The notes below the pieces were generated by a model, which searched no databases, had not been told where the DNA came from, and worked only from the letters and a program-made list of their open reading frames with translations. 64,000 nucleotides of DNA from Candidatus Babeliales bacterium (GTDB taxonomy: Bacteria; Babelota; Babeliae; Babelales; JANWKD01), in the NCBI GenBank assembly GCA_963701665.1, contig OY969622.1, positions 192,001 to 256,000 of the forward strand, given 5' to 3'. A program made the translations under genes and the position numbers. Of this stretch, positions 1 to 64,000 are shown piece after piece (position 1 is the first letter of the stretch; each line of letters opens with the position of its first letter).

Positions 1-357
1 GGTAAACATGGAAAACCTTTTTATCCTGAAGGGTTGTATTATTCACTCAAACAAGTTGCTCAATTAGGGATTCCTATCTTAGTTACAGAAAACGGGTGCG
101 CCACCGATGATCCTGCTCTGCGGGAAGAGTATATAAAAAAACATTTGTATGTTATCGATCGATGTCGACGCGAGGGCATGGATATTCGAGGGTATTTTTT
201 CTGGACGCTTATGGATTGTTTTGGCTTTAATAGTGGCCAACATCGCAAACATGGCATTTACGAAGTAAATTTTGAAACACAAGAAAGAACACTACGGCCT
301 AGTTCTCAATATTTGCTTGATGTTATACAACGGCACAACGTGCTTTATAAAAAATAA
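1..357 (+). CDS. Glycoside hydrolase family 1 (beta-glucosidase-like), C-terminal part, truncated by window start
   Basis: I-x-V-TENG nucleophile motif and GYFFWTLMD motif typical of GH1. Confidence 0.85.
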   Translation, partial: GKHGKPFYPEGLYYSLKQVAQLGIPILVTENGCATDDPALREEYIKKHLYVIDRCRREGMDIRGYFFWTLMDCFGFNSGQHRKHGIYEVNFETQERTLRPSSQYLLDVIQRHNVLYKK

Positions 358-360
358 AAA

Positions 361-390
361 AAGCCCCAGGAATTTTTTCCTGGGGCTTTT
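361..390. terminator. Bidirectional intrinsic terminator
   Basis: AAGCCCCAGG-loop-CCTGGGGCTT hairpin flanked by A/T runs between convergent genes. Confidence 0.85.
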
Positions 391-409
391 AACAATTAAA
401 GTTCAAAAA

Positions 410-1243
410 TTATAATGCTTTGAGGTATGCAATTCGTTGATCCATGGTTGGATGAGTACCGTACAATTCGCCTAATTTTGTGAAAGGCATCCAGAGCAGT
501 TTACTTATCTTTGCTATGAATCGTTTAACAAAAAAACGAGAATCTGGATCTTCGGTGTGATCTTTAAAATTGACAAACAAATCGATTATGCCCTGCTTAT
601 CTTTCATCGTTTTCGCAGCTTGAACATCCGCCTCTTTTTCGCAGAACTGTGAAAATTGAGCATTAGCAAGTACAAAGCCACCAATGGCAGCGATATAACT
701 TGCAAATGCAGCTACTTTTCTATTATCCGCAGGATTATCCATGACGTTCGAAGACCAATTACAAATTGGTAATGTCAGTGCAACGGTGAGGAGGAAAAAG
801 AGAACTTTTTTGGGAACATGATTACATTTGATATGCATAAGTTCGTGGCGAACGAGACCTTGTTTTTCTCCATCTGATAAAGATCCAAGCCATTCTTCGC
901 TTATAAAGAGCCAAGCGTGTGATTTGCCACCAAAAATAGATGGCACAACAAAGGCATTCATACGTCCCATAGCGTGTTGTGCCATGTTACTCATGCCGCG
1001 CATTTCAATACAATAATCATCCATGCCTAATTCATGTATGATGGCATTAATGTACGTTTGCGTACTTTCTTTCAGGGCGTGAAATCCATACGATTCCCAT
1101 CCCAAAAAATCGTAAACTTCTCTCATGGAGTCTTCATAATCCGTCAATGGTTTGCTTGGAACGGCTTCAGGGCGATTGGGATTTTTAGCAGCATGGGTTA
1201 GTGAAAAAAGGCAAAGGCCAATAATAAGAAAAATTTTTTTCAT
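410..1243 (-). CDS. M48-family zinc metallopeptidase
   Basis: Signal peptide, HELMH (HExxH), E-x-x-AD, C-terminal THP..RI motif, two TM helices. Confidence 0.85.
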   Translation of the reverse strand: MKKIFLIIGLCLFSLTHAAKNPNRPEAVPSKPLTDYEDSMREVYDFLGWESYGFHALKESTQTYINAIIHELGMDDYCIEMRGMSNMAQHAMGRMNAFVVPSIFGGKSHAWLFISEEWLGSLSDGEKQGLVRHELMHIKCNHVPKKVLFFLLTVALTLPICNWSSNVMDNPADNRKVAAFASYIAAIGGFVLANAQFSQFCEKEADVQAAKTMKDKQGIIDLFVNFKDHTEDPDSRFFVKRFIAKISKLLWMPFTKLGELYGTHPTMDQRIAYLKAL

Positions 1244-1345
1244 GAAAAACTCCTGTTAGAAATTTGATGGTAATTTCTTCTATGGTACCAGAAATTATAA
1301 AAGAGTAAACAGGAGAAAATGGTATTTTTTTATTTGACCAGGAAT

Positions 1346-1546
1346 TTATAGCCTTGACGCCCACCAGAGTAAAAGGGCAGTTATTACGGCATTAATAATA
1401 ATAGCCCAAAAGTTTAGTTGTTGGGTCCACGTTATGGAGAACAATTTTATAGGCAGTATATGCAAGTAGCCAATTAAAATGTGACTTATGGTATGAAATG
1501 CTTCAGCACCAGCGAAAAAAATAACAAGCTCTTTTGTGGTAAACAT
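1346..1546 (-). CDS. Small membrane protein
   Basis: 66 aa, hydrophobic segments, AAGGAG RBS upstream. Confidence 0.65.
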   Translation of the reverse strand: MFTTKELVIFFAGAEAFHTISHILIGYLHILPIKLFSITWTQQLNFWAIIINAVITALLLWWASRL

Positions 1547-1563
1547 TACGCTACTCCTTTAAT

Positions 1564-1597
1564 AAAAAAGGCGGGTTCTTTTTTTGAAGTCCGCCTT
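1564..1597 (-). terminator. Intrinsic terminator
   Basis: GGCGGAC...CCCGCC hairpin followed by T6 on the minus strand. Confidence 0.6.
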
Positions 1598-1614
1598 CTA
1601 GTTTTGAAAAAAAG

Positions 1615-1821
1615 TTATTTTTTCTTTTTTCTGAGCATTGGCAAACCAGTACGTTGGTTTTCCATTACTTCATATCCGGCAGGCAATGCATCAAGTGAAC
1701 CTTTGCCAGCTTCGCCAGCAAAATAATATATTTTTTGTAAGCGACCGCCGGCCAATTTAACTTCTTTGGTATGCAAATGATACATCTTGCCACTTTTTTT
1801 AGATTTAACGCTATAAGCCAT
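1615..1821 (-). CDS. Small basic hypothetical protein
   Basis: 68 aa, GAGGAG RBS, followed by terminator. Confidence 0.75.
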   Translation of the reverse strand: MAYSVKSKKSGKMYHLHTKEVKLAGGRLQKIYYFAGEAGKGSLDALPAGYEVMENQRTGLPMLRKKKK

Positions 1822-2038
1822 GTTCGTTTATAACTCCTCTGCTATGAACTGGTATATGGTTTTTGATGAGTATATCATAAAAAAGAAATTAATAGATTGC
1901 TTCAGAAAAAGCTAGATATTGAATAAAAAAAATTGCTTTATAAGTTTTCTTTCTTACAAAAATTGGTTTTAAAACTTGAGTTAATGCTTTATCAGACCGT
2001 ATACTAGTGACCACATTATTTTTAGCAAGGAGTATGCA

Positions 2039-2248
2039 GTGAATAGTGATATGTTAGGTCTTTTATGTATTATCATTGGGGTTGCATTATTGGTTGTTGG
2101 ATCTCCGTTTTTATGGCACATACTCATTGTGCTTTTGGCGCTATGGCTTATCCATTATGGTATGGTATTGCGTGGAGGTCCGGGGCTTGTAGTGTGGGTT
2201 GCGCGTGCTACTGATGAAATTAAATCTTTATTCAAGTCTAGAAAATGA
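2039..2248 (+). CDS. Small membrane protein
   Basis: AAGGAG RBS, hydrophobic helices. Confidence 0.65.
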   Translation: MNSDMLGLLCIIIGVALLVVGSPFLWHILIVLLALWLIHYGMVLRGGPGLVVWVARATDEIKSLFKSRK

Positions 2249-2283
2249 GGTATAGTAAACGGGTAATGATATCTTTTCTATAA

Positions 2284-3039
2284 TTGAAAGTTGCTACACA
2301 TATGGCTAATAATAAATTTTCAGTGACGGCTGCAGTAAAATATGGCCTCTATACGGCAGTTGAAAAAATTCTATTTTTTCTTGGTGTTGATCTTTTACTT
2401 TTTGCTTTGTTTGTAGCTAGTGCGCTGCTGTTTTTTTTCATTTTCATAGGTTTTTTGGCCGAAACATCTTCTTTGACAATACTTACACAGCTTAGTATTT
2501 CTCCTTCTGCTCAACAAGAAATTATTAATAGGTTAAGAGATATTTTTAATCAGGTTGCCTTGGGGCCTGTTCTTTTAATGGCATGTTTGGTGCTCAGTGG
2601 TGCGCTTACTTCCTTTATATCTGATTACCTGCTCCTCGGTTTTGTGCGTGTTACCCTCGATATTCATGACCATAAGGTAGGTAGTTTCAAGCGCTTATTT
2701 TGTTCAATAGGTATGGGTTTTAAGGCGTTTGTTACGTCAATCTTATATCATTTTCTTATTGGGCTTGGTACTCTTTGCTTAATTGTACCAGGTATTATTA
2801 TTGGTGTTCGTTGTAGTTTGTATAGACAACTTATCGTTGATGAAGATGCCGGCATTATCGAATCGTTAAAAGAAAGCGCACGCATCACAAAAGGCTCATT
2901 TTTTAAACTTTTTGGTATTGGCGTTATTTTTTGGTTGCTTAATTGTTTAATGGTTTTTACGTTTGGGCTTATAGCACTTATTACGTATCCAGCATTTTAT
3001 CTCACCCAAGCGTACGTGTATCGTAAGCTTCTTGATTAA
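2284..3039 (+). CDS. Integral membrane protein (DUF975-like)
   Basis: Multiple TM helices, 'LIVPGII...IIESLKESARITKG' pattern. Confidence 0.65.
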   Translation: MKVATHMANNKFSVTAAVKYGLYTAVEKILFFLGVDLLLFALFVASALLFFFIFIGFLAETSSLTILTQLSISPSAQQEIINRLRDIFNQVALGPVLLMACLVLSGALTSFISDYLLLGFVRVTLDIHDHKVGSFKRLFCSIGMGFKAFVTSILYHFLIGLGTLCLIVPGIIIGVRCSLYRQLIVDEDAGIIESLKESARITKGSFFKLFGIGVIFWLLNCLMVFTFGLIALITYPAFYLTQAYVYRKLLD

Positions 3040-3044
3040 GTAGT

Positions 3045-4901
3045 TCACATTCGTCGTTTGAACTTCTTTTCTATGTCAGTCAATGGCAAAAACCACGTTG
3101 TTGGCCTGCCGTGAGGGCAACTAAACGCGCGTTCACAGCGATGAAAATCATTGAGAAGTTTTTGAACGAGTGGCTCAGATAATGCATCGCCAGCTTTGAC
3201 GGCGGCTTTGCATGCCATCGTTGCTCTCACTTTATGCGTCAAACTTTCTAGATGTGAAGTTGAATCATTCATCGATTCTTCTTTCATTATTTCAAGAACA
3301 TCTTTGAAAAAATTACGCCATGAAACCATTTTGAGCGGAATTGGCGTTGCCTGCACAATGAGCTGCGTGTCGCCAAAAGGTTCAACACGAATGCCATGGT
3401 TCTCAAATAGTGGTAGATGGGCAATAAGTAGTTTGAAATCTTCTAACAAAAAAGAAATAACTTCAGGAAAAAGTAACTGCGTTGATTCATGTTCGTGCGC
3501 GTGTTGTGAAAGTTGCTCATATAAGATTCGCTCGTGCGCAGCATGTTGATCGACCATTAAAATACCATCTGCTTGCGCAATCATGATATAGGTGTTATGA
3601 AAAATGCCAATAACATCGTACGTTATTGATTCCTGTTGCGTCTCGGTAGATGCAGGCGAACTGAGCGGCATCTGCTTTTCGATTATTTTAGGCGCGCGTT
3701 CTTGCGCGCGCGCGTTTTGCGTTTCAAATTCACGCTGTGCGATGTGCGCACTCGAGGGCAATTCAAACGAGGGCGCATCTTGTTTTAGTGTTGGGAATGC
3801 GCGCGGTTCTTGATGCGAACGTAGTGCTAATTGGGGCGGCAGTGATGCGCGTGCAGGTAAAACTGATGTATCAAGCGATTTGGTTAAGGTAGTTTCTAAT
3901 GTTTTTTGTACCGCATTAACTATTGCTTTTTCAATACGTGTCGGATGAATAAAAGCGACCTCTTCTTTGCGCGGGTGAATATTAATATCAACCTCATCTG
4001 ATGGCACTTCAAGAAAGAGAAAAGCAACGGGAAACCTTCCTTGTTGCAAGGTGGGCGCATATCCTTTCAGCAATGCTTGTGCAATCTGATAATTTTTTAC
4101 CCAACGTTTATTGACAAAAAAGAACATATGATTGCGATTATAGCGCGTGAGTTGTTGATTTGAAATAAGTCCCGTTATTTTGGCTTCCTCAGAGTTATTT
4201 TCTGCTAATGTAACTAAATGATGTGCAAGCGTGTGATCCCAAATTTGTGCAACGCGGCTGCTGAGCATTGCTGTTTTTGGGCAGTTAAGAATGAGCGCGT
4301 GTTGGGTATGTAATTGAAAATGAACGTGCGTGTGCGTCAGTGCAAATGCGTGCATGAGTGTCGTGATCGCGCGCATTTCTGTTTCATCTTTTTTTAAAAA
4401 CTTTTTGCGTACGGGAACATTATAAAATAACGAGTGTATTGAAATATCAGTGCCGCGCGTACATGCTGTTGTTTTTTTTGTAAAACCGTCCTGCGCATTA
4501 CCGGTGAGACAAATACCTTGCGCGTCTTGCTCTTGTTTTGTAAGCAACGTGATGGTACTTACGGCCGCAATGCTTGCGAGTGCTTCACCGCGAAACCCGT
4601 AGGTATTCAACTGTGCAACGTCATCAAAACAACGAATTTTGCTGGTAGCATGATGTTCAAAACATTTGAGCGCATCATCTTGCGACATACCGTGACCGTT
4701 ATCAACAACTTGTATGAGGGTTTGTCCTGCATCATGAATGGTAACGCTAATACTTGTAGCGTTGGCATCGAGCGCATTTTCAACGAGTTCTTTTACGACA
4801 TTTGCCGGCCGATCTACAACTTGGCCAGCGGCAATTTTGCGTGCTTCATGTGGTGGTAAGGTAATAATTTTTTGCATAACAATAGGTGATTGATGTACCA
4901 C
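3045..4901 (-). CDS. mutL: DNA mismatch repair endonuclease MutL
   Basis: GHKL ATPase (KELVENALDA, GFRGEAL), DQHAAHER endonuclease motif, ACK and CPHGRP. Confidence 0.97.
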   Translation of the reverse strand: MVHQSPIVMQKIITLPPHEARKIAAGQVVDRPANVVKELVENALDANATSISVTIHDAGQTLIQVVDNGHGMSQDDALKCFEHHATSKIRCFDDVAQLNTYGFRGEALASIAAVSTITLLTKQEQDAQGICLTGNAQDGFTKKTTACTRGTDISIHSLFYNVPVRKKFLKKDETEMRAITTLMHAFALTHTHVHFQLHTQHALILNCPKTAMLSSRVAQIWDHTLAHHLVTLAENNSEEAKITGLISNQQLTRYNRNHMFFFVNKRWVKNYQIAQALLKGYAPTLQQGRFPVAFLFLEVPSDEVDINIHPRKEEVAFIHPTRIEKAIVNAVQKTLETTLTKSLDTSVLPARASLPPQLALRSHQEPRAFPTLKQDAPSFELPSSAHIAQREFETQNARAQERAPKIIEKQMPLSSPASTETQQESITYDVIGIFHNTYIMIAQADGILMVDQHAAHERILYEQLSQHAHEHESTQLLFPEVISFLLEDFKLLIAHLPLFENHGIRVEPFGDTQLIVQATPIPLKMVSWRNFFKDVLEIMKEESMNDSTSHLESLTHKVRATMACKAAVKAGDALSEPLVQKLLNDFHRCERAFSCPHGRPTTWFLPLTDIEKKFKRRM

Positions 4902-4913
4902 ATGGGTGGTTTT

Positions 4914-5156
4914 TTATGATTGTACTAATGTTATTTCGTCTGCTTCATTGCGTGTTGTTTCATCGTCAGAAGGAAGTTCATCTTCTTGGTAGTTTAGCAC
5001 AGATCTGAAAAAAGAATGTTTTCTTTTTTCAGGTTGTTCTTTAGGCGGGCCTTTACTTTCAAGTGAACTGCCTGGGAGTGCCCAGAGAAGGGTGAAAAAG
5101 AGTATTTTTTTATTCATAGATATCCTTATATATATAAGGATAGCAAAAATGAACAT
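4914..5156 (-). CDS. Short hypothetical exported protein (possibly a remnant)
   Basis: MNKKILFF signal-like start, acidic tail, 80 aa. Confidence 0.4.
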   Translation of the reverse strand: MFIFAILIYIRISMNKKILFFTLLWALPGSSLESKGPPKEQPEKRKHSFFRSVLNYQEDELPSDDETTRNEADEITLVQS

Positions 5157-5170
5157 TCAAGTTCAATAGT

Positions 5171-6154
5171 TTACTTTAAGTGGAAGGTCCATGCAATATT
5201 AGCAGCTAGAAAATAACTGGTCTTATTTTGTATGCCATTCAGTTTTTGAAAAAAAGGTGCTCCAACGCCAAGTTGCAGAATGAGGTGATTTGATGAAATC
5301 CATAATGAAGGTGCAATAAAGACAGTATTGCCGCCACTGTTTGGGTTAACCTGATTGCTAATCACATCTTTCCAGCTACGAATCCCAAAGACTTCAATAA
5401 GCCAGGCAAATAGCCACTTTTTTTCATCGAGGGTGCCAATGACTCCTTCAACGCCGCATTGATACAGAAATGAGCTGCCAAAACGCGCACCATTTTTTTT
5501 TGTAGTTTTTTGCCCACCAAATGATGTGAATACATACAAAAATTGTGCTTGATACATTGCTGTTGTACCAACGAAAAAGGCTGGAGATCCATTCCCCGTC
5601 GGCGGATTTTTTTTAGCTGATCCCGTGGGAAAAAAAATGGCGCCAACAAGAGTACATTGGCATTCAGTGGTGAGAGTTTTTTTATCAAAATAAGCATACT
5701 CAACTTGTAAAAACATATCCTCAAAGCCGGATGATTTTGCAATAGATGGTGTTGATGTAGTATTTTTAAAAAAACGTGACTTAGTGGTACTTTCATTAGA
5801 GATTTCCGTTTTATTTATGGCAACAGGAAAGGCTAAAAAGACTGATAAATAGTCGGTAAAGGCATAAATCGGATAAATAAGCAGTTCACTAAAATGAAAA
5901 TTATGACCTCCTAATTTATTTGGCGATACAAAAGTTTGTAAATCTTTTGCATCAAGAATGTTTTGTCCAAAACCAAAAAGAGGACCAATCTGTTGCGAGG
6001 TTGGTACAATAAAATTACCAATTTCAAGTGGTTCAACTTTGTCCTCTTTTTCCGGTTTTTCATCCCGTTCTTCAACAGCGACTACTTTCGGGTATATTGC
6101 AGGAGTATAGATAACTATGAAAAGAAAAAGTAAAAATAAACGAATGTGCTTCAA
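5171..6154 (-). CDS. Putative outer-membrane beta-barrel protein
   Basis: Signal peptide, alternating aromatic beta-strand pattern, near-terminal AWTF. Confidence 0.6.
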   Translation of the reverse strand: MKHIRLFLLFLFIVIYTPAIYPKVVAVEERDEKPEKEDKVEPLEIGNFIVPTSQQIGPLFGFGQNILDAKDLQTFVSPNKLGGHNFHFSELLIYPIYAFTDYLSVFLAFPVAINKTEISNESTTKSRFFKNTTSTPSIAKSSGFEDMFLQVEYAYFDKKTLTTECQCTLVGAIFFPTGSAKKNPPTGNGSPAFFVGTTAMYQAQFLYVFTSFGGQKTTKKNGARFGSSFLYQCGVEGVIGTLDEKKWLFAWLIEVFGIRSWKDVISNQVNPNSGGNTVFIAPSLWISSNHLILQLGVGAPFFQKLNGIQNKTSYFLAANIAWTFHLK

Positions 6155-6316
6155 ACGTTTCTCACCTTGTTAGAGTTGTTTAGATTAATGTACTAAAAAA
6201 GAATGGTTTTTTTAAGAGCTTATTTGAAAATTACAACAATATTAACTTGTAAAATTAACATTTTAAACAGAGGTGTCATCCTGAGTGATTGTGTTAAAAG
6301 TCAAATATTTTTATAG

Positions 6317-7258
6317 TCAAGCTCTACATAACTCGCCCCTTTTTAATAGAGCATTGGCAATTATAATGAGCTTATGCATAATAGCAACGATAGCTACTTT
6401 AAAAGGTTTTTTAGCATCCATTAATCGCTGGTAAAATTCCCTTAAAGGAAGATGGTGCTTTACCGTGGTCAATGCACACATATAAAGTGCTTTACGAGGA
6501 ATATGCCTGCCATGCTTAATAAATTTTTTGCCTTTGTAATTGCCGCTTTCATTGTCATAAGGACAGACACCAATTAGAGCGGATATTTTTTTGTCGCTTA
6601 ACTGCCCAAGCTCAGGGACAAAAGAAAGTAATGTTGCAGCTGTAGCTTTACCGATTCCTGGGATTGATTCCAAAATGTTTGATTTTGTATGTAACTCTTC
6701 ATCATCTTTGACTAAATCCTGTATTCGAGACTCAATTGATTTAATTTCACTTTCTAAGAGTGCAATAAATCTTTTTATATCAGGAACATATAATACGTGA
6801 GAAGGATGTTTAAGTCGTGTTTTCTCAGCAGCTAAAAATTTTACTAAATCATTTTTACGGTTAACTAGAGCTTGTAGTTTATGCTGATTCTCACTTTTGT
6901 TAACAATCTCGTAACTAGGAGAATTTTTAGAAGCGAATTCAGCAATTTTTTTAGCATCAATTTTATCGGTTTTACTTTTACAGCCAGTAGCTATAATAAA
7001 AGCTTTTATCCTTCGTGGATCAACGATCCAAAGTGAATATCGGTTCTTTTTGAGTAATTGGGCAAGTAATTGTTCATAGCCACCTGTTGCTTCACAGGCA
7101 ATTTGTGTAACTTGATAGTGAGCTAATTCCTTGATTATGTTCTGTATGCCAACTTCTGAGTTAGCTACTTTAAAGAATTTTCCTATAGGATACACATAAA
7201 TATCGAGATTATTTTTTGAAATATCGACACCTACATATACTTCTGCTATGTTTTTCAT
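6317..7258 (-). CDS. IS110-family DEDD recombinase/transposase
   Basis: GVDISK, EATG, KTDKIDA RuvC-like residues; SIPGIG; catalytic SG in ESG. Confidence 0.95.
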   Translation of the reverse strand: MKNIAEVYVGVDISKNNLDIYVYPIGKFFKVANSEVGIQNIIKELAHYQVTQIACEATGGYEQLLAQLLKKNRYSLWIVDPRRIKAFIIATGCKSKTDKIDAKKIAEFASKNSPSYEIVNKSENQHKLQALVNRKNDLVKFLAAEKTRLKHPSHVLYVPDIKRFIALLESEIKSIESRIQDLVKDDEELHTKSNILESIPGIGKATAATLLSFVPELGQLSDKKISALIGVCPYDNESGNYKGKKFIKHGRHIPRKALYMCALTTVKHHLPLREFYQRLMDAKKPFKVAIVAIMHKLIIIANALLKRGELCRA

Positions 7259-7261
7259 AAA

Positions 7262-7470
7262 TACCTCAGCCTTGTAAACATACGAGATCGTATACCTAAT
7301 ACGTCTCTAGTGATTGTTCGAGGTAATTTTGTGTAAGCTGATAGTCTCAAACTCAGGAACGGTTCTTCTAAACCAGGAGCGTGACGAGATCTATCAGCTT
7401 TTCTCAAACAACCGATATTAAACAATATTTCATTCTTAAATTATCACAATTTACTCTTAAATGCTTTTTG
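7262..7470 (-). ncRNA. IS110 bridge RNA with target-binding and donor-binding loops
   Basis: Stem AAGCTGATAG/CTATCAGCTT encloses ACGCTCCT and CCTGAG (match the target); stem TACCTC/GAGGTA encloses ACAATCACT and TACAAG (match the donor); ends approximate. Confidence 0.85.
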
Positions 7471-7642
7471 TTTTAACATACAAGGAGCATAGCGACGTAG
7501 GGATCCAGTCTTTAAAATGAAAAACCTTATCAGACTGGATTCCTACGACAACTTCGTTGTCTCAGAATGACGTCTTTTCTCTAGGCATATTTTTCTCGTG
7601 TGTTGAATGTTTATTGAATTTTAGGAATAGATCTAAGCAAAA

Positions 7643-8188
7643 TTAAGAGTTTCTTTGCAAGAAAAAATGAACGCATACTTGACCAGATGCCATGGTAACT
7701 GGATGCATGCTCGTAAGATGCAAAGAAGCAGTCGATGTATGTTTTTGTAGCTCTTGTAAAAAATGTGTTAAGGAAGAAAATGATAATGCTTGTCCATGAA
7801 GTTCGCCTATCGTTTCATGGGCGTATTCAAAATTAGTTATGCAGATGTCCGCTGGCAACGTTCGTATAAGCTTATCAAAATCTGTTAAGAAAACTGCTTT
7901 TTTAGCAGTGAGCGCCGTAAGGTCATGTATTTTATGTTCAAGTTCAGCGCATCTTTTTTCATGTTCAATGAGTGTATGATCATCGATCATCGTGCACACA
8001 GGATGTAAGACGATATACTGATTTTTGAGCAAGCTCATCTGCCAATACCAATATGCGGTATAAGCTCCTAACGCAGTTATGAGACAACCAGTAAGTATTA
8101 AAGAATAGGTATACCATCTCATGCACGCGTTAAATTCATGTGGCTGCATTGGATTAATGAGGGTGGCTGCGTTACTGCGAATTTTCAT
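7643..8188 (-). CDS. PilN-like type IV pilus/T2SS assembly protein
   Basis: Single TM, coiled coil, 'LP.DICIT....L.GQA....L..F...L' PilN pattern, downstream of PilM-like gene. Confidence 0.6.
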   Translation of the reverse strand: MKIRSNAATLINPMQPHEFNACMRWYTYSLILTGCLITALGAYTAYWYWQMSLLKNQYIVLHPVCTMIDDHTLIEHEKRCAELEHKIHDLTALTAKKAVFLTDFDKLIRTLPADICITNFEYAHETIGELHGQALSFSSLTHFLQELQKHTSTASLHLTSMHPVTMASGQVCVHFFLQRNS

Positions 8189-8849
8189 AACTATGTTTTC
8201 CTAGTAAAAAAAGACCGACATGTCCTGCATTTATTTCTTTTTTCTCATGATTCAAAAGATGTATGCCCGATTGATGGGTTAGATACTGTTCAAGCGCGTG
8301 ACTTCGATAGGTGTTTAATGAAGATAACGCCGTTGGCCATTCTTGTGTAGCACTATTGAGTGCGGTGATGGCACCATTGATTGAACTTACCAAACAACAG
8401 GAAAATGATGTTTGCAGGGCGAGTAATTGATACTGCATCAAATGCTCTCGTCTCATGCCAAAAAGATACACGTGCGCGTGCTCATGCGCGTGTGTTGGCA
8501 TAACGATCGCGTTCCATACCAATGATGATGGTAAATACTGTGCACCATCAAAAGAAGCGAGTGCATCGCGCCCAATAGGAACTATACGTTCGTGCACAGC
8601 TGCGCCCTCAATGCCGATTGCAACATAGCATGAGCCTGCTGCGTGGTGGGTTAAAAATGATGCAATATATTTTTTTAGTGCAGAACTATTAAAAATAATT
8701 CCTTGGTGAAACTCGGAACGTGCGAGTACTACGGTTTTACATACTTTTTGATAGGCTGATACGCCAAATTCAAACATGCTCATGCTGAGTATTGTATCGC
8801 TGAGCAGAAGCGTGATTAATTTTTTAGGTTTTGAAAACAGATGCCACAC
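8172..8849 (-). CDS. Divergent PilM-like protein
   Basis: 'GIIFN..AL...I' and trailing 'VGL' resemblance; overlaps pilN-like gene. Confidence 0.4.
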   Translation of the reverse strand: MWHLFSKPKKLITLLLSDTILSMSMFEFGVSAYQKVCKTVVLARSEFHQGIIFNSSALKKYIASFLTHHAAGSCYVAIGIEGAAVHERIVPIGRDALASFDGAQYLPSSLVWNAIVMPTHAHEHAHVYLFGMRREHLMQYQLLALQTSFSCCLVSSINGAITALNSATQEWPTALSSLNTYRSHALEQYLTHQSGIHLLNHEKKEINAGHVGLFLLGKHSYENSQ

Positions 8850-8893
8850 ACACTAACCTTATTTTATTTTTTGGTATTACCGTCAGCCAAAAA

Positions 8894-9059
8894 TGTCTTC
8901 CCGAGGCTTTAGCCCTTCTTCGCTGAAGCTTCGCAGGGTTCAGAACCGTGGGGACCTGTTCTTCGAAGTTTTAACGAAGGAGAATCCAAACTTTAATAAC
9001 TTCCTTAAAAATGAATTGATTTTATAAGCTGGGTTGCCACGCATTCGCTCGCAATGACA
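8894..9059. repeat. REP-like repeat copy B with two nested palindromic insertions
   Basis: Reverse complement aligns with copies C and D apart from two ~27-30 bp inserts. Confidence 0.8.
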
Positions 9060-9172
9060 ATTCTCGTTTCAATATGCATTTCCTTTGGCAAAGTTACCAT
9101 CAAATTCGCGCTTTTATTACTATTATTACTGTAAGCACATTCAAAGCTTGGTTGCAAGAGAATATACAGCTG

Positions 9173-10063
9173 TTATTTATAAAATCCACAAACAACGCGA
9201 TCGCGTCCGGCTAGATCGGTGATGATTCGAACATTTTCATAGCCGTACTGTTTAAAAAGTTGCTGTACTGCATTACCTTGTGCATAGCCGATTTCGCAAT
9301 AAAGATTGCCTAAACGCGCGTTTTCTAATGTTTGATTATCGGTTAAACGCGCGCGAGCATCTTGAACGAGCGCTTGTATGATAGCTAGGCCATTATCGTG
9401 CGCAACGAGTGCTGTTCGATCTTCCCACTGCGTTACGGAGGCTTCGAGGTGAGCATATTCTTGCTCACTAATATACGGCGGATTGCTCACAATCAGATCA
9501 AAAGTAAGATCCGAGGGTAGTTGCGCAAAAAGATCCGAGTGCACAAAAATGACATTGCGTATGGTATTGTGACGCGCGTTTTCTTGTGCGAGCTCAAGCG
9601 CTTGTTCTTGTATGTCGACGGCATATATTGTTGCATGCGGCAACGCGTGAGCGAGTGCTAATGCGATGGCGCCAGAACCGGTGCACATATCAAGAATACA
9701 TAATTTTTTTTCTGAAAGTTTTTTAAGCTGTTGCGCAAGATGCATGACCCATTCTTCTGTTTCAGGACGTGGAATCAAAATGGGCGGTTTGATAAGAATT
9801 TCAAGTTCACCAAAAGGAACTGAACCCAGCATGTAGGCGAGTGGTTTGTCTTCATCACGATGTTGTTTGATGAGAGCAACAAGTTGCTCTAATTGTTCGC
9901 GTGTGAGTTGTAATGTCGGAGATGCAATGAGGCGCGTGCGTTCAATACCCGTGACCTTTTGCAGTAAAAGCAACGCAACGCTATATTGCTCATCGGGAGT
10001 ATGATAGAGGGAAGCCAATTCTTGGCACATTTTTTGAAGAATATCTGCATACGAATTTTTCAT
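9173..10063 (-). CDS. prmC: Release factor glutamine methyltransferase
   Basis: LIPRPETE, LDMCTGSGAI, SNPPY motifs. Confidence 0.95.
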   Translation of the reverse strand: MKNSYADILQKMCQELASLYHTPDEQYSVALLLLQKVTGIERTRLIASPTLQLTREQLEQLVALIKQHRDEDKPLAYMLGSVPFGELEILIKPPILIPRPETEEWVMHLAQQLKKLSEKKLCILDMCTGSGAIALALAHALPHATIYAVDIQEQALELAQENARHNTIRNVIFVHSDLFAQLPSDLTFDLIVSNPPYISEQEYAHLEASVTQWEDRTALVAHDNGLAIIQALVQDARARLTDNQTLENARLGNLYCEIGYAQGNAVQQLFKQYGYENVRIITDLAGRDRVVCGFYK

Positions 10064-10080
10064 GATGTTTTAGTATAACA

Positions 10081-10112
10081 AAAAAAGCCCACACCGTTAA
10101 TGTGAGCTTTTT
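10081..10112. terminator. Intrinsic terminator
   Basis: AAAAAAGCCCACA...TGTGAGCTTTTT hairpin. Confidence 0.65.
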
Positions 10113-10132
10113 TCAAGATCGTTAACAAAAAT

Positions 10133-10657
10133 TTATTTTTTGAACAAATGGTTGAGTGTGGCATAGGTTGCTATGCTTAAGGTGCTAAAGAATAAAGCAG
10201 ATTTTATCGGGTTTCGTTGCAGTATTGACATCTTGCTTTCGTATTCTTTAATAGCATTATGTGCTGCACTCTGTTCTATAATTTCTTTTTCACTCATGTT
10301 AAGCAACTTTGTATAAGGAAGTGTATGTAGATCATTGGATGTAATTAAAATATATGCTTTGCCTTCGTTTTCATCTGTGAAATAATTTGTGTTACGGTCT
10401 AAGGTCAATTCATGTACATATGCATAACTTACCTCATCATCAGGGGCTTCCGCTGGAGCTAATCGCGCAAAAAGAATTTTTTGTGTATCTAATTTTACTT
10501 TTTTTTGTCGCGGTTTAAGGGATTGTTCTTCATCTTGCATACCATGTGTTGTTTGTGCGACTTGCATACAATGAGTTGACTGTGCAATAAAAGTGCCAAC
10601 AAAAAATACCATACATAAGTTCATTATTTTCATTGCTATCTCCTTAGTTAAAGACAA
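10133..10657 (-). CDS. Hypothetical exported protein with C-terminal hydrophobic helix
   Basis: Signal peptide then MQ; C-terminal TM-like segment. Confidence 0.6.
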   Translation of the reverse strand: MSLTKEIAMKIMNLCMVFFVGTFIAQSTHCMQVAQTTHGMQDEEQSLKPRQKKVKLDTQKILFARLAPAEAPDDEVSYAYVHELTLDRNTNYFTDENEGKAYILITSNDLHTLPYTKLLNMSEKEIIEQSAAHNAIKEYESKMSILQRNPIKSALFFSTLSIATYATLNHLFKK

Positions 10658-10714
10658 AAATATCGTGAAGAAATACTACCTTGAGCAGCTTTATAAGTTC
10701 AATATTTTGGTAAT

Positions 10715-11731
10715 TTAAGCATTTTCATCTGCAGCTAATGGCTGTATGATTTTTAAATTCCCTGTAAGTCTTGCTTGTGCTTTAAGAGCAGCTTGCTCCG
10801 ATAATGTATCTTCTAAAATAGTGGGTAAAGGCCGCGGTGAACCATTTTCTTCATCGGTGGTAGGGTCATCAAGATTTACATATCCTCCTACGCGGGGTGT
10901 GCCAGTTTGAGGCCGGGAAAGAGCGTTTCTGAATGATCCCTTTTTTCTTTTTTTCTTGTGCTTTTTCTCTTTTGTTATTTTTTCTTTGCCTTTGTTTCTT
11001 GACTCTTTTTCTTGCTCTTTTTCTTTAAAAAAATCTCTAGGTGAAGCAAGCTCTAGTGAATGTCTTTTGCGTGGGGAAATTTCTACTTGATTAAATGCAT
11101 CCATAAGAGAATCAAGTTTTTTATTAATATTATGTGAGTGATCATCCCTAGTATCGATACTCTTTACCACCGTTAATAGTAGTAGTCTGGTTTGCTTTAC
11201 GAATTCATCATTTTTTCTAAATTTTTCATTGATCCTTTTGATTGCTTTTTTTAACGATTCGCCCTCGAGTTCTTCATCCATAAAAGTTTCAACGACGAGT
11301 AATTCTGCATGCAAATCATTGATCTTGCGGTTATCAGGATTCAATGCTTGTAGTTCGCCTATAGAAAGCGCATTTGCTACAATTCTTTCATCCTGTTCCT
11401 GTAATCTTGCGTTAACTTTATGGCTCAATTGATTTAGATTAATTACATCATCGCGGATAGGTACAATTTCGGCTTTTGTCGCCGTCTTTTTGCCAAATAA
11501 CCATGATCGAATGCCGATATATGTTTCAATAAAACAACAGGTGCCAACTAAAAATGCTGGTATTTTTATTGCCAAGTGTGCTTCATCAAATTTTTTAATA
11601 CAATCCTGCCAGACTTGCGTAATCTGTTCACTTGAAAACGAATCCTTTAGGGTATCAAAAAACTGCATTCCTTGCAGTGATGATGCATATGAGAAAATGA
11701 TAAAAAACGATGCGATTAGAAATTTTTTCAT
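10715..11731 (-). CDS. Hypothetical exported coiled-coil protein with Lys-rich patch
   Basis: Signal peptide then MQ, TM segment, coiled coil, KKHKKKRKK. Confidence 0.7.
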   Translation of the reverse strand: MKKFLIASFFIIFSYASSLQGMQFFDTLKDSFSSEQITQVWQDCIKKFDEAHLAIKIPAFLVGTCCFIETYIGIRSWLFGKKTATKAEIVPIRDDVINLNQLSHKVNARLQEQDERIVANALSIGELQALNPDNRKINDLHAELLVVETFMDEELEGESLKKAIKRINEKFRKNDEFVKQTRLLLLTVVKSIDTRDDHSHNINKKLDSLMDAFNQVEISPRKRHSLELASPRDFFKEKEQEKESRNKGKEKITKEKKHKKKRKKGSFRNALSRPQTGTPRVGGYVNLDDPTTDEENGSPRPLPTILEDTLSEQAALKAQARLTGNLKIIQPLAADENA

Positions 11732-11825
11732 TGACGTGCCTCATTAAGTGTCTCTTTCTTTCATCCTTTTTTAACAGGATGCTTAATAAAAAGCAAATTT
11801 TTTATGATAAGCACCGTTAGAAAAT

Positions 11826-11931
11826 TGTCATTGCGAGCGAATGCGTGGCAATCCAGATAATAAAATTAATTCCTTAAAGGAATCTATTAAAGTTCTGGAT
11901 CTCCCACGGCGCTCTGCGCCTCGGGATGACA
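11826..11931. repeat. REP-like repeat copy C
   Basis: TGTCATTGCGAGCGAATGCGTGGCAATCCAG ... CTGGATCTCCCACGG...CTCGGGATGACA. Confidence 0.85.
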
Positions 11932-11952
11932 TGGTGAATATGATAAGAACCG

Positions 11953-12882
11953 TTAAAAAAGGTTTTTTATAAAAGAGGCTGCATCAAATTGTTCAAAATC
12001 TCCAAGCGTTTCGCCATGAGAAATATATCTGACCGGCACCTGGAGTTCATGCATGATAGAAAAAATAATACCGCCTTTAGCAGTTCCATCCATTTTAGTC
12101 AGTATAATGCCATCAAGGGTTGTGCTCTCATTAAAGAGGCGTGCTTGTTCAAAAGAATTTTGCCCTAGGAGTGCATCAACGGTGAGCAATGTGGTAATCG
12201 GGTGATTAGGTAGCTGGGCAGTAATAATGCGGCGCATCTTCTCAAGTTCTTTCATGAGATTCACTTTTGTTTGCAGACGGCCGGCAGTATCAATAATAAG
12301 AATATCAGCAGCGTTATTTTTGAATTGTTGGCACGCGGTAAAAACGACTGATGCCGGATCTTGCCCTTCTTTGCCCGTAACAATGTCTGCATGCGTACGT
12401 GTTGCCCATGTTTGTAGTTGTGCTGTTGCGGCAGCACGGAAAGTATCAGCAGCTGCAAGAAGTACCTTTTTGCCTTGTGCGGCATAGAGATGTGCTAATT
12501 TGCCTGCGCACGTTGTTTTTCCACTCCCATTAATGCCCACGAGCAAAAATACCTGCGAGGGTTGCCAAGGTGAGGTTTTGAGAGAACGCGCGAGTTCTTG
12601 TTCAACAATTTTTTTTACCTCAGCGCCCGATAACGAGGTTCCACTTTTGTGAACCGCACGTACCGCATCAATGATCGAGCGTGTTGTTGGAACACCAACA
12701 TCTGCACGTATCAGGAGATGTTCAAGCTCTTTTATGGCTTCTTCATCGATGGTTGCCTGAGAAAAAATGCCAGTTATTTTTGCGCTAAACGAAGAATAAA
12801 AGGTGGAAAGGGTATCTTTTATAAAATTAAACACGGGGAAACAACTTGATTTTAAAGTATGACTTGTACTCTTAGTATACAC
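11953..12882 (-). CDS. ftsY: Signal recognition particle receptor FtsY
   Basis: GINGSGKTT, DTFRAAA, DTAGRLQ, TKMDGTAKGG. Confidence 0.97.
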   Translation of the reverse strand: MYTKSTSHTLKSSCFPVFNFIKDTLSTFYSSFSAKITGIFSQATIDEEAIKELEHLLIRADVGVPTTRSIIDAVRAVHKSGTSLSGAEVKKIVEQELARSLKTSPWQPSQVFLLVGINGSGKTTCAGKLAHLYAAQGKKVLLAAADTFRAAATAQLQTWATRTHADIVTGKEGQDPASVVFTACQQFKNNAADILIIDTAGRLQTKVNLMKELEKMRRIITAQLPNHPITTLLTVDALLGQNSFEQARLFNESTTLDGIILTKMDGTAKGGIIFSIMHELQVPVRYISHGETLGDFEQFDAASFIKNLF

Positions 12883-12934
12883 TTTTTTATACTAAAGGTA
12901 AAAATTACCTAAAAAAGGGCAATAGGGGGGCATT

Positions 12935-14173
12935 ATGAAATTCATAGTATCTTTGGTGTGTACGTTATTAATAACAGCATCGCTTTTCTCCGAACCTTTA
13001 GAAGATTCCTTGGGAAACTTGATTAGTTCTTTAAAAATGCTAGAAAACGGTATGCAAATTCAAAGACCGGAGGCATACGCAGTTGGGGGATTTAATCAAC
13101 CTGCTATGGTTCAGCAATTTACTGGCCCTTCGCGTGAAACATGTGGCACTCGTTATTTTGCTGGCGGCACGATTATTATAAATAGAACTAAAAAGGATAA
13201 AATTCTTTGTGTATTGCGAGGGTATAGAGATTTTTATTTTGGCAAATGGGATAAAGAAGATGAAAATCTTCTGCATGAATTGGCCGGCGAACAATCTTTG
13301 GATGATGTTAATATGTATGAAGTTTTTACGGATGTTTCCTGGTCACATTTTAAAGGAGGAAACGTGAATGTTAATATCTATTCTTCCCGAAAACCAAGCT
13401 ATCTTCTTGTGTGGTCAAAAGACAACTCTAGCGTTCAACGAAAGATAAAAGAGCTTCTTTTTGTAGTGCTGGGGAACAAACCGCTCAACAAATATTTAGT
13501 TCAGCATCTGCTTGGGTATAATGATGAAGATATAAAGAAAGCGTATGAAATAAAATATCCACTCGATCAACAAAAATTTACTACCGATAGAAGTCTTGCT
13601 CAAAGAGCACACGAAGACTTCATGGCAAACGACTATTCTCTGGAGAAAGTTATCAAGCAGGGTATTTTATTAAAACCAGTTTTCAACGAACCCTACACGC
13701 CATTTAGTGGATTTCCCTTCACTTCAGGAATGCAGCAGTCTTCTACGGGTTTTTCGGTACAGTACATGCTCCCACAAACACAATCACAATTAGAGTGTGC
13801 TGTGAGTACAGAAGAACGAGGAGGATACATGCAAGATGTGTTTTTAGGCAAAATGAAACTTTATTTTGGATATTATCCCGAGGATAAAACGATTTTTCAG
13901 GAGCTTAAAAAGCAATATCCAGCAACATCATTAAATATTATTATTCAAAACGATCAGCTTATTTTTTATAACGTGGGTGATGTAGCAGCACACAATGCCG
14001 CGCAGATGCTCTTAAAGGCTCTTAAAAATAACGTAATCAATGATTACTTGTATAGAAAATTGCAGGGACTTAGTGAATCGTCTATTAAGAGTTTGTATCA
14101 AAGATGTAATTTTAGTGCTAGAAAGTTCCAGGACGATAAAAAAGCAGCTCATGAATTCATGCAAAGAAAATAG
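12935..14173 (+). CDS. Hypothetical exported protein with two internal repeats
   Basis: Signal peptide; YFG..ED..L..EL and YL...L.G.....IK..Y occur twice. Confidence 0.7.
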   Translation: MKFIVSLVCTLLITASLFSEPLEDSLGNLISSLKMLENGMQIQRPEAYAVGGFNQPAMVQQFTGPSRETCGTRYFAGGTIIINRTKKDKILCVLRGYRDFYFGKWDKEDENLLHELAGEQSLDDVNMYEVFTDVSWSHFKGGNVNVNIYSSRKPSYLLVWSKDNSSVQRKIKELLFVVLGNKPLNKYLVQHLLGYNDEDIKKAYEIKYPLDQQKFTTDRSLAQRAHEDFMANDYSLEKVIKQGILLKPVFNEPYTPFSGFPFTSGMQQSSTGFSVQYMLPQTQSQLECAVSTEERGGYMQDVFLGKMKLYFGYYPEDKTIFQELKKQYPATSLNIIIQNDQLIFYNVGDVAAHNAAQMLLKALKNNVINDYLYRKLQGLSESSIKSLYQRCNFSARKFQDDKKAAHEFMQRK

Positions 14174-14177
14174 TAGT

Positions 14178-14867
14178 TTATTGGCGAGATTGCCACAAGG
14201 AATGGGCGAACCAACCGGATGCGACGCCCGCAACGCCCACAGAGCATGCGACTAAAGGGGTTTGATACCTCTTAAACCAGTTTTCCTTAGGCTTAATAGG
14301 TTCTGCTTGCAGTTGTTTACAACGCGAACATGATGTGGGCTCAGGTTCTTTGACTTCGAAACTTCGTAGGGGAGGATAATTGTTGTCATCTTCTTCTTCA
14401 GACGTTTCATCTTTGCGTGGTGGTAAAAGTCCCTTATACGTTACATACTGTGTTTTCATTTTTTTTTCTCTCTTTTTGCGAATCTTTTCTTGCTTCATTG
14501 CATGCTGAACTGCTCTTTTTTCCAACCGACGAATATCCCATTCTATGGTGGGTTCTTCAAGAGAATTGTTGAAATTTAGCCTGGGAAGAAATTGATCTAA
14601 GGTGCTATGTTCTTCAATAGGCGTTTGAGAAACAACTTTGATGGTTATAGTGCATTTATCGAGATGTTTAAACACTAAATCTACCGTTGTATCTTGGTGA
14701 GCAGCAATTTCTTGTACTTTGCCATATAAAAAATCTGAACAAAATGGAAAAAAATAAGCAGCTGTTTTAGGATTTAAGCGTGCGATATATTTTTTATTTG
14801 TTTGCATTGGCAATAGTGTACATGAGAAGAGAAGCGCGATTAATAATAAAAGCATTTTCTTTTTCAT
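14178..14867 (-). CDS. Hypothetical exported protein with C-terminal TM anchor
   Basis: Signal peptide then MQ; hydrophobic C-terminus. Confidence 0.7.
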   Translation of the reverse strand: MKKKMLLLLIALLFSCTLLPMQTNKKYIARLNPKTAAYFFPFCSDFLYGKVQEIAAHQDTTVDLVFKHLDKCTITIKVVSQTPIEEHSTLDQFLPRLNFNNSLEEPTIEWDIRRLEKRAVQHAMKQEKIRKKREKKMKTQYVTYKGLLPPRKDETSEEEDDNNYPPLRSFEVKEPEPTSCSRCKQLQAEPIKPKENWFKRYQTPLVACSVGVAGVASGWFAHSLWQSRQ

Positions 14868-14878
14868 GTTAGCCTTTC

Positions 14879-15322
14879 TTATTGTTTGTTGTTTTCAAAC
14901 CAATAAACGAGTGCAGCAGCCGTAAAAGCTCCTGTCGCAAAAGCTACCGCAGCGGTCGTACGGGGATATTTATCGATGTATGGCACTTCAAGAATGTATC
15001 TCTCATTGTCATTATCTATCTTGAGTTCTTGATGGCGCCAGCCAATTTGCATCATATATTTCCACACGCGGGTTAATTCTTTATCACGCAAACTGACATA
15101 CCACGTAGATCCTTGTGTAGTTGAAATGCGCTTAAAATTTTCTTGTTCAACCGGGAGCCAAATAGTTTCGTTGCCAAGACACGTTGAGCATAGAGCAATC
15201 TGAGTAGGATAAACTTCTGTTGGGGCAGCAGACTTTTTTTTGAACCAACTCATGGCTGAAGTATGGATAGGCGCAAGCAAAAATAAACTAAATAGTATGC
15301 ATAAAAATTGATTTTTCATCAC
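14879..15322 (-). CDS. Hypothetical exported protein with C-terminal TM anchor
   Basis: Signal peptide then MS; C-terminal Ala-rich helix. Confidence 0.7.
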   Translation of the reverse strand: MMKNQFLCILFSLFLLAPIHTSAMSWFKKKSAAPTEVYPTQIALCSTCLGNETIWLPVEQENFKRISTTQGSTWYVSLRDKELTRVWKYMMQIGWRHQELKIDNDNERYILEVPYIDKYPRTTAAVAFATGAFTAAALVYWFENNKQ

Positions 15323-15365
15323 GATGCCTTTTTATAGTTACTAGTGTACTTAAACTTTATGCTAG

Positions 15366-15400
15366 AAAAAAGAGCTTGCTCAAAATGAACAAGCTCTTTT
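15366..15400. terminator. Intrinsic terminator
   Basis: AAAAGAGCTTG...CAAGCTCTTTT. Confidence 0.7.
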
Positions 15401-15425
15401 AGTAAAAAATTGTGATGTTTTTTAA

Positions 15426-16343
15426 TTACTGTTTACTGCCAAAATAACCAGCAGCAGTGCAAACAACTGCGGTAGTAAGCACCGCGCTTGCAAGAATTGT
15501 TTTTGGATGTCGAACAATGAGAGATTGTGTTTCGCGCATCTCCTGGTGGCCAATTATTATGCCTGCGCCAAAATACAGCAAATTGTTTTCATCTAAATCC
15601 CTTTTAATTTCCAGTGGCGGAATAATTCGCGTTTTTTCTTGCCCCATATGAAGCTCATCGGCAATTTGTTGTTGCTTGAATATACGAGCTAAGGCTGGTG
15701 CTAGTTCATCGATATTGAGAGCAACGTGCGTGTTATCTTTATTTTTAATATTTTTTCTATAATGTTTTACTCCTAAATCAACAGAATGCAATTCTACTTC
15801 GTTGCCATCGTGTCCCGGGGAATAGACTGAGATGGCGGTTGGTATTTCTTGCTGCCCTTTTAAAAATCCTGCGTGATGATACATCTTATTATTCAAGGAT
15901 ATAATCGTCTCAATTTCTTCTGGAATATTACATTGATTGTTGTTTTGTTGTGGATTTAATGCTTTGTCTTGCAATGTTGTAAAAAGGCGTTCAAAAAGGG
16001 GTCCTAATGTATTGATATCAAGTAAAATTTCAATTTCGCCACCGCCTTGGAGAAAAGCTTCACGGTTTAACTGAATACGATCCCAATTTTTTAATTCATG
16101 CTCTTGCGAATATATTTGGATACTTATTGAAGATACTTTTGGTTTTTTTTCATAACCAGGTTCATCATTGTTGACTGCTTTAATATCGTCTGGGGTGAAA
16201 ACCCAACTTGAGAATCCTCCCGTTGACATACGTAAATCACTTTCAGGAGCGACTTCTCCAACTGCTTCATCCATTGCGTCTAGGGTTGTAAAAGCGTTTG
16301 CAAACAAACCCCCCGCTATCACGATGAAAAAAAGTTTTTTCAT
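15426..16343 (-). CDS. Exported tail-anchored protein (paralog family member)
   Basis: Signal peptide then MD; shares IKA.NNDEPGY with 16356-16760 and other blocks with 17370-18491. Confidence 0.7.
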   Translation of the reverse strand: MKKLFFIVIAGGLFANAFTTLDAMDEAVGEVAPESDLRMSTGGFSSWVFTPDDIKAVNNDEPGYEKKPKVSSISIQIYSQEHELKNWDRIQLNREAFLQGGGEIEILLDINTLGPLFERLFTTLQDKALNPQQNNNQCNIPEEIETIISLNNKMYHHAGFLKGQQEIPTAISVYSPGHDGNEVELHSVDLGVKHYRKNIKNKDNTHVALNIDELAPALARIFKQQQIADELHMGQEKTRIIPPLEIKRDLDENNLLYFGAGIIIGHQEMRETQSLIVRHPKTILASAVLTTAVVCTAAGYFGSKQ

Positions 16344-16355
16344 TACTTGGTTCTC

Positions 16356-16760
16356 CTATTTTTTTCCAGCGAGACCACGAATATAAAAATCGCGACTGAA
16401 GTCCTCAAATGTTTCTCGCAGTGCAACAGGAATTTTATTTGATTTTGCACTATTTGGCGTGTAGGATTCTTCTCGATATGCGTCGCAAAGCTTAGCAAAA
16501 ATTGGCAGTACCAGCTCAAGAGGAAGCTTGATGTGTTCTTGTCCCTGTTCTACGGAAAAATGTTTCTCATCTAAGGGGATACTAAGCGATGGATATTCAA
16601 CAATAGTAATAATCTTTTTAGGATTACTATCATAACCTGGTTCATCATTGTTAATGGCTTTAATGTTTGGACGGGCATTTTTTGTTTCCATCGCATCTAT
16701 TTTTGCAAAAACAGTTATCAATAAACTACCTAATGTGAAAATAAAGAAAAATTTTTTCAC
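16356..16760 (-). CDS. Exported protein, short paralog
   Basis: Signal peptide then ME; IKAINNDEPGY; no C-terminal anchor. Confidence 0.6.
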   Translation of the reverse strand: MKKFFFIFTLGSLLITVFAKIDAMETKNARPNIKAINNDEPGYDSNPKKIITIVEYPSLSIPLDEKHFSVEQGQEHIKLPLELVLPIFAKLCDAYREESYTPNSAKSNKIPVALRETFEDFSRDFYIRGLAGKK

Positions 16761-16798
16761 GTATACCTCATGTGTTAAAAATGATTATGTCACAGAAA

Positions 16799-16826
16799 GT
16801 ATAGGAAACTTTATTGATAAATCAAA
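16799..16826 (-). promoter_or_regulatory. Sigma70-like promoter, duplicated near 18528-18555
   Basis: TTGATT-16bp-TATACT on the minus strand, near-identical in two places. Confidence 0.6.
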
Positions 16827-16841
16827 TAAGAAATAGCTTGC

Positions 16842-17336
16842 TCAATGATGAACCAAAATTGCGAATTTTTTGAGGTTAATGTTTATGTCAAAATAGCGCA
16901 TTGCTATCGCGCCGCCAGTGAATCCGAGTACGAGAGCAGTTGCAATAAATTTTTTTGAATGTTTCTCAAAAATTGAGCGTTGTTTTTTCATGCCTGATTC
17001 GGTCCATCCAGCGTCTTTAAAAGCTGTTATAACGGAATCTACTTTTAACACAATTTCTTCTTTTCCTCGTAAGCTTTTATTGGGATCTTGATTACTTATT
17101 ATCGAAAAATCCTCTGTGTCTAATGGCATAAGCATACAACCATAATCAAAGCATTTTGATTGGAATTTAATTCTGCAAGGAAGGCCTACTTTATTATGGT
17201 CTTTTGTGTGATCATTATCAGATGCACATATATGTAAAGGAGCATTGATTAAAAGTCCGCTTAATGTCAAAAGAAAAAAAAGTTTCTTCATGCAAATTTC
17301 TTCTCGTTTAAAAAGAGCTTGCTCAATGATGAACAA
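16842..17336 (-). CDS. Exported tail-anchored protein (paralog)
   Basis: C-terminus (KH.KK...AMRYFD) shared with 17370-18491; likely true start MKKLFF. Confidence 0.65.
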   Translation of the reverse strand: MFIIEQALFKREEICMKKLFFLLTLSGLLINAPLHICASDNDHTKDHNKVGLPCRIKFQSKCFDYGCMLMPLDTEDFSIISNQDPNKSLRGKEEIVLKVDSVITAFKDAGWTESGMKKQRSIFEKHSKKFIATALVLGFTGGAIAMRYFDININLKKFAILVHH

Positions 17337-17369
17337 GCTTCTTTTTGCAAAATTGCGAATCGTTTAAGG

Positions 17370-18491
17370 TTAATGTTTGTTGTCAAAGTAGCGCATAGCT
17401 ACAGCACAACCAAGTATTCCCGTTCCGAGAGTAAATGCCATCCATTTTTTTGGATGCTTTGCAAAAGTCGATTGTTCTTGTGCGGCAAGCTTGCGCCCTT
17501 CCGTGATACCGGCTTTCTTACCGTTGTCAAAGTGTGTTCTAAATGCACGTTCCGCATTGTTTTCGATGGACCATCCTCTTTTTCTTAACTCAACAAACAA
17601 TGGGGTTAACTCATCAACTTCTAGTTGCACTTCTTCTTGCCCATGTGCATCTTTATCTTGTTCATCCTCATCAATCACACCAAAATCTTCTTGTTTTAAT
17701 GTGATGCTCATAAGACGAACACCCGGTTCAAATATGCTGAGTCTGTAAGGGCGACGTACCACATCCGGATGTCTCGCTAACTCGTCCGATTTGGGTTTTA
17801 TAACTAAGTTTCCTTCTTCTCTCAGAGCCTCCAAAAAAGCCTCGATTTCTTCATCATCGAACCGGATTTCTTTGCGGCCGCGTGCGTTTTTATTTATATC
17901 TTCATCACTAATGTTCTGATAATGACGTGATTTTAATGTGACAAAATGCCAACAATCGCCTTCGCCACTCTTTCTGAAATAGTGCGAGCCAAATCTAATT
18001 CTGTAAGGCATTTTTGTTTCACTTTGACGTTCTGCGCCCTCATCGAATCCTTTTGTATGGCCCGCATGAAAAATTATATTATTATGGTCTGTTAATAGTT
18101 CGTTGATAGATTTAGGAATTATGGGTGATGCTTGGTCGAAAACTTCATCTTTGTTTTGAGTAAGAAGTGCCTCGAGCGTTGGTTTTAGTTCCACTGCACT
18201 AATTCTTATTTCTATTGTTTTATGCTCATCATGAGTTACTTCATGAAAATGTTTCTTGTTTAAAGCGATTGTGGCGCCGTTCAGCAATCCTTCAGTTTCG
18301 CCTGCATGATGAACAAAAAAAGAAATAGCAGTGGGAAGAAGATTGGGCACATCTTGTTCAGGTTGTCTATCTCTGAGCTCAGAGAGTGATGAGTCTGATG
18401 GCGATTTGTGCATTGCATTAATGCCATGAGGAATGTGAAATATGCCACCGAGTAACACGAGATTCAATACTTTTTTCATGGGATGTCTCAC
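17370..18491 (-). CDS. Exported tail-anchored protein with internal repeats (paralog)
   Basis: Signal peptide then MH; repeated PYR...TLK...G..E module; C-terminal TM. Confidence 0.7.
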   Translation of the reverse strand: MRHPMKKVLNLVLLGGIFHIPHGINAMHKSPSDSSLSELRDRQPEQDVPNLLPTAISFFVHHAGETEGLLNGATIALNKKHFHEVTHDEHKTIEIRISAVELKPTLEALLTQNKDEVFDQASPIIPKSINELLTDHNNIIFHAGHTKGFDEGAERQSETKMPYRIRFGSHYFRKSGEGDCWHFVTLKSRHYQNISDEDINKNARGRKEIRFDDEEIEAFLEALREEGNLVIKPKSDELARHPDVVRRPYRLSIFEPGVRLMSITLKQEDFGVIDEDEQDKDAHGQEEVQLEVDELTPLFVELRKRGWSIENNAERAFRTHFDNGKKAGITEGRKLAAQEQSTFAKHPKKWMAFTLGTGILGCAVAMRYFDNKH

Positions 18492-18574
18492 TAAATAGTA
18501 TGATAAAGTAGATGGATTTCAGCAGAAAGTATAAGAAACTTTATTGATAAATCAAATAAAAAAGAACGTGCGCA

Positions 18575-19180
18575 TTATATATTCTCAAAAAACACATGCG
18601 CTCGTTGCAAAAATAATTTCATGCGCCGGTAATCATTGCCAGTCAACAATGAAAAGGTCTCTAAAAATTTCTCTGTTGAGCGTTCTGTGATGCAGTTCAT
18701 CGCGCGCATTGTTTTCAATAGCGCCAACAAGAGCTCATCAAGATTATTAATAGTGCTTGATATGTTAAAGAGTACGTGCAAATACTGTTCATGCGCAAAA
18801 AAATGTTTGTATTGCATCGCAGATGCGTGAGCAACAAATGAATGAATGCGAGGGGGTTCAGGGGGCAATTGATAAAAGATTTTTCCCTTTTCTTGGTAGC
18901 CGACTAACACACATGAGAAGGTAGTTTTTAAAAATTCAAAAATCTGAGGCTGTTCTCGTAACAGCTCTTCTTCTGTTTTTTGATAGGCAAAGGGATAACG
19001 AACAGGATCCATCGAACCAGTTTGAATATGATGCACAATGCCAAACAAAGTATATGATGCATGTTCAACAACGACCAAAGAGCCGAATGCCGGCGTTGTT
19101 CTCCAATCCCAACTTTGGGAAATCCATGTCGCAAGTGAACTTTCAATAATTTCGGCACACGGTTTTTGTGTAGGTTCCAT
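18575..19180 (-). CDS. HAS-barrel domain protein
   Basis: PAFGSLV...GIV..I.TGSMDP.R.P and P..PP.IHSFV pattern. Confidence 0.7.
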   Translation of the reverse strand: MEPTQKPCAEIIESSLATWISQSWDWRTTPAFGSLVVVEHASYTLFGIVHHIQTGSMDPVRYPFAYQKTEEELLREQPQIFEFLKTTFSCVLVGYQEKGKIFYQLPPEPPRIHSFVAHASAMQYKHFFAHEQYLHVLFNISSTINNLDELLLALLKTMRAMNCITERSTEKFLETFSLLTGNDYRRMKLFLQRAHVFFENI

Positions 19181-19192
19181 GAACGCTCGCTT

Positions 19193-19882
19193 TTAAAACA
19201 TTGTTTGTTGTTCAGAAAATTCATCAGAATCTTGGTTGAACCACGCGCCTTGCAAGAAATTCATGCGATGAATAATCGAGTGACCAAGTTCTTGAACGCG
19301 CGTGCGATGTTGTGGCGTTGCATATCCTTTGTGTGCGCCCAAAAAATAACCGGGAAGCGCGGTTTCAAAATGAGGCATTAAACGATCGCGCGTTACTTTT
19401 GCGATAATTGATGCTGCGGCAATAGAACTTGATTTTCGTTCGCCAAAAGGAAAATGGAGAACATCAATGTCGTGGTATGCCGTTGCGTGTAGTTGCAGAG
19501 GCATTGCATCAACAATAATTTTTGAGGGCGGTGGACAACCCTGCGCCATAAGCTGCAAAAAAGCGCGCTTCATAGCTTTCAATGTTGCATGATAAATATT
19601 GTGTTGATCAATAGCCCGATGATGCACCGAAGCAATGCCATACCAGCTATTGTTGATGATCCAAGAAAATGCTTTTTCCCGTTCTTCAACAGTCATTATT
19701 TTTGAATCTTTAATAAGCCGATGATTTTTTTTGTGATGCAATATAACGGCTGCGACAACAACAGGACCTGCCAAACACCCTCGCCCAACTTCATCAATGC
19801 CACATACGAGTGCATTCTCTGCCCATGCCGAGTGTTCAAAATAATTTTTGTTGAAGCGTTCTTGATAGCGAATGGTAGCCAT
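19193..19882 (-). CDS. rnhB: Ribonuclease HII
   Basis: GIDEVGRGCLAGPV, DSK, IAAASIIAKVTRD, HKGY. Confidence 0.95.
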   Translation of the reverse strand: MATIRYQERFNKNYFEHSAWAENALVCGIDEVGRGCLAGPVVVAAVILHHKKNHRLIKDSKIMTVEEREKAFSWIINNSWYGIASVHHRAIDQHNIYHATLKAMKRAFLQLMAQGCPPPSKIIVDAMPLQLHATAYHDIDVLHFPFGERKSSSIAAASIIAKVTRDRLMPHFETALPGYFLGAHKGYATPQHRTRVQELGHSIIHRMNFLQGAWFNQDSDEFSEQQTMF

Positions 19883-19950
19883 GTGAAGATCGTAATTGAA
19901 GTGTGAAATTTTTGTTAGTATACGCTACTTTTGAAACAAAGAAAAGAATG

Positions 19951-20562
19951 TTATTTCTGTAGAATTTTGGTAAAGAAATACTGCCAACAAAAAAATACTA
20001 TGCCGAGTGCTAGAGGTATTAAAAACAATGCAGTGATTCTTGTGTACCACGATGGCACCGTAAGTCCTGCAACTATCCATTGCGCAAGCGTTATGGCAGC
20101 AAATATGTTCCCTGTTATGAAACTGACCGTTCTGATGAAGAATGGTATTGGATGATATGCTGTTAATGCAAGAGCAAGAAAAAATAGGGCAAAGTATACT
20201 ATGATGCAAAATGGAATTAACATATCGCCACACTTAAACGTATCGCTGCGGGCAACAAAAGACAAAAGATTATCCTTCCAATTGCGTTTGTAGAGCGATA
20301 AGGCATCTTTGGCTTCTTCGATCTGTGCAGATAGTATGCGTACGCGTTCATCATGATCTACCGATTCTGGTGTGTGCGATAGTTCTTCTAATTCTTTTTC
20401 AAGTGCTTTTCTGCACTGTTCAATTTCGTACTGTTTGTTCAGTACTTTTGCAAAAGCAAAAGGCGACATAGGTAAAAAGAAACTTGCAATTCCAATAATT
20501 ACGCAAGGAATTGCTATGGACCAAAATAATATTCTAGTAAATGATGTTTTGATGGTAAGCAT
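19951..20562 (-). CDS. Membrane protein
   Basis: Four hydrophobic helices with a coiled-coil loop. Confidence 0.6.
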   Translation of the reverse strand: MLTIKTSFTRILFWSIAIPCVIIGIASFFLPMSPFAFAKVLNKQYEIEQCRKALEKELEELSHTPESVDHDERVRILSAQIEEAKDALSLYKRNWKDNLLSFVARSDTFKCGDMLIPFCIIVYFALFFLALALTAYHPIPFFIRTVSFITGNIFAAITLAQWIVAGLTVPSWYTRITALFLIPLALGIVFFCWQYFFTKILQK

Positions 20563-20580
20563 AACGATTCTCAGTTGCTG

Positions 20581-20928
20581 TTAAGCGTAATTTTCTAAAT
20601 GAAACTGCATTTCTTTTATCTCAAGTTCGCAGCCGTATTCGGCAAGAAGTTCTTGGAGTTCTTCAGCTTGTCTATGATCCCACGTCATTAAAATGGGAAG
20701 ATGTGCGTCAATACATGCTTCAATAACATCAGGGTCAGTATGTGTTTGCTCTGATAAGATTGTGTATACTTTGCTTCTATTCCAGAATTTCCAGAAGGGC
20801 ATTGATTGTACATAACAGCCATAGAAGCCTGTTTTATCATGAATGAAGGTAAACGGCTCATCAGCATAACTAGTGCATATCAATAGTAAGATTAAAGAAA
20901 TTATTTTTTTCATGGCATCCCGACTCAA
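20581..20928 (-). CDS. Exported protein with L7/L12 C-terminal-like motif
   Basis: Signal peptide; AEELQELLAEYGCELEIK. Confidence 0.5.
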   Translation of the reverse strand: MSRDAMKKIISLILLLICTSYADEPFTFIHDKTGFYGCYVQSMPFWKFWNRSKVYTILSEQTHTDPDVIEACIDAHLPILMTWDHRQAEELQELLAEYGCELEIKEMQFHLENYA

Positions 20929-21063
20929 AAATTTATATCTGAAATAAGTTAAAAAATATAATAAAGCTAGAAATAATATTTAGTATGTAGCATTGGTGGA
21001 AAAAATCAATGCCTGAGCTGTTTTAGATTGGCTTATAGGGAGTTTATAGAGTATTCACTCGTT

Positions 21064-21375
21064 TTAATCCCTCTTGCGTTTAAGGATAGCATCGGTTTCT
21101 CTGCGTTTATTGTTTAGATAGGTAGCTGCGCAAAAAGTAACTGTGCCAAGTATCCACGGGACAAGTTCATTATCGGGACAACAAATTTTTCCTATGATAC
21201 CTGATGCAATACAAGGACCGCAGGTGTTGATCATATCTTCGCAGGAGGGGCCTTCATCATTGTCTGAGAAAATTTTGATTGGACTATAATGACATTTTTT
21301 TGTTGATTCGTGCATACCATGCAGTGTGCTGCTCAAAAATAGTAGTAAGAACAAGATCAATAAAAGAATATTCAT
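21064..21375 (-). CDS. Small Cys-rich exported membrane protein
   Basis: Signal peptide then MH, hydrophobic hairpin, ends KRKRD. Confidence 0.65.
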   Translation of the reverse strand: MNILLLILFLLLFLSSTLHGMHESTKKCHYSPIKIFSDNDEGPSCEDMINTCGPCIASGIIGKICCPDNELVPWILGTVTFCAATYLNNKRRETDAILKRKRD

Positions 21376-21384
21376 GCTGAAGCC

Positions 21385-23049
21385 TTAATAAATCAGATAT
21401 GCTGTTGCAATTATAATCAATAAAAAGACGGTAGGCCAGTAGCACAACTTGAATATTAAATTGTTTTGATACATAAAGAATTGAAGATCACCACGTACGG
21501 CAAACACAATACTGTTAATAACAACGCCGATGATAATAAAGTAGCTGATAAGATAAATGTATTCTAAGTAGACGAGCCCTTCAGTCATTAAGAGCTGGCG
21601 TAAATTTATTTCGCTCGTGATTAAGACAAATAATAATGCGCTGCATACGCCAATAACGCTCAAGGTTGAAAAGCCTACAATATCGATCAATGTTTCTTGC
21701 TTTAAGAATGCCATTAACAGAATAAATAGGGTAGTGAAGACAACGAATAATAGAACAAAATGCATAATAAAACCGCCGCCAGGTCTTCGTTGCGCATCAA
21801 TAATAAATTGGAGATAGGGCATATTGTTATAAGAAAATTCTGGGAATCCTAACGTTGTCTTAAAATTATGGAGCTCATAATTAAAATAGCTTTTTATAAG
21901 ATGCCAATGCGTAAGAAGTGCAATTTTTGATGAAATACCTGGTAACAAAATCGAGTTAATGACCTTATAAGAACTTAAATCAGGTACGAGTGCAATATTT
22001 TTTTCAAAATTCTTATGTAATAGATTGAGGACAATATGGCGATGATCAAAAGGATAAAGCCGCGCGTTAAAAGTTTCATAAAGGTTACAAGAAAACGACC
22101 AGCACACCGTTTCTTCATCCTTATTAGTTTGACGATATAATTCTTGTTTAGTAGAGGTATAAGCATTAGGGAAAATGACATCACGATCGAGACCTGCATG
22201 TTCTTTAGCGTTATATTTTTGCCAAATATATCCTCTTAAAAAGACGCCTGGATGAATGTCAGCACCTTGTTGCGTGAATTGTGCATGTTCTACAAAAACT
22301 CCTGTTGGCACCGTCGTAAATTTTTGGTTTGTTTTTTGCTGTAATTTTTTGAAAAAATATAATTCCTGACCTTTTGAAAGAATCGGCATTGTTTTTAAAT
22401 TTTCTTGAAATCCAACAGAATGATGTAATGACCAAAGATAACGTATCTCTGTCAGCATCGCAAATGAGATTAGTATTACGATATACCACCATAATACTGG
22501 ATTAATAAAAAAGAATATGCCGAATATGAGTATCAAACAGCAGACCCCTAAAAGAATAGTTAAACTCAGCAAAATAAGGATATGCCGTTCTTCAACGACA
22601 ACAAATTTTTTTAGTTCATCGGGGAAAAAAATGAGACCATGGACCGTAGTATCTGCGTTTAACAGAAATAGTTCTACAGAGTTTCCTTGTAGATCTTTAA
22701 GATTGTGGATGAGCAGTTCTTTTTGGGTCTTGAGATCTGTTAAAATCGTAGCTATTCTGCTTTGTTCAGATGCATCGAACAGTTCACTCAATTTTTTTTC
22801 TGGCATCTCATTCAATAAAGGATGAGATACTAAGGTGCCATCTAAAGAGCCGGTGAAAGAATAACCAAGCTCAGGATATTCGCGCGCTATTTCTTGTTTG
22901 AGGATTGTTATTAATTTTTTATTGAGTGCAATGCGTTGTAGATATAAATAACTTGCAAGTACTACGCTTATAATAACAAGACAGCTGAGCACAGCTATAA
23001 TAATTTTTTTCATACAAAAGTCGCCCTTAATTTGTTTAGGTAACACCAT
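21385..23049 (-). CDS. Pentameric ligand-gated ion channel-like protein with extra N-terminal membrane/sensor region
   Basis: YPFD Pro-loop motif in a beta-rich domain followed by four C-terminal TM helices. Confidence 0.65.
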   Translation of the reverse strand: MVLPKQIKGDFCMKKIIIAVLSCLVIISVVLASYLYLQRIALNKKLITILKQEIAREYPELGYSFTGSLDGTLVSHPLLNEMPEKKLSELFDASEQSRIATILTDLKTQKELLIHNLKDLQGNSVELFLLNADTTVHGLIFFPDELKKFVVVEERHILILLSLTILLGVCCLILIFGIFFFINPVLWWYIVILISFAMLTEIRYLWSLHHSVGFQENLKTMPILSKGQELYFFKKLQQKTNQKFTTVPTGVFVEHAQFTQQGADIHPGVFLRGYIWQKYNAKEHAGLDRDVIFPNAYTSTKQELYRQTNKDEETVCWSFSCNLYETFNARLYPFDHRHIVLNLLHKNFEKNIALVPDLSSYKVINSILLPGISSKIALLTHWHLIKSYFNYELHNFKTTLGFPEFSYNNMPYLQFIIDAQRRPGGGFIMHFVLLFVVFTTLFILLMAFLKQETLIDIVGFSTLSVIGVCSALLFVLITSEINLRQLLMTEGLVYLEYIYLISYFIIIGVVINSIVFAVRGDLQFFMYQNNLIFKLCYWPTVFLLIIIATAYLIY

Positions 23050-23185
23050 AGTATATGGTACTTACTATAAAAGACGAAAAATTGATAAGGCAATACTACT
23101 AATGATTTTACGTTTTAGTATTGCAAAGTAGCGGCTGCTTCGATTATGGTAGATGCATACGTTTGTCTTTTTAAAAAGGGGAATT

Positions 23186-24013
23186 ATGCCAGAAATCCCA
23201 GAACTTGAAGCATTCAAATATGTTGTCAAAACACATTGCTTACATAAAAAAATTAAGAATGTTGAATCTTCAAATAAAAAATTAATAAAAATCTCTTTCC
23301 CGAAATTTAAAAAAGAACTTGTTGGCCACCCTTTTGATGCTACTGAAAGAAAAGGGAAATATCTTCTCATATACACATCCGATAGAATTCTTGTTATGCA
23401 TTTTGCGCTGACGGGGTTTCTTGTGTATGCCAAAAATCCCGACGAAAAAGTTAGGTTTACGAGTGTTAAGTTTATCTTTAGCGATGATTCTGTTCTTCAT
23501 TGGATAAGCATCAGACAATTTGAAAAAATATGGTTGGTAAAAAATATAGATGAAATCAAAGGGCTGAGCACATTAGGCGTTGATGCATTAAAAATTTCAA
23601 AAAAAGAATTTCTAGAGCTCGCGCAAAAGTACTCAACAAAAAATGTCAAAGCGTTCTTGATGGATCAAACAATTTTAGCTGGCATTGGTAATGAATATTC
23701 TGATGAGATTTTATTCCAATCAAGTATTGATCCACATCATAAAATTAAAGATCTTTCAAAAAGCGCGTGCGCAAAAATGTATACGCAGATGAAAAAAATA
23801 TTGAAGTATGCGATAACATTGCGCATTAAAGATATAAAAAAAATGCCAGAACAAAACTTTCTTTCAAATAAAGATCGAGAGACATTTAAATCCTCCTATT
23901 TGCAAGCCCACAGGCATACCGATATGATGTGTCCCAAAAATAAAAATCATAGATTAAAAAAGGTCACTATTGCTGGCAGATCTACCTATTATTGTCCAAT
24001 AGATCAAAAGTAA
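23186..24013 (+). CDS. Fpg/Nei-family DNA glycosylase
   Basis: N-terminal MPEIPE, RKGK, H2TH (MDQ..LAGIGNEYSDE), C-terminal GRSTYYCP..Q; start moved to ATG 23186. Confidence 0.9.
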   Translation: MPEIPELEAFKYVVKTHCLHKKIKNVESSNKKLIKISFPKFKKELVGHPFDATERKGKYLLIYTSDRILVMHFALTGFLVYAKNPDEKVRFTSVKFIFSDDSVLHWISIRQFEKIWLVKNIDEIKGLSTLGVDALKISKKEFLELAQKYSTKNVKAFLMDQTILAGIGNEYSDEILFQSSIDPHHKIKDLSKSACAKMYTQMKKILKYAITLRIKDIKKMPEQNFLSNKDRETFKSSYLQAHRHTDMMCPKNKNHRLKKVTIAGRSTYYCPIDQK

Positions 24014-24029
24014 TACCTGGTTTATTTCC

Positions 24030-24590
24030 ATGACAGAAAACCCCAGGGTTTTAAACCTGGGGATGAATGTCATCAAATGCGCGAGTAAAGCAAAAATGTA
24101 AATTTTTGCGAAGCGAGGTTCGTTTTGTCATACTAATGGTATGGCAAAGAAATATTGGCACGGAGCGCATACAACACATAGGCACATGTATCATATAGTT
24201 TGGTTACCGAAATATAGAAAAAAAGTATTAGAAGGAAACGTTAAGAGTAGGTTAGGAGAACTCTTGCGAGAATGTGCAGAAATTAATGCATGGGAAATTC
24301 AGGAATTAAATATTCAGATAGACCATGTACATCTTGTAATACAGTTACCACCAAGTATAAGTGTGAGCAAGGCCGTTCAACTACTCAAAGGCATTTCAAG
24401 TAAAATGCTTAGAACTGAATTGCCTGAAATAAAGAAATTTTTGTGGGGTAATGATTTTTGGGCGGATGGATATTTCTCCGAAACATTTGGACATTGTTCG
24501 GAAGAGACAATTCTCAATTATGTTAGAAATCAATAAAAAGCTTTCATCTCGTGCTTCTAAATCCACGGCTTTTAAGCCGTGTGTTGTTTA
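24030..24590 (+). mobile_element. IS200/IS605-family element (tnpA only)
   Basis: Subterminal hairpins CCCCAGGG..CCTGGGG (24041-24062) and CACGGC..GCCGTG (24564-24581) flank tnpA; boundaries approximate. Confidence 0.8.
24141..24536 (+). CDS. tnpA: IS200-like HUH (Y1) transposase
   Basis: YHIVW.PKYR, DHVH, FW..GY, YV.NQ. Confidence 0.95.
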   Translation: MAKKYWHGAHTTHRHMYHIVWLPKYRKKVLEGNVKSRLGELLRECAEINAWEIQELNIQIDHVHLVIQLPPSISVSKAVQLLKGISSKMLRTELPEIKKFLWGNDFWADGYFSETFGHCSEETILNYVRNQ

Positions 24591-24711
24591 ATAATATTTA
24601 TCCTATAATCCCATTTGTCTATTTTTGATCAAAATAGTATCCTTGGTATTAGATTAACGCAAATTCGATACATTGAATTTTGCTTCACAAAGATAACCTT
24701 GAAAACAAAAT

Positions 24712-24815
24712 TGTCATTGCGAGCGAAGCGTGGCAACCCAGCTTATAAAATTAGCTCCTTTTAAGGAATTATTAAAGTTCTGGGTCACCACGTTACTACG
24801 TTCCTCGTGATGACA
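24712..24815. repeat. REP-like repeat copy D
   Basis: Same arms and spacer as copies B and C. Confidence 0.85.
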
Positions 24816-24896
24816 TTTCGAGATATTTTTATTCAGTGATAAGTCGATAATTTTTTTTATCGAATTTACGTTGGATAACCATTAGGGACCTATTCC

Positions 24897-25646
24897 ATGT
24901 CAGATCTTATTAATACAAATATTGCCGGTATCGATGATACTACTAAGTGCCCTTGCATAGGGAGTATTTTTATTGCTGGTGTCATAGCTGATAGCACTAC
25001 TCTAGAAATGTGGCAGAGACTAGGGGTGAAAGATAGTAAATTAGTAGCGGCAAAAAAACGAGAAACACTCGCCAAGATCATTAAAGAAACTGCTCAAGGA
25101 ATTGTCTTGATGGAAATTACCCCAGCCATGATCGATGACAAGAGTTTAAACTTAAATGATTGGGAAATGCTCACCGTTTTAACTATCGTTAAAAAACTAC
25201 AAAAAAAAGCACCTTTTAAAAAAGTATATATTGATAACTGGGAAACCACTCAAAAAGGATTCCATGAAAGATTTTTGGCATTGACGGATGTCTCTCGTAA
25301 AGAATTGTTATTGCAAAAGGGCTTTCGCTTACATAGAAAAAAAATTAATACCCTCGAATTAATCCCAGAGCATTATGCTGATGAAAACCATATTGTTGTT
25401 GGTGCTGCATCAATAGTAGCTAAGGTTGCTTCTGACGCACAATATAGAAAATACAAACGACAATACGGTAATTTTGGTAGTGGTAGCCCAGGTGATCCAC
25501 GCACGCGTTTGTTTGTTTGGCAACATCGCAATAATCCTCTTCCCATTATCCGTACCAGCTGGAATACTTTTAAAACATTATCAGTGTTGGATTCTATTGA
25601 AGATGATCCCCTCTATGGCCGCCTAAAAAATAAGCCTGTTTTATAA
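24897..25646 (+). CDS. Divergent archaeal-type RNase HII-like protein
   Basis: GIDDT..CP.IG, GVKDSK, AD....VGAASIVAK, GNFGSG.P.DP.T, IR.SW.T. Confidence 0.8.
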   Translation: MSDLINTNIAGIDDTTKCPCIGSIFIAGVIADSTTLEMWQRLGVKDSKLVAAKKRETLAKIIKETAQGIVLMEITPAMIDDKSLNLNDWEMLTVLTIVKKLQKKAPFKKVYIDNWETTQKGFHERFLALTDVSRKELLLQKGFRLHRKKINTLELIPEHYADENHIVVGAASIVAKVASDAQYRKYKRQYGNFGSGSPGDPRTRLFVWQHRNNPLPIIRTSWNTFKTLSVLDSIEDDPLYGRLKNKPVL

Positions 25647-25704
25647 GGTTATTTACCTCTAAAATAAACATTCAACTTAAGTGAAAATATGCCTAGAGAA
25701 ATGA

Positions 25705-25803
25705 TGTCATTCTGAGGCGCCTTGGTGCCGTAGGAATCCAATCTGATAAGGATTTTCATTTTAAAGACTGGATCACTACGTCGCTTTGCTCCTCATGATG
25801 ACA
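25705..25803. repeat. REP-like repeat copy E (uninterrupted sibling of copy A)
   Basis: Reverse complement matches copy A including spacer and flanks. Confidence 0.85.
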
Positions 25804-25975
25804 CTGTTGTTTATAATGTTCATTTCCTAATCTTTCTTCAGAATGATTCTAATTCTTTCTTTTAAATAACGCACAAATCAGCCAATTATACATATATTTT
25901 ATAATACTCTAGATTATTCATATATTATTTTTTTAAACTAAAATTACTATAAGTAATAATTGATAGTATAAGGGG

Positions 25976-26641
25976 TTGGGTATGAAGCATATTCTTGAGA
26001 ATAGTAAAAAAATAGCATTGTTACTGCTTTGTTTTCTTTCTTTTTCCGTGGTTGCCATGGACGTTGAGCCTGTAGTTGAAGAACCTCAAGAACTGCAAGA
26101 AGTTCCTGCGCAAGCAGAACAAAAAGAGGCTGCCGCAACAGGAAAAAAACCAAGAGGACAAAGAAGAGGCTACAAAATTCGTTGCCGAGGGCGTAGATGT
26201 TGGATAAAAGGGAAAAAGGGAGCGACAGTTCCGCCTCAGATTAAAAAAGTAGCTGATAACCTTGAAAAAACAGAAGCAGCAAAATCTGATAAGCCTGCTA
26301 CCTTTAAATTTGTATGTGATAAGAAAAAATGTGGCGTAAAACGCAAAGGGTTACGTAGAGGTAAGGGGAAAATTCGTTGCAAGGGTGGTTATTGTAGAAT
26401 CAAAGGAAAAGGCCGAGGAAAATGGAGTGCCAGAAGAAAACAACGGCTTGAATCATATCGTAAACGGCTTGAAGCTACGAAAAAAGGAAAACAAACTGGT
26501 CCAGCCACCTATAAACTTAACTGTGATGGCGAGAAATGTGACGTAAAACAAAAAACTGCTGGAAAAAAATGGGGTGGACGCCGTCGTGGTCGTCATGGTC
26601 GTGGCCGTCGCCGAGGATATGGGCGCGCAAGAACCGCATAA
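25976..26641 (+). CDS. Exported, extremely Arg/Lys/Gly-rich protein with four CxxxxC motifs
   Basis: Signal peptide then MD, acidic segment, duplicated basic modules, protamine-like tail. Confidence 0.7.
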   Translation: MGMKHILENSKKIALLLLCFLSFSVVAMDVEPVVEEPQELQEVPAQAEQKEAAATGKKPRGQRRGYKIRCRGRRCWIKGKKGATVPPQIKKVADNLEKTEAAKSDKPATFKFVCDKKKCGVKRKGLRRGKGKIRCKGGYCRIKGKGRGKWSARRKQRLESYRKRLEATKKGKQTGPATYKLNCDGEKCDVKQKTAGKKWGGRRRGRHGRGRRRGYGRARTA

Positions 26642-26659
26642 AAATTCAATCTATGACAC

Positions 26660-26698
26660 AAAAGGGATGGCTTTGTGATGAAAAGCTATCCCTTTTTT
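26660..26698. terminator. Bidirectional terminator
   Basis: AAAAGGGATGGCTTT...AAAGCTATCCCTTTT between convergent genes. Confidence 0.75.
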
Positions 26699-26711
26699 AT
26701 TTGTATTACTT

Positions 26712-27908
26712 TTATCGAATCGATGTATAACCGTTCAATACACCCGCTTTAGAGAAAACTATCTGCCACAGTTGTATAGCGCGCGCTCTAAATAATCCCG
26801 CGCATGATAATAAATAGTATACCCACATGCGATAAAAACGATCGTCATAGTTGGATTTCAATTGAGGCCAATGTTTTATAAAATTTTCATGCCAAGCCAT
26901 TAATGTTTTTTCGTAATCGGGGCCAAAATTATGCCAATCTTCCATGACAAAAAAATTTTGGCTAGCGTGTGCAATTTGTTCCACGGAAGGAAGCATCCCG
27001 TTAGTAAAAATGTATTTATTAAGCCAAGGATCGCCATGAGTTTGCGAACTATTGCCGCCAATGGTGTGCAGCAACAATAATCCACCATCTTTAAGTAACT
27101 TGTGAGTAATCTTCATGAAGGTGTCATAATTTTTATAACCGACATGTTCAAACATACCAACACTAACAATACGATCAAATGGTTCATCTAGATCGCGATA
27201 ATCCTGTAATCGAATTTCGATAGGATATCCTTTTGTTTTTTCACGTGCGTAGTCTGCTTGTTCTTTAGAAATGGTAACACCAACCACACTTACGCCATAA
27301 TTTTTTGCAGCATGCAATGCCAAGCCGCCCCAGCCACATCCTATATCCAGCACTTTCATGCCGGGTTTTAAATATAATTTCTTACAAATAAGGTCACATT
27401 TGTTTTCTTGAGCTTCATCCAACGTGTGCGCATTATGCCAATAGCCGCATGAATATAACATGTTTTTATCAAGCATTACGTTAAATAAATCGTTGCCAAG
27501 ATCATAATGTTGCTCGCCAACTTGAAATGCGCGTGAAGCTGATTGCATATTCATCAACTTTGCTTGCAAATACAGACAAATGGCTGAAAGATTTTTTGGT
27601 GTTATGTTGTAAACATCAGAACGCGCGATCCGGAAGAAAAAATCATCGAGTGCTTCACAATCCCACCAGCCATCCATATACGATTCGCCAAGGCCGAGTG
27701 ACCCTTCACTCAGAACGCGTGCGTAAAGATGATTATTGCGTACGCATAGATCACAAGGCGCGCGTCCGTTAATGGTGATTCCCGCGTTTGATAAAAGATC
27801 TTGAGCGAATTTGTGATCGGCATTTTGCGAATATAGGCGAGTGCCAAAAAAATAAATGATTCCTATGATGCCAGCTAAACATAAGAAAATTATAGTGGAT
27901 TTTTTCAT
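26712..27908 (-). CDS. cfa: Cyclopropane-fatty-acyl-phospholipid synthase
   Basis: GLGESYMDGWW, HYDLGNDLF, LDIGCGWG, VSVGMFEHVG. Confidence 0.95.
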   Translation of the reverse strand: MKKSTIIFLCLAGIIGIIYFFGTRLYSQNADHKFAQDLLSNAGITINGRAPCDLCVRNNHLYARVLSEGSLGLGESYMDGWWDCEALDDFFFRIARSDVYNITPKNLSAICLYLQAKLMNMQSASRAFQVGEQHYDLGNDLFNVMLDKNMLYSCGYWHNAHTLDEAQENKCDLICKKLYLKPGMKVLDIGCGWGGLALHAAKNYGVSVVGVTISKEQADYAREKTKGYPIEIRLQDYRDLDEPFDRIVSVGMFEHVGYKNYDTFMKITHKLLKDGGLLLLHTIGGNSSQTHGDPWLNKYIFTNGMLPSVEQIAHASQNFFVMEDWHNFGPDYEKTLMAWHENFIKHWPQLKSNYDDRFYRMWVYYLLSCAGLFRARAIQLWQIVFSKAGVLNGYTSIR

Positions 27909-27996
27909 TTATACATCCCCCCTACTATTTTTTTTAGTTATTAACTATTATTCAAAAAATCGTAGAGGGATGTAAATAATCTAAGAAATATTGAAG

Positions 27997-28362
27997 CTAA
28001 TCTGCTTTTTCTTTTGCGCTATAGGCATCGTGGGCAGTTTTAATTTTTTTAGCAGCAAATAGCGTTGTTGCGCAAGCGGCAGCTCCAGAAAGACCAGCTA
28101 CAATGGGATCATTAGGCAAAACGATGGTTGCGACTTTACGAGCGATCATGAATGCGTTGTAAGCGCACGCGAGATCCGTGCACGAGGGATCATACTCTTC
28201 ACCATCTTGGAAATGATGTACGGTGTCAGGATGATAGGCTTCTTGTGCTGCATGCGCTATAGCAAAGACCGTTGGTGATTTTCGAACTGCAAGGTCCATA
28301 CCAAAATTTTTCTGGACAATAATCAATGATAAAAATAGTAGGCTTATCTTAAGCTGTTTCAT
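27997..28362 (-). CDS. Small exported membrane protein
   Basis: Signal peptide then MD, hydrophobic hairpin, ends KEKAD. Confidence 0.65.
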   Translation of the reverse strand: MKQLKISLLFLSLIIVQKNFGMDLAVRKSPTVFAIAHAAQEAYHPDTVHHFQDGEEYDPSCTDLACAYNAFMIARKVATIVLPNDPIVAGLSGAAACATTLFAAKKIKTAHDAYSAKEKAD

Positions 28363-28550
28363 GTAAAATAATTCCCTTTGAGATATTTATGAAAAATGGA
28401 AAACAACTATAGTGTACAGAAAAAAATTAATAAGAGAAGCTTTTAATGAGCGCATTGCGCGTGGCACATGATTAAATTTGCACGGTCTATTGACAGTTTA
28501 GGGCTATCTTTTTTTAAGCTGTGCATGAAGGTATGATTGGTACTTAGCAT

Positions 28551-29669
28551 ATGAGTGGGTTCATGATAGAAAAAATGCACAGATATTATTTTTTATTAAT
28601 TCTTTTACTTGCGATGGCGGCATATGGCATTTCATCAAATAGGGTTGTTGCAACCATTAATGTGGGAGTCACTCCTGCGGGCATTGCACTGACGCCCAAT
28701 AATAAGTTTGCCTATGTAGCGAATAATAATAACTATGGAATTATGAATGGCGATAGCGTGAGTGTATTAAACTTGAAAAATAATACTCAGCAACAAATTA
28801 TTAATGATGCAAGTTTTAATCAGCCTTATACCGTAACTATTAACGCAGCAGGTACAAAAGCGTATGTGACCAATAGTAACGGTGCAACAATAACTATTAT
28901 TAATATACCATCGAATACGGTGATAGGTACCATTACAGGGTTTGATGGGCCTTCGGGCATGGTTATAACGCCTGATGGTAATACAGCCTATGTTAATAAT
29001 TATGGTGGGCCTATTGCAGGTAGTGGTTTTGGGACAACAGTCAGTGTTGTTAATTTGAATACAAACACTATTGTTGGTACCATTACCGTGGGGCAAGCAC
29101 CTGCTGCATTGGCAATAACGCCGGATGGTGCATTTGTGTATGTTGCTAATTACATTTTAGGTAACCCCGGTATGGGCACGGTAAGTGTTATACAAACAAG
29201 TAATAATACTGTTATTCAGACGATCCCAGGTTTTTCAGGTCCCTTTGCCATTGAAATAACGCCCAATGGCGAATATGCGTACGTAACTAATTTTGGCAGT
29301 AATAATTTTAATCCAATAGGAACAACGGTCAGTGTTATTGATTTGAGCAGTAATACGATTAGTGAGACGATTAATGTCGGCATCCAGCCATCGGGTATTG
29401 CTATTACGCCAGATGGGTTATATGCCTATGTAACGAATTATGACACGCTGTACACCGATACTACGAAATTTACTGGCTTAACGGCGGGTCAAGGCGTCGT
29501 GAATATTATTGATATCACAACTAACACGGTCATCCCTCCTGTAATTGCCGTTGAACAGTCTCCTGCGAACATTGCGATATCATCAAATGGTAAATATGCC
29601 TATGTTACCAATTTTACATCTAACACGGTGAATGTTCTTAACATTCTTGAAAGAATGTGGTTAAAATAA
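28551..29669 (+). CDS. YVTN/YncE beta-propeller repeat protein
   Basis: About seven P.GIAITPDG..AYV.N......VSVI repeats. Confidence 0.9.
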   Translation: MSGFMIEKMHRYYFLLILLLAMAAYGISSNRVVATINVGVTPAGIALTPNNKFAYVANNNNYGIMNGDSVSVLNLKNNTQQQIINDASFNQPYTVTINAAGTKAYVTNSNGATITIINIPSNTVIGTITGFDGPSGMVITPDGNTAYVNNYGGPIAGSGFGTTVSVVNLNTNTIVGTITVGQAPAALAITPDGAFVYVANYILGNPGMGTVSVIQTSNNTVIQTIPGFSGPFAIEITPNGEYAYVTNFGSNNFNPIGTTVSVIDLSSNTISETINVGIQPSGIAITPDGLYAYVTNYDTLYTDTTKFTGLTAGQGVVNIIDITTNTVIPPVIAVEQSPANIAISSNGKYAYVTNFTSNTVNVLNILERMWLK

Positions 29670-29673
29670 ATTT

Positions 29674-30273
29674 TTGTACTTAAAAAAGGTATGTATGAAA
29701 AAAAATTTTCTTTTTTTGTTCGTATTATTCTCAGTGGTATGCGCACAATCATGTTATGGGCAAATACTAGGCTGTGATCGGTTTCAGACTGCTTTTACTT
29801 CAGGATATGTCTTTAAACATTCTGATAAGATTTTTAAAAAAGTATATGGTCGTGGTATGGGAAATGTGCTAACAGCGGATCTTTGTTATTTTCCGTGGGA
29901 ATGTTGGGGCATTGGTGGCAAGGCTAGCTACTGGCTTGCGGTTGGTAAAACAAGCTTTTTTAAAAGGCATACAACATTACAGGAGATTCCGTTGACGGTT
30001 TATGTGCGCAGAATGTTTGATTTTGCAAGTGGCTTAGAACTTTACGGTTCATTAGGTGGCGGTGGAGCATGGATTAGTGAGCATAGCTATCGTGGGCGCG
30101 TGCGCACATGGAGAGGCGTCGGGGAAATCGAGGCTGGTCTATTTTATCCTGCATGGTGCCGTCTTGATTTTACGAGCGCTGTGCGTTATGTATTCCCTCG
30201 CCAAAGACATAGTCATATGAAATTTGATGTCGGTGGCTTTGATTTACGAGCTGGTATTGGATTTCCGTTTTAA
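29674..30273 (+). CDS. Outer-membrane beta-barrel protein
   Basis: Signal peptide, amphipathic strands, terminal Phe. Confidence 0.7.
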   Translation: MYLKKVCMKKNFLFLFVLFSVVCAQSCYGQILGCDRFQTAFTSGYVFKHSDKIFKKVYGRGMGNVLTADLCYFPWECWGIGGKASYWLAVGKTSFFKRHTTLQEIPLTVYVRRMFDFASGLELYGSLGGGGAWISEHSYRGRVRTWRGVGEIEAGLFYPAWCRLDFTSAVRYVFPRQRHSHMKFDVGGFDLRAGIGFPF

Positions 30274-30298
30274 TCTTAACACCAGCTCATGAAGATAA

Positions 30299-30619
30299 TT
30301 ATTTAAATTTTTCTTTTTGATGAGACGGCTGAATTTTTTCGATTGAGTTTGGAATAGTCACTGCTCCCCAGGCCAGAAAGGTACCCAAAACACAGAGAGG
30401 AGCAATAGCACAACTCCCAAAAATAGGATAACCCCCAGCTGCCATTCCTGCGCCAGCGCAACCACTTATGCAAAGCTCACTAGCAATCTCAGAATCTTGG
30501 TCTGTGACACCAGAGCAATCCGGTAAGAGTCGTTGAAGCGTGTGAGGGGTATCCTTTTCCATGCAAAACGTTGTATTGATAGTTAACAAGAGGGCTAAAG
30601 CAAATGCTGCTTTCTTCAT
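30299..30619 (-). CDS. Small exported membrane protein
   Basis: Signal peptide then ME, Gly/Cys hydrophobic hairpin, ends KEKFK; paralog of 30772-31116. Confidence 0.65.
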   Translation of the reverse strand: MKKAAFALALLLTINTTFCMEKDTPHTLQRLLPDCSGVTDQDSEIASELCISGCAGAGMAAGGYPIFGSCAIAPLCVLGTFLAWGAVTIPNSIEKIQPSHQKEKFK

Positions 30620-30771
30620 AGCTGTTCCTTAGAGGTAATGGATACGTGAAAGAGAAACATTTGTAGTGTACCGAAAAAAATTAATAAGAGAAGCTTTTAA
30701 TCAGCAAATTGCGCGTGCTGAATGATCAAATTTTATCGGCTTTTCGTTTTAATGAAACGCGCGCGTGATCA

Positions 30772-31116
30772 TTAGTCAGTTTTTTCTTTTTGATCAAACG
30801 AATCGTTTGCTTTGAAAGGTTCTCCTGTGCGTATGCCAAAAACTGTAAACGTACCAATAGTAAACGCAAGTAGAGTTGCCAAAGGATTACCGAAAATGTG
30901 ATGAGCGACACATGCTGCCGATGCGCCTCCGCCGCAACTTGTCGCATAGTCAACTGCTAACTCACAACAAGGATCATTATCATCTTCAATGACATCCGTG
31001 AAAATTGGGAGTAGAACTTTTTGATCGCGTGGGATTCCATTATGCATGCAAAAAGTTGTATTGAGCGTTAACAAAAATATAAAAACGAGCGCCAATTTTT
31101 TCATTATTAGTTCCAT
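30772..31116 (-). CDS. Small exported membrane protein
   Basis: LLTLNTTFCM similar to neighbour's LLTINTTFCM; ends KEKTD. Confidence 0.65.
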   Translation of the reverse strand: MELIMKKLALVFIFLLTLNTTFCMHNGIPRDQKVLLPIFTDVIEDDNDPCCELAVDYATSCGGGASAACVAHHIFGNPLATLLAFTIGTFTVFGIRTGEPFKANDSFDQKEKTD

Positions 31117-31360
31117 TGTATTGTATGAATGAACGTAATCACTTAGTAGTACAAAAAAAATAAAAATGAGAAAGCCTGAATTCTAATTCTAGCATTGCTT
31201 GGAAAGGAACTACAAGATGGTTTCAAACAACAAATCTTCACCTAGCGACATATTTTATTATCCCAACCACTTACTTCTACGGGCTTAATTCTCCAAATGA
31301 GCCCATTGTGGAAACTGTTCTGTAACAAGCTGGATGACTAGAGATAGAGGAATTTCTAAT

Positions 31361-31988
31361 CTACAAAATGATTGAGTTATTTGTAATGTTTCCCAAAACA
31401 TTGCAAGTAAGATTGATTTGAGTAAGATGCCTTAATTTTTGCTGAGTGAGCAAGTCACGAATTTTGTCAAATTCTATCGGTAACAGGGAATCGCTTATAA
31501 CTTCAATATTGCAAGTGTTCCCTTTAAAGATGCCATTGTCTTGGTTTTTTATTACACCAGTAATAATATCGCTTGCATATTGTGGTGTGCATAACAGAGG
31601 TAATATAATTGGTCTCATTATGAATCCTTTCAAAAAAAATATTTTTCTCAATCTATAACAAGTTTGAATTAAATTGAAGCTTCTAATTTGGCACCTTTTC
31701 CATAATGATATTAACTGCACAGTTAGCATGAACAATGCCTTCCGGAAAGTTTTTGCTGCGCAGTGCTTGTATGGCTTTATATAAAGATATAGCAATAGGT
31801 TTTCTATGAAAATTAAGAATGCAGGGGATTGGACTATCTAAATTGTTAATATCAATTGTTGTTAAGGGATTTTGAATGTTTGATGATGAATAAAATGTGA
31901 TCTTATTTTCTCGAATATGTATCGCAAGCATAAATTCACCAGCGGGATCAGGCCAATGAACAATAACCTTGTAATATATTAAATTCAT
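31361..31988 (-). CDS. Two short hypothetical ORFs (31683-31988 and 31361-31795, the latter probably starting near 31618), possibly remnants
   Basis: ORF track only; no recognisable motif. Confidence 0.3.
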
Positions 31989-32031
31989 ATATTTAAGAGG
32001 TAGTGATTTTTATAATCAAATAAGAGTAATA

Positions 32032-32274
32032 TTACCAAAATCTTTTTTTTGTGAAAGCTTTTCCAGCAAAAGTTTTTAGATAATGTTCAAATTCTTTCGC
32101 TTTGGATTTATCAACGAAACAAATATAAAGCACTAGCTCCCAAGGTCTATAGCTTGCTGTGTAAATGGAACCACCAGAATTATGGGTTTCAAGTCTTTGT
32201 TCTAAGTTTGTGGTATAACCTGCATACATTCGATCTGGGAACGCTGTTGATTTGATAAGATATACATAATACAT
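32032..32274 (-). CDS. GIY-YIG nuclease family protein
   Basis: YVYLI.S.....Y.GYT.NL..RL..HN.G...YT..RPW.L...E..LK. Confidence 0.9.
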   Translation of the reverse strand: MYYVYLIKSTAFPDRMYAGYTTNLEQRLETHNSGGSIYTASYRPWELVLYICFVDKSKAKEFEHYLKTFAGKAFTKKRFW

Positions 32275-32295
32275 GGTTGAAATTAATGTTTTGCG

Positions 32296-32434
32296 AAGCC
32301 GTCCATTCTTCGCTTTAGGGTAAAACTTCGAAGTGTTATAAAGCTACGAAGGACAATCTTCGCCTTCATTTTGCTGGCGACAGCCAATCGTAGCCGTAGG
32401 TCAACTTCGTAGTATTAACCCACGTAGGCGAAGA
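32296..32434. repeat. Cluster of short palindromes upstream of GIY-YIG
   Basis: CTTCGC..TAAAGCTACGAAG and AATCTTCGCC...GGCGAAGATT inverted repeats. Confidence 0.6.
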
Positions 32435-32681
32435 TTGGCGTTACCTAGTGGATGCAATCTTAAATCATGAGCTTGAATTTAGCACGGGAGTGCAAGTCAT
32501 AAAAACCGTTTGTACTAGCTTAAAAATTGAGGTTAATAGGTAATAAAAGTCTAAACTATTATTTACTAATCCTAATTACAGGTTAGTTTGCTAAAATAAA
32601 TGATACTATTGAAAACTTCTCTATAAAGTAGTATACTATAGAGTAGTGATACTATTCTTCACCTGATGAGGCAAAACACTT

Positions 32682-33002
32682 ATGAGTAAATGGCAGATCG
32701 AATATTGGGATAGTTCAAAAGATAAAAGTTCCATTGAAAAATGGCTTGATGAATTGACCAAAGACCAGCTTAAGTCGGTAGCCAAAGAATTAAGGATGCT
32801 AGAAGAAGCAGGTAACAAGTTAAAATTGCCACATAGTAGGCCTTTAGGTGATGGGCTTTTTGAATTACGAGAACGTAGGTATGGTTATAGAATTTATTAC
32901 GGATTTTCTGGCAAACATTTAATTATTTTGCTTGCGGCCGGAAATAAAACAAGCCAAGAAAGAGATATGAAGATCGCTAGGGAGCGATTATCAAAACTAT
33001 AA
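32682..33002 (+). CDS. RelE/HigB-family (Gp49-like) toxin
   Basis: LPHSRPLGDGLFELR...YRIYY.F....IILL..G.K...RD...AR.R. Confidence 0.85.
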   Translation: MSKWQIEYWDSSKDKSSIEKWLDELTKDQLKSVAKELRMLEEAGNKLKLPHSRPLGDGLFELRERRYGYRIYYGFSGKHLIILLAAGNKTSQERDMKIARERLSKL

Positions 33003-33012
33003 GGAAAAGAAA

Positions 33013-33342
33013 ATGAGTGAAAAAAAAATTATGAAAACAAAAAGTTTTCAAAAATATCTTGAAAAGCGTCTCGATAAAGATGAGATTGCTGAAATTGAAG
33101 AACAAGCTCTGTTAGAAATTAAAATTCTTCAATCTATGCAGAAGTCAATATCAGATGCTATGACTGATTATATGAACAAAAATAACATTGGCTTTAATGA
33201 GCTCGTTAGGCGCTTAGATACAAGTCCAGCACATGTAGCAAAAATACAAAAGGGCGAAGCTAATCTAACTGTATCTAGCTTGGCGCATATTTTGGCATTG
33301 CTCGGAAAAGAGCCGCAAGATGTTTTTAAAAACAAAAAATAA
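33013..33342 (+). CDS. XRE-family HTH antitoxin
   Basis: ELVRRL.TS..VAKI.KG.ANLT..SL HTH, adjacent to toxin. Confidence 0.8.
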   Translation: MSEKKIMKTKSFQKYLEKRLDKDEIAEIEEQALLEIKILQSMQKSISDAMTDYMNKNNIGFNELVRRLDTSPAHVAKIQKGEANLTVSSLAHILALLGKEPQDVFKNKK

Positions 33343-33348
33343 CTTTTA

Positions 33349-33564
33349 ATGGCTAAAGAATTAAAAGAATTCAAACATTATTTTGCAGAAAAACTCAGAG
33401 ATCCTGAGTATGCAATCGCATATCTTAATGAAGCATTAGCAGATGAGGATAAACGAGTTTTTTTAGTAGCGCTTAAAAATGTTATAGAAGCTTACGAAGA
33501 AAATAAAAGCCCTCTAGAAAAAAAGCTTATACTGAGGAAGTTTAAAGAAGATTATTTTCAATAA
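33349..33564 (+). CDS. Addiction-module antidote-like protein lacking the HTH (possibly truncated)
   Basis: L.DPE.AIAYLNEAL.D.D...FL.AL.NV..A N-terminal motif. Confidence 0.6.
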   Translation: MAKELKEFKHYFAEKLRDPEYAIAYLNEALADEDKRVFLVALKNVIEAYEENKSPLEKKLILRKFKEDYFQ

Positions 33565-33782
33565 AATATAAAGCTCTACCTAATAAGCCTTTACAAAAAA
33601 ATGATTTTTGTAATTCTTCTATTTTTACAGCTTGATATTTTTTTTTTGAAATTGACCACCAATGATCACTAAGCTCAATGCTAATGCTATTACAGCTATT
33701 CTGAGGTTCGTGAGGATTACTTTCCATTCTACAAATAATACCTAAGCTTTTTTCAATAAGCATTTGTAATTTATAATTCTTA

Positions 33783-34705
33783 GAGCCTATCTGAAAACTC
33801 TAAGTACTTGAAAAAATAAATAAAAAAAATAAAATCCCTCTTGAAGTTATCACACAAACAAAAAGGGATTTTTTCATATGAAGCATTTAAATTACAAAGA
33901 AATGATACCATCAAAATATGTCATATCTGACGAACTTTTACAAGAATTTCATAACGTTATATCAACAAATATTCCACCAAGTAAAATAGGCCGGCCACGT
34001 TCTGATGATGGCCCATTAATTGCTGGGATATATTATTTGCTTAGAACAGGATGCCAATGGGATGCGCTTCCCAAGTGCTTTGGCCCCGCAAAGACTGTTT
34101 ATCATAGATTTAGAGAATTGGTCAAAGCTAATGCTTTTCAAAAAATTTGGAAATCGGTTTTAACGCACTATGATCGAACCAAAGGACTTTGTCTTGAAAA
34201 TCAATCTATGGATTCATGTCATAAAAAGGTTCCGCTTGGAGGAGATAAAACAGGGATCAGCCCGGTTGATAGAAGAAAATTAGGTTCAAAATTAAATCTT
34301 GTTGTAGAAGAATATGGACTACCTCTTGGTGCTACACTTGCAAGTGAAAATCGACATGACACGCAATTATTTGTTTCCCTTGTCGATAATTTACAGCATC
34401 AAATTCCACAATCAAGAAATCATTATCTTCGAACCGATAAGGGCTTTGTTTCTAAAAAAAATAAGGCAGAAGCTATTAAAAGAAACTTCACGCCTATCAT
34501 GCCATTAAAAAAACCAAAAAATAAACCTCGAGTTACGCAAAAAAAAGATCCAATACGATGGGTCGTTGAAAGAACATTTTCTTGGATGAATCGATTCAGG
34601 CGTGTTTTTATTCGTTATGACAAGCTATCTAAAAATTTTCTTGGATTAGTTCAATTCGCTTGTCTAGTCATTGTTTTCAGAAAAATTTAGTTTTCAGACA
34701 GGCTC
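33783..34705 (+). mobile_element. IS5-family insertion sequence
   Basis: 17-bp TIRs GAGCCTATCTGAAAACT / AGTTTTCAGACAGGCTC (one mismatch), flanked by TA on both sides. Confidence 0.9.
33878..34690 (+). CDS. IS5-family DDE transposase
   Basis: GRPR, LRTGCQW..LP, DKGF, RWVVERTFSW...RR...RYDK. Confidence 0.95.
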   Translation: MKHLNYKEMIPSKYVISDELLQEFHNVISTNIPPSKIGRPRSDDGPLIAGIYYLLRTGCQWDALPKCFGPAKTVYHRFRELVKANAFQKIWKSVLTHYDRTKGLCLENQSMDSCHKKVPLGGDKTGISPVDRRKLGSKLNLVVEEYGLPLGATLASENRHDTQLFVSLVDNLQHQIPQSRNHYLRTDKGFVSKKNKAEAIKRNFTPIMPLKKPKNKPRVTQKKDPIRWVVERTFSWMNRFRRVFIRYDKLSKNFLGLVQFACLVIVFRKI

Positions 34706-34708
34706 TAA

Positions 34709-35130
34709 TTATGTTCTTGGATTAATGGTAGGAGCATTAATGTGCCATTGCACTGTTCCGTTAACACCAGGAGCTGGTTTTGTAGTAAGCTCAATAGTGG
34801 CATCATCACATATTATTACAGGTACTTTTCCTTCATTATTAAAATCTCCACCATCGGTATTATACTTAGTAATATCAGTTCCTGGTTCCCCTTCAAAAAG
34901 CCTTATAAATTTAGCACATCGATTTCCACCTGCATTTAATTGTGCAGTTTTCCCCGGCTGGATAGCATCCTTGGTAACTAATGTTTCCACAAACTTATTA
35001 CGATTATCTCTTCTGTATACATCGATGGCAACTTTTACAGAGCGACTACCGCTATTTTTAATAGTAAAATTTGCCCCATGCATTCCAGAGAAAGTTGCTA
35101 ATAATAAAGTACGATAACAATTGTTTTCAT
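34709..35130 (-). pseudogene. Exported protein with apparent frameshift in its signal peptide
   Basis: MKTIVIV (ATG 35130) is one base out of frame with LLLATFSGMHGANF... Confidence 0.5.
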
Positions 35131-35333
35131 TGCAATCATGCTTTTTCCCTTAAATTTTAATAATTAGTTCTTTTTATTATTTATAGAATATCAATATTTA
35201 TAGGTTGCCATAAAAATAGTACAAAGAGCAATGATTTATATTGCATTTTCCAACTGTTATTATTGCATTGTTTCATGATAAACTATGAAACATTTTAATA
35301 GATCGTCTGGAATCCCTAATAGAGATACTCATC

Positions 35334-36788
35334 ATGAAAGCAATTTTAATCGCCCGTGTAAGCACAGAAGAACAGAAAGAAGCTGGCAATTCTCTTCCAG
35401 CGCAAGTCGCTCGTCTTGAGAAATATTGCCAAGTCAGAAATTTTCCCATCATTAAAAGTTTTAGCTTTGATGAGAGTGGCTATAAAAACCAACGAGAAGC
35501 ATTCGATGCAATTTTAGATTTTGTACTCGAGCAACGTGAGAAAGTAGCCGTGTGTTGCGACAAAGTCGATCGCCTTTCTCGTAATATATTCGATAAACGA
35601 GTGTCTACGCTCTATGAAAAAGCATTGCAAGATCAGCTAGAGCTGCATTTTGTTTCTGATGGACAAGTTATTAATAGTCGTATTTCAGCCGTTGAAAAGT
35701 TCCAATTTGGGATTAGTTTAGGATTGGCAAAATATTATTCTGATGCCATCAGCGATAACGTTAAAAGAGCCATAGAGCAAAAATTGCGCAAAGGCGAGTG
35801 GATTGCCAAAGCGCCCTATGGGTATAAAAATATTCTCCTAGGGGATAAAAAAGATATCTGTGTTGATGAGTATGCAAAGCACATAATACACAAAGTATTT
35901 GAACTCTACGCAACGGGAGCCTTTTCTTTTGAGCTTTTATGCAAAAAATTAAAAGATGATCATAACATTGTGTGGAGTGTAAGTTATATTGATAAAGTTT
36001 TTAACAACCATTTTTATTATGGTGTCATGGTTGTTAACGGCCAACAATATCCTCATAAATATCCTCCCCTAATTTCTCAAGCACTTTTTGAAAAGGTTCA
36101 GCTTATGAAAAAAAGTCTCAGCAAAAAACAAAGCAGATATGCAGGAAAGCCTTTTCACTATCGCGGACTTTTGCGTTGTGATGATTGTGGATTTGCCATT
36201 ACGCCAGAAAAGCACAAGGGTCATGTCTATTATCATTGCACTGAATTCAAGGGCAAGCATGGGGCAAAATGGCTGCGAGAAGAGGCAATCACCGAACAAC
36301 TAGGAGCTATCTTTAAAAGTTTGCAAATGCCTGAAGAAGTCTTAAAACAAATCACTGAGACATTAACTGAAGTTCATGAAAATAAGATTGCCTTCCAAAC
36401 AAAACAATTCGATACGCTCACTAGGGAACAAAAAGAAGTCACAAAAATGATGGATAATTTATACCTTGATAAACTCAAAGGGAGAATTACTGAGAGCGCG
36501 TATGACAGATTTTACCAAAAATTCAGAGATCAGATCACGGATATTTCTATTAGATTAGAGCAATTACAAGAAGCAGAAGATCACTACTATATTACGGTAA
36601 AATACCTACTAGAGCTGACAACGCGTGCCTATGACCTTTTTATGAGTTCGGAAGTGGAGGAAAAAAGGCAATTAATCAAACTTGTACTATCGAACTTAAG
36701 GCTAAAAGGTGAAACACTCGTCTACGACGCTCATCAGCCGTTTGATTTGATACTAAAAAGTACCGATCAACAACTTTGGCGTCCCTAA
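35334..36788 (+). CDS. Large serine recombinase (integrase)
   Basis: ARVSTEEQ catalytic Ser, DRLSR, PYGY recombinase domain, C..CG zinc ribbon, coiled coil. Confidence 0.95.
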   Translation: MKAILIARVSTEEQKEAGNSLPAQVARLEKYCQVRNFPIIKSFSFDESGYKNQREAFDAILDFVLEQREKVAVCCDKVDRLSRNIFDKRVSTLYEKALQDQLELHFVSDGQVINSRISAVEKFQFGISLGLAKYYSDAISDNVKRAIEQKLRKGEWIAKAPYGYKNILLGDKKDICVDEYAKHIIHKVFELYATGAFSFELLCKKLKDDHNIVWSVSYIDKVFNNHFYYGVMVVNGQQYPHKYPPLISQALFEKVQLMKKSLSKKQSRYAGKPFHYRGLLRCDDCGFAITPEKHKGHVYYHCTEFKGKHGAKWLREEAITEQLGAIFKSLQMPEEVLKQITETLTEVHENKIAFQTKQFDTLTREQKEVTKMMDNLYLDKLKGRITESAYDRFYQKFRDQITDISIRLEQLQEAEDHYYITVKYLLELTTRAYDLFMSSEVEEKRQLIKLVLSNLRLKGETLVYDAHQPFDLILKSTDQQLWRP

Positions 36789-36853
36789 GGGGATTCGAAC
36801 CCCTGTTTTCGCCGTGAAAGGGCGATGTCCTAGACCAGCTAGACGATAGGGAC
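36777..36853 (-). tRNA. tRNA-Glu(TTC)
   Basis: Acceptor GTCCCTA/TAGGGAC, anticodon loop CTTTCAC, GGTTCGAATCC, encoded CCA. Confidence 0.97.
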
Positions 36854-36969
36854 GTTGATATCAAAGGAGGATTTTTTCTTAATTTTGCAGGTATTTTAAA
36901 GGCCTTAGCAGGGAGGCTGGCGGAGCCAGGCGTAGTTTGCCGAGCCGGAAGGCCCGGATAAACGAAGAC

Positions 36970-37045
36970 TGGTGAGCCGCGATGGATTCGAACCATCGAC
37001 CCACAGCTTAAAAGGCTGTTGCTCTACCAACTGAGCTAGCGGCTC
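36970..37045 (-). tRNA. tRNA-Lys(TTT)
   Basis: Acceptor GAGCCGC/GCGGCTC, anticodon loop CTTTTAA, GGTTCGAATCC, encoded CCA. Confidence 0.97.
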
Positions 37046-37200
37046 GAATTCTTAAATAGTTAAGAATTTTTAGCAAAATCAATGACTCCATACTAGTTAT
37101 TTCAGGTATGTTTGTCAAGAAATTACCAGAAAAATAGTGCCCTTTATAATATTTTTTTTCCTGCTAAACTGAATAATATACTATTTTTAGGGGGTTATAA

Positions 37201-37779
37201 ATGCTTAAACAAATTTTTGTAGCATTCTTATCTTTAACTAACTTGTCATATGTTCCTGATACCAAAAGAATTTTGGATCATCATGAAGTCCATGATCAGC
37301 AAAAACATTTCAATCATGACAGTTTTCTTACGTCTTGGAACGATGCTAGCTTTAATATGGAAAGCGCGATGAGCATTGCTTTTGAGAGGTATAAAAATAA
37401 TCTGATAGAGCAACAAGAAGCGAAAACAGATAACTATGATACAACAAGAGAAGAACAAGCCTTAGAAAAATTAGCATCTGAAAATTTAGTTCCGGGTACT
37501 ATTCGTGTGCGATACCATAATGGACGAGGATATATAAGCTCGTATCTTCAATTAGAAAATAGTTATTGTTGGCATTATGGTGACTGCTTTCCTACATTGT
37601 ATCTGCACAATGAAAAAAAATTATCCAATCAAGCAGATACATTAAAAACATTAATTTCTGCTGAAAAAAAACCAAAAGTGACGGTATATTTAAGCCGTAA
37701 ACGTCCTTTACAATTTTCCCAATCTAAAAAAATCTTATATTCAATAGATTTAGATTTTACAAAATCCATCGAGTGTTAA
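37201..37779 (+). CDS. Hypothetical protein
   Basis: 192 aa ORF with GGGGG RBS. Confidence 0.6.
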   Translation: MLKQIFVAFLSLTNLSYVPDTKRILDHHEVHDQQKHFNHDSFLTSWNDASFNMESAMSIAFERYKNNLIEQQEAKTDNYDTTREEQALEKLASENLVPGTIRVRYHNGRGYISSYLQLENSYCWHYGDCFPTLYLHNEKKLSNQADTLKTLISAEKKPKVTVYLSRKRPLQFSQSKKILYSIDLDFTKSIEC

Positions 37780-39131
37780 ATTAAACTTTGGAATTCTTGC
37801 CCATCAAATTCTTGAACGCCGTGGTCCACCTGTAGAGTAAGCGTTGATGGCGAATGATTAGCGCGTGCAAAGCTTTCAAATGCGCCCAATGGGTTTGTAT
37901 GCCATCCAACTTTTATAGCAGTGTATCCTGTTGTATTTTCAGGTTTCTCAAATTTATGTCTTTTTTGTTGTAGTATGCCTAAAAGCGTGTGGATGTATGC
38001 TACTTGATTTTGTTGATGATTGATTGAACAGAGCAGAGAAATAAAATTATCAATCTGTCTCATCATTTTTTTTGATTTTTGCGTAGGCAATGCTGTGTCA
38101 TCAATCTTTGCGTCTCTTTGTGCAATGAAAATAGCATTCATATCGCTAAAATCTATCTTGGTTGCATGTTGCTGATTAAGCCCCTTGTTCAAGAAAACAA
38201 TATAGGCTTCTTTTGCTTGATGGAGCAAGTTTGGTGCAGTGATTTGTTCTTTATTGCCAGGATCAATGGCAATAACTAAATGATTTTTTATGGGATTAAT
38301 TTGTTTAAATTCGAAAAATCCTGAGGTATCTGAAAAAACGTTGATGTTGGTTGTGATGCCATTATTTTGAAGATGTGTTCGAAATTCATGAAACAATGAA
38401 CGGCATTCATTATTTTCGCTATATGCTTTATCAAAGCAATATAATCTTTGATGTTGATACCCTCTTTTGCCAAGGATATAGGAAAGCAAATATTCGCTTA
38501 AAAGCAGGCCACTTCCAAAATACTCGCCCGAAAGAGGTTGATGAGCGGTGCACTGATCAGAAGGAAATAATGTTGGTAGTTTTGAAATGACTTTGAGTGT
38601 ACAACCAATTTTATCGTATAAGGTTGCTTTTGTGCACGTACATGTCGCTAGTTGGCGTTCTTCGGCTGGTAGATGAAATTTTTGAAACAATAATTCAACG
38701 CAATAATCTTTAATAGTTTCTTGTATTTCTCGAGAGTCTAGGGTGATGTCTGGATAACGATCGTACAAGGGTACGATTTTTCTGAATTGTTTCTGTGCGA
38801 ATGTTTTATAAAAAATATGTGCTAAAAATAGTTTTGTTGTTTCAGGATCATCTTGAAACAACGGTAATAATCCATTCGCTTTAATTTCTTTTTTTTTGAA
38901 TGATAGGATGTTCTTATCATCAACATCTTCTAGTGCATACTTTTTAAAAGGGGCTTGCGCAACCATAGAGGCGCGCAATTTTTTATAGAGCATATCGACT
39001 GATCGTATGCCCTTGTTATATTCGCAGCAAGTCTTACATTCGGGTTCAGACTCCATGCTTTTAAGTGATGCTGTAAACAATACAATAAGAATTAATACGT
39101 GGGATGCGAAAAGTAGAGGTGTTTTTTTCAT
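37776..39131 (-). CDS. Hypothetical exported protein
   Basis: Signal peptide then ME; 451 aa. Confidence 0.7.
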   Translation of the reverse strand: MKKTPLLFASHVLILIVLFTASLKSMESEPECKTCCEYNKGIRSVDMLYKKLRASMVAQAPFKKYALEDVDDKNILSFKKKEIKANGLLPLFQDDPETTKLFLAHIFYKTFAQKQFRKIVPLYDRYPDITLDSREIQETIKDYCVELLFQKFHLPAEERQLATCTCTKATLYDKIGCTLKVISKLPTLFPSDQCTAHQPLSGEYFGSGLLLSEYLLSYILGKRGYQHQRLYCFDKAYSENNECRSLFHEFRTHLQNNGITTNINVFSDTSGFFEFKQINPIKNHLVIAIDPGNKEQITAPNLLHQAKEAYIVFLNKGLNQQHATKIDFSDMNAIFIAQRDAKIDDTALPTQKSKKMMRQIDNFISLLCSINHQQNQVAYIHTLLGILQQKRHKFEKPENTTGYTAIKVGWHTNPLGAFESFARANHSPSTLTLQVDHGVQEFDGQEFQSLI

Positions 39132-39233
39132 AGAGACTTCGTGTGCTTTAAAAATTGTTATTATTTTTTCTGTGACGTTATTTTAATGCATTCTGAGAAA
39201 TATTCAAAAAATATATTGGTTGAAGAGAGATTT

Positions 39234-40589
39234 TTATTTTATAAAGATGCTACTAATGTAACAATAAATGAAAAGACCAAGAATGTCCATGATTGTTGCT
39301 AAAAAGGGACCGGCTGCGAATGCCGGATCAAAATGTAATTTTTTAAGAATGATAGGTATACCACTACCAAGAACAACTGAAACGAGTACAATGAGTGATA
39401 AAGAAACACTCACCACAATACTTCCTAAAAGTTGCCCATACGTAAAGTAAACGCGCGCAAATGAAAAGAGTCCTAATAAAATTGCCATCATAACAGCCAT
39501 GCCTAATTCGCGTCGTAAAAACCGAGGAATATTTGCTTGATGAATTTCCCCTGAAGCCATACCTTGAATAACTAACGCAGATGTTTGGCTACTTGAATTA
39601 CCGCCAGTACTCGTGAGCATGGTAATGAAAAGTATTAAGAAACCTTCTAAGGTTGCTTCATAATTGCGAATAATCATCGTTGAAAGTGATTGTGCCAGCA
39701 AAAGAATGATGAGTATGTAACTACGTTCATAAAGAATTCTAAAGAAAGGCGTTTCAAAATAGGTTTTGGTAATCGGTACCATCGCAGAAATACGATAAAC
39801 GTCTTCGCTTGCTTCTTGCTCGATAATATTGACCAATGTGTCACTCGGAATGACACCCAGAAAAAAATTATTTTTACCTACGACGGGCACTGTCATTAAT
39901 TGATAGTGAATCATCTCTTTTGCAATTTTTTCTTGATCTTCATCAACATTTGCAATGAGTTCATTTTTGAGCATGAAAGAGCTTAAACGCGCGTTTGGGC
40001 TTTTCAGAACGAGGTCTTCGAGACCTATGTGGCCAACTAATTTGTTTTCATGATTGGTGACATAAATTTGTTGATGGAGATCAAGACGAGGTTTTAGACG
40101 TTGTAAAATATTAATACTTTTTTCAACAGTGAAATCTTCGCGCAGGGTGACGACATCGGTATCCATGATACCGCCGGCAGATTGCGGATCAAATTTAAGG
40201 AGCGAAATAACTTGTTGTCGATCGTGCGCATTTAATAAATCTAAATAATCTTTGAGCTCTTCATTTGATAATGAATCAAAAAGATCGGTCAGTTCATCAA
40301 CGCCAGTGGCATTCAGAATCATGATTTTGTCATGACGATCAAGAATAGAAAGCATGAAAATTTTCATGGCATCTGAAAGATAGGTAAAAACACCAACTTT
40401 AAGACGCTTAGGCAAATGCACAATCAGTTCTTGCGCCTGTTCTCGCTCTATATCAGTTAAAAACTGCGCAATATCCGCCGGATGTATTGATAAAAATTGG
40501 TGCCAGATCGTTTTTGTCTCGGGTGTTTCTTGGCGAATCACCGCTTGCATATTATCCTCAACATGTTTCAAAATCATTTTTGAGTTCAT
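39234..40589 (-). CDS. mgtE: Magnesium transporter MgtE
   Basis: HPADIA, SAGGIM, CBS pair, GGNSSSQ, DPA..AGPF.AT..D. Confidence 0.95.
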   Translation of the reverse strand: MNSKMILKHVEDNMQAVIRQETPETKTIWHQFLSIHPADIAQFLTDIEREQAQELIVHLPKRLKVGVFTYLSDAMKIFMLSILDRHDKIMILNATGVDELTDLFDSLSNEELKDYLDLLNAHDRQQVISLLKFDPQSAGGIMDTDVVTLREDFTVEKSINILQRLKPRLDLHQQIYVTNHENKLVGHIGLEDLVLKSPNARLSSFMLKNELIANVDEDQEKIAKEMIHYQLMTVPVVGKNNFFLGVIPSDTLVNIIEQEASEDVYRISAMVPITKTYFETPFFRILYERSYILIILLLAQSLSTMIIRNYEATLEGFLILFITMLTSTGGNSSSQTSALVIQGMASGEIHQANIPRFLRRELGMAVMMAILLGLFSFARVYFTYGQLLGSIVVSVSLSLIVLVSVVLGSGIPIILKKLHFDPAFAAGPFLATIMDILGLFIYCYISSIFIK

Positions 40590-40902
40590 TATGCATCTCT
40601 TTCAGGTTTGCTGGTTACCTTGTTTCATGATCCTAAAGCATAGTAAAGTGGAGACCTTTTAACATACCAGAATATCTAGTATTGTCCATTTGGGTTAAAA
40701 GTGAGATCGGTCTTTACCCCTACGTTATTTTTCCCCTTTTTGAATTAACATTAATAGGATAATTAAGTGTTACACACTTTGGGGGCTATTTTGCAAGAAA
40801 ATCGTGAAGCAGATAACGAATGTCGCCTTCTCTTACGATTGTTGACAATAGAAAAAAGACGAGCAAAACTATGCGTACGTTTACATAATCTAAGGGGTCT
40901 AC

Positions 40903-41445
40903 ATGAAATATCCAGTATATTTTTCGCTTGTTGTTTTTTGTTTAGTTCATTCTTATAGCCTTGGCATGGATGCAGCACTCGCACTTCTTTATCATCCGTC
41001 ATCAACACAATCAGCATCAAGCCGTTATACATATCAGCCCAATCCTGGCATGGATATTTCATCAGAAAAAATAAAAGAGAATGCGCAACAATTTTTGGAT
41101 CATGTGGATGCTTTTAAAGCCCGCGCAGAAAAAATATTGGATATGGAAAATACTCATCTTTCGAGAGATCAAAGAACATATTTACTAAATTATATGGCTA
41201 GATGCACGAGTATGCGCGTTAGCGTATCTGAAGAGCCGAAATGCGTTTACGAAAAAATATGCCAATTCTCTGCAAGTAGTAACGATGACAATTTTTGGAA
41301 AGAATTAGCGAAAAAGAGAAATATTGATCAGCCGATTTTTTCTAGTCATGAAAAACAAAGATCGGCTTTATATCAATTATTCGAGCAGTTCAAAAAAGAG
41401 CGATTGATCATTGAAGTCCTTAAATCAAATAAATCGGCTCTTTAA
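40903..41445 (+). CDS. Hypothetical exported protein (paralog of next gene)
   Basis: Shared FK..AEK.LDM, VY.K.C.F, FW..L. Confidence 0.7.
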   Translation: MKYPVYFSLVVFCLVHSYSLGMDAALALLYHPSSTQSASSRYTYQPNPGMDISSEKIKENAQQFLDHVDAFKARAEKILDMENTHLSRDQRTYLLNYMARCTSMRVSVSEEPKCVYEKICQFSASSNDDNFWKELAKKRNIDQPIFSSHEKQRSALYQLFEQFKKERLIIEVLKSNKSAL

Positions 41446-41463
41446 CGCTACAAAGGAGTTTAC

Positions 41464-41994
41464 ATGAAATATTTTTTCTATCTTTTTGCTATTCCGTTTT
41501 TTTTGATACATGGTTTGGTAAGTGCGAGTGAGGTTGTTGCCTTCCGGCCTAATGACCTGATAAAGATAGTTGATAATGATGAGCGCCGTGATGCAGCAGT
41601 GTTTATTGCCTGTTTAGATGGATTTAAAAATGTAGCAGAAAAAACATTGGATATGTATAAAGAAGGTCATGAAAAGCTGTCTGATCGAGAAATATTATTT
41701 TTAAAATTTTGTATCGAAGCAAATGATATTGTTCGCTATAAAGTTAATGAACATAGTAATGCTGTCTACAAAAAAGCATGCTCATTTGATTTAAGCTCTC
41801 CCTCTACGATGCTAGGACTAGAGTTTTGGCCTAAATTATTGTGCAAGAAAAAAGTTGATCCACAATTATTTGATGAACAGCTTGCATATGTAGAAAAAAT
41901 GAAAGCTTTTATTGAAGAGTTAATTGCTAAAGGATTAATTTGCCACTACCCACGTACGGTAGGTGGGAAAATCGTATACAAAGCCGCGCTCTAA
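41464..41994 (+). CDS. Hypothetical exported protein (paralog of previous gene)
   Basis: Same shared motifs; AAGGAG RBS. Confidence 0.7.
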   Translation: MKYFFYLFAIPFFLIHGLVSASEVVAFRPNDLIKIVDNDERRDAAVFIACLDGFKNVAEKTLDMYKEGHEKLSDREILFLKFCIEANDIVRYKVNEHSNAVYKKACSFDLSSPSTMLGLEFWPKLLCKKKVDPQLFDEQLAYVEKMKAFIEELIAKGLICHYPRTVGGKIVYKAAL

Positions 41995-42038
41995 TTTTTC
42001 TATTTGACTATAAATTCAGAAATCTTTAATCTGAATAT

Positions 42039-42980
42039 ATGATTAAGGATTTTATTATGATGATTCAAAATACCCCTACTTTACCTATGAACACTGTTTT
42101 TTCAGGTGATGTGCCTCAGCGCATAGACCTGTTTTTGGCCGGCCACCATGGGCAATCCAGAACCTATTTCCAAGAGCTGATTGCGCTCAAGCATGTTTTT
42201 GTTAACGACAGCCCGGTTAAAAAGCCCAGCTTGCTCTTAAAGCAGGGAGACACCGTTGCGGTGCATTTTCCTACGCTAGAAGAGATCAAAGCTCTGAAAA
42301 CGCTCGATCCGGGGCTTAAGATAGAAGTCGTTTTTGAGCATGAAGACTTTTTAGTGATCAATAAACCCGCGCATCTTTCGGTGCACGCGCCTTCACAACA
42401 TACAAACGAGGGTTCATTAGTTGATTGGCTTTTATCGAGGTTTCAAGAGCTTGAGAACGTGGGCAGCCAGGAGCGGCCGGGCATTGTACATCGCCTTGAT
42501 AAAGATACTTCAGGACTTTTATTGGTTGCGCGTAACCGCATTGCTCATGAGCTGTTGAGCGATATGTTCAAGCAGCGTCAGGTTAAAAAGACCTATCACG
42601 CCGTTGTCAAAGGGCATCCTGAAGAAACGGGTGCGATCGATTTCCCTATTGCGCGTGATACCGTGCATCGCATCAAAATGACCCACAAATCCGTTGTTGG
42701 CCGTGACGCGCGTACCGAATATAAAGTTCTACGATATTTTAAAGAGGCGTCGCTGCTGGAATTACGTCCACTGACAGGGCGTACGCATCAGCTGCGCGTG
42801 CATTGTGCTGCACTCGGGTATCCTATTATTGGCGATCGTTTATATGGTTCCTCTTCTAAGCTTGTCGAGCGTCAGGCATTGCATGCTGTTGCATTAGAAT
42901 TTGTATACAAAGGACAACCATACTTTTTTTCTCGGGAAGCACCAGATGATTTTGCGCAGCTCATTGCCCATCTTGAATAA
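42039..42980 (+). CDS. RluA/RluD-family pseudouridine synthase
   Basis: S4 domain, RPGIVHRLDKDTSG, TGRTHQLRVH, GD.LYG. Confidence 0.93.
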   Translation: MIKDFIMMIQNTPTLPMNTVFSGDVPQRIDLFLAGHHGQSRTYFQELIALKHVFVNDSPVKKPSLLLKQGDTVAVHFPTLEEIKALKTLDPGLKIEVVFEHEDFLVINKPAHLSVHAPSQHTNEGSLVDWLLSRFQELENVGSQERPGIVHRLDKDTSGLLLVARNRIAHELLSDMFKQRQVKKTYHAVVKGHPEETGAIDFPIARDTVHRIKMTHKSVVGRDARTEYKVLRYFKEASLLELRPLTGRTHQLRVHCAALGYPIIGDRLYGSSSKLVERQALHAVALEFVYKGQPYFFSREAPDDFAQLIAHLE

Positions 42981-43102
42981 GTAAAAGATTTCTTGATTTT
43001 TTTCAAAACTTGAATAGCATAAGTTCGAAGCTAAGAAGGAATTGTAGTAATGAAGCGGCCGTATTTTTTCTAAAAATAACATTCCTTCTTGAACTTTTTG
43101 GA

Positions 43103-43936
43103 CTATATACAATTCCCTAAAATTTGAATTACCGATTTTAACTCTCTCATGAAGCTTTGATATACGCGCTGCGTTAATCGTTCTTCTTGAATTTTTGGCA
43201 TTGCACTAATCTTAACTTTGAGCGTATCAAACTTTTTCTTGTATTGATCAGTGATTTTTTTGTTTTCAACAATCCAAACATTTTCTTCATTACGTGTTGT
43301 GCCACCGATGGTAGCATTAGCTGATCCAGTAAATACTATTGTTCTTCCTGAAAGTGTGTTATCAAAAACAAAAAATTTGTTATGCATGATCGAATAATAT
43401 TTGCCGCCATACACATGAATTGGGATTCTTAATTTGCGCAATGCTGTTATTTTTTCATAACGGCTGTACGTGCAACTTTTATCGACAATAATTTCTATAG
43501 CAACATTTCGATGGTGAGCTTGTATGAGCGCTTCAACGATATCTTTATCCGTTAATTGATACACGGCGATGCGAATTTTTGTTCGTGGTTTGCTCATATG
43601 GATAAGTCCTATGAGTAACACTTTCACATCTTCATCGGGTACAAAGAAAACCTGTTTTACCCTTTTGCCCGGCACGATCAACTTTTTTTGCGTGTAAGCA
43701 ATGCATTGATCTTGTTGATACCGGTTAGTTTTCTCCTTGCTTAACAGTGGTGGTGAAAAAATGAAAAAAGTAAGTACACTGATGATCGTTGTACGTGTTT
43801 TTTTTCTGATAAGACGCTTTTTTGGCGAGGCAGTGTGTTGAAAAACATAGTAGAATAGGCGCTTCATTTGACACTCCTTTTTTTGAATGGTACAATGAGG
43901 ATGATTATTGAAAAAAATAATTTCAATTCGTGACAA
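43103..43936 (-). CDS. Phospholipase D-family protein with a single HKD motif (Nuc-like)
   Basis: MHNKFFVFD, TGSAN, N.EN. Confidence 0.85.
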   Translation of the reverse strand: MSRIEIIFFNNHPHCTIQKKECQMKRLFYYVFQHTASPKKRLIRKKTRTTIISVLTFFIFSPPLLSKEKTNRYQQDQCIAYTQKKLIVPGKRVKQVFFVPDEDVKVLLIGLIHMSKPRTKIRIAVYQLTDKDIVEALIQAHHRNVAIEIIVDKSCTYSRYEKITALRKLRIPIHVYGGKYYSIMHNKFFVFDNTLSGRTIVFTGSANATIGGTTRNEENVWIVENKKITDQYKKKFDTLKVKISAMPKIQEERLTQRVYQSFMRELKSVIQILGNCI

Positions 43937-43954
43937 TTTGCAGAGGAGTTTTCT

Positions 43955-44713
43955 ATGCTTACTACGTCACCACGTTCTTTATGTATGGCGCTCGCCATAT
44001 TAATTGCTTCCCATGCGTCTCATCTTAATGCACAAACTACATTCTCTGTTGCTGTAACTAATGGCGATCCTGAGCCTACAAGAAATTTTGGAAAAAGAGA
44101 ATCAGATTCATCACGTTTTGTTAGCGCTTGCGCGGTTATTGCTGGTGTGACACTCGCTGGACTTGGCCTTTATGGCTTGGCTCAATATTTTGAAGAAACT
44201 GATGATCATTTTCTACGCACTGCTGAACAACGTTTTGAAACTATGAAGCGGCGCTATGCAGGATTTCATAGATTATCCAATCGCGAGCTTGAAGAACAGA
44301 TTAATGATGTTAATTGGCAGGTAAAATATTATCGCATATTGACGTTCAAGAATACTGTGGAACGCGAAAATGGTGATCTTGCTAATTTCATACAGAAAAT
44401 TGATGATCGCATACGATCGCTCAGAAGAAAACTGAACGATGCGCGCGGCCTTTCATCGTTTGAATATGCTGATCTTTGTTCTATAAAAAAATCTTTAGAA
44501 CGAGTGTATGATGAATGCGCGCGTCTCAATAGCGCACTCGCGACATTATTAAAACGCGTGATTAATCTTCCCGGATACAAGGAAGAAGAGCGTGAAAAAC
44601 TACGTGAAGAGCGAGAACGTCGCCATCAAAAAGAAATGCTCGACGCATTAAAAAAACCTACCTATGTGTACGTTGAAGATCAACGAAGTCCAAGCACATC
44701 CTATTATAGATAA
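43955..44713 (+). CDS. Exported/membrane coiled-coil protein
   Basis: Signal peptide, TM segment, long coiled coil. Confidence 0.65.
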   Translation: MLTTSPRSLCMALAILIASHASHLNAQTTFSVAVTNGDPEPTRNFGKRESDSSRFVSACAVIAGVTLAGLGLYGLAQYFEETDDHFLRTAEQRFETMKRRYAGFHRLSNRELEEQINDVNWQVKYYRILTFKNTVERENGDLANFIQKIDDRIRSLRRKLNDARGLSSFEYADLCSIKKSLERVYDECARLNSALATLLKRVINLPGYKEEEREKLREERERRHQKEMLDALKKPTYVYVEDQRSPSTSYYR

Positions 44714-44720
44714 TAGTTTA

Positions 44721-46115
44721 TTAATCTTTTTTGGCTTTAGATAAGATTATAACGTTTTCTGACTTATCCTCTTCACAGTGATGAATGAGCACGTATTTAT
44801 CGTCAACATTAACGATTGATTTTATCGGATGATTCGAAATACTTACGTTGCCTGGATCATTAAATCCATCCCGCGCATTATATAGTTTTAGTTGGCCTTT
44901 GCTTGTTCCTGCTAGAAGGAGTTCATCATTAAAAGATGTAAGGGATGTCCATTGTTCATCTTTTTCTGATGGGAGTGTAAACAGTGTGAGTGTTCTTGCT
45001 GGTGTTTTATCGAGCTCAAAGCGAACTAGTTTTTTGCCAAGGAGCCCAATTAAATGATCCTGGAAGCATGCAAGGCCTTGAATAGCATCTTCAAGTTCTT
45101 CAATTCGTCTGAGACAGTTGCCTGTTGCTGTGTCCCATTTTTTTAAACTACGATCCCGTGCAGCAGAATAAGCACATTTTTTAAGGGCAAGCAGCGCTGT
45201 AATGGCACCATTGTGTTGTTCAGAAAACTCTTTTTTACTTGACGTTTCTCCAGATTTATCATGAGGCAAATCATGTTTTATTATGACTCCCTTAGGTGTT
45301 CCTTCTAAAATATAGGAAGGAATCTCTTCTTCATTATACGAAGTGAAAAAGGCACATAGAGGCGGTTTTGAATGGGATGAAATTATGCTTATTTTTAGAT
45401 TCTTTAGCGGTGTAATCATGAGCGATTCAGTTTTTAATGTACTGGTAAAGGGGCAAAAAAGAACTGGGCGATCAGGAAAGCCTAAAGTCTTTTGCCATGT
45501 TCCCAGCGCATTTCTTTTTGTTGTATAGCAATCTATTTCACCATTCTGTTTTGCGGCAAATAGATCATGACCTTTCATAGTAACGAGAGTTGATAGTGCT
45601 TGTAATGGAACTTCACTATAAGCTTTTAAATGGTAATCCTCATAAAGATCTTTTTTTTGAGCTTTTTCAGCTTTTTTTAGTCGCGGACTTTGAACTATGT
45701 TAAAATGAAATTCTTTGTTGGTAAATAAAGAACCATCTATTTTTTTAAACTTTTTTTCTTCATGTGAAGGTAGTGCAATCGAGGTTAGTTGGGGATTTTG
45801 TTTCGTTAAGTATAAGCATCGTTCACGATATACGCTTGCCATGGCACCTTCTTTGAAATATTGTTTATAATGATTGACTAATTTTTCATAGAGCATATTG
45901 GCAAGCTCAACCCTATCCAAAGTAATTGCCGTATGGATACAATCTTCGATGCAATCAAATTGTGTGGGCAGAGAACGTTCGTGAATGGCAGAATCTAATA
46001 GTTCTAGTATTGTAGATTCATCTGCTTGATTTTGCATGATAGAGATAACAAATTCGCTAAAACTTGGATCATGAAACATAGTTGAATCATGCAGCAGCTT
46101 TTTTCTTCTTCCCAT
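44721..46115 (-). CDS. WD40-repeat protein (N-terminus probably in the overlapping ORF 46004-46300)
   Basis: H.GAITAL...SAARDRSLKKWD; paralog of 46352-48169. Confidence 0.75.
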   Translation of the reverse strand: MGRRKKLLHDSTMFHDPSFSEFVISIMQNQADESTILELLDSAIHERSLPTQFDCIEDCIHTAITLDRVELANMLYEKLVNHYKQYFKEGAMASVYRERCLYLTKQNPQLTSIALPSHEEKKFKKIDGSLFTNKEFHFNIVQSPRLKKAEKAQKKDLYEDYHLKAYSEVPLQALSTLVTMKGHDLFAAKQNGEIDCYTTKRNALGTWQKTLGFPDRPVLFCPFTSTLKTESLMITPLKNLKISIISSHSKPPLCAFFTSYNEEEIPSYILEGTPKGVIIKHDLPHDKSGETSSKKEFSEQHNGAITALLALKKCAYSAARDRSLKKWDTATGNCLRRIEELEDAIQGLACFQDHLIGLLGKKLVRFELDKTPARTLTLFTLPSEKDEQWTSLTSFNDELLLAGTSKGQLKLYNARDGFNDPGNVSISNHPIKSIVNVDDKYVLIHHCEEDKSENVIILSKAKKD

Positions 46116-46300
46116 GAAAATTCTTCTTTTTCTTTAGCCCCTTTTTTTCTTTGGCCAGGCGCTTCTTCTTTTTCATCCCATGCATAATAAACATTACCAT
46201 CCTCTCCTTCCTCCATGCCAAAAAGATTTATGGTGCCCAGTAGTATTACTGCAAGAGTAAGAAGAATATTTTTTTTCATATAACTTCCTTTTTTGAACAA
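46004..46300 (-). pseudogene. Signal-peptide-bearing N-terminal fragment of the WD40 gene (frameshift)
   Basis: MKKNILL...LFGMEE; overlaps the downstream ORF in the -1 frame across an A6 run. Confidence 0.55.
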
Positions 46301-46351
46301 ATCTATTCATGAAATTCAAATTACTGAATTTTTCCGAGACGATGCAAGACA

Positions 46352-48169
46352 TCACTCGTTTTTTTGCTTTGGCAAAAGCATAAAAAGTGTGAGTTGTTTA
46401 TCTTTATAGGGCAGTTCTTGAAGGGCCATTATTGCGGTGTGATTTTTAGTGAGTTTTGTGATGGGTACATTTCCCCCTAGTGGAATCTCCCGAATATAAT
46501 TGCCACTTTCTGGATTCCAAACAAGTAGAGTTCCATCTTTATGCCCGGTCAATGCATATTGTTTATAACCAACAATGCTTAAGATGGGCATTAGTATTTC
46601 TCTGGTTCTTGTTTTTTTAAATTCCTGAACTATGTTTTTGTCTTTTTTCTCTTTACCTTTATTGTTAGATTTTTTTCCTTCTAGCGTGGATTCTTGCCAT
46701 ATTTCTAAATAACGCTGACGAGATAAAGAGACTAAAAAATTTGGTTGTACCTTCGCAAGTCCATCAAGAGAGCCTACATCGCTTTTGAGTGTTTGAAGAC
46801 ATTGTTCCTTAAGAAAATCCCAAATTTTAATCGATCCATCGCGAGAAGCTGAGGCAAGAAGATGCTGTTTGCCCATACCCGAAGGATTTTTCTTTGTTTC
46901 CCAGCATGGATTGTGTATGGTTCTGTGTAAAGTAACTAACGCTGTGACAGCATCAGTATGCCCAATCAACTTGCGTACTACTTGACCCTTATGATTGTCA
47001 ACAACAATTTTGCCGGATTTTTTGTCCCCTCTTTTTCCTCGGAAATAAAGTGTCATTGGTTGCTCTTCCCCTGCATCCGTCATAACTAAAAACCAACCAA
47101 CTAAGGCAGCCGTTGGAACATATCTAGGTTTTGTTGTAAGAACATGAATTGAAGGGTCCTTTTTCTTTTGAGCTGCCATATGATACCTAACTTTTGCATC
47201 AGTTGGTTTTTTAAGTATTTCAAATTCTTGCTTATTAACATCATGAAAAAAAATTCCTCGTCGAGTGGCAGCAATAAGCTGTGAACTATGTTTCGGTACC
47301 GTATAGCATACGATATCCTGTGGCAGCGTAAGGTGTAGCGGGTCATTTTCCCAAAATTCCTTGGTACGTTCATAATGAGCCTTAAGATCTCTAAGAGATT
47401 TACAAGAACTCTCAAGGAATCTTACCGAACGAGGGGTTTTAGTAGATCTGAGAGTAGCGCTGCTAAATTGTGAAAGGGTTCTATCAAGGGGAAGATAATC
47501 AGATTGCTTGTATTTACTCATAAGATCGCCCAGTTGTTGTTGAGTTTCAGGAGCAACATAAGGAACAATATAAGTATCGAAAATTGTGTTAAGCTCTTTA
47601 ATAAGTTTTTTTCCAATATCCTGCGCTTGAAAGTGTGTTTGATAAATTCTAATTATATTATTCCATAAATAACAAACAATTTTGGAAGAAGCATCAAGAT
47701 TGTTATAAAGAATAGTTATATATTGGTTGATTTGGTCTTGAGGACTTAAGCGAGATAATTGATCAATGAGTCTATTAAATTCATCGTAATATTCTCTAAT
47801 TTTTTTTTCTTGTGCGAGCTTCTCTAAACTTCTTATGAATTCATTAAAATCGGTAATTTCTTTTGTTGGATCCAATAATTCGGTATGCACATCTTCTTCG
47901 GTTAATAACAATGTGCTAACTTTTTTTTTATTTTTTTTACGACTTCTACTTTTTTTACGATTTTTGCGCTCGTCTTCTTCTTCACTTGTAGTAATAGGTT
48001 TTGCTGCTAATTTAAGTGCGTAGGTGATTTTTCTTTGCTCACCAGTGTCTTTATCGGTTTTTATGATTTCTATACTTTTAGTATTCATGCCAAAAAGAAT
48101 AGTGTTAAAAAGAAATGTTAGGATGCATAATCCGGTGAATATTTTTTTTTGTAAAAAAATGGGATTCAT
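46352..48169 (-). CDS. Exported WD40-repeat protein
   Basis: Signal peptide then MN; GHTDAVTAL...LASASRDGSIKIWD; basic patch. Confidence 0.85.
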   Translation of the reverse strand: MNPIFLQKKIFTGLCILTFLFNTILFGMNTKSIEIIKTDKDTGEQRKITYALKLAAKPITTSEEEDERKNRKKSRSRKKNKKKVSTLLLTEEDVHTELLDPTKEITDFNEFIRSLEKLAQEKKIREYYDEFNRLIDQLSRLSPQDQINQYITILYNNLDASSKIVCYLWNNIIRIYQTHFQAQDIGKKLIKELNTIFDTYIVPYVAPETQQQLGDLMSKYKQSDYLPLDRTLSQFSSATLRSTKTPRSVRFLESSCKSLRDLKAHYERTKEFWENDPLHLTLPQDIVCYTVPKHSSQLIAATRRGIFFHDVNKQEFEILKKPTDAKVRYHMAAQKKKDPSIHVLTTKPRYVPTAALVGWFLVMTDAGEEQPMTLYFRGKRGDKKSGKIVVDNHKGQVVRKLIGHTDAVTALVTLHRTIHNPCWETKKNPSGMGKQHLLASASRDGSIKIWDFLKEQCLQTLKSDVGSLDGLAKVQPNFLVSLSRQRYLEIWQESTLEGKKSNNKGKEKKDKNIVQEFKKTRTREILMPILSIVGYKQYALTGHKDGTLLVWNPESGNYIREIPLGGNVPITKLTKNHTAIMALQELPYKDKQLTLFMLLPKQKNE

Positions 48170-48320
48170 GTCGTTGTCCCTATTTTTATGTTTATTTGAA
48201 TACCTTTTAACATTTTCTTAGATGGTAACTCAAGACTTGTGACAGGGACCTTTTGTAAATCTATTTTCAAATTGAGCCCAAGTGCGATACGCTAAAAATA
48301 AATAAAAAGGATAAAATGAT

Positions 48321-48596
48321 ATGAAAAACAGCACCTTTTATACGTTAGTTGCATCGATAAATCTATTTTTTATCTTTTTTTTAGTGTATAAAAATAGTGT
48401 TATGATACAGCTTTCATTTCAAAAACAGACAGCTGAAAAAGAAAAAAAGATGCTTTTAAGTGAAAAAGAACACGTAAGGGCATATCTCTGTGCGTTACAA
48501 AGTAGAACTACCATCCAAGAATATGCGCATAATAACCTTCATATGCAAAAAATCGAACGTAAACAAATGAAAATGTTACCAGTGCAATCAGTATGA
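48321..48596 (+). CDS. FtsL-like cell division protein
   Basis: TM plus coiled coil plus 'I..YA...L.M', overlapping the ftsI start. Confidence 0.6.
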   Translation: MKNSTFYTLVASINLFFIFFLVYKNSVMIQLSFQKQTAEKEKKMLLSEKEHVRAYLCALQSRTTIQEYAHNNLHMQKIERKQMKMLPVQSV

Positions 48597-50269
48597 TAAA
48601 ATATTATAAAGTCCGCAGCGCAGCTGTTTTTTTAATCTTTTGTGCCGGGTATTGTGTGATCGTTGCCAACTTATATATTTTGCAAATATGCAAAAACGAT
48701 TTTTTTACACAACTTGGTAATCAACAATATCACATTACGACAAAAACAATGCCACAACGTGCTTCTATTTATGATCGTAATGGTCAATACTTGGCGATCA
48801 ATCAAGAAAGTTATGCGGCATTTTTGACGCCACATGATCTTAATTCTGTCGAAAAGGTTGAGCAGTTTCTCAAAAAACATTTTCCAAAGGCATTGCATCG
48901 TTTGCATGAACATGCTCAAAGCCATTTTTTATATGTCAAACGGCGTCTGACTCCCGAACAAAAAGAACTCATAGAAAAAGAAGCGCCAGCCGATATTAAA
49001 TTATTGAAAGAACCAAGCAGGTTTTATCCTTTTAGCGCAGCAGCACAACTTGTTGGCCTAACCGATAGCGATACAAAAGGATTATTTGGCGTTGAACTCA
49101 TCTGCAACAAAGAGTTAGCAGGCGAGCCGACAACCGTGTCATTACAAAAAGACGCGCGTTCAGGACATTTTTATTTTGCAAAAGAAACAAAAGTTGAAGG
49201 AAACGAGGGCGCTGATATTCATGTAACGCTCGACGCAGATATTCAACATTTAGTTATGGAAGAACTGAAAACGAGTGTCGAATCATTGCACGCGCAGGAA
49301 GGTGCTGCACTCGTTATGGATCCGACAAACGGGCAGATTATTGCCATGGCAAGTTATCCAGACTTTGATCCGAATAGTCGTCATCACCTGGATTTAGAAA
49401 CGACAAAAAATAAACTTTTAACCGAAAGTTATGAATTAGGCTCGGTGATGAAAATTGTGGTGACGTTAGCATTGCTCGAAGAACAATTAGTAAATCCCGA
49501 TGAAGAAGTTGATTGTGAAAATACGAGCCGCGGTACGGTGAACGGTGTTACCTTTTCAACATGGCGAGCGCATGGTATTTTACCGTTTTCCGAAATCATT
49601 CAACGCTCGAATAATATTGGTATTGCAAAAGTTGCTGCGCGCCTTGGGCCTTTATTATATGATCATTATATAAAAATGGGCTTTGGCTCAAAAACAGCGC
49701 TCAATTGGCCGGGTGAACAAGCAGGATTTGTTAATCCACCCGAGCGTTGGACACGACCTTCACTCGTTTCATTATCATTTGGGTATGAAAGCCGCGCAAC
49801 GTTGATGCAACTTGCACAACTTTTTACCATGATCGCAAATCACGGTGTTTTTGTAACGCCAACACTCTTTTTGCAAGAAGAAGCTCAAAAAGAACAACGG
49901 TATAGCAGCAGAGCCGTTGATCAAGTGCGTACAATTCTTGAAAAAACAGTGACGCATGGTACTGCGCATAAAGCAAAACTTGAAGGATATTCTGTAATGG
50001 GCAAAACAGGCACCGCAATCAAAGTTATTGATGGCCGGTACGATCCCGCGCATAATATTTATACTTTTGCAGGTATTATTGAAAAAGATAATTATAAACG
50101 AGTGATCGTAACCTTTATCAATGATGCGCATGTTGCGCGCAATGTCTATGCATCAACGATCGCTGTGCCATTATTCGAGCGCATTGCGCACGATGTTCTT
50201 TTGCATGATACTATAATTACCAAGGAAATCAGTGAAAATCCAAAAAACGACGACATTCATTCCAGCTGA
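48593..50269 (+). CDS. ftsI: Class B penicillin-binding protein (FtsI/PBP3-like)
   Basis: RA.IYDRNG, SVMK, SNN, GKTGT motifs. Confidence 0.85.
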   Translation: MIKYYKVRSAAVFLIFCAGYCVIVANLYILQICKNDFFTQLGNQQYHITTKTMPQRASIYDRNGQYLAINQESYAAFLTPHDLNSVEKVEQFLKKHFPKALHRLHEHAQSHFLYVKRRLTPEQKELIEKEAPADIKLLKEPSRFYPFSAAAQLVGLTDSDTKGLFGVELICNKELAGEPTTVSLQKDARSGHFYFAKETKVEGNEGADIHVTLDADIQHLVMEELKTSVESLHAQEGAALVMDPTNGQIIAMASYPDFDPNSRHHLDLETTKNKLLTESYELGSVMKIVVTLALLEEQLVNPDEEVDCENTSRGTVNGVTFSTWRAHGILPFSEIIQRSNNIGIAKVAARLGPLLYDHYIKMGFGSKTALNWPGEQAGFVNPPERWTRPSLVSLSFGYESRATLMQLAQLFTMIANHGVFVTPTLFLQEEAQKEQRYSSRAVDQVRTILEKTVTHGTAHKAKLEGYSVMGKTGTAIKVIDGRYDPAHNIYTFAGIIEKDNYKRVIVTFINDAHVARNVYASTIAVPLFERIAHDVLLHDTIITKEISENPKNDDIHSS

Positions 50270-51149
50270 CGTGCCGAGCGCCCAGCATGAGGAATTTATA
50301 AAAAATTATACGGCAATTACGCGATCAACCGGCAACCTCATGTTATTTGCCTGCGATCAAAAAATTGAGCATTTAAATCGAGATTTTTATGGTCCGAACA
50401 TTGATCCTGCTGATAATAATCCTGAACATCTTTTTCAAATTGCTTCACAAGGTGATATTGGCGCATTTGCTACCCATTTAGGCTTAATAGCGCAGTATGG
50501 TGCTTCGTATAAAAACGTGCACTATATTGTTAAAATGAATGGCAAAACTGATTTAGTAAAAACAATGCAACGCGATCCTCTTAGCCACCAACTATGGACA
50601 CTCAAACAAATCCTTTCATTTAAGCAAAATACCGGGTTATCAATTTGCGGTGTTGGGTATACCATATACCCGGGCAGTGAGTATGAACCAGCTATGTTGC
50701 GCGAAGCAGCAGAATTAATCTATGAAGCGCATCAACATGGTCTTATTACTATTTTGTGGGCATATCCACGTGGCAAAGCAGTGATACGCGAACACGCGCC
50801 TGATATCATTGCGGGTGCTGCTGGCCTTGCTGCATCGCTTGGTGCTGATTTTGTAAAATTAAATCAGCCCGAAGCAGCAGGAAAATTATCCGCAAATCAA
50901 GCACTCAAAATTGCCGTGCAAGCGGCGGGAAAAACCAAAGTAATTATTTCCGGCGGAGCTGCCCAAGACCCGCGCCAATTTTTGCAAGAATTATATGAAC
51001 AACTGCGCGAGGGCGGAACTGCTGGTAATGCAACCGGACGTAACATTCATCAGCGCTCGTTATCGCAAGCGCTCGCCATGACACGCGCTATTTCTTCCCT
51101 CGTTTTTTCAAATTCGAGTGTTGATGATGCATTGAAGAATTTTCAGTAA
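50232..51149 (+). CDS. Class I fructose-bisphosphate aldolase (DhnA type)
   Basis: DQKIEH, W.YPRG, LGADFVK, GG, GRNIHQ. Confidence 0.9.
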   Translation: MKIQKTTTFIPADVPSAQHEEFIKNYTAITRSTGNLMLFACDQKIEHLNRDFYGPNIDPADNNPEHLFQIASQGDIGAFATHLGLIAQYGASYKNVHYIVKMNGKTDLVKTMQRDPLSHQLWTLKQILSFKQNTGLSICGVGYTIYPGSEYEPAMLREAAELIYEAHQHGLITILWAYPRGKAVIREHAPDIIAGAAGLAASLGADFVKLNQPEAAGKLSANQALKIAVQAAGKTKVIISGGAAQDPRQFLQELYEQLREGGTAGNATGRNIHQRSLSQALAMTRAISSLVFSNSSVDDALKNFQ

Positions 51150-51223
51150 AAAAGGGACCTTGTTTTTCTTGACAACCTATCCTAAGCTAATCAACAGCAT
51201 GTGCTTAAAAAAGGAAAACAAGC

Positions 51224-52762
51224 ATGAGAAAAATTCTTTTAAGTATTCTGGTATGGGTAGTATGGATACAGAATTCTTATGCCTACAATACAAATTTAAC
51301 GACAGGTTGTTCTGAAAATTTATCGTATTGCCCTCCTGGTTGTGGTGTAGCACGTACCTTTATATTGACACGCCCAGTCTACCGTAATATTGCAGCACAA
51401 TGGTCGTTATGGCACGATGTTGTTTTTAATGCTTGTCAACCGCAAACGTTTGGATTTCAAATATTGCCCATTTTTCAACGCACATTAGGATCAGGCAAAG
51501 TTACTCGTTACTTTTTATTTGATGATGTGCTGCCATGCACCTACAACGACAATTCAGATTTTCTTGTTGTTAAAGGCGATGATGCGGATAACGGTAATCA
51601 ATATAGCCGTGATATTCGTGCTGAATGGATCAATTTGCCCAGTACATTTGCTGGTAGTTTTACCGTTCGTCCAAAACAAGAGGAAGCTGCCGTTTGGCTT
51701 GAAGCATATTACAGTCTTCGTGATACTTTTGAATCTCCTGTTTTAAAAAGTTGCTGGCTCTCTGTTGCATTACCCATCCATTATATGAAAACAGACATTA
51801 ATTTAACTGAATACCCCTCACAACCCACGGTGACTCCTCGGCCAATCGCTCCTACGTCAATTGCTGAGGCGCTTTCAAATCCAGCATGGAATTTTGCAAA
51901 ATTTGGTCCCTCAAAAAAAGAATTTGATGTTGCAGAACTTAATCTGAAAATTGGCAGCAATTTTTTAGATCAAGATGGCTTTCAATTATGTATTTATTCT
52001 TCTGCGGTTGCGCCGTTGCATGGCTACAACAATCCAGGATTTGTGTTTAGTCCCGTGCTAGGAACTAATCGTCATTTTGGGTATGGCACGGGATTAATTT
52101 TGCAGTTACCGATGACCAATGATTGTAATTCTTGTTTTATGGCATTCTTTTTTGAAATTGAAAACATTTATTTTTTCAGAGACTCACAAAAAAGAACCTT
52201 CGATCTAAAATTAAAACCATGGTCACGCTATTTGTTGCTCGTTAATGAAGATGGCAGAACCAATATTCCCGCGGTAAATATTCTGACGCGTGGTGCGCGT
52301 ATACGCCCGTTTAATATGGTTGATATGACAACTGGCGTTCGTTATCAATCGGGTGGCCTTGAAATGGAATTAGGTCTTGATGTATGGGCGCGTGGGCGTG
52401 AAGATGTGAAATTAAAAGAATGTTTTCCCTGCGGCTATGGCATTCAAGGTGTAGGTTTTCTATCGGGCACTAATATTCCAGCAACAGCAAATATGAGCAC
52501 GATTGGTGTTTTGGCTCCTAATGATGTTATTCCTTTTACAACAACTGAGATCTTTGTTCCTATTACCGAAAATGATATTGAATTAACCTCAGCTGCTGCA
52601 CGTGGTGCTATTAATTTTAGGCTACATCTAGCGGGTGGCTATTCGGCATCCTGTAATGATACACTCTTCTTTATTGGCTTTGGCGGATTTTTTGAAGTAC
52701 CTAATTATAATACCGATTTCAAACGCTATGGAGCGTGGGGAAAAATTGGATTCGGTTTTTAA
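51224..52762 (+). CDS. Large putative outer-membrane protein
   Basis: Signal peptide, aromatic-rich strands, ends WGKIGFGF. Confidence 0.65.
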   Translation: MRKILLSILVWVVWIQNSYAYNTNLTTGCSENLSYCPPGCGVARTFILTRPVYRNIAAQWSLWHDVVFNACQPQTFGFQILPIFQRTLGSGKVTRYFLFDDVLPCTYNDNSDFLVVKGDDADNGNQYSRDIRAEWINLPSTFAGSFTVRPKQEEAAVWLEAYYSLRDTFESPVLKSCWLSVALPIHYMKTDINLTEYPSQPTVTPRPIAPTSIAEALSNPAWNFAKFGPSKKEFDVAELNLKIGSNFLDQDGFQLCIYSSAVAPLHGYNNPGFVFSPVLGTNRHFGYGTGLILQLPMTNDCNSCFMAFFFEIENIYFFRDSQKRTFDLKLKPWSRYLLLVNEDGRTNIPAVNILTRGARIRPFNMVDMTTGVRYQSGGLEMELGLDVWARGREDVKLKECFPCGYGIQGVGFLSGTNIPATANMSTIGVLAPNDVIPFTTTEIFVPITENDIELTSAAARGAINFRLHLAGGYSASCNDTLFFIGFGGFFEVPNYNTDFKRYGAWGKIGFGF

Positions 52763-52927
52763 CTACCAATAATCTTCTTCGCTTTCATAAACACCATGCG
52801 TGTTTCCATCATCTTCATAAATATCATGATAACGTTCCGGTTTCTTGTCTTTGCGTGATGGTTTTTTGGTAGCGGGCTTTTTTTCTTGTTTCTGTTTTTT
52901 TGTTGGTGGATTTTTCTTTGTTGGCAT
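52763..52927 (-). CDS. 54-aa small protein with basic N-half and acidic C-half (not in ORF track)
   Basis: AGGAG RBS; MPTKKNPPTKKQKQEKKPATKKPSRKDKKPERYHDIYEDDGNTHGVYESEEDYW. Confidence 0.55.
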   Translation of the reverse strand: MPTKKNPPTKKQKQEKKPATKKPSRKDKKPERYHDIYEDDGNTHGVYESEEDYW

Positions 52928-53074
52928 GAGAGCTCCTGTTTTTGTTCATACCGTATCAAAAAAAACGAGCGTCATGCAAGCATCTGGGATAACTATCAGG
53001 CTCATAAGTGAACCTGATAGTATTTATTGTCACGAGCAGTGCCTTAAGCAAGGGTAGAAAACTCGAATAGTGGG

Positions 53075-53491
53075 TTATTGTTGTGCCATCATGGTTACCA
53101 TAACCATGTCATTGGAACAGTGCATTGAACAGCCCCATTGGCCATGCACCATGTGTGTTGACATTGCACCATTGTTGTTGATTGTGACTTCAAATTGAGG
53201 TGCTTCATCCGTAATTTCATCTGCAGGAACAGGTTGTACTTGAACTATGATATTTGCTTCTGGATTTGAAAGTTCTGCAACTGGGTTAGCTTCATCAAGA
53301 ACGAATTCACCCTTCATGCACTGATCAGCAACACAAACATCCATCATAAGTTTTACATCTGCTAGCAACGCATGAGCTGAGAGTAAAGATAAACAAAGTA
53401 ATGTTATTTTTTTCATAGTTTCTCCTAAACAAACTAAAAACAATGCTTTGCTTAAGGTGTGCTCGAGACGATTTTTTGCAATCTTAGACAC
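53075..53491 (-). CDS. Hypothetical exported protein
   Basis: AGGAG RBS before MKKITLL; signal peptide. Confidence 0.65.
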   Translation of the reverse strand: MSKIAKNRLEHTLSKALFLVCLGETMKKITLLCLSLLSAHALLADVKLMMDVCVADQCMKGEFVLDEANPVAELSNPEANIIVQVQPVPADEITDEAPQFEVTINNNGAMSTHMVHGQWGCSMHCSNDMVMVTMMAQQ

Positions 53492-53642
53492 AATATAATC
53501 TTCGAGATGTATTTGTCAATTACCTATTTTTCCCTGGGGGCCAATGAACGTGATTATAGGCATTATATGGGCTTAAAAATGGCCTTATTGGGGGGGAAAG
53601 GGGGGCTATCTGAAAATATATGGCAACCCTTACTGTTTAAAA

Positions 53643-53670
53643 TTGACAAATATAAAATATAAGGTATTCT
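53643..53670 (+). promoter_or_regulatory. Sigma70-like promoter of the J-domain array
   Basis: TTGACA-16bp-TATTCT upstream of the first gene. Confidence 0.5.
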
Positions 53671-53706
53671 ATAGGTATACCAAGCATTATAGAGAATGGA
53701 GTTTTT

Positions 53707-56265
53707 ATGAATAAAAATATAGTTTTTTTGATGTTTTTAACCTGTTTTACAGGTTTATTCGCTATGGAAGATCGTTCTAAACCTCAGTCTAATACCATTG
53801 AGCAAAGGCCGACACCATATCAATTTTTAGGTATAGATAAAACAGCAGAGGCAGGGGACATAAAGAAATCCTATGTTCAATTAGCAAAACAGTATCATCC
53901 TGATAAAGCTAAGGGTGATACAGCTGTGGCAGCAGAGTATTTCAAAGTAGTACAATACGCTTATGAAGCACTTACCAAAAACAATGCAATAAACACAGAG
54001 CATGCTAAAAATGATTGGCAAGATTGGGTCAATGAACCCGCAAATATGATGATTAAATCGGCGGCAGAAAAACTACAGGCTGAAATTAAACAAAATCTTG
54101 ATAATAATCAGAATTTGGTAACTATAAAAAAATTAATATTTGATGCGTGTACTTATTATGAGACGCATCTTTCGTGGGTTGATACGACAAGCCAAAAACT
54201 TTTAAAGCGTCTAATGATCGAAAATTATGTTGAACTAACAAGAAGAGTAATAAGAACTAACGATGCAGGTGCGCAAGGAGAAGTATATGAGGCATTCATA
54301 AGAATACGCCCTCATATAAACGATATTGAGGCAGACTTAAAAGAAATAGATAAGTTACTTGATGCATGTCGAGCAAAACGTGATGCGGGCAAAAAAAATC
54401 TTCAGCCAAAGTCGAATCAGACGAGTGTTGCTTTCATGGATTCTGGGGATCTTTATGCTATTTTGGAGATAAGCCCTCTTGCAAACCAAGAAGAAATAAA
54501 CAATGCCTTTCTAAAATTGCAGACAAAATATAAGCCTTATTCATTTGCAGAAGGATCGCAAGAACGTAAGCGAGCAGAATACCAATTTAAGCCGATCTGG
54601 GATGCATTTGATACATTGGGTAATAAACAAAGAAGAGCTATCTACGATAAAAAAAGATTAAAAGCATTTGATACTTCCGCACAAAATACAGAACAACCTT
54701 CGAGAAAAAGACCCTCAGAGAATGATGGAAAAAATGCTCGCCCTGAAAAATTCGCAAAGCAAGATAATACTCAAAAGTCTTCAAAAGATGACGAAAATAT
54801 AAAGAAATTAATAAATGCGATAAACAGTGAAAATAATGCCGTGGATAACTATATAACAAACATGGGACGCAGCGAAAATATTGAACTTAATCCCCATGAA
54901 TTTTTTGAAAAAATTTGTCAGCAATATAATAAAACATTGAAGTTTCTTACTGCTACTACAAAACATGCCGATTTTTTACAACAATATAAGGACCTTGCCG
55001 ATGTAATTAATGAAACAAGCAAAAACTTTTATAGTGCTGCCAATTTTGTATATGAAAAAGGCAAAGATAAGGGATGGTTCTTATATTCGCTTCAGAAAGC
55101 ATGTGAACTGAACGAGCTTGCATTACAGTGTGCAAAGTATTTGCAATCAATTGAAGGTGAAAAAATTATGGAGAGTTGCCGCAAGCAACACAATGTTTTT
55201 ATAAAATACTTAATTGATTTATACGAAAGTTTTGATTATTTAGAGCTGTTTTTTACTGATTTATCTATTCCAGTGCATTATCGTAATAATACATTCACCA
55301 TTTTAAAAGAAGATTGTAAAAAAGAGGAATTTTCAGTTTTGAAAGAAAAATTGCCTAAGCTTTCCTATAGCATCGCTGAACATTATTTTAACCAAGGATT
55401 ATATGAAGATGCAAAAAAACTGGTTATTGCTCTTATTCGAGGCAACATGACAAGAGACAGAACAAGGTTAAGAAAAAGCAAAGATTTATTAAATAAAATT
55501 AAAGCTGCGTCTGCAGCTAAAATGGAGCAAGAAAGTGTTTATTTCTTGAATCGGTTTGAAAATGATACTCACGCGCTGAGTAATGTAATTAGATCTTATA
55601 AAATTAATAAGTCTAATGATGAGCAAACGCTATTAGCAATTCGCAACAACTGCAAACAATATGTTGATTTCATTTGGTCGAATCGCGAGCAGACTCTTTC
55701 GCCTCAAACGTATACAAATATTCTGGATAATTGTATGCAGATCATGCATGATTTACAGGAAGCAAAGCTATTCTATCCTGAATGCATAGAGCTAGTATCC
55801 CTTTGTCTCAATTTCCCTTGGAAAAACCCAGAGATTCTTAAAGAAAGTATAGAGCCCATGAGTAATTATGCTCTTGGAGCGATACTTTCTGAAGTACAAT
55901 TCACACCAGAGGATTTGAAAGATGATAAAAAATTATCGTCACTCGCTCAGAAAATGCTTTCTGAAAATCAATGTAATTTTTTTGTTAGAACGTTAGGATA
56001 CATTCGTTCTCCGAATACCTATGAAAGTGCTACCAATGCTATTCTTAAATGTTACTTTGCTTTAGCCGAACAGTTGAGCGATCATGGTAATTATTCTGAT
56101 GCACTTTTAATGCTTGATACTGCGATGCTGCGATATCGCATGGGTAGTTTACGAGAAAATTTTGAGAGTTTAAAAGCTCAGGTATGCGTATTACAAGACT
56201 TGCAAAATCCAACTAGCTTTGATGAAGACGAATTATTAAAAGAACTGTTTGAACAACATAATTGA
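53707..56265 (+). CDS. Exported protein with two J-domains (first with HPD)
   Basis: Signal peptide then ME; PY.FLG...IKK.Y..LA..YHPDK; second J-like domain lacks HPD. Confidence 0.85.
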   Translation: MNKNIVFLMFLTCFTGLFAMEDRSKPQSNTIEQRPTPYQFLGIDKTAEAGDIKKSYVQLAKQYHPDKAKGDTAVAAEYFKVVQYAYEALTKNNAINTEHAKNDWQDWVNEPANMMIKSAAEKLQAEIKQNLDNNQNLVTIKKLIFDACTYYETHLSWVDTTSQKLLKRLMIENYVELTRRVIRTNDAGAQGEVYEAFIRIRPHINDIEADLKEIDKLLDACRAKRDAGKKNLQPKSNQTSVAFMDSGDLYAILEISPLANQEEINNAFLKLQTKYKPYSFAEGSQERKRAEYQFKPIWDAFDTLGNKQRRAIYDKKRLKAFDTSAQNTEQPSRKRPSENDGKNARPEKFAKQDNTQKSSKDDENIKKLINAINSENNAVDNYITNMGRSENIELNPHEFFEKICQQYNKTLKFLTATTKHADFLQQYKDLADVINETSKNFYSAANFVYEKGKDKGWFLYSLQKACELNELALQCAKYLQSIEGEKIMESCRKQHNVFIKYLIDLYESFDYLELFFTDLSIPVHYRNNTFTILKEDCKKEEFSVLKEKLPKLSYSIAEHYFNQGLYEDAKKLVIALIRGNMTRDRTRLRKSKDLLNKIKAASAAKMEQESVYFLNRFENDTHALSNVIRSYKINKSNDEQTLLAIRNNCKQYVDFIWSNREQTLSPQTYTNILDNCMQIMHDLQEAKLFYPECIELVSLCLNFPWKNPEILKESIEPMSNYALGAILSEVQFTPEDLKDDKKLSSLAQKMLSENQCNFFVRTLGYIRSPNTYESATNAILKCYFALAEQLSDHGNYSDALLMLDTAMLRYRMGSLRENFESLKAQVCVLQDLQNPTSFDEDELLKELFEQHN

Positions 56266-56302
56266 TACTAAAGGGAGCCTGAATACTTAAAATGGAGTTT
56301 TT

Positions 56303-59239
56303 ATGAATAAAAATATAGCTTTTTTGATGTTTTTATCCTGTTTTACAGGGTTATTTGCTATGGAAGAGCGCCCTCGGGCCCAGTTCGTTGCATTGACCCC
56401 TTATGATTTTTTAGGCCTCGACAAAACAGCAAAACCTGAAGATATAACAAAAAGTTACAGAAAATTAGCATCTGTAATTCATCCCGATAAATCTAAAAAG
56501 CCCATGGCTGAAGAGTGCTTCAAAGCAATTTGTAATGCTCATGAAGTGCTTGGCGACGATAAAGTGAAAGCTTATTACGATGAGCAGGATTGGCAAGGTT
56601 GGACAAATCCTGCATCCAGTACTGTAGTGGATAGTGAAGTTATGAAGATACATGCCCGTCAAGAAGCACTTGAAGTACATATAAGAAATAATCCGTGGGA
56701 CTTAGCAACAATAATGAAAATGACGAATGAAGCATGTAATTATTATGAGAAGTATTTTTCAAGAGCTAATGAAGAAGGTCAAAAACTTTTAAAGAATCTT
56801 GTGATAACAAATCGCCTTGAGTTAGCAAAAATGATGATTGGTACTAATGATACTAATGAACAGCAACAAGCGAGAGAGCAGCTTGAAAGAATACGAATTC
56901 ATGCAACTGAAATTCAATCGCCATTTCTTCAAGAAATAAATCAATTATTATCACGCTATATTCCCTCGCCGAGTCCGAAGCAGAAACAATCAAGTTATAC
57001 AGATTTCGATCTAATTTGTACTGCATATGAAAGTTTGAGATTTAGACGTACAGCCTTGGATAAGAAAGAATTAGAGATATGTAGTCAGATTTTAGGTGTA
57101 AGCTGTCGTGCACATATTAAAACAATAGAAGCCGCTTATAGGCATTTGGTTAGTCTAGGCGACTTATTGGCATCGAATTTATCGCTACAGCAAGTGCAGG
57201 CGTTACAATCAATGCGTGCGGCAAAAACAGGAACAGCAAATCGATCCGAAAATATGCGAGATCCTTACGAGATCTTAGGGATACGTAACGGTTCAGATTA
57301 TAAGGAAATTGACGCTGCATATCAGGAAAGAAGAATATCGCTATATCTTAAACTTAGCGAATTGAAGAAAGTCTCGGATGCATATACGGTAACTCAAAAT
57401 GAAATAGCCCAAATTGAAGAAGCGTATCGTTATTTAAGAAATCAAAAAACGAGAAATATACATGAAAAAGACACTAGTGGATCTGATCAAAAACAAAATA
57501 TTAATGATACCATACGCAAATATCAAGAGCAGCTTGGAAAACTTTACGGTCAGCGTGCCAATTGGGTGACTATACGAAAATTAGTTGATGAATCTTATGA
57601 GTATTATAGCAATGTTCTCAAAAATCATGGGCCTTTTGAGATGATAAAGGATCATATAGCAAATAATTATGCGAACCTTATACGAGAAGGTCTTAGATTA
57701 CATGAGTTTAATATGTGCTATGTAATTGAGCAAGGTTGGATTAAGAAGATAATCGAGAATACTGAAATCGAATCGGCTAATCGTTCTTATGTAGCAATGC
57801 TAATGCGTGAATATGAACGTAAAAATAAAAATGCTGGATCATATGATAAGCAGAGTTTTGCAAACAGTAATGCACCTGAAGTTAAAGATGATGTACAAAT
57901 CAAAAAACAAATTGTTGATACCATAAATGACTATCAAGAAAGATTAGATAGGCTTTTTAAACACAATCCTCAGGATAATTTTGAAGTTATAAAAACATTA
58001 GTGAATGAATCTTATGGTAAATATATGGAGATTCTTGAAACATGTTTTGATGCGGGACTCCGAGCAAAGATCAAGGGTTGCATATCTGATAATTATACAC
58101 AGCTTATAGTGGTAGGTCTTAACGAACCGCTTGAGGCTCTCATGCGCTGTGCGATAGAGCAGGTATGGTTTGACCGTGTATTGGAAAATGCGCAAATAGG
58201 TTCAAAAAATTATAATTTCGTGAAAGGATTGCTAGATAATCATGGGTCTGGTACACGAACAGAGCAGCAGCCAAGAGATAAACAAAGTGTTCGGTCTCAA
58301 AAGATCAAATCTCAAGAGATTTTAAAAAAAGTTAAAGAGTATCAGGAACGACTTGACGCCTTTTTTCAGGACATCACTCTTATATATAATAAAAAATCAT
58401 CTAATATGGATGAAATAAAATCATTAGTTTATGAGTCTCACGATTATTATAGATCCATTTTAGCATTAGCGTCATCGGAACATGCACATGTTCGTAACAT
58501 GCTTAGAAAACATTTATCAAATAATTATTCGAGACTTGTAAAAAAAGGCCTTTTAGGCTTTGGGATTCAATTGGATTGGGTACAATTGGGAATTGAATAT
58601 TCTGAAGTAGGAACCCCTAATTATATCTATTTAAAACAGATAGAGGCTGAATGCTTTAAGCAACAAAATAACACGAAAAAACGATCGTTCAGCGAGACAA
58701 ATAGCGATACAGATGAGGAAAACGAAACAGAAGAATCTGAAAATGTAGGTCAGCCTCAACAAAAACAAGCAAAAGTTGAACGTGAAAAAGAACAAGAACA
58801 TACAGCATCGGATCAAAATGAGGCTGCAAACAAGCATAGAAGTCCTCATTATTCTTCTATACGACATCAAATTGAAACGATACATGGATTGTTGGATAAA
58901 GGGTTAGATTCAGTTTCTGCTAAGGATGCTGTTATCTCAAGTCCGGGCTATTTTAATAATTTATTACAAAACATACCATCTCGTGATGATCGTAAAAGCG
59001 CTGCTATTGAGATACTTGGACTTTATCAAAAAGTAGTTGAAAAATTGATAGATACGGGCGCCGAGAATACTGCGTGCATTATAATGGATGCTGCAGACGC
59101 ATTAATTAAGAGAGAAATACACAGTGCGCGCGATAGATGCGCTCTGTTAAAAGCTCAAGTATCGGTAATGCAGGGCGTACCAAATTCTGCGGATGAGATA
59201 GATTCATTATTGGATGCGGTGCTTGAAGAGCATAGTTGA
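56303..59239 (+). CDS. Exported protein with an HPD J-domain plus degenerate J-like domains
   Basis: IHPDK; DPYEILG...EI.AAY; internal helical repeats. Confidence 0.85.
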   Translation: MNKNIAFLMFLSCFTGLFAMEERPRAQFVALTPYDFLGLDKTAKPEDITKSYRKLASVIHPDKSKKPMAEECFKAICNAHEVLGDDKVKAYYDEQDWQGWTNPASSTVVDSEVMKIHARQEALEVHIRNNPWDLATIMKMTNEACNYYEKYFSRANEEGQKLLKNLVITNRLELAKMMIGTNDTNEQQQAREQLERIRIHATEIQSPFLQEINQLLSRYIPSPSPKQKQSSYTDFDLICTAYESLRFRRTALDKKELEICSQILGVSCRAHIKTIEAAYRHLVSLGDLLASNLSLQQVQALQSMRAAKTGTANRSENMRDPYEILGIRNGSDYKEIDAAYQERRISLYLKLSELKKVSDAYTVTQNEIAQIEEAYRYLRNQKTRNIHEKDTSGSDQKQNINDTIRKYQEQLGKLYGQRANWVTIRKLVDESYEYYSNVLKNHGPFEMIKDHIANNYANLIREGLRLHEFNMCYVIEQGWIKKIIENTEIESANRSYVAMLMREYERKNKNAGSYDKQSFANSNAPEVKDDVQIKKQIVDTINDYQERLDRLFKHNPQDNFEVIKTLVNESYGKYMEILETCFDAGLRAKIKGCISDNYTQLIVVGLNEPLEALMRCAIEQVWFDRVLENAQIGSKNYNFVKGLLDNHGSGTRTEQQPRDKQSVRSQKIKSQEILKKVKEYQERLDAFFQDITLIYNKKSSNMDEIKSLVYESHDYYRSILALASSEHAHVRNMLRKHLSNNYSRLVKKGLLGFGIQLDWVQLGIEYSEVGTPNYIYLKQIEAECFKQQNNTKKRSFSETNSDTDEENETEESENVGQPQQKQAKVEREKEQEHTASDQNEAANKHRSPHYSSIRHQIETIHGLLDKGLDSVSAKDAVISSPGYFNNLLQNIPSRDDRKSAAIEILGLYQKVVEKLIDTGAENTACIIMDAADALIKREIHSARDRCALLKAQVSVMQGVPNSADEIDSLLDAVLEEHS

Positions 59240-59265
59240 TAGTATAGATATAAAATGGAGTTTTT

Positions 59266-61008
59266 ATGAATAAGAATATACTTTTTTTAATTATTTTAAG
59301 TTGCTTTACCGGTTTATTTGCTATGGAAGAGCGCCAACCATCGCATGGACAAGGAGTCGATTTATATCTACTTTTAAGAGTTAACAATGATGCTACGACC
59401 CAGGATATAGATACGGCTTACAAAGCACTTGAACATCGAGAAATAATGTCAGGATTTAAAACTGTAGATTATTTTTTCAATGTTGTTCGAGCTTATAAAA
59501 TTTTATCTAATGATAAGTTGAGAAATATCTATGATAACCGTGGCCCTAGCGCTGCAGATGTTGCTTTATATGCTACAGGATATCCGCACGCAACCGATTT
59601 GGCTGTTCGAACTAGAATAGCGAAGGATCAAGATGATCTTAGATCAAAAGACGGTAATGCGTTGCTGAAGCTTATAAAAGAAGTAAATGCTTACTATCGA
59701 GGACACTTGTTTATGGGGACCGCCAAGTTATGTGATACATTGCGTGATTGTATAGCACAAAATTACTATAATCTTGCACATGGTTTATTCTGTAATGTTA
59801 GATATAATCATGATGCAGTGCTAGAGTACATCAAGCAAGGGTTGAATTTTGCATTACCTGAGAGTCCTGCTTCTAATGCCTTAAAAGCTTTCGCCAATAA
59901 GTTACAAAAGCCAACAGAGTCTAAAACAAAGTCGCCGAGAGTTGATCTTCAACAATGGCATCCATCTACAAATATTCAACAAGAAGCGGCTCTTGATCTT
60001 CTAGATGATACTAATGCAAAAATTTTAAATGTAGTAGAAGATAGAGAAGCTTTCGAAACGCCAAAAGTGTTTTGTAAAAAAATATACGAATACTTAGATG
60101 CATACGCGAACTATACTATGCCAGCTTCATTGGAAAAGGATCGGAATTTTTCAAGTAAGCGTCATCTATGCAGTGCATTAACACATAGCGCAGCTGAAAA
60201 ATTACTTGGAATGTCAAAAGACACCATTTGGCATATCTATGGATTACAGCATGCAAAAATATTATGCCAAAAGGCATCAGATCATACTTTGCGTTTACCA
60301 AATATCAAACGGTATAGAAATACAAAGCAAACTATAGAAAGTAGTATTGTAACCATACAAGGATCTTTAGATGCTTGGTATACGCAAGGTACTTGTCTAG
60401 TTAATTTCTTTATAAGCCCTGAAATACCGCTAGATCTTTGTAAAGATGTATGGGCAACTATGATCAATGATATTGCAAGATTTAGTGTTGAAACACAAGA
60501 TGTAATGCTCGATTGTACCTATCAATTGGCACGACGATGTTTGAATGAACATTATTATGATGAAATTATAGATATAAATTTAAAAGTCTTGGCAAATCAG
60601 TATATACAATCTAGGGCTGATTTTGTTGCTCAATATCGAGAACTTATCGATAGTGCGCTCAATAACCTTGAACAACAATGCAGTACATTTTTCAAAGCGT
60701 TCCATGGTGAATTTCTCATGAGGTATGACAACAAGGATTCATCGGAAGCTTTAGCAGACATTATTCAAAATTATTTTACAATGCAATATATGCCATCACA
60801 ATCCATTGAAACAATGTTTGGTGATATCTTTTTACTATATACACGGCGGCTTGAACCCGAAAAAAAATGGGATAAAATGTACGAGTTAGCATGGCGCTGC
60901 TTAACTTTTAATAGATGGCCTGCGCATATTCAGAAACATGAACTTTTTACAACCATGCGCAAATTTATTACTAACTATGAAGATCTAAAAGCCAAAGGGC
61001 TTATGTAA
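59266..61008 (+). CDS. Exported protein with degenerate J-domain
   Basis: LY.LL.V..DAT..DI..AY...AYKILSN..LR.IYD, no HPD. Confidence 0.8.
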   Translation: MNKNILFLIILSCFTGLFAMEERQPSHGQGVDLYLLLRVNNDATTQDIDTAYKALEHREIMSGFKTVDYFFNVVRAYKILSNDKLRNIYDNRGPSAADVALYATGYPHATDLAVRTRIAKDQDDLRSKDGNALLKLIKEVNAYYRGHLFMGTAKLCDTLRDCIAQNYYNLAHGLFCNVRYNHDAVLEYIKQGLNFALPESPASNALKAFANKLQKPTESKTKSPRVDLQQWHPSTNIQQEAALDLLDDTNAKILNVVEDREAFETPKVFCKKIYEYLDAYANYTMPASLEKDRNFSSKRHLCSALTHSAAEKLLGMSKDTIWHIYGLQHAKILCQKASDHTLRLPNIKRYRNTKQTIESSIVTIQGSLDAWYTQGTCLVNFFISPEIPLDLCKDVWATMINDIARFSVETQDVMLDCTYQLARRCLNEHYYDEIIDINLKVLANQYIQSRADFVAQYRELIDSALNNLEQQCSTFFKAFHGEFLMRYDNKDSSEALADIIQNYFTMQYMPSQSIETMFGDIFLLYTRRLEPEKKWDKMYELAWRCLTFNRWPAHIQKHELFTTMRKFITNYEDLKAKGLM

Positions 61009-62941
61009 GCATCGGCTTTAATAGTTAGGGACGAAATTTTAAAATTTATGGAGGGGATAAAAAAATGACTATTTCAATAAAGAACATTATTTTTTTAGGT
61101 ATTTTGAGTATTTCATGCGGTATGCCATTGTTTGGTATGGAAGAACGCCGACCATTGCCTGCACAAGAAGTTAGTTTATATACACTATTAAAACTCGATA
61201 ATAATGCGACTGAAGAGCAAATAAAAACTGCATTTACAAATCTTCAAAATGCCCAAATAGAATCGGGCTTTAAAGATGAGGAGAATTTCTTTAGTGTTGC
61301 ACTTGCGTATAAAATTTTATCAAATAATGAGCTGAGAGAATGCTATGATAACTATGGTTATATCGTAGCCTATAATGATTTACGCATGAAAGGATATTCA
61401 CAGAAAGTTGATTTGGAGGTTAAGGCCAAAATAGAAGAATATCAAAATGTACTTCAGAAATCATTGATGAGCATGGATACTTTAACAATACAAATTGATA
61501 CAAAAAAAGTAAATGATTTCTACCAAGCAAATTTGTTTAAGGGCACCCCTGAACTATGTGATACATTGCGCGATTATATAGCACAAAATTACTATAATCT
61601 GGCGCGTGGTTTATATGCTGTTAAATATAAGCGTAATCAAGTGTTAGAATACATTAAGCAAGGATTGAATTTTGCATTAGCTGAGAGTTATTTTTCTAAT
61701 GAATTAAAAGCTCTTCAAAATGAGTTGCAAAATCAAACAAAGTCTCAAACAGAGTTATCACCAGTTGGGTTTCAATGGCACCAATCTCGAGAATCCAAAG
61801 CTTATGTAGATAATCAACGAGAAATAGTTCTTAATTTTCTAAATGATACTAATGCAAAAGTTTTAAATGCATTAAAAGATAAAGAAGCTTTCGAAACGCC
61901 AACAACGTTTTGTAAAAAAATATATGAATACTTAGATGCATTAGCGAACTATGATGTGCAAGTGGATTTAAAAAATGATCTTGTTTTTTTACGTAAGCGC
62001 TATATGTGCGGTGAATTTACCTATAAAGCAGCCGAAAAATTACGTAAAATGTCACAAGGCACCATCTGGTATAGCTATGGATTACAGCATAGAAAAATAT
62101 TATGCCAAAAGGCATTAGGTCATATTTTGTGTTTACAAAATCTCAATAAATATAGAAATACAAAGCGTAGTATAGAAAGCGATATTGTAAAGATACAAGG
62201 ACTTTTAGATTCATGGTATACGCAGGGTGGCTGTTTGCTTGATTTCTTTATAAATCCTGAAATACCGCTAAATCTTTGTAAAGATGTATGGGCAACTATG
62301 ATCGATGATATTGGAAGATTTAGCGTTGAAACACAAGATGTAATGCTCGATTGTACCTATCAATTGACACGACGATGTTCGAGTGAGCATTATTATGATG
62401 AAATTATAGATATAAGTTCAAAAGCCTTGGCAAATCAGTATATACAATCTAGGGTTGATTTTGTTGCTCGATATAAACACCTTATCGATAGTATATTCAA
62501 TGAAGTCTTTGATACGTGCCGCCGTGGATTGCGCACAAAGCATGAAAACAAAGTTTCAGCTGAGACTTTGGCTGACCATATTATTCAAAATTATTTTACA
62601 ATCCAACATATGTCATCACAATCTATCAAAACAATGTTTGAGGATATTCTTTTAATATATACGCAGCGGCTTGAACCTGAAATGAAATGGGATAAAATGT
62701 ATGAATTAGCAAAAAGCTGCTTAACTTTTGATAAGTGGCCTCAACACATTCAGATACATAGACTTTTTATAACGATGCGTACGTTTAAGGCTCGGTATGA
62801 AACGTTAAAAGCTCGAGGGCGTATATAAGCATCGGCTTTAATAGTTAGGGACGAAATTTTAAAATTTATGAGGGGGATAAAAAAAATGACTATTTCAATA
62901 AAGAACATTATTTTTTTAGGTATTTTAAGTATTTCATGCGG
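61006..62941 (+). repeat. ~115-bp direct repeats at 61006-61120 and 62826-62941
   Basis: Near-identical intergenic region plus signal-peptide coding sequence. Confidence 0.9.
61065..62828 (+). CDS. Exported protein with degenerate J-domain, close paralog of previous gene
   Basis: Same J-like pattern; long near-identical central block. Confidence 0.8.
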   Translation: MTISIKNIIFLGILSISCGMPLFGMEERRPLPAQEVSLYTLLKLDNNATEEQIKTAFTNLQNAQIESGFKDEENFFSVALAYKILSNNELRECYDNYGYIVAYNDLRMKGYSQKVDLEVKAKIEEYQNVLQKSLMSMDTLTIQIDTKKVNDFYQANLFKGTPELCDTLRDYIAQNYYNLARGLYAVKYKRNQVLEYIKQGLNFALAESYFSNELKALQNELQNQTKSQTELSPVGFQWHQSRESKAYVDNQREIVLNFLNDTNAKVLNALKDKEAFETPTTFCKKIYEYLDALANYDVQVDLKNDLVFLRKRYMCGEFTYKAAEKLRKMSQGTIWYSYGLQHRKILCQKALGHILCLQNLNKYRNTKRSIESDIVKIQGLLDSWYTQGGCLLDFFINPEIPLNLCKDVWATMIDDIGRFSVETQDVMLDCTYQLTRRCSSEHYYDEIIDISSKALANQYIQSRVDFVARYKHLIDSIFNEVFDTCRRGLRTKHENKVSAETLADHIIQNYFTIQHMSSQSIKTMFEDILLIYTQRLEPEMKWDKMYELAKSCLTFDKWPQHIQIHRLFITMRTFKARYETLKARGRI

Positions 62942-64000
62942 CATATCATTATTTGGTATGGAAGAACGCCGGCCGACGGAAGCGGTTAGTTTATATGAAT
63001 ATTTAAGCGTTAAGAATGATGCTACTGCTCAGGATCTGGATATGGCTTACAAAGCACTTGAAGATGAGGAAATAAGATCGGGATTTAAAACTTTGGATTA
63101 TTTTTTCGACGCTGTTCAAGCTTATAAAATTTTATCGGATAATGAGCTGAAACAAGTATATGATCAGCATGGCTATGCATCAGCATATAATCAATTGATC
63201 CTTAAAGGCTATCCTCAAAAAATTGATGAGGATGTGCAGAGCCGGATGAAAAAATATCAATATGAACTTAAAAATAATCCGAAAGATACAGTTTCCTTTC
63301 AAGATAGTACAAAAAAGGTGAATGCATACTATCAAGCACAATTGTTTATGGGCACTCGAGCCTTATGCAATGAACTGCGCAGAGTTATAGCGCAAAACTG
63401 CTATGATCTTGCGCGTTTTCTTTATGGTATTCAATTGTGTAGACACATACGTGCCTACGAAGTACAGCAAGGCATTCAAATATGCGCCTATATTGACGAA
63501 GGATTACGTTTTGCTCTATCCGATAGCCCTCTTGTGCGTGAGTTAGCAAGTTTAAGAAAAAAAATTACTGATCGGGCAGAACAAAGCATGAAAAAGATCG
63601 AAGATGGGAAGGGTATATTGGTTATACCAAGAAAAAACTTTTATATCTATGAATCTTCTGAAATCAAAAAACGTAAAATAAAGGAAAAGGATGATACAAA
63701 AAAAGTTGCTCGTAAACAGAAACAGAGCAAATCTCCACGGCTTGAAAAAGTAGATGATGAACAAAAAAATAAAGCAAAAACATCATTCTCAGATAAACTA
63801 AAAATAATGGGATTATTGGAAAATAACAATAAAAATCTTGCTTATATTCTAGAAAATATGCCCCCTGCGTGGACACCTAAGATGCTTTTTGAAAAAATAT
63901 GTGAAGTTTCGGAGCGACGCGATAATAATGATGATACAATGAATTTATTGCAACATGATCCTGATATTGTACGTGCCCGTTTTATAGGTGGCCAGTTACT
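62886..64000 (+). CDS. Fifth exported J-like protein, truncated by window end
   Basis: MTISIKNIIFLGILSISCGISLFGMEERRPTEAVSLYEYLSVKNDATAQDLDMAYKAL...AYKILSD. Confidence 0.8.
   Translation, partial: MTISIKNIIFLGILSISCGISLFGMEERRPTEAVSLYEYLSVKNDATAQDLDMAYKALEDEEIRSGFKTLDYFFDAVQAYKILSDNELKQVYDQHGYASAYNQLILKGYPQKIDEDVQSRMKKYQYELKNNPKDTVSFQDSTKKVNAYYQAQLFMGTRALCNELRRVIAQNCYDLARFLYGIQLCRHIRAYEVQQGIQICAYIDEGLRFALSDSPLVRELASLRKKITDRAEQSMKKIEDGKGILVIPRKNFYIYESSEIKKRKIKEKDDTKKVARKQKQSKSPRLEKVDDEQKNKAKTSFSDKLKIMGLLENNNKNLAYILENMPPAWTPKMLFEKICEVSERRDNNDDTMNLLQHDPDIVRARFIGGQL

Follow-up and report, generated by a model that had tools for sequence, protein, structure and literature searches.

Stimulation of Hsp70 by a J-domain requires the HPD motif together with a basic helix II. 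DjlA has a C-terminal, cytoplasmic J-domain with DnaK as its partner, while the large T antigen of SV40 carries an N-terminal J-domain followed by a nuclear localisation signal (NLS) and remodels host nuclear complexes with Hsc70. A bacterial example directed at the host is HopI1 of Pseudomonas syringae, which, according to a review (PMC6321325), binds and stimulates host Hsp70 through a J-domain with HPD. Type IV exported J-domain proteins of Plasmodium falciparum (RESA-like) have a corrupted HPD and a reduced helix II charge (PMC10349383). For Babela massiliensis, three specific DnaJ-domain proteins encoded in tandem (Babela_gene_225, 224, 223) have been reported (Pagnier 2015, PMC4378268); that paper interprets them as excess chaperones, and its main text mentions neither HPD nor Hsp70 nor DnaK. 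No effector reading of Babeliales J-domain proteins was found in the literature searched.

We showed that a Candidatus Babeliales genome contains five intact tandem paralogues on the same strand (580-978 aa), located in a 64,000-nucleotide stretch of DNA (the window; Table 1) whose sole Rfam matches are two tRNAs. Each begins with a predicted Sec signal and an (A/G)ME junction, continues with a J or J-like domain and contains a TPR-like module of about 105 aa, termed M, that is common to the family. The array of at least five J-domain genes with a signal and an LF(A/G)ME start, proposed in the earlier note, was thus recovered as five ORFs, each with a predicted signal-like segment. Its size is exactly five, the neighbouring ORFs beyond gene 5 lying on the opposite strand; the start of gene 5 (62886) is preceded by the same ribosome-binding-site-like stretch as that of gene 4. 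The regions described in that note as helical orphans are helical, but not orphan, since M occurs in all five genes (four copies in gene 2) and the helical body is homologous among genes 1, 3, 4 and 5. Recombination among the array copies was also seen.

Table 1. Features of the J-domain gene array (nucleotide positions in the window; domain ranges in residues)
Feature	Position	Strand	Description
Gene 1	53707..56265	+	852 aa
Gene 1 domains			signal 1-19 (predicted), J with HPD 35-101, module M 116-221, HPD-less J-like 247-316
Gene 1 remainder			basic linker 333-351, helical body 367-852, acidic C-terminal tail
Gene 1 HPD motif	53896..53904	+	residues 64-66
Gene 1 second J-like domain, HPD-less	54445..54654	+	residues 247-316
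Gene 1 linker NLS-like basic motif	54703..54760	+	loose, post-hoc pattern only
Gene 2	56303..59239	+	978 aa
Gene 2 domains			predicted signal, J with HPD 33-93, M1 112-219, HPD-less J-like 319-390
Gene 2 module copies M2-M4			400-504, 537-647, 673-784
Gene 2 C-terminal part			basic/acidic linker 792-825, then C-terminal helices in common with gene 1
Gene 2 HPD motif	56480..56488	+	residues 60-62
Gene 2 J-like domain, HPD-less	57257..57472	+	residues 319-390
Gene 2 module M, three further helical copies of about 105 aa	57500..58654	+	
Gene 3	59266..61008	+	580 aa
Gene 3 domains			predicted signal, HPD-less J-like 31-92, M 114-213, short linker, helical body
Gene 4	61065..62828	+	587 aa
Gene 4 domains			predicted signal, HPD-less J-like 36-97, M 119-221, disordered linker, helical body
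Gene 5	62886..64000 (window edge)	+	619 aa; end at window-equivalent 64745, 745 bases outside the window
Gene 5 domains			predicted signal, HPD-less J-like 34-95, M 117-227, KKRK linker 261-264, helical body

The Babela trio comes from the same taxonomic order and resembles this array in its tandem arrangement and its leader (ending in a small residue plus Met), and one of its members has HPD while two do not (PMC4378268, supplement file 9). Its proteins are shorter (334-356 aa), and the comparison covers the J-domain and leader. HopI1 shares with genes 1 and 2 a bacterial J-domain with HPD; it differs in being a type III effector encoded by a single gene, with a P-loop, PQ repeats and a chloroplast target. 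The array, by comparison, combines a Sec signal, an N-terminal J-domain, TPR-like repeats and several paralogues, HPD-less copies among them. Of the suggestion of an undescribed effector family, the word undescribed holds for this combination of J and TPR-like parts, although J-domain effectors and the Babela trio had already been published.

The J-domains fall into two groups. Scores against Pfam DnaJ (PF00226, cut-off 27.8 bits) were 101.8, 88.5, 25.7, 27.8 and 19.7 bits for genes 1 to 5 (E of 2e-29, 3e-25, 1e-5, 3e-6 and 9e-4). As had been read from the sequence before, HPD is kept between helices II and III in genes 1 and 2, which carry further J-like domains, and is absent from genes 3-5; the further J-like domains lack it too. 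The loss had been described as progressive, which we can reject. Genes 3-5 have one replaced loop in common at the HPD position, and their J-like domains form a single clade (97/79, rough support) distinct from that of genes 1 and 2 (95/99), which rules out gradual decay; judged from these sequences, the loss is one shared event. HPD has also been lost in the arrays of two relative genomes, G001 and G003, and the G001 gene syntenic with gene 1 has HPS in its place.

The net charge of helix II is +2 in genes 1 and 2, and -2, +1 and -5 in genes 3, 4 and 5, respectively; two of the three key basic positions are kept in gene 2 and one of three in each of the others. Order-wide, the mean is +2.7 for domains with HPD (n=81) and +0.6 for those without (n=30). 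By Pfam score and HPD, genes 1 and 2 fit Class C J-domain proteins predicted to stimulate Hsp70, and genes 3-5 appear to encode J-like (type IV) proteins with a predicted J fold and an altered HPD. The latter resemble the Plasmodium type IV proteins in both altered HPD and weakened helix II charge. The exported Plasmodium proteins are likewise an expanded J family of an intracellular parasite; the comparison concerns the J-domain, and Plasmodium differs in being a eukaryote with its own export route and its own exported Hsp70, which the Babeliales genome lacks. Pfam gave no match in the array to the Class A/B features (G/F region, zinc finger, DnaJ_C), and NCBIfam Class A/B DnaJ models scored far under cut-off; the canonical dnaJ is located elsewhere, outside the array.

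Signals were called by a home-made hydropathy rule, other than SignalP, by which the leader is of Sec type and not type III. The array N-termini consist of an n-region of +1 and 16-18 uncharged residues with Leu in position -3 and Ala/Gly in position -1, followed by a net charge of 0 to -2 over the 15 residues after the junction, and no second hydrophobic segment was found in these proteins. Sec export with cleavage before Met is predicted, and the charge pattern predicts an N-in/C-out orientation even for an uncleaved segment. A lipoprotein reading was set aside, as inspection by eye showed no lipobox. The (A/G)ME junction is no array-specific tag, as it occurs in 182 of 1170 filtered ORFs genome-wide. 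This class includes 24/40 ankyrin, 4/7 WD40 and 1/1 Skp1-like genes versus 1/7 annotated envelope residents (one Omp85 has the junction); order-wide, only 18 of 72 J ORFs with an export signal have it. The predicted mature start, Met-Glu/Asp/Gln/Asn genome-wide, matches the specificity of eukaryotic NatB.

The AlphaFold2 model of gene 4 (mean pLDDT 80), built with an alignment containing HPD J-domains, matched the ERdj5 J-domain in its J-like part (Z 9.8, rmsd 2.1, 69 residues). Module M is predicted to adopt a TPR-like fold: in this model it matched the 3-TPR co-chaperone domains of Sec72 (Z 11.8) and FKBP38 (Z 11.2), and with FKBP52, Cpr7 and Tah1 the range was Z 9.7-11.8, under the tool's safe level for helical bundles. 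Values of Z near 11 are commonplace among such bundles. Other searches gave less: Foldseek against the PDB and viral models returned no match at E<=0.001, the M profile reached a best E of only 0.022 against PDB sequences, and Pfam detected no TPR domain in the array proteins. The ESM Atlas offered weak DnaJ/TPR and ARM-repeat leads for gene 3, under the reliable level of recognition, and no usable match for the gene 2 repeats; a single-sequence AlphaFold2 model of gene 3 (pLDDT 40) was set aside. With the register set by eye, M has invariant Tyr and Asn and a near-invariant Gln, and no Lys/Arg column conserved at 90%. The carboxylate clamp of EEVD-binding TPR domains is a conserved Lys/Asn/Asn/Lys/Arg set, which is not evident in M in this by-eye register; the matches to Sec72, FKBP38 and Tah1 are at the level of fold. 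J-domains joined to helical TPR-like repeats are also found in P58IPK/DNAJC3 and the bacterial DnaJ-TPR class C co-chaperones.

The genome encodes four ATP/ADP translocases and 40 ankyrin genes, and the bacterium is likely a parasite of protists. Two secretins have T2SSC and PilM/T2SSL as neighbours. The single DnaK has no signal peptide, which rules out a secreted Hsp70 partner and leaves an exported HPD J-domain without a partner of its own. Among 60 Babeliales relatives, a signal-like start was present in 72 of 90 sampled non-canonical J ORFs, a figure that covers Babeliales alone. HPD was kept in 56 of these 72, a proportion biased upward because Pfam searches favour HPD-bearing domains. 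BLAST links the body of the G003 array to the present family modestly, via P0031 (E 9e-6 to 1e-3), and the profile-profile comparison was not significant (probability 4%).

We consider it rather probable that these exported paralogues are delivered to a protist host, where genes 1 and 2 recruit host Hsp70 and genes 3-5 act without it. After Sec export and the predicted cleavage, the proteins would cross the outer membrane by a two-secretin type II-like system or in vesicles and act in the host cytosol or nucleus. There the TPR-like modules of genes 1 and 2 would hold targets to which the HPD J-domain recruits host Hsp70, and genes 3-5 would probably bind similar targets without Hsp70. Genes 1 and 2 are likely host-directed Hsp70 adaptors, comparable to HopI1 or the exported J proteins of Plasmodium. 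The earlier note had proposed effectors that recruit or decoy host Hsp70; recruitment is favoured, as a prediction, for genes 1 and 2 by the Babeliales affiliation of the genome, its translocases, ankyrin genes and signal-less DnaK, N-in/C-out charges and order-wide HPD retention, and the decoy role is weakly opposed for genes 3-5 by their helix II charges.

It is unlikely, in our view, that the proteins are exported but remain periplasmic or surface-bound, the J-domain being a relic or structural cap with no Hsp70 role. A Sec signal by itself leads only to the periplasm, the HPD losses described above affect three of the five genes, both second J-like domains and the G001 and G003 arrays, and the J regions without HPD have a dN/dS of 0.34-0.69; yet across the order most J domains with an export signal, though widely diverged, retain HPD together with a basic helix II, and the 10-14 cysteines, the basic linkers and a junction shared with ankyrin, WD40 and Skp1-like proteins suit a eukaryotic destination better. 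An uncleaved anchor holding a cytoplasmic J-domain as in DjlA, so that the proteins would serve the cell's own DnaK as the extra chaperones of Pagnier 2015, appears very improbable. The leaders of genes 4 and 5 are indeed hydrophobic (mean 1.76-1.94 over 19 residues), as is the DjlA N-terminus, and Pagnier 2015 places the Babela proteins among chaperones, with SignalP sums for the trio of 1, 1 and 0 of 3. The leaders of genes 1-3, however, have only weak hydrophobicity (1.29-1.63) and end in the manner of a cleavage site, ankyrin proteins have the same leader, and the predicted orientation is N-in/C-out in either case. Moreover, the J-domain of the array is N-terminal, unlike that of DjlA, the NCBIfam DjlA model covers it alone and scores far under cut-off (33 vs 162 bits), and rapid copy-number change and recombination are ill-suited to housekeeping.

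The HPD-less proteins might instead bind host Hsp70 but not stimulate it, thereby blocking or tuning it. The gene 4 model keeps the J fold, the J-like domain is identical between strains in genes 3 and 4 (62/62 residues, against 87-92% for the body), and M, as modelled, resembles TPR domains that bind the C-terminal tail of Hsp70/Hsp90. But helix II is the main Hsp70-binding surface, and genes 3-5 have lost its basic character, which together with the missing Lys/Arg column of M makes this decoy role improbable. A nuclear variant of host delivery is also rather unlikely: the Met-Glu start would be a NatB substrate, a linker NLS would give nuclear entry, host Hsp70 would dismantle nuclear complexes, and HPD-less copies would be Hsp70-independent competitors for the same targets. 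Seven of the 15 family proteins carry a strict NLS pattern, against an expectation of 1.7 in shuffled sequences, and six of the seven have it in a linker; genes 1 and 2 show only a loose, post-hoc pattern and gene 4 none. Genome-wide, NLS matches in the junction class (27 vs 9.6) fell to 15 vs 8.4-10.6 once paralogues were collapsed, similar to other signal-bearing proteins (21 vs 14), and we therefore dropped this enrichment as strong evidence. The parallel with SV40 large T antigen, a viral protein with helicase and Rb-binding parts, is one of analogy only.

A large part of the Babeliales proteome is secreted, and the literature searched contained no Babeliales effector with a tested mechanism. 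An intact HPD on exported J-domains points to a likely host target, Hsp70, and the HPD-less paralogues are built-in negative controls for a simple Hsp70 assay. The Met-Glu/Asp/Gln/Asn junction may serve as a marker of host-delivered proteins in Babeliales. Host delivery would turn the unexplained surplus of chaperones reported for Babela into a case of host manipulation, and would show convergence with HopI1 and the exported J proteins of Plasmodium by a Sec/type II route. If the nuclear, T-antigen-like reading is true, exported J-domains would constitute an order-wide toolkit for host manipulation.

The array of five J or J-like genes with predicted export leaders, proposed in the earlier note, was confirmed: it consists of five same-strand ORFs (852, 978, 580, 587 and 619 aa), all with Pfam DnaJ matches near the N-terminus, far over the cut-off in genes 1 and 2 and at or under it in genes 3-5. 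A GGAG/GAGG-like site precedes each gene, and the start of gene 5, which ends 745 bases beyond the window, was chosen on this ground. The genes directly after the array have the opposite orientation. HPD, the Hsp70-activating motif, is indeed retained by genes 1 and 2 and absent from genes 3-5; in the two genes that have it, it is confined to the first J-domain and missing from the second, J-like one. In close relatives (P0004, P0008, P0020, P0022) gene 2 (approximately 590-600 aa) and gene 3 (250-390 aa) are shorter than here, which reflects either strain variation or assembly indels. The groEL gene just beyond the window (L096) is broken by several frame changes and that of the same-genus relative G001 is intact; these are probably assembly indels, which calls for caution over gene boundaries in this genome.

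Coordinates of the features discussed (C1, contig of the window's genome, G000)
Feature	Location	Strand
Start of the five-gene array	window 53707	
Start of gene 5	window 62886	
Junction-type protein (predicted mature N-terminus)	window 10133-10657	
Junction-type protein (predicted mature N-terminus)	window 25976-26641	
Junction-type protein (predicted mature N-terminus)	window 37776-39131	
Junction-type protein (predicted mature N-terminus)	window 46352-48169	
Two exported WD40 beta-propeller proteins in tandem	window 44721-48169	-
512-aa signal-bearing protein	window 51224-52762	
groEL (L096)	G000:C1:259227-260765	
Sixth family member (L093)	G000:C1:541124-541807	
Long-insert J-like protein (L097)	G000:C1:712238-714280	
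Exported J protein (L094)	G000:C1:1061290-1062690	

After the J-domain, all five genes share a helical module of approximately 105 aa (M), present in four copies in gene 2, and genes 1, 3, 4 and 5 have a further helical body in common. A short sixth member outside the array (L093) comprises a leader, an HPD-less J-like domain that clusters with those of genes 3-5, and one M. The AlphaFold2 model of gene 4 (alignment of 15 rows; mean pLDDT 80.3, pTM 0.49) is entirely helical, with a disordered linker (201-222). Its J-like part superposes on the J-domain of ERdj5 (Z 9.8, rmsd 2.1 over 69 residues). The matches of M are co-chaperone domains with three TPRs (Sec72, Z 11.8; FKBP38, 11.2; Cpr7, 9.9; Tah1, 9.8), and those of the body are helical-repeat solenoids; Z below approximately 13 may reflect ordinary helical arrangement. 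In Foldseek no match reached E<=0.001. No clamp Lys/Arg is conserved at 90% in M, and binding of the Hsp70 tail by the modelled module is therefore a lead only.

The loss of HPD had been described as progressive, which proved wrong. Genes 3-5 have one replaced loop in common and form a clade (support 97/79), and the J-domains of genes 1 and 2 form their own (95/99), in a tree of 70 columns whose bootstrap has not yet settled; because of the common loop and the clade, the loss is, judged from the sequences, a single event. The genes are mosaic: the J-domain of gene 3 is nearest that of gene 5 (63%), its body is nearest that of gene 4 (66%), and the leaders of genes 4 and 5 are 92% alike. Over the J-domain (approximately 62 codons), dN/dS is 0.20 for genes 1-2 and 0.34-0.69 among genes 3-5.

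The genome is a single contig of 1.34 Mb (37% GC) with four ATP/ADP translocases, 40 ankyrin genes and two secretins adjoining T2SSC and PilM/T2SSL genes. TM6 likewise has two gspD copies (sections of PMC4776705), and the ankyrin genes are paralleled by a secreted ankyrin load in Babela and Chromulinavorax (sections of PMC4378268, PMC6561590); by analogy with these isolates, the host is presumably a protist. The window also encodes exported WD40 proteins and a signal-bearing protein with a C-terminal Phe and no Pfam match, likely an outer-membrane barrel, which has a paralogue in G000 and a 69% orthologue in G001.

A small residue, Met and a polar residue follow the hydrophobic stretch in 182 of 1170 filtered ORFs of this genome. 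With the third residue left free, Glu/Asp/Gln/Asn occupied it in 153/224 junctions vs 18% of 1331 internal controls, and approximately 180 exported proteins have a predicted mature start of Met-Glu/Asp/Gln/Asn. The same four residues define substrates of NatB, a eukaryotic N-terminal acetyltransferase (sections of PMC4794598). The junction class includes 24/40 ankyrin, 4/7 WD40 and 1/1 Skp1-like proteins vs 1/7 annotated envelope residents. Since NatB acts mainly on nascent chains, the correspondence may instead stem from something else, e.g. a peptidase or secretion preference. Strict nuclear localisation patterns were found in 7/15 family proteins vs 1.7 expected, six in a linker and one (gene 3) in a helix; a looser pattern, devised after the data were seen, was found in 11/15, including genes 1 and 2 and excluding genes 3 and 4, P0025 and P0029. 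The junction class genome-wide gave 27 vs 9.6 expected, and 15 vs 8.4-10.6 with paralogues collapsed, not above other signal-bearing proteins. Nuclear targeting of the family remains a sequence-derived lead.

In the leaders of genes 1-5 a single Lys is accompanied by 16-18 uncharged residues, Leu occupies -3 and Ala/Gly -1, and Met-Glu follows (a manual rule, not SignalP); no second hydrophobic segment was found in the five proteins. The sole DnaK of this genome is leaderless, and its other Hsp70-family match is MreB-like by sequence. That the proteins are cytoplasm-facing co-chaperones of their own DnaK appears highly improbable; residence in the envelope, with the J-domain a relic, is unlikely. 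It is established that the periplasm has neither ATP nor Hsp70.

The Hsp70 interface of J-domains comprises helix II and HPD (sections of PMC10410713, PMC10349383). Helix II has a net charge of +2 in genes 1 and 2, and -2, +1 and -5 in genes 3, 4 and 5. In our sample, which includes kin and is not independent, its mean charge was +2.7 in HPD and +0.6 in HPD-less domains, and two of three key basic residues were present in 66/81 vs 7/30. Since genes 3-5 lack both HPD and the basic charge of helix II, evidence stands against the proposal that they act as decoys, binding host Hsp70 without stimulating it, and we consider it decidedly unlikely. We lean towards a reading in which Sec would take the five proteins out of the cytoplasm, a type II-like system or vesicles would carry them over the outer membrane, and the host would be their site of action. 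In this reading the TPR-like repeats would hold the clients, to which the proteins of genes 1 and 2 would recruit host Hsp70, and those of genes 3-5 would bind without Hsp70.

HopI1 binds and stimulates plant Hsp70 (sections of PMC6321325, PMC6802931), and Plasmodium has expanded exported J proteins, including HPD-corrupted type IV (sections of PMC10349383). Pagnier 2015 (sections of PMC4378268) placed three Babela-specific DnaJ-domain proteins within an unexplained chaperone excess; in its supplement this trio is in tandem, one with HPD, and two further J proteins have SignalP support, and its main text never names HPD or Hsp70. A large survey excluded HPD-less and multi-J sequences and, in its accessible sections, leaves the phylum of Babeliales unmentioned (PMC10410713); those of a review of bacterial Hsp70 systems contain no secreted J protein (PMC8215388). 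An effector reading of Babeliales J proteins was not found in the literature searched, which was mainly the text of openly accessible papers.

A J-domain search of 60 relatives and G000 gave 178 matches (13 in G000; median 2.5 per relative). Around non-canonical-looking genes among the 150 matches listed, 80 loci were examined; their 94 J ORFs comprised 4 canonical ones and 90 others, with 3 truncated dnaJ starts and a number of fragments among the latter. Among the matches listed, which come from Babeliales only, 72/90 had a signal-like start; 56 of these 72 kept HPD (Pfam favours HPD-bearing domains) and only 18 had the junction. Exported proteins of 650-750 aa whose HPD-less J-like domain has a long insert (L097, L005, L007, L008, L011) are kept in at least two Babeliales families and in the Babela supplement, and may be housekeeping envelope proteins. 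L094, L004 and L006 are exported proteins with one HPD J-domain, HPD-less copies and a common leucine-rich amphipathic helix at the C-terminus, possibly an export or targeting signal. In several Babeliales a small leaderless HPD J-only gene adjoins dnaJ (L033, L036, L037).

Module M gave 14 matching proteins among 1.84 billion representatives, strong matches in 2/151 Babeliales genomes (G000, G001) and marginal ones in five more (E 9e-4 to 1e-2). The syntenic site of G001 holds one 780-aa homologue, whose motif reads HPS, along with two short J genes that lack HPD. In another relative, G003, three J genes in a row of their own, one with HPD and two without, are weakly linked to the family via P0031, direct comparison being not significant. 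P0031 and P0026, both among the 14 proteins, are distant full-length homologues, with leader, HPD J-domain and M all as in the array. Genes 1-5 belong to a lineage-restricted family of J and TPR-like proteins predicted to be exported, itself part of a wider repertoire of such J proteins that spans the order.
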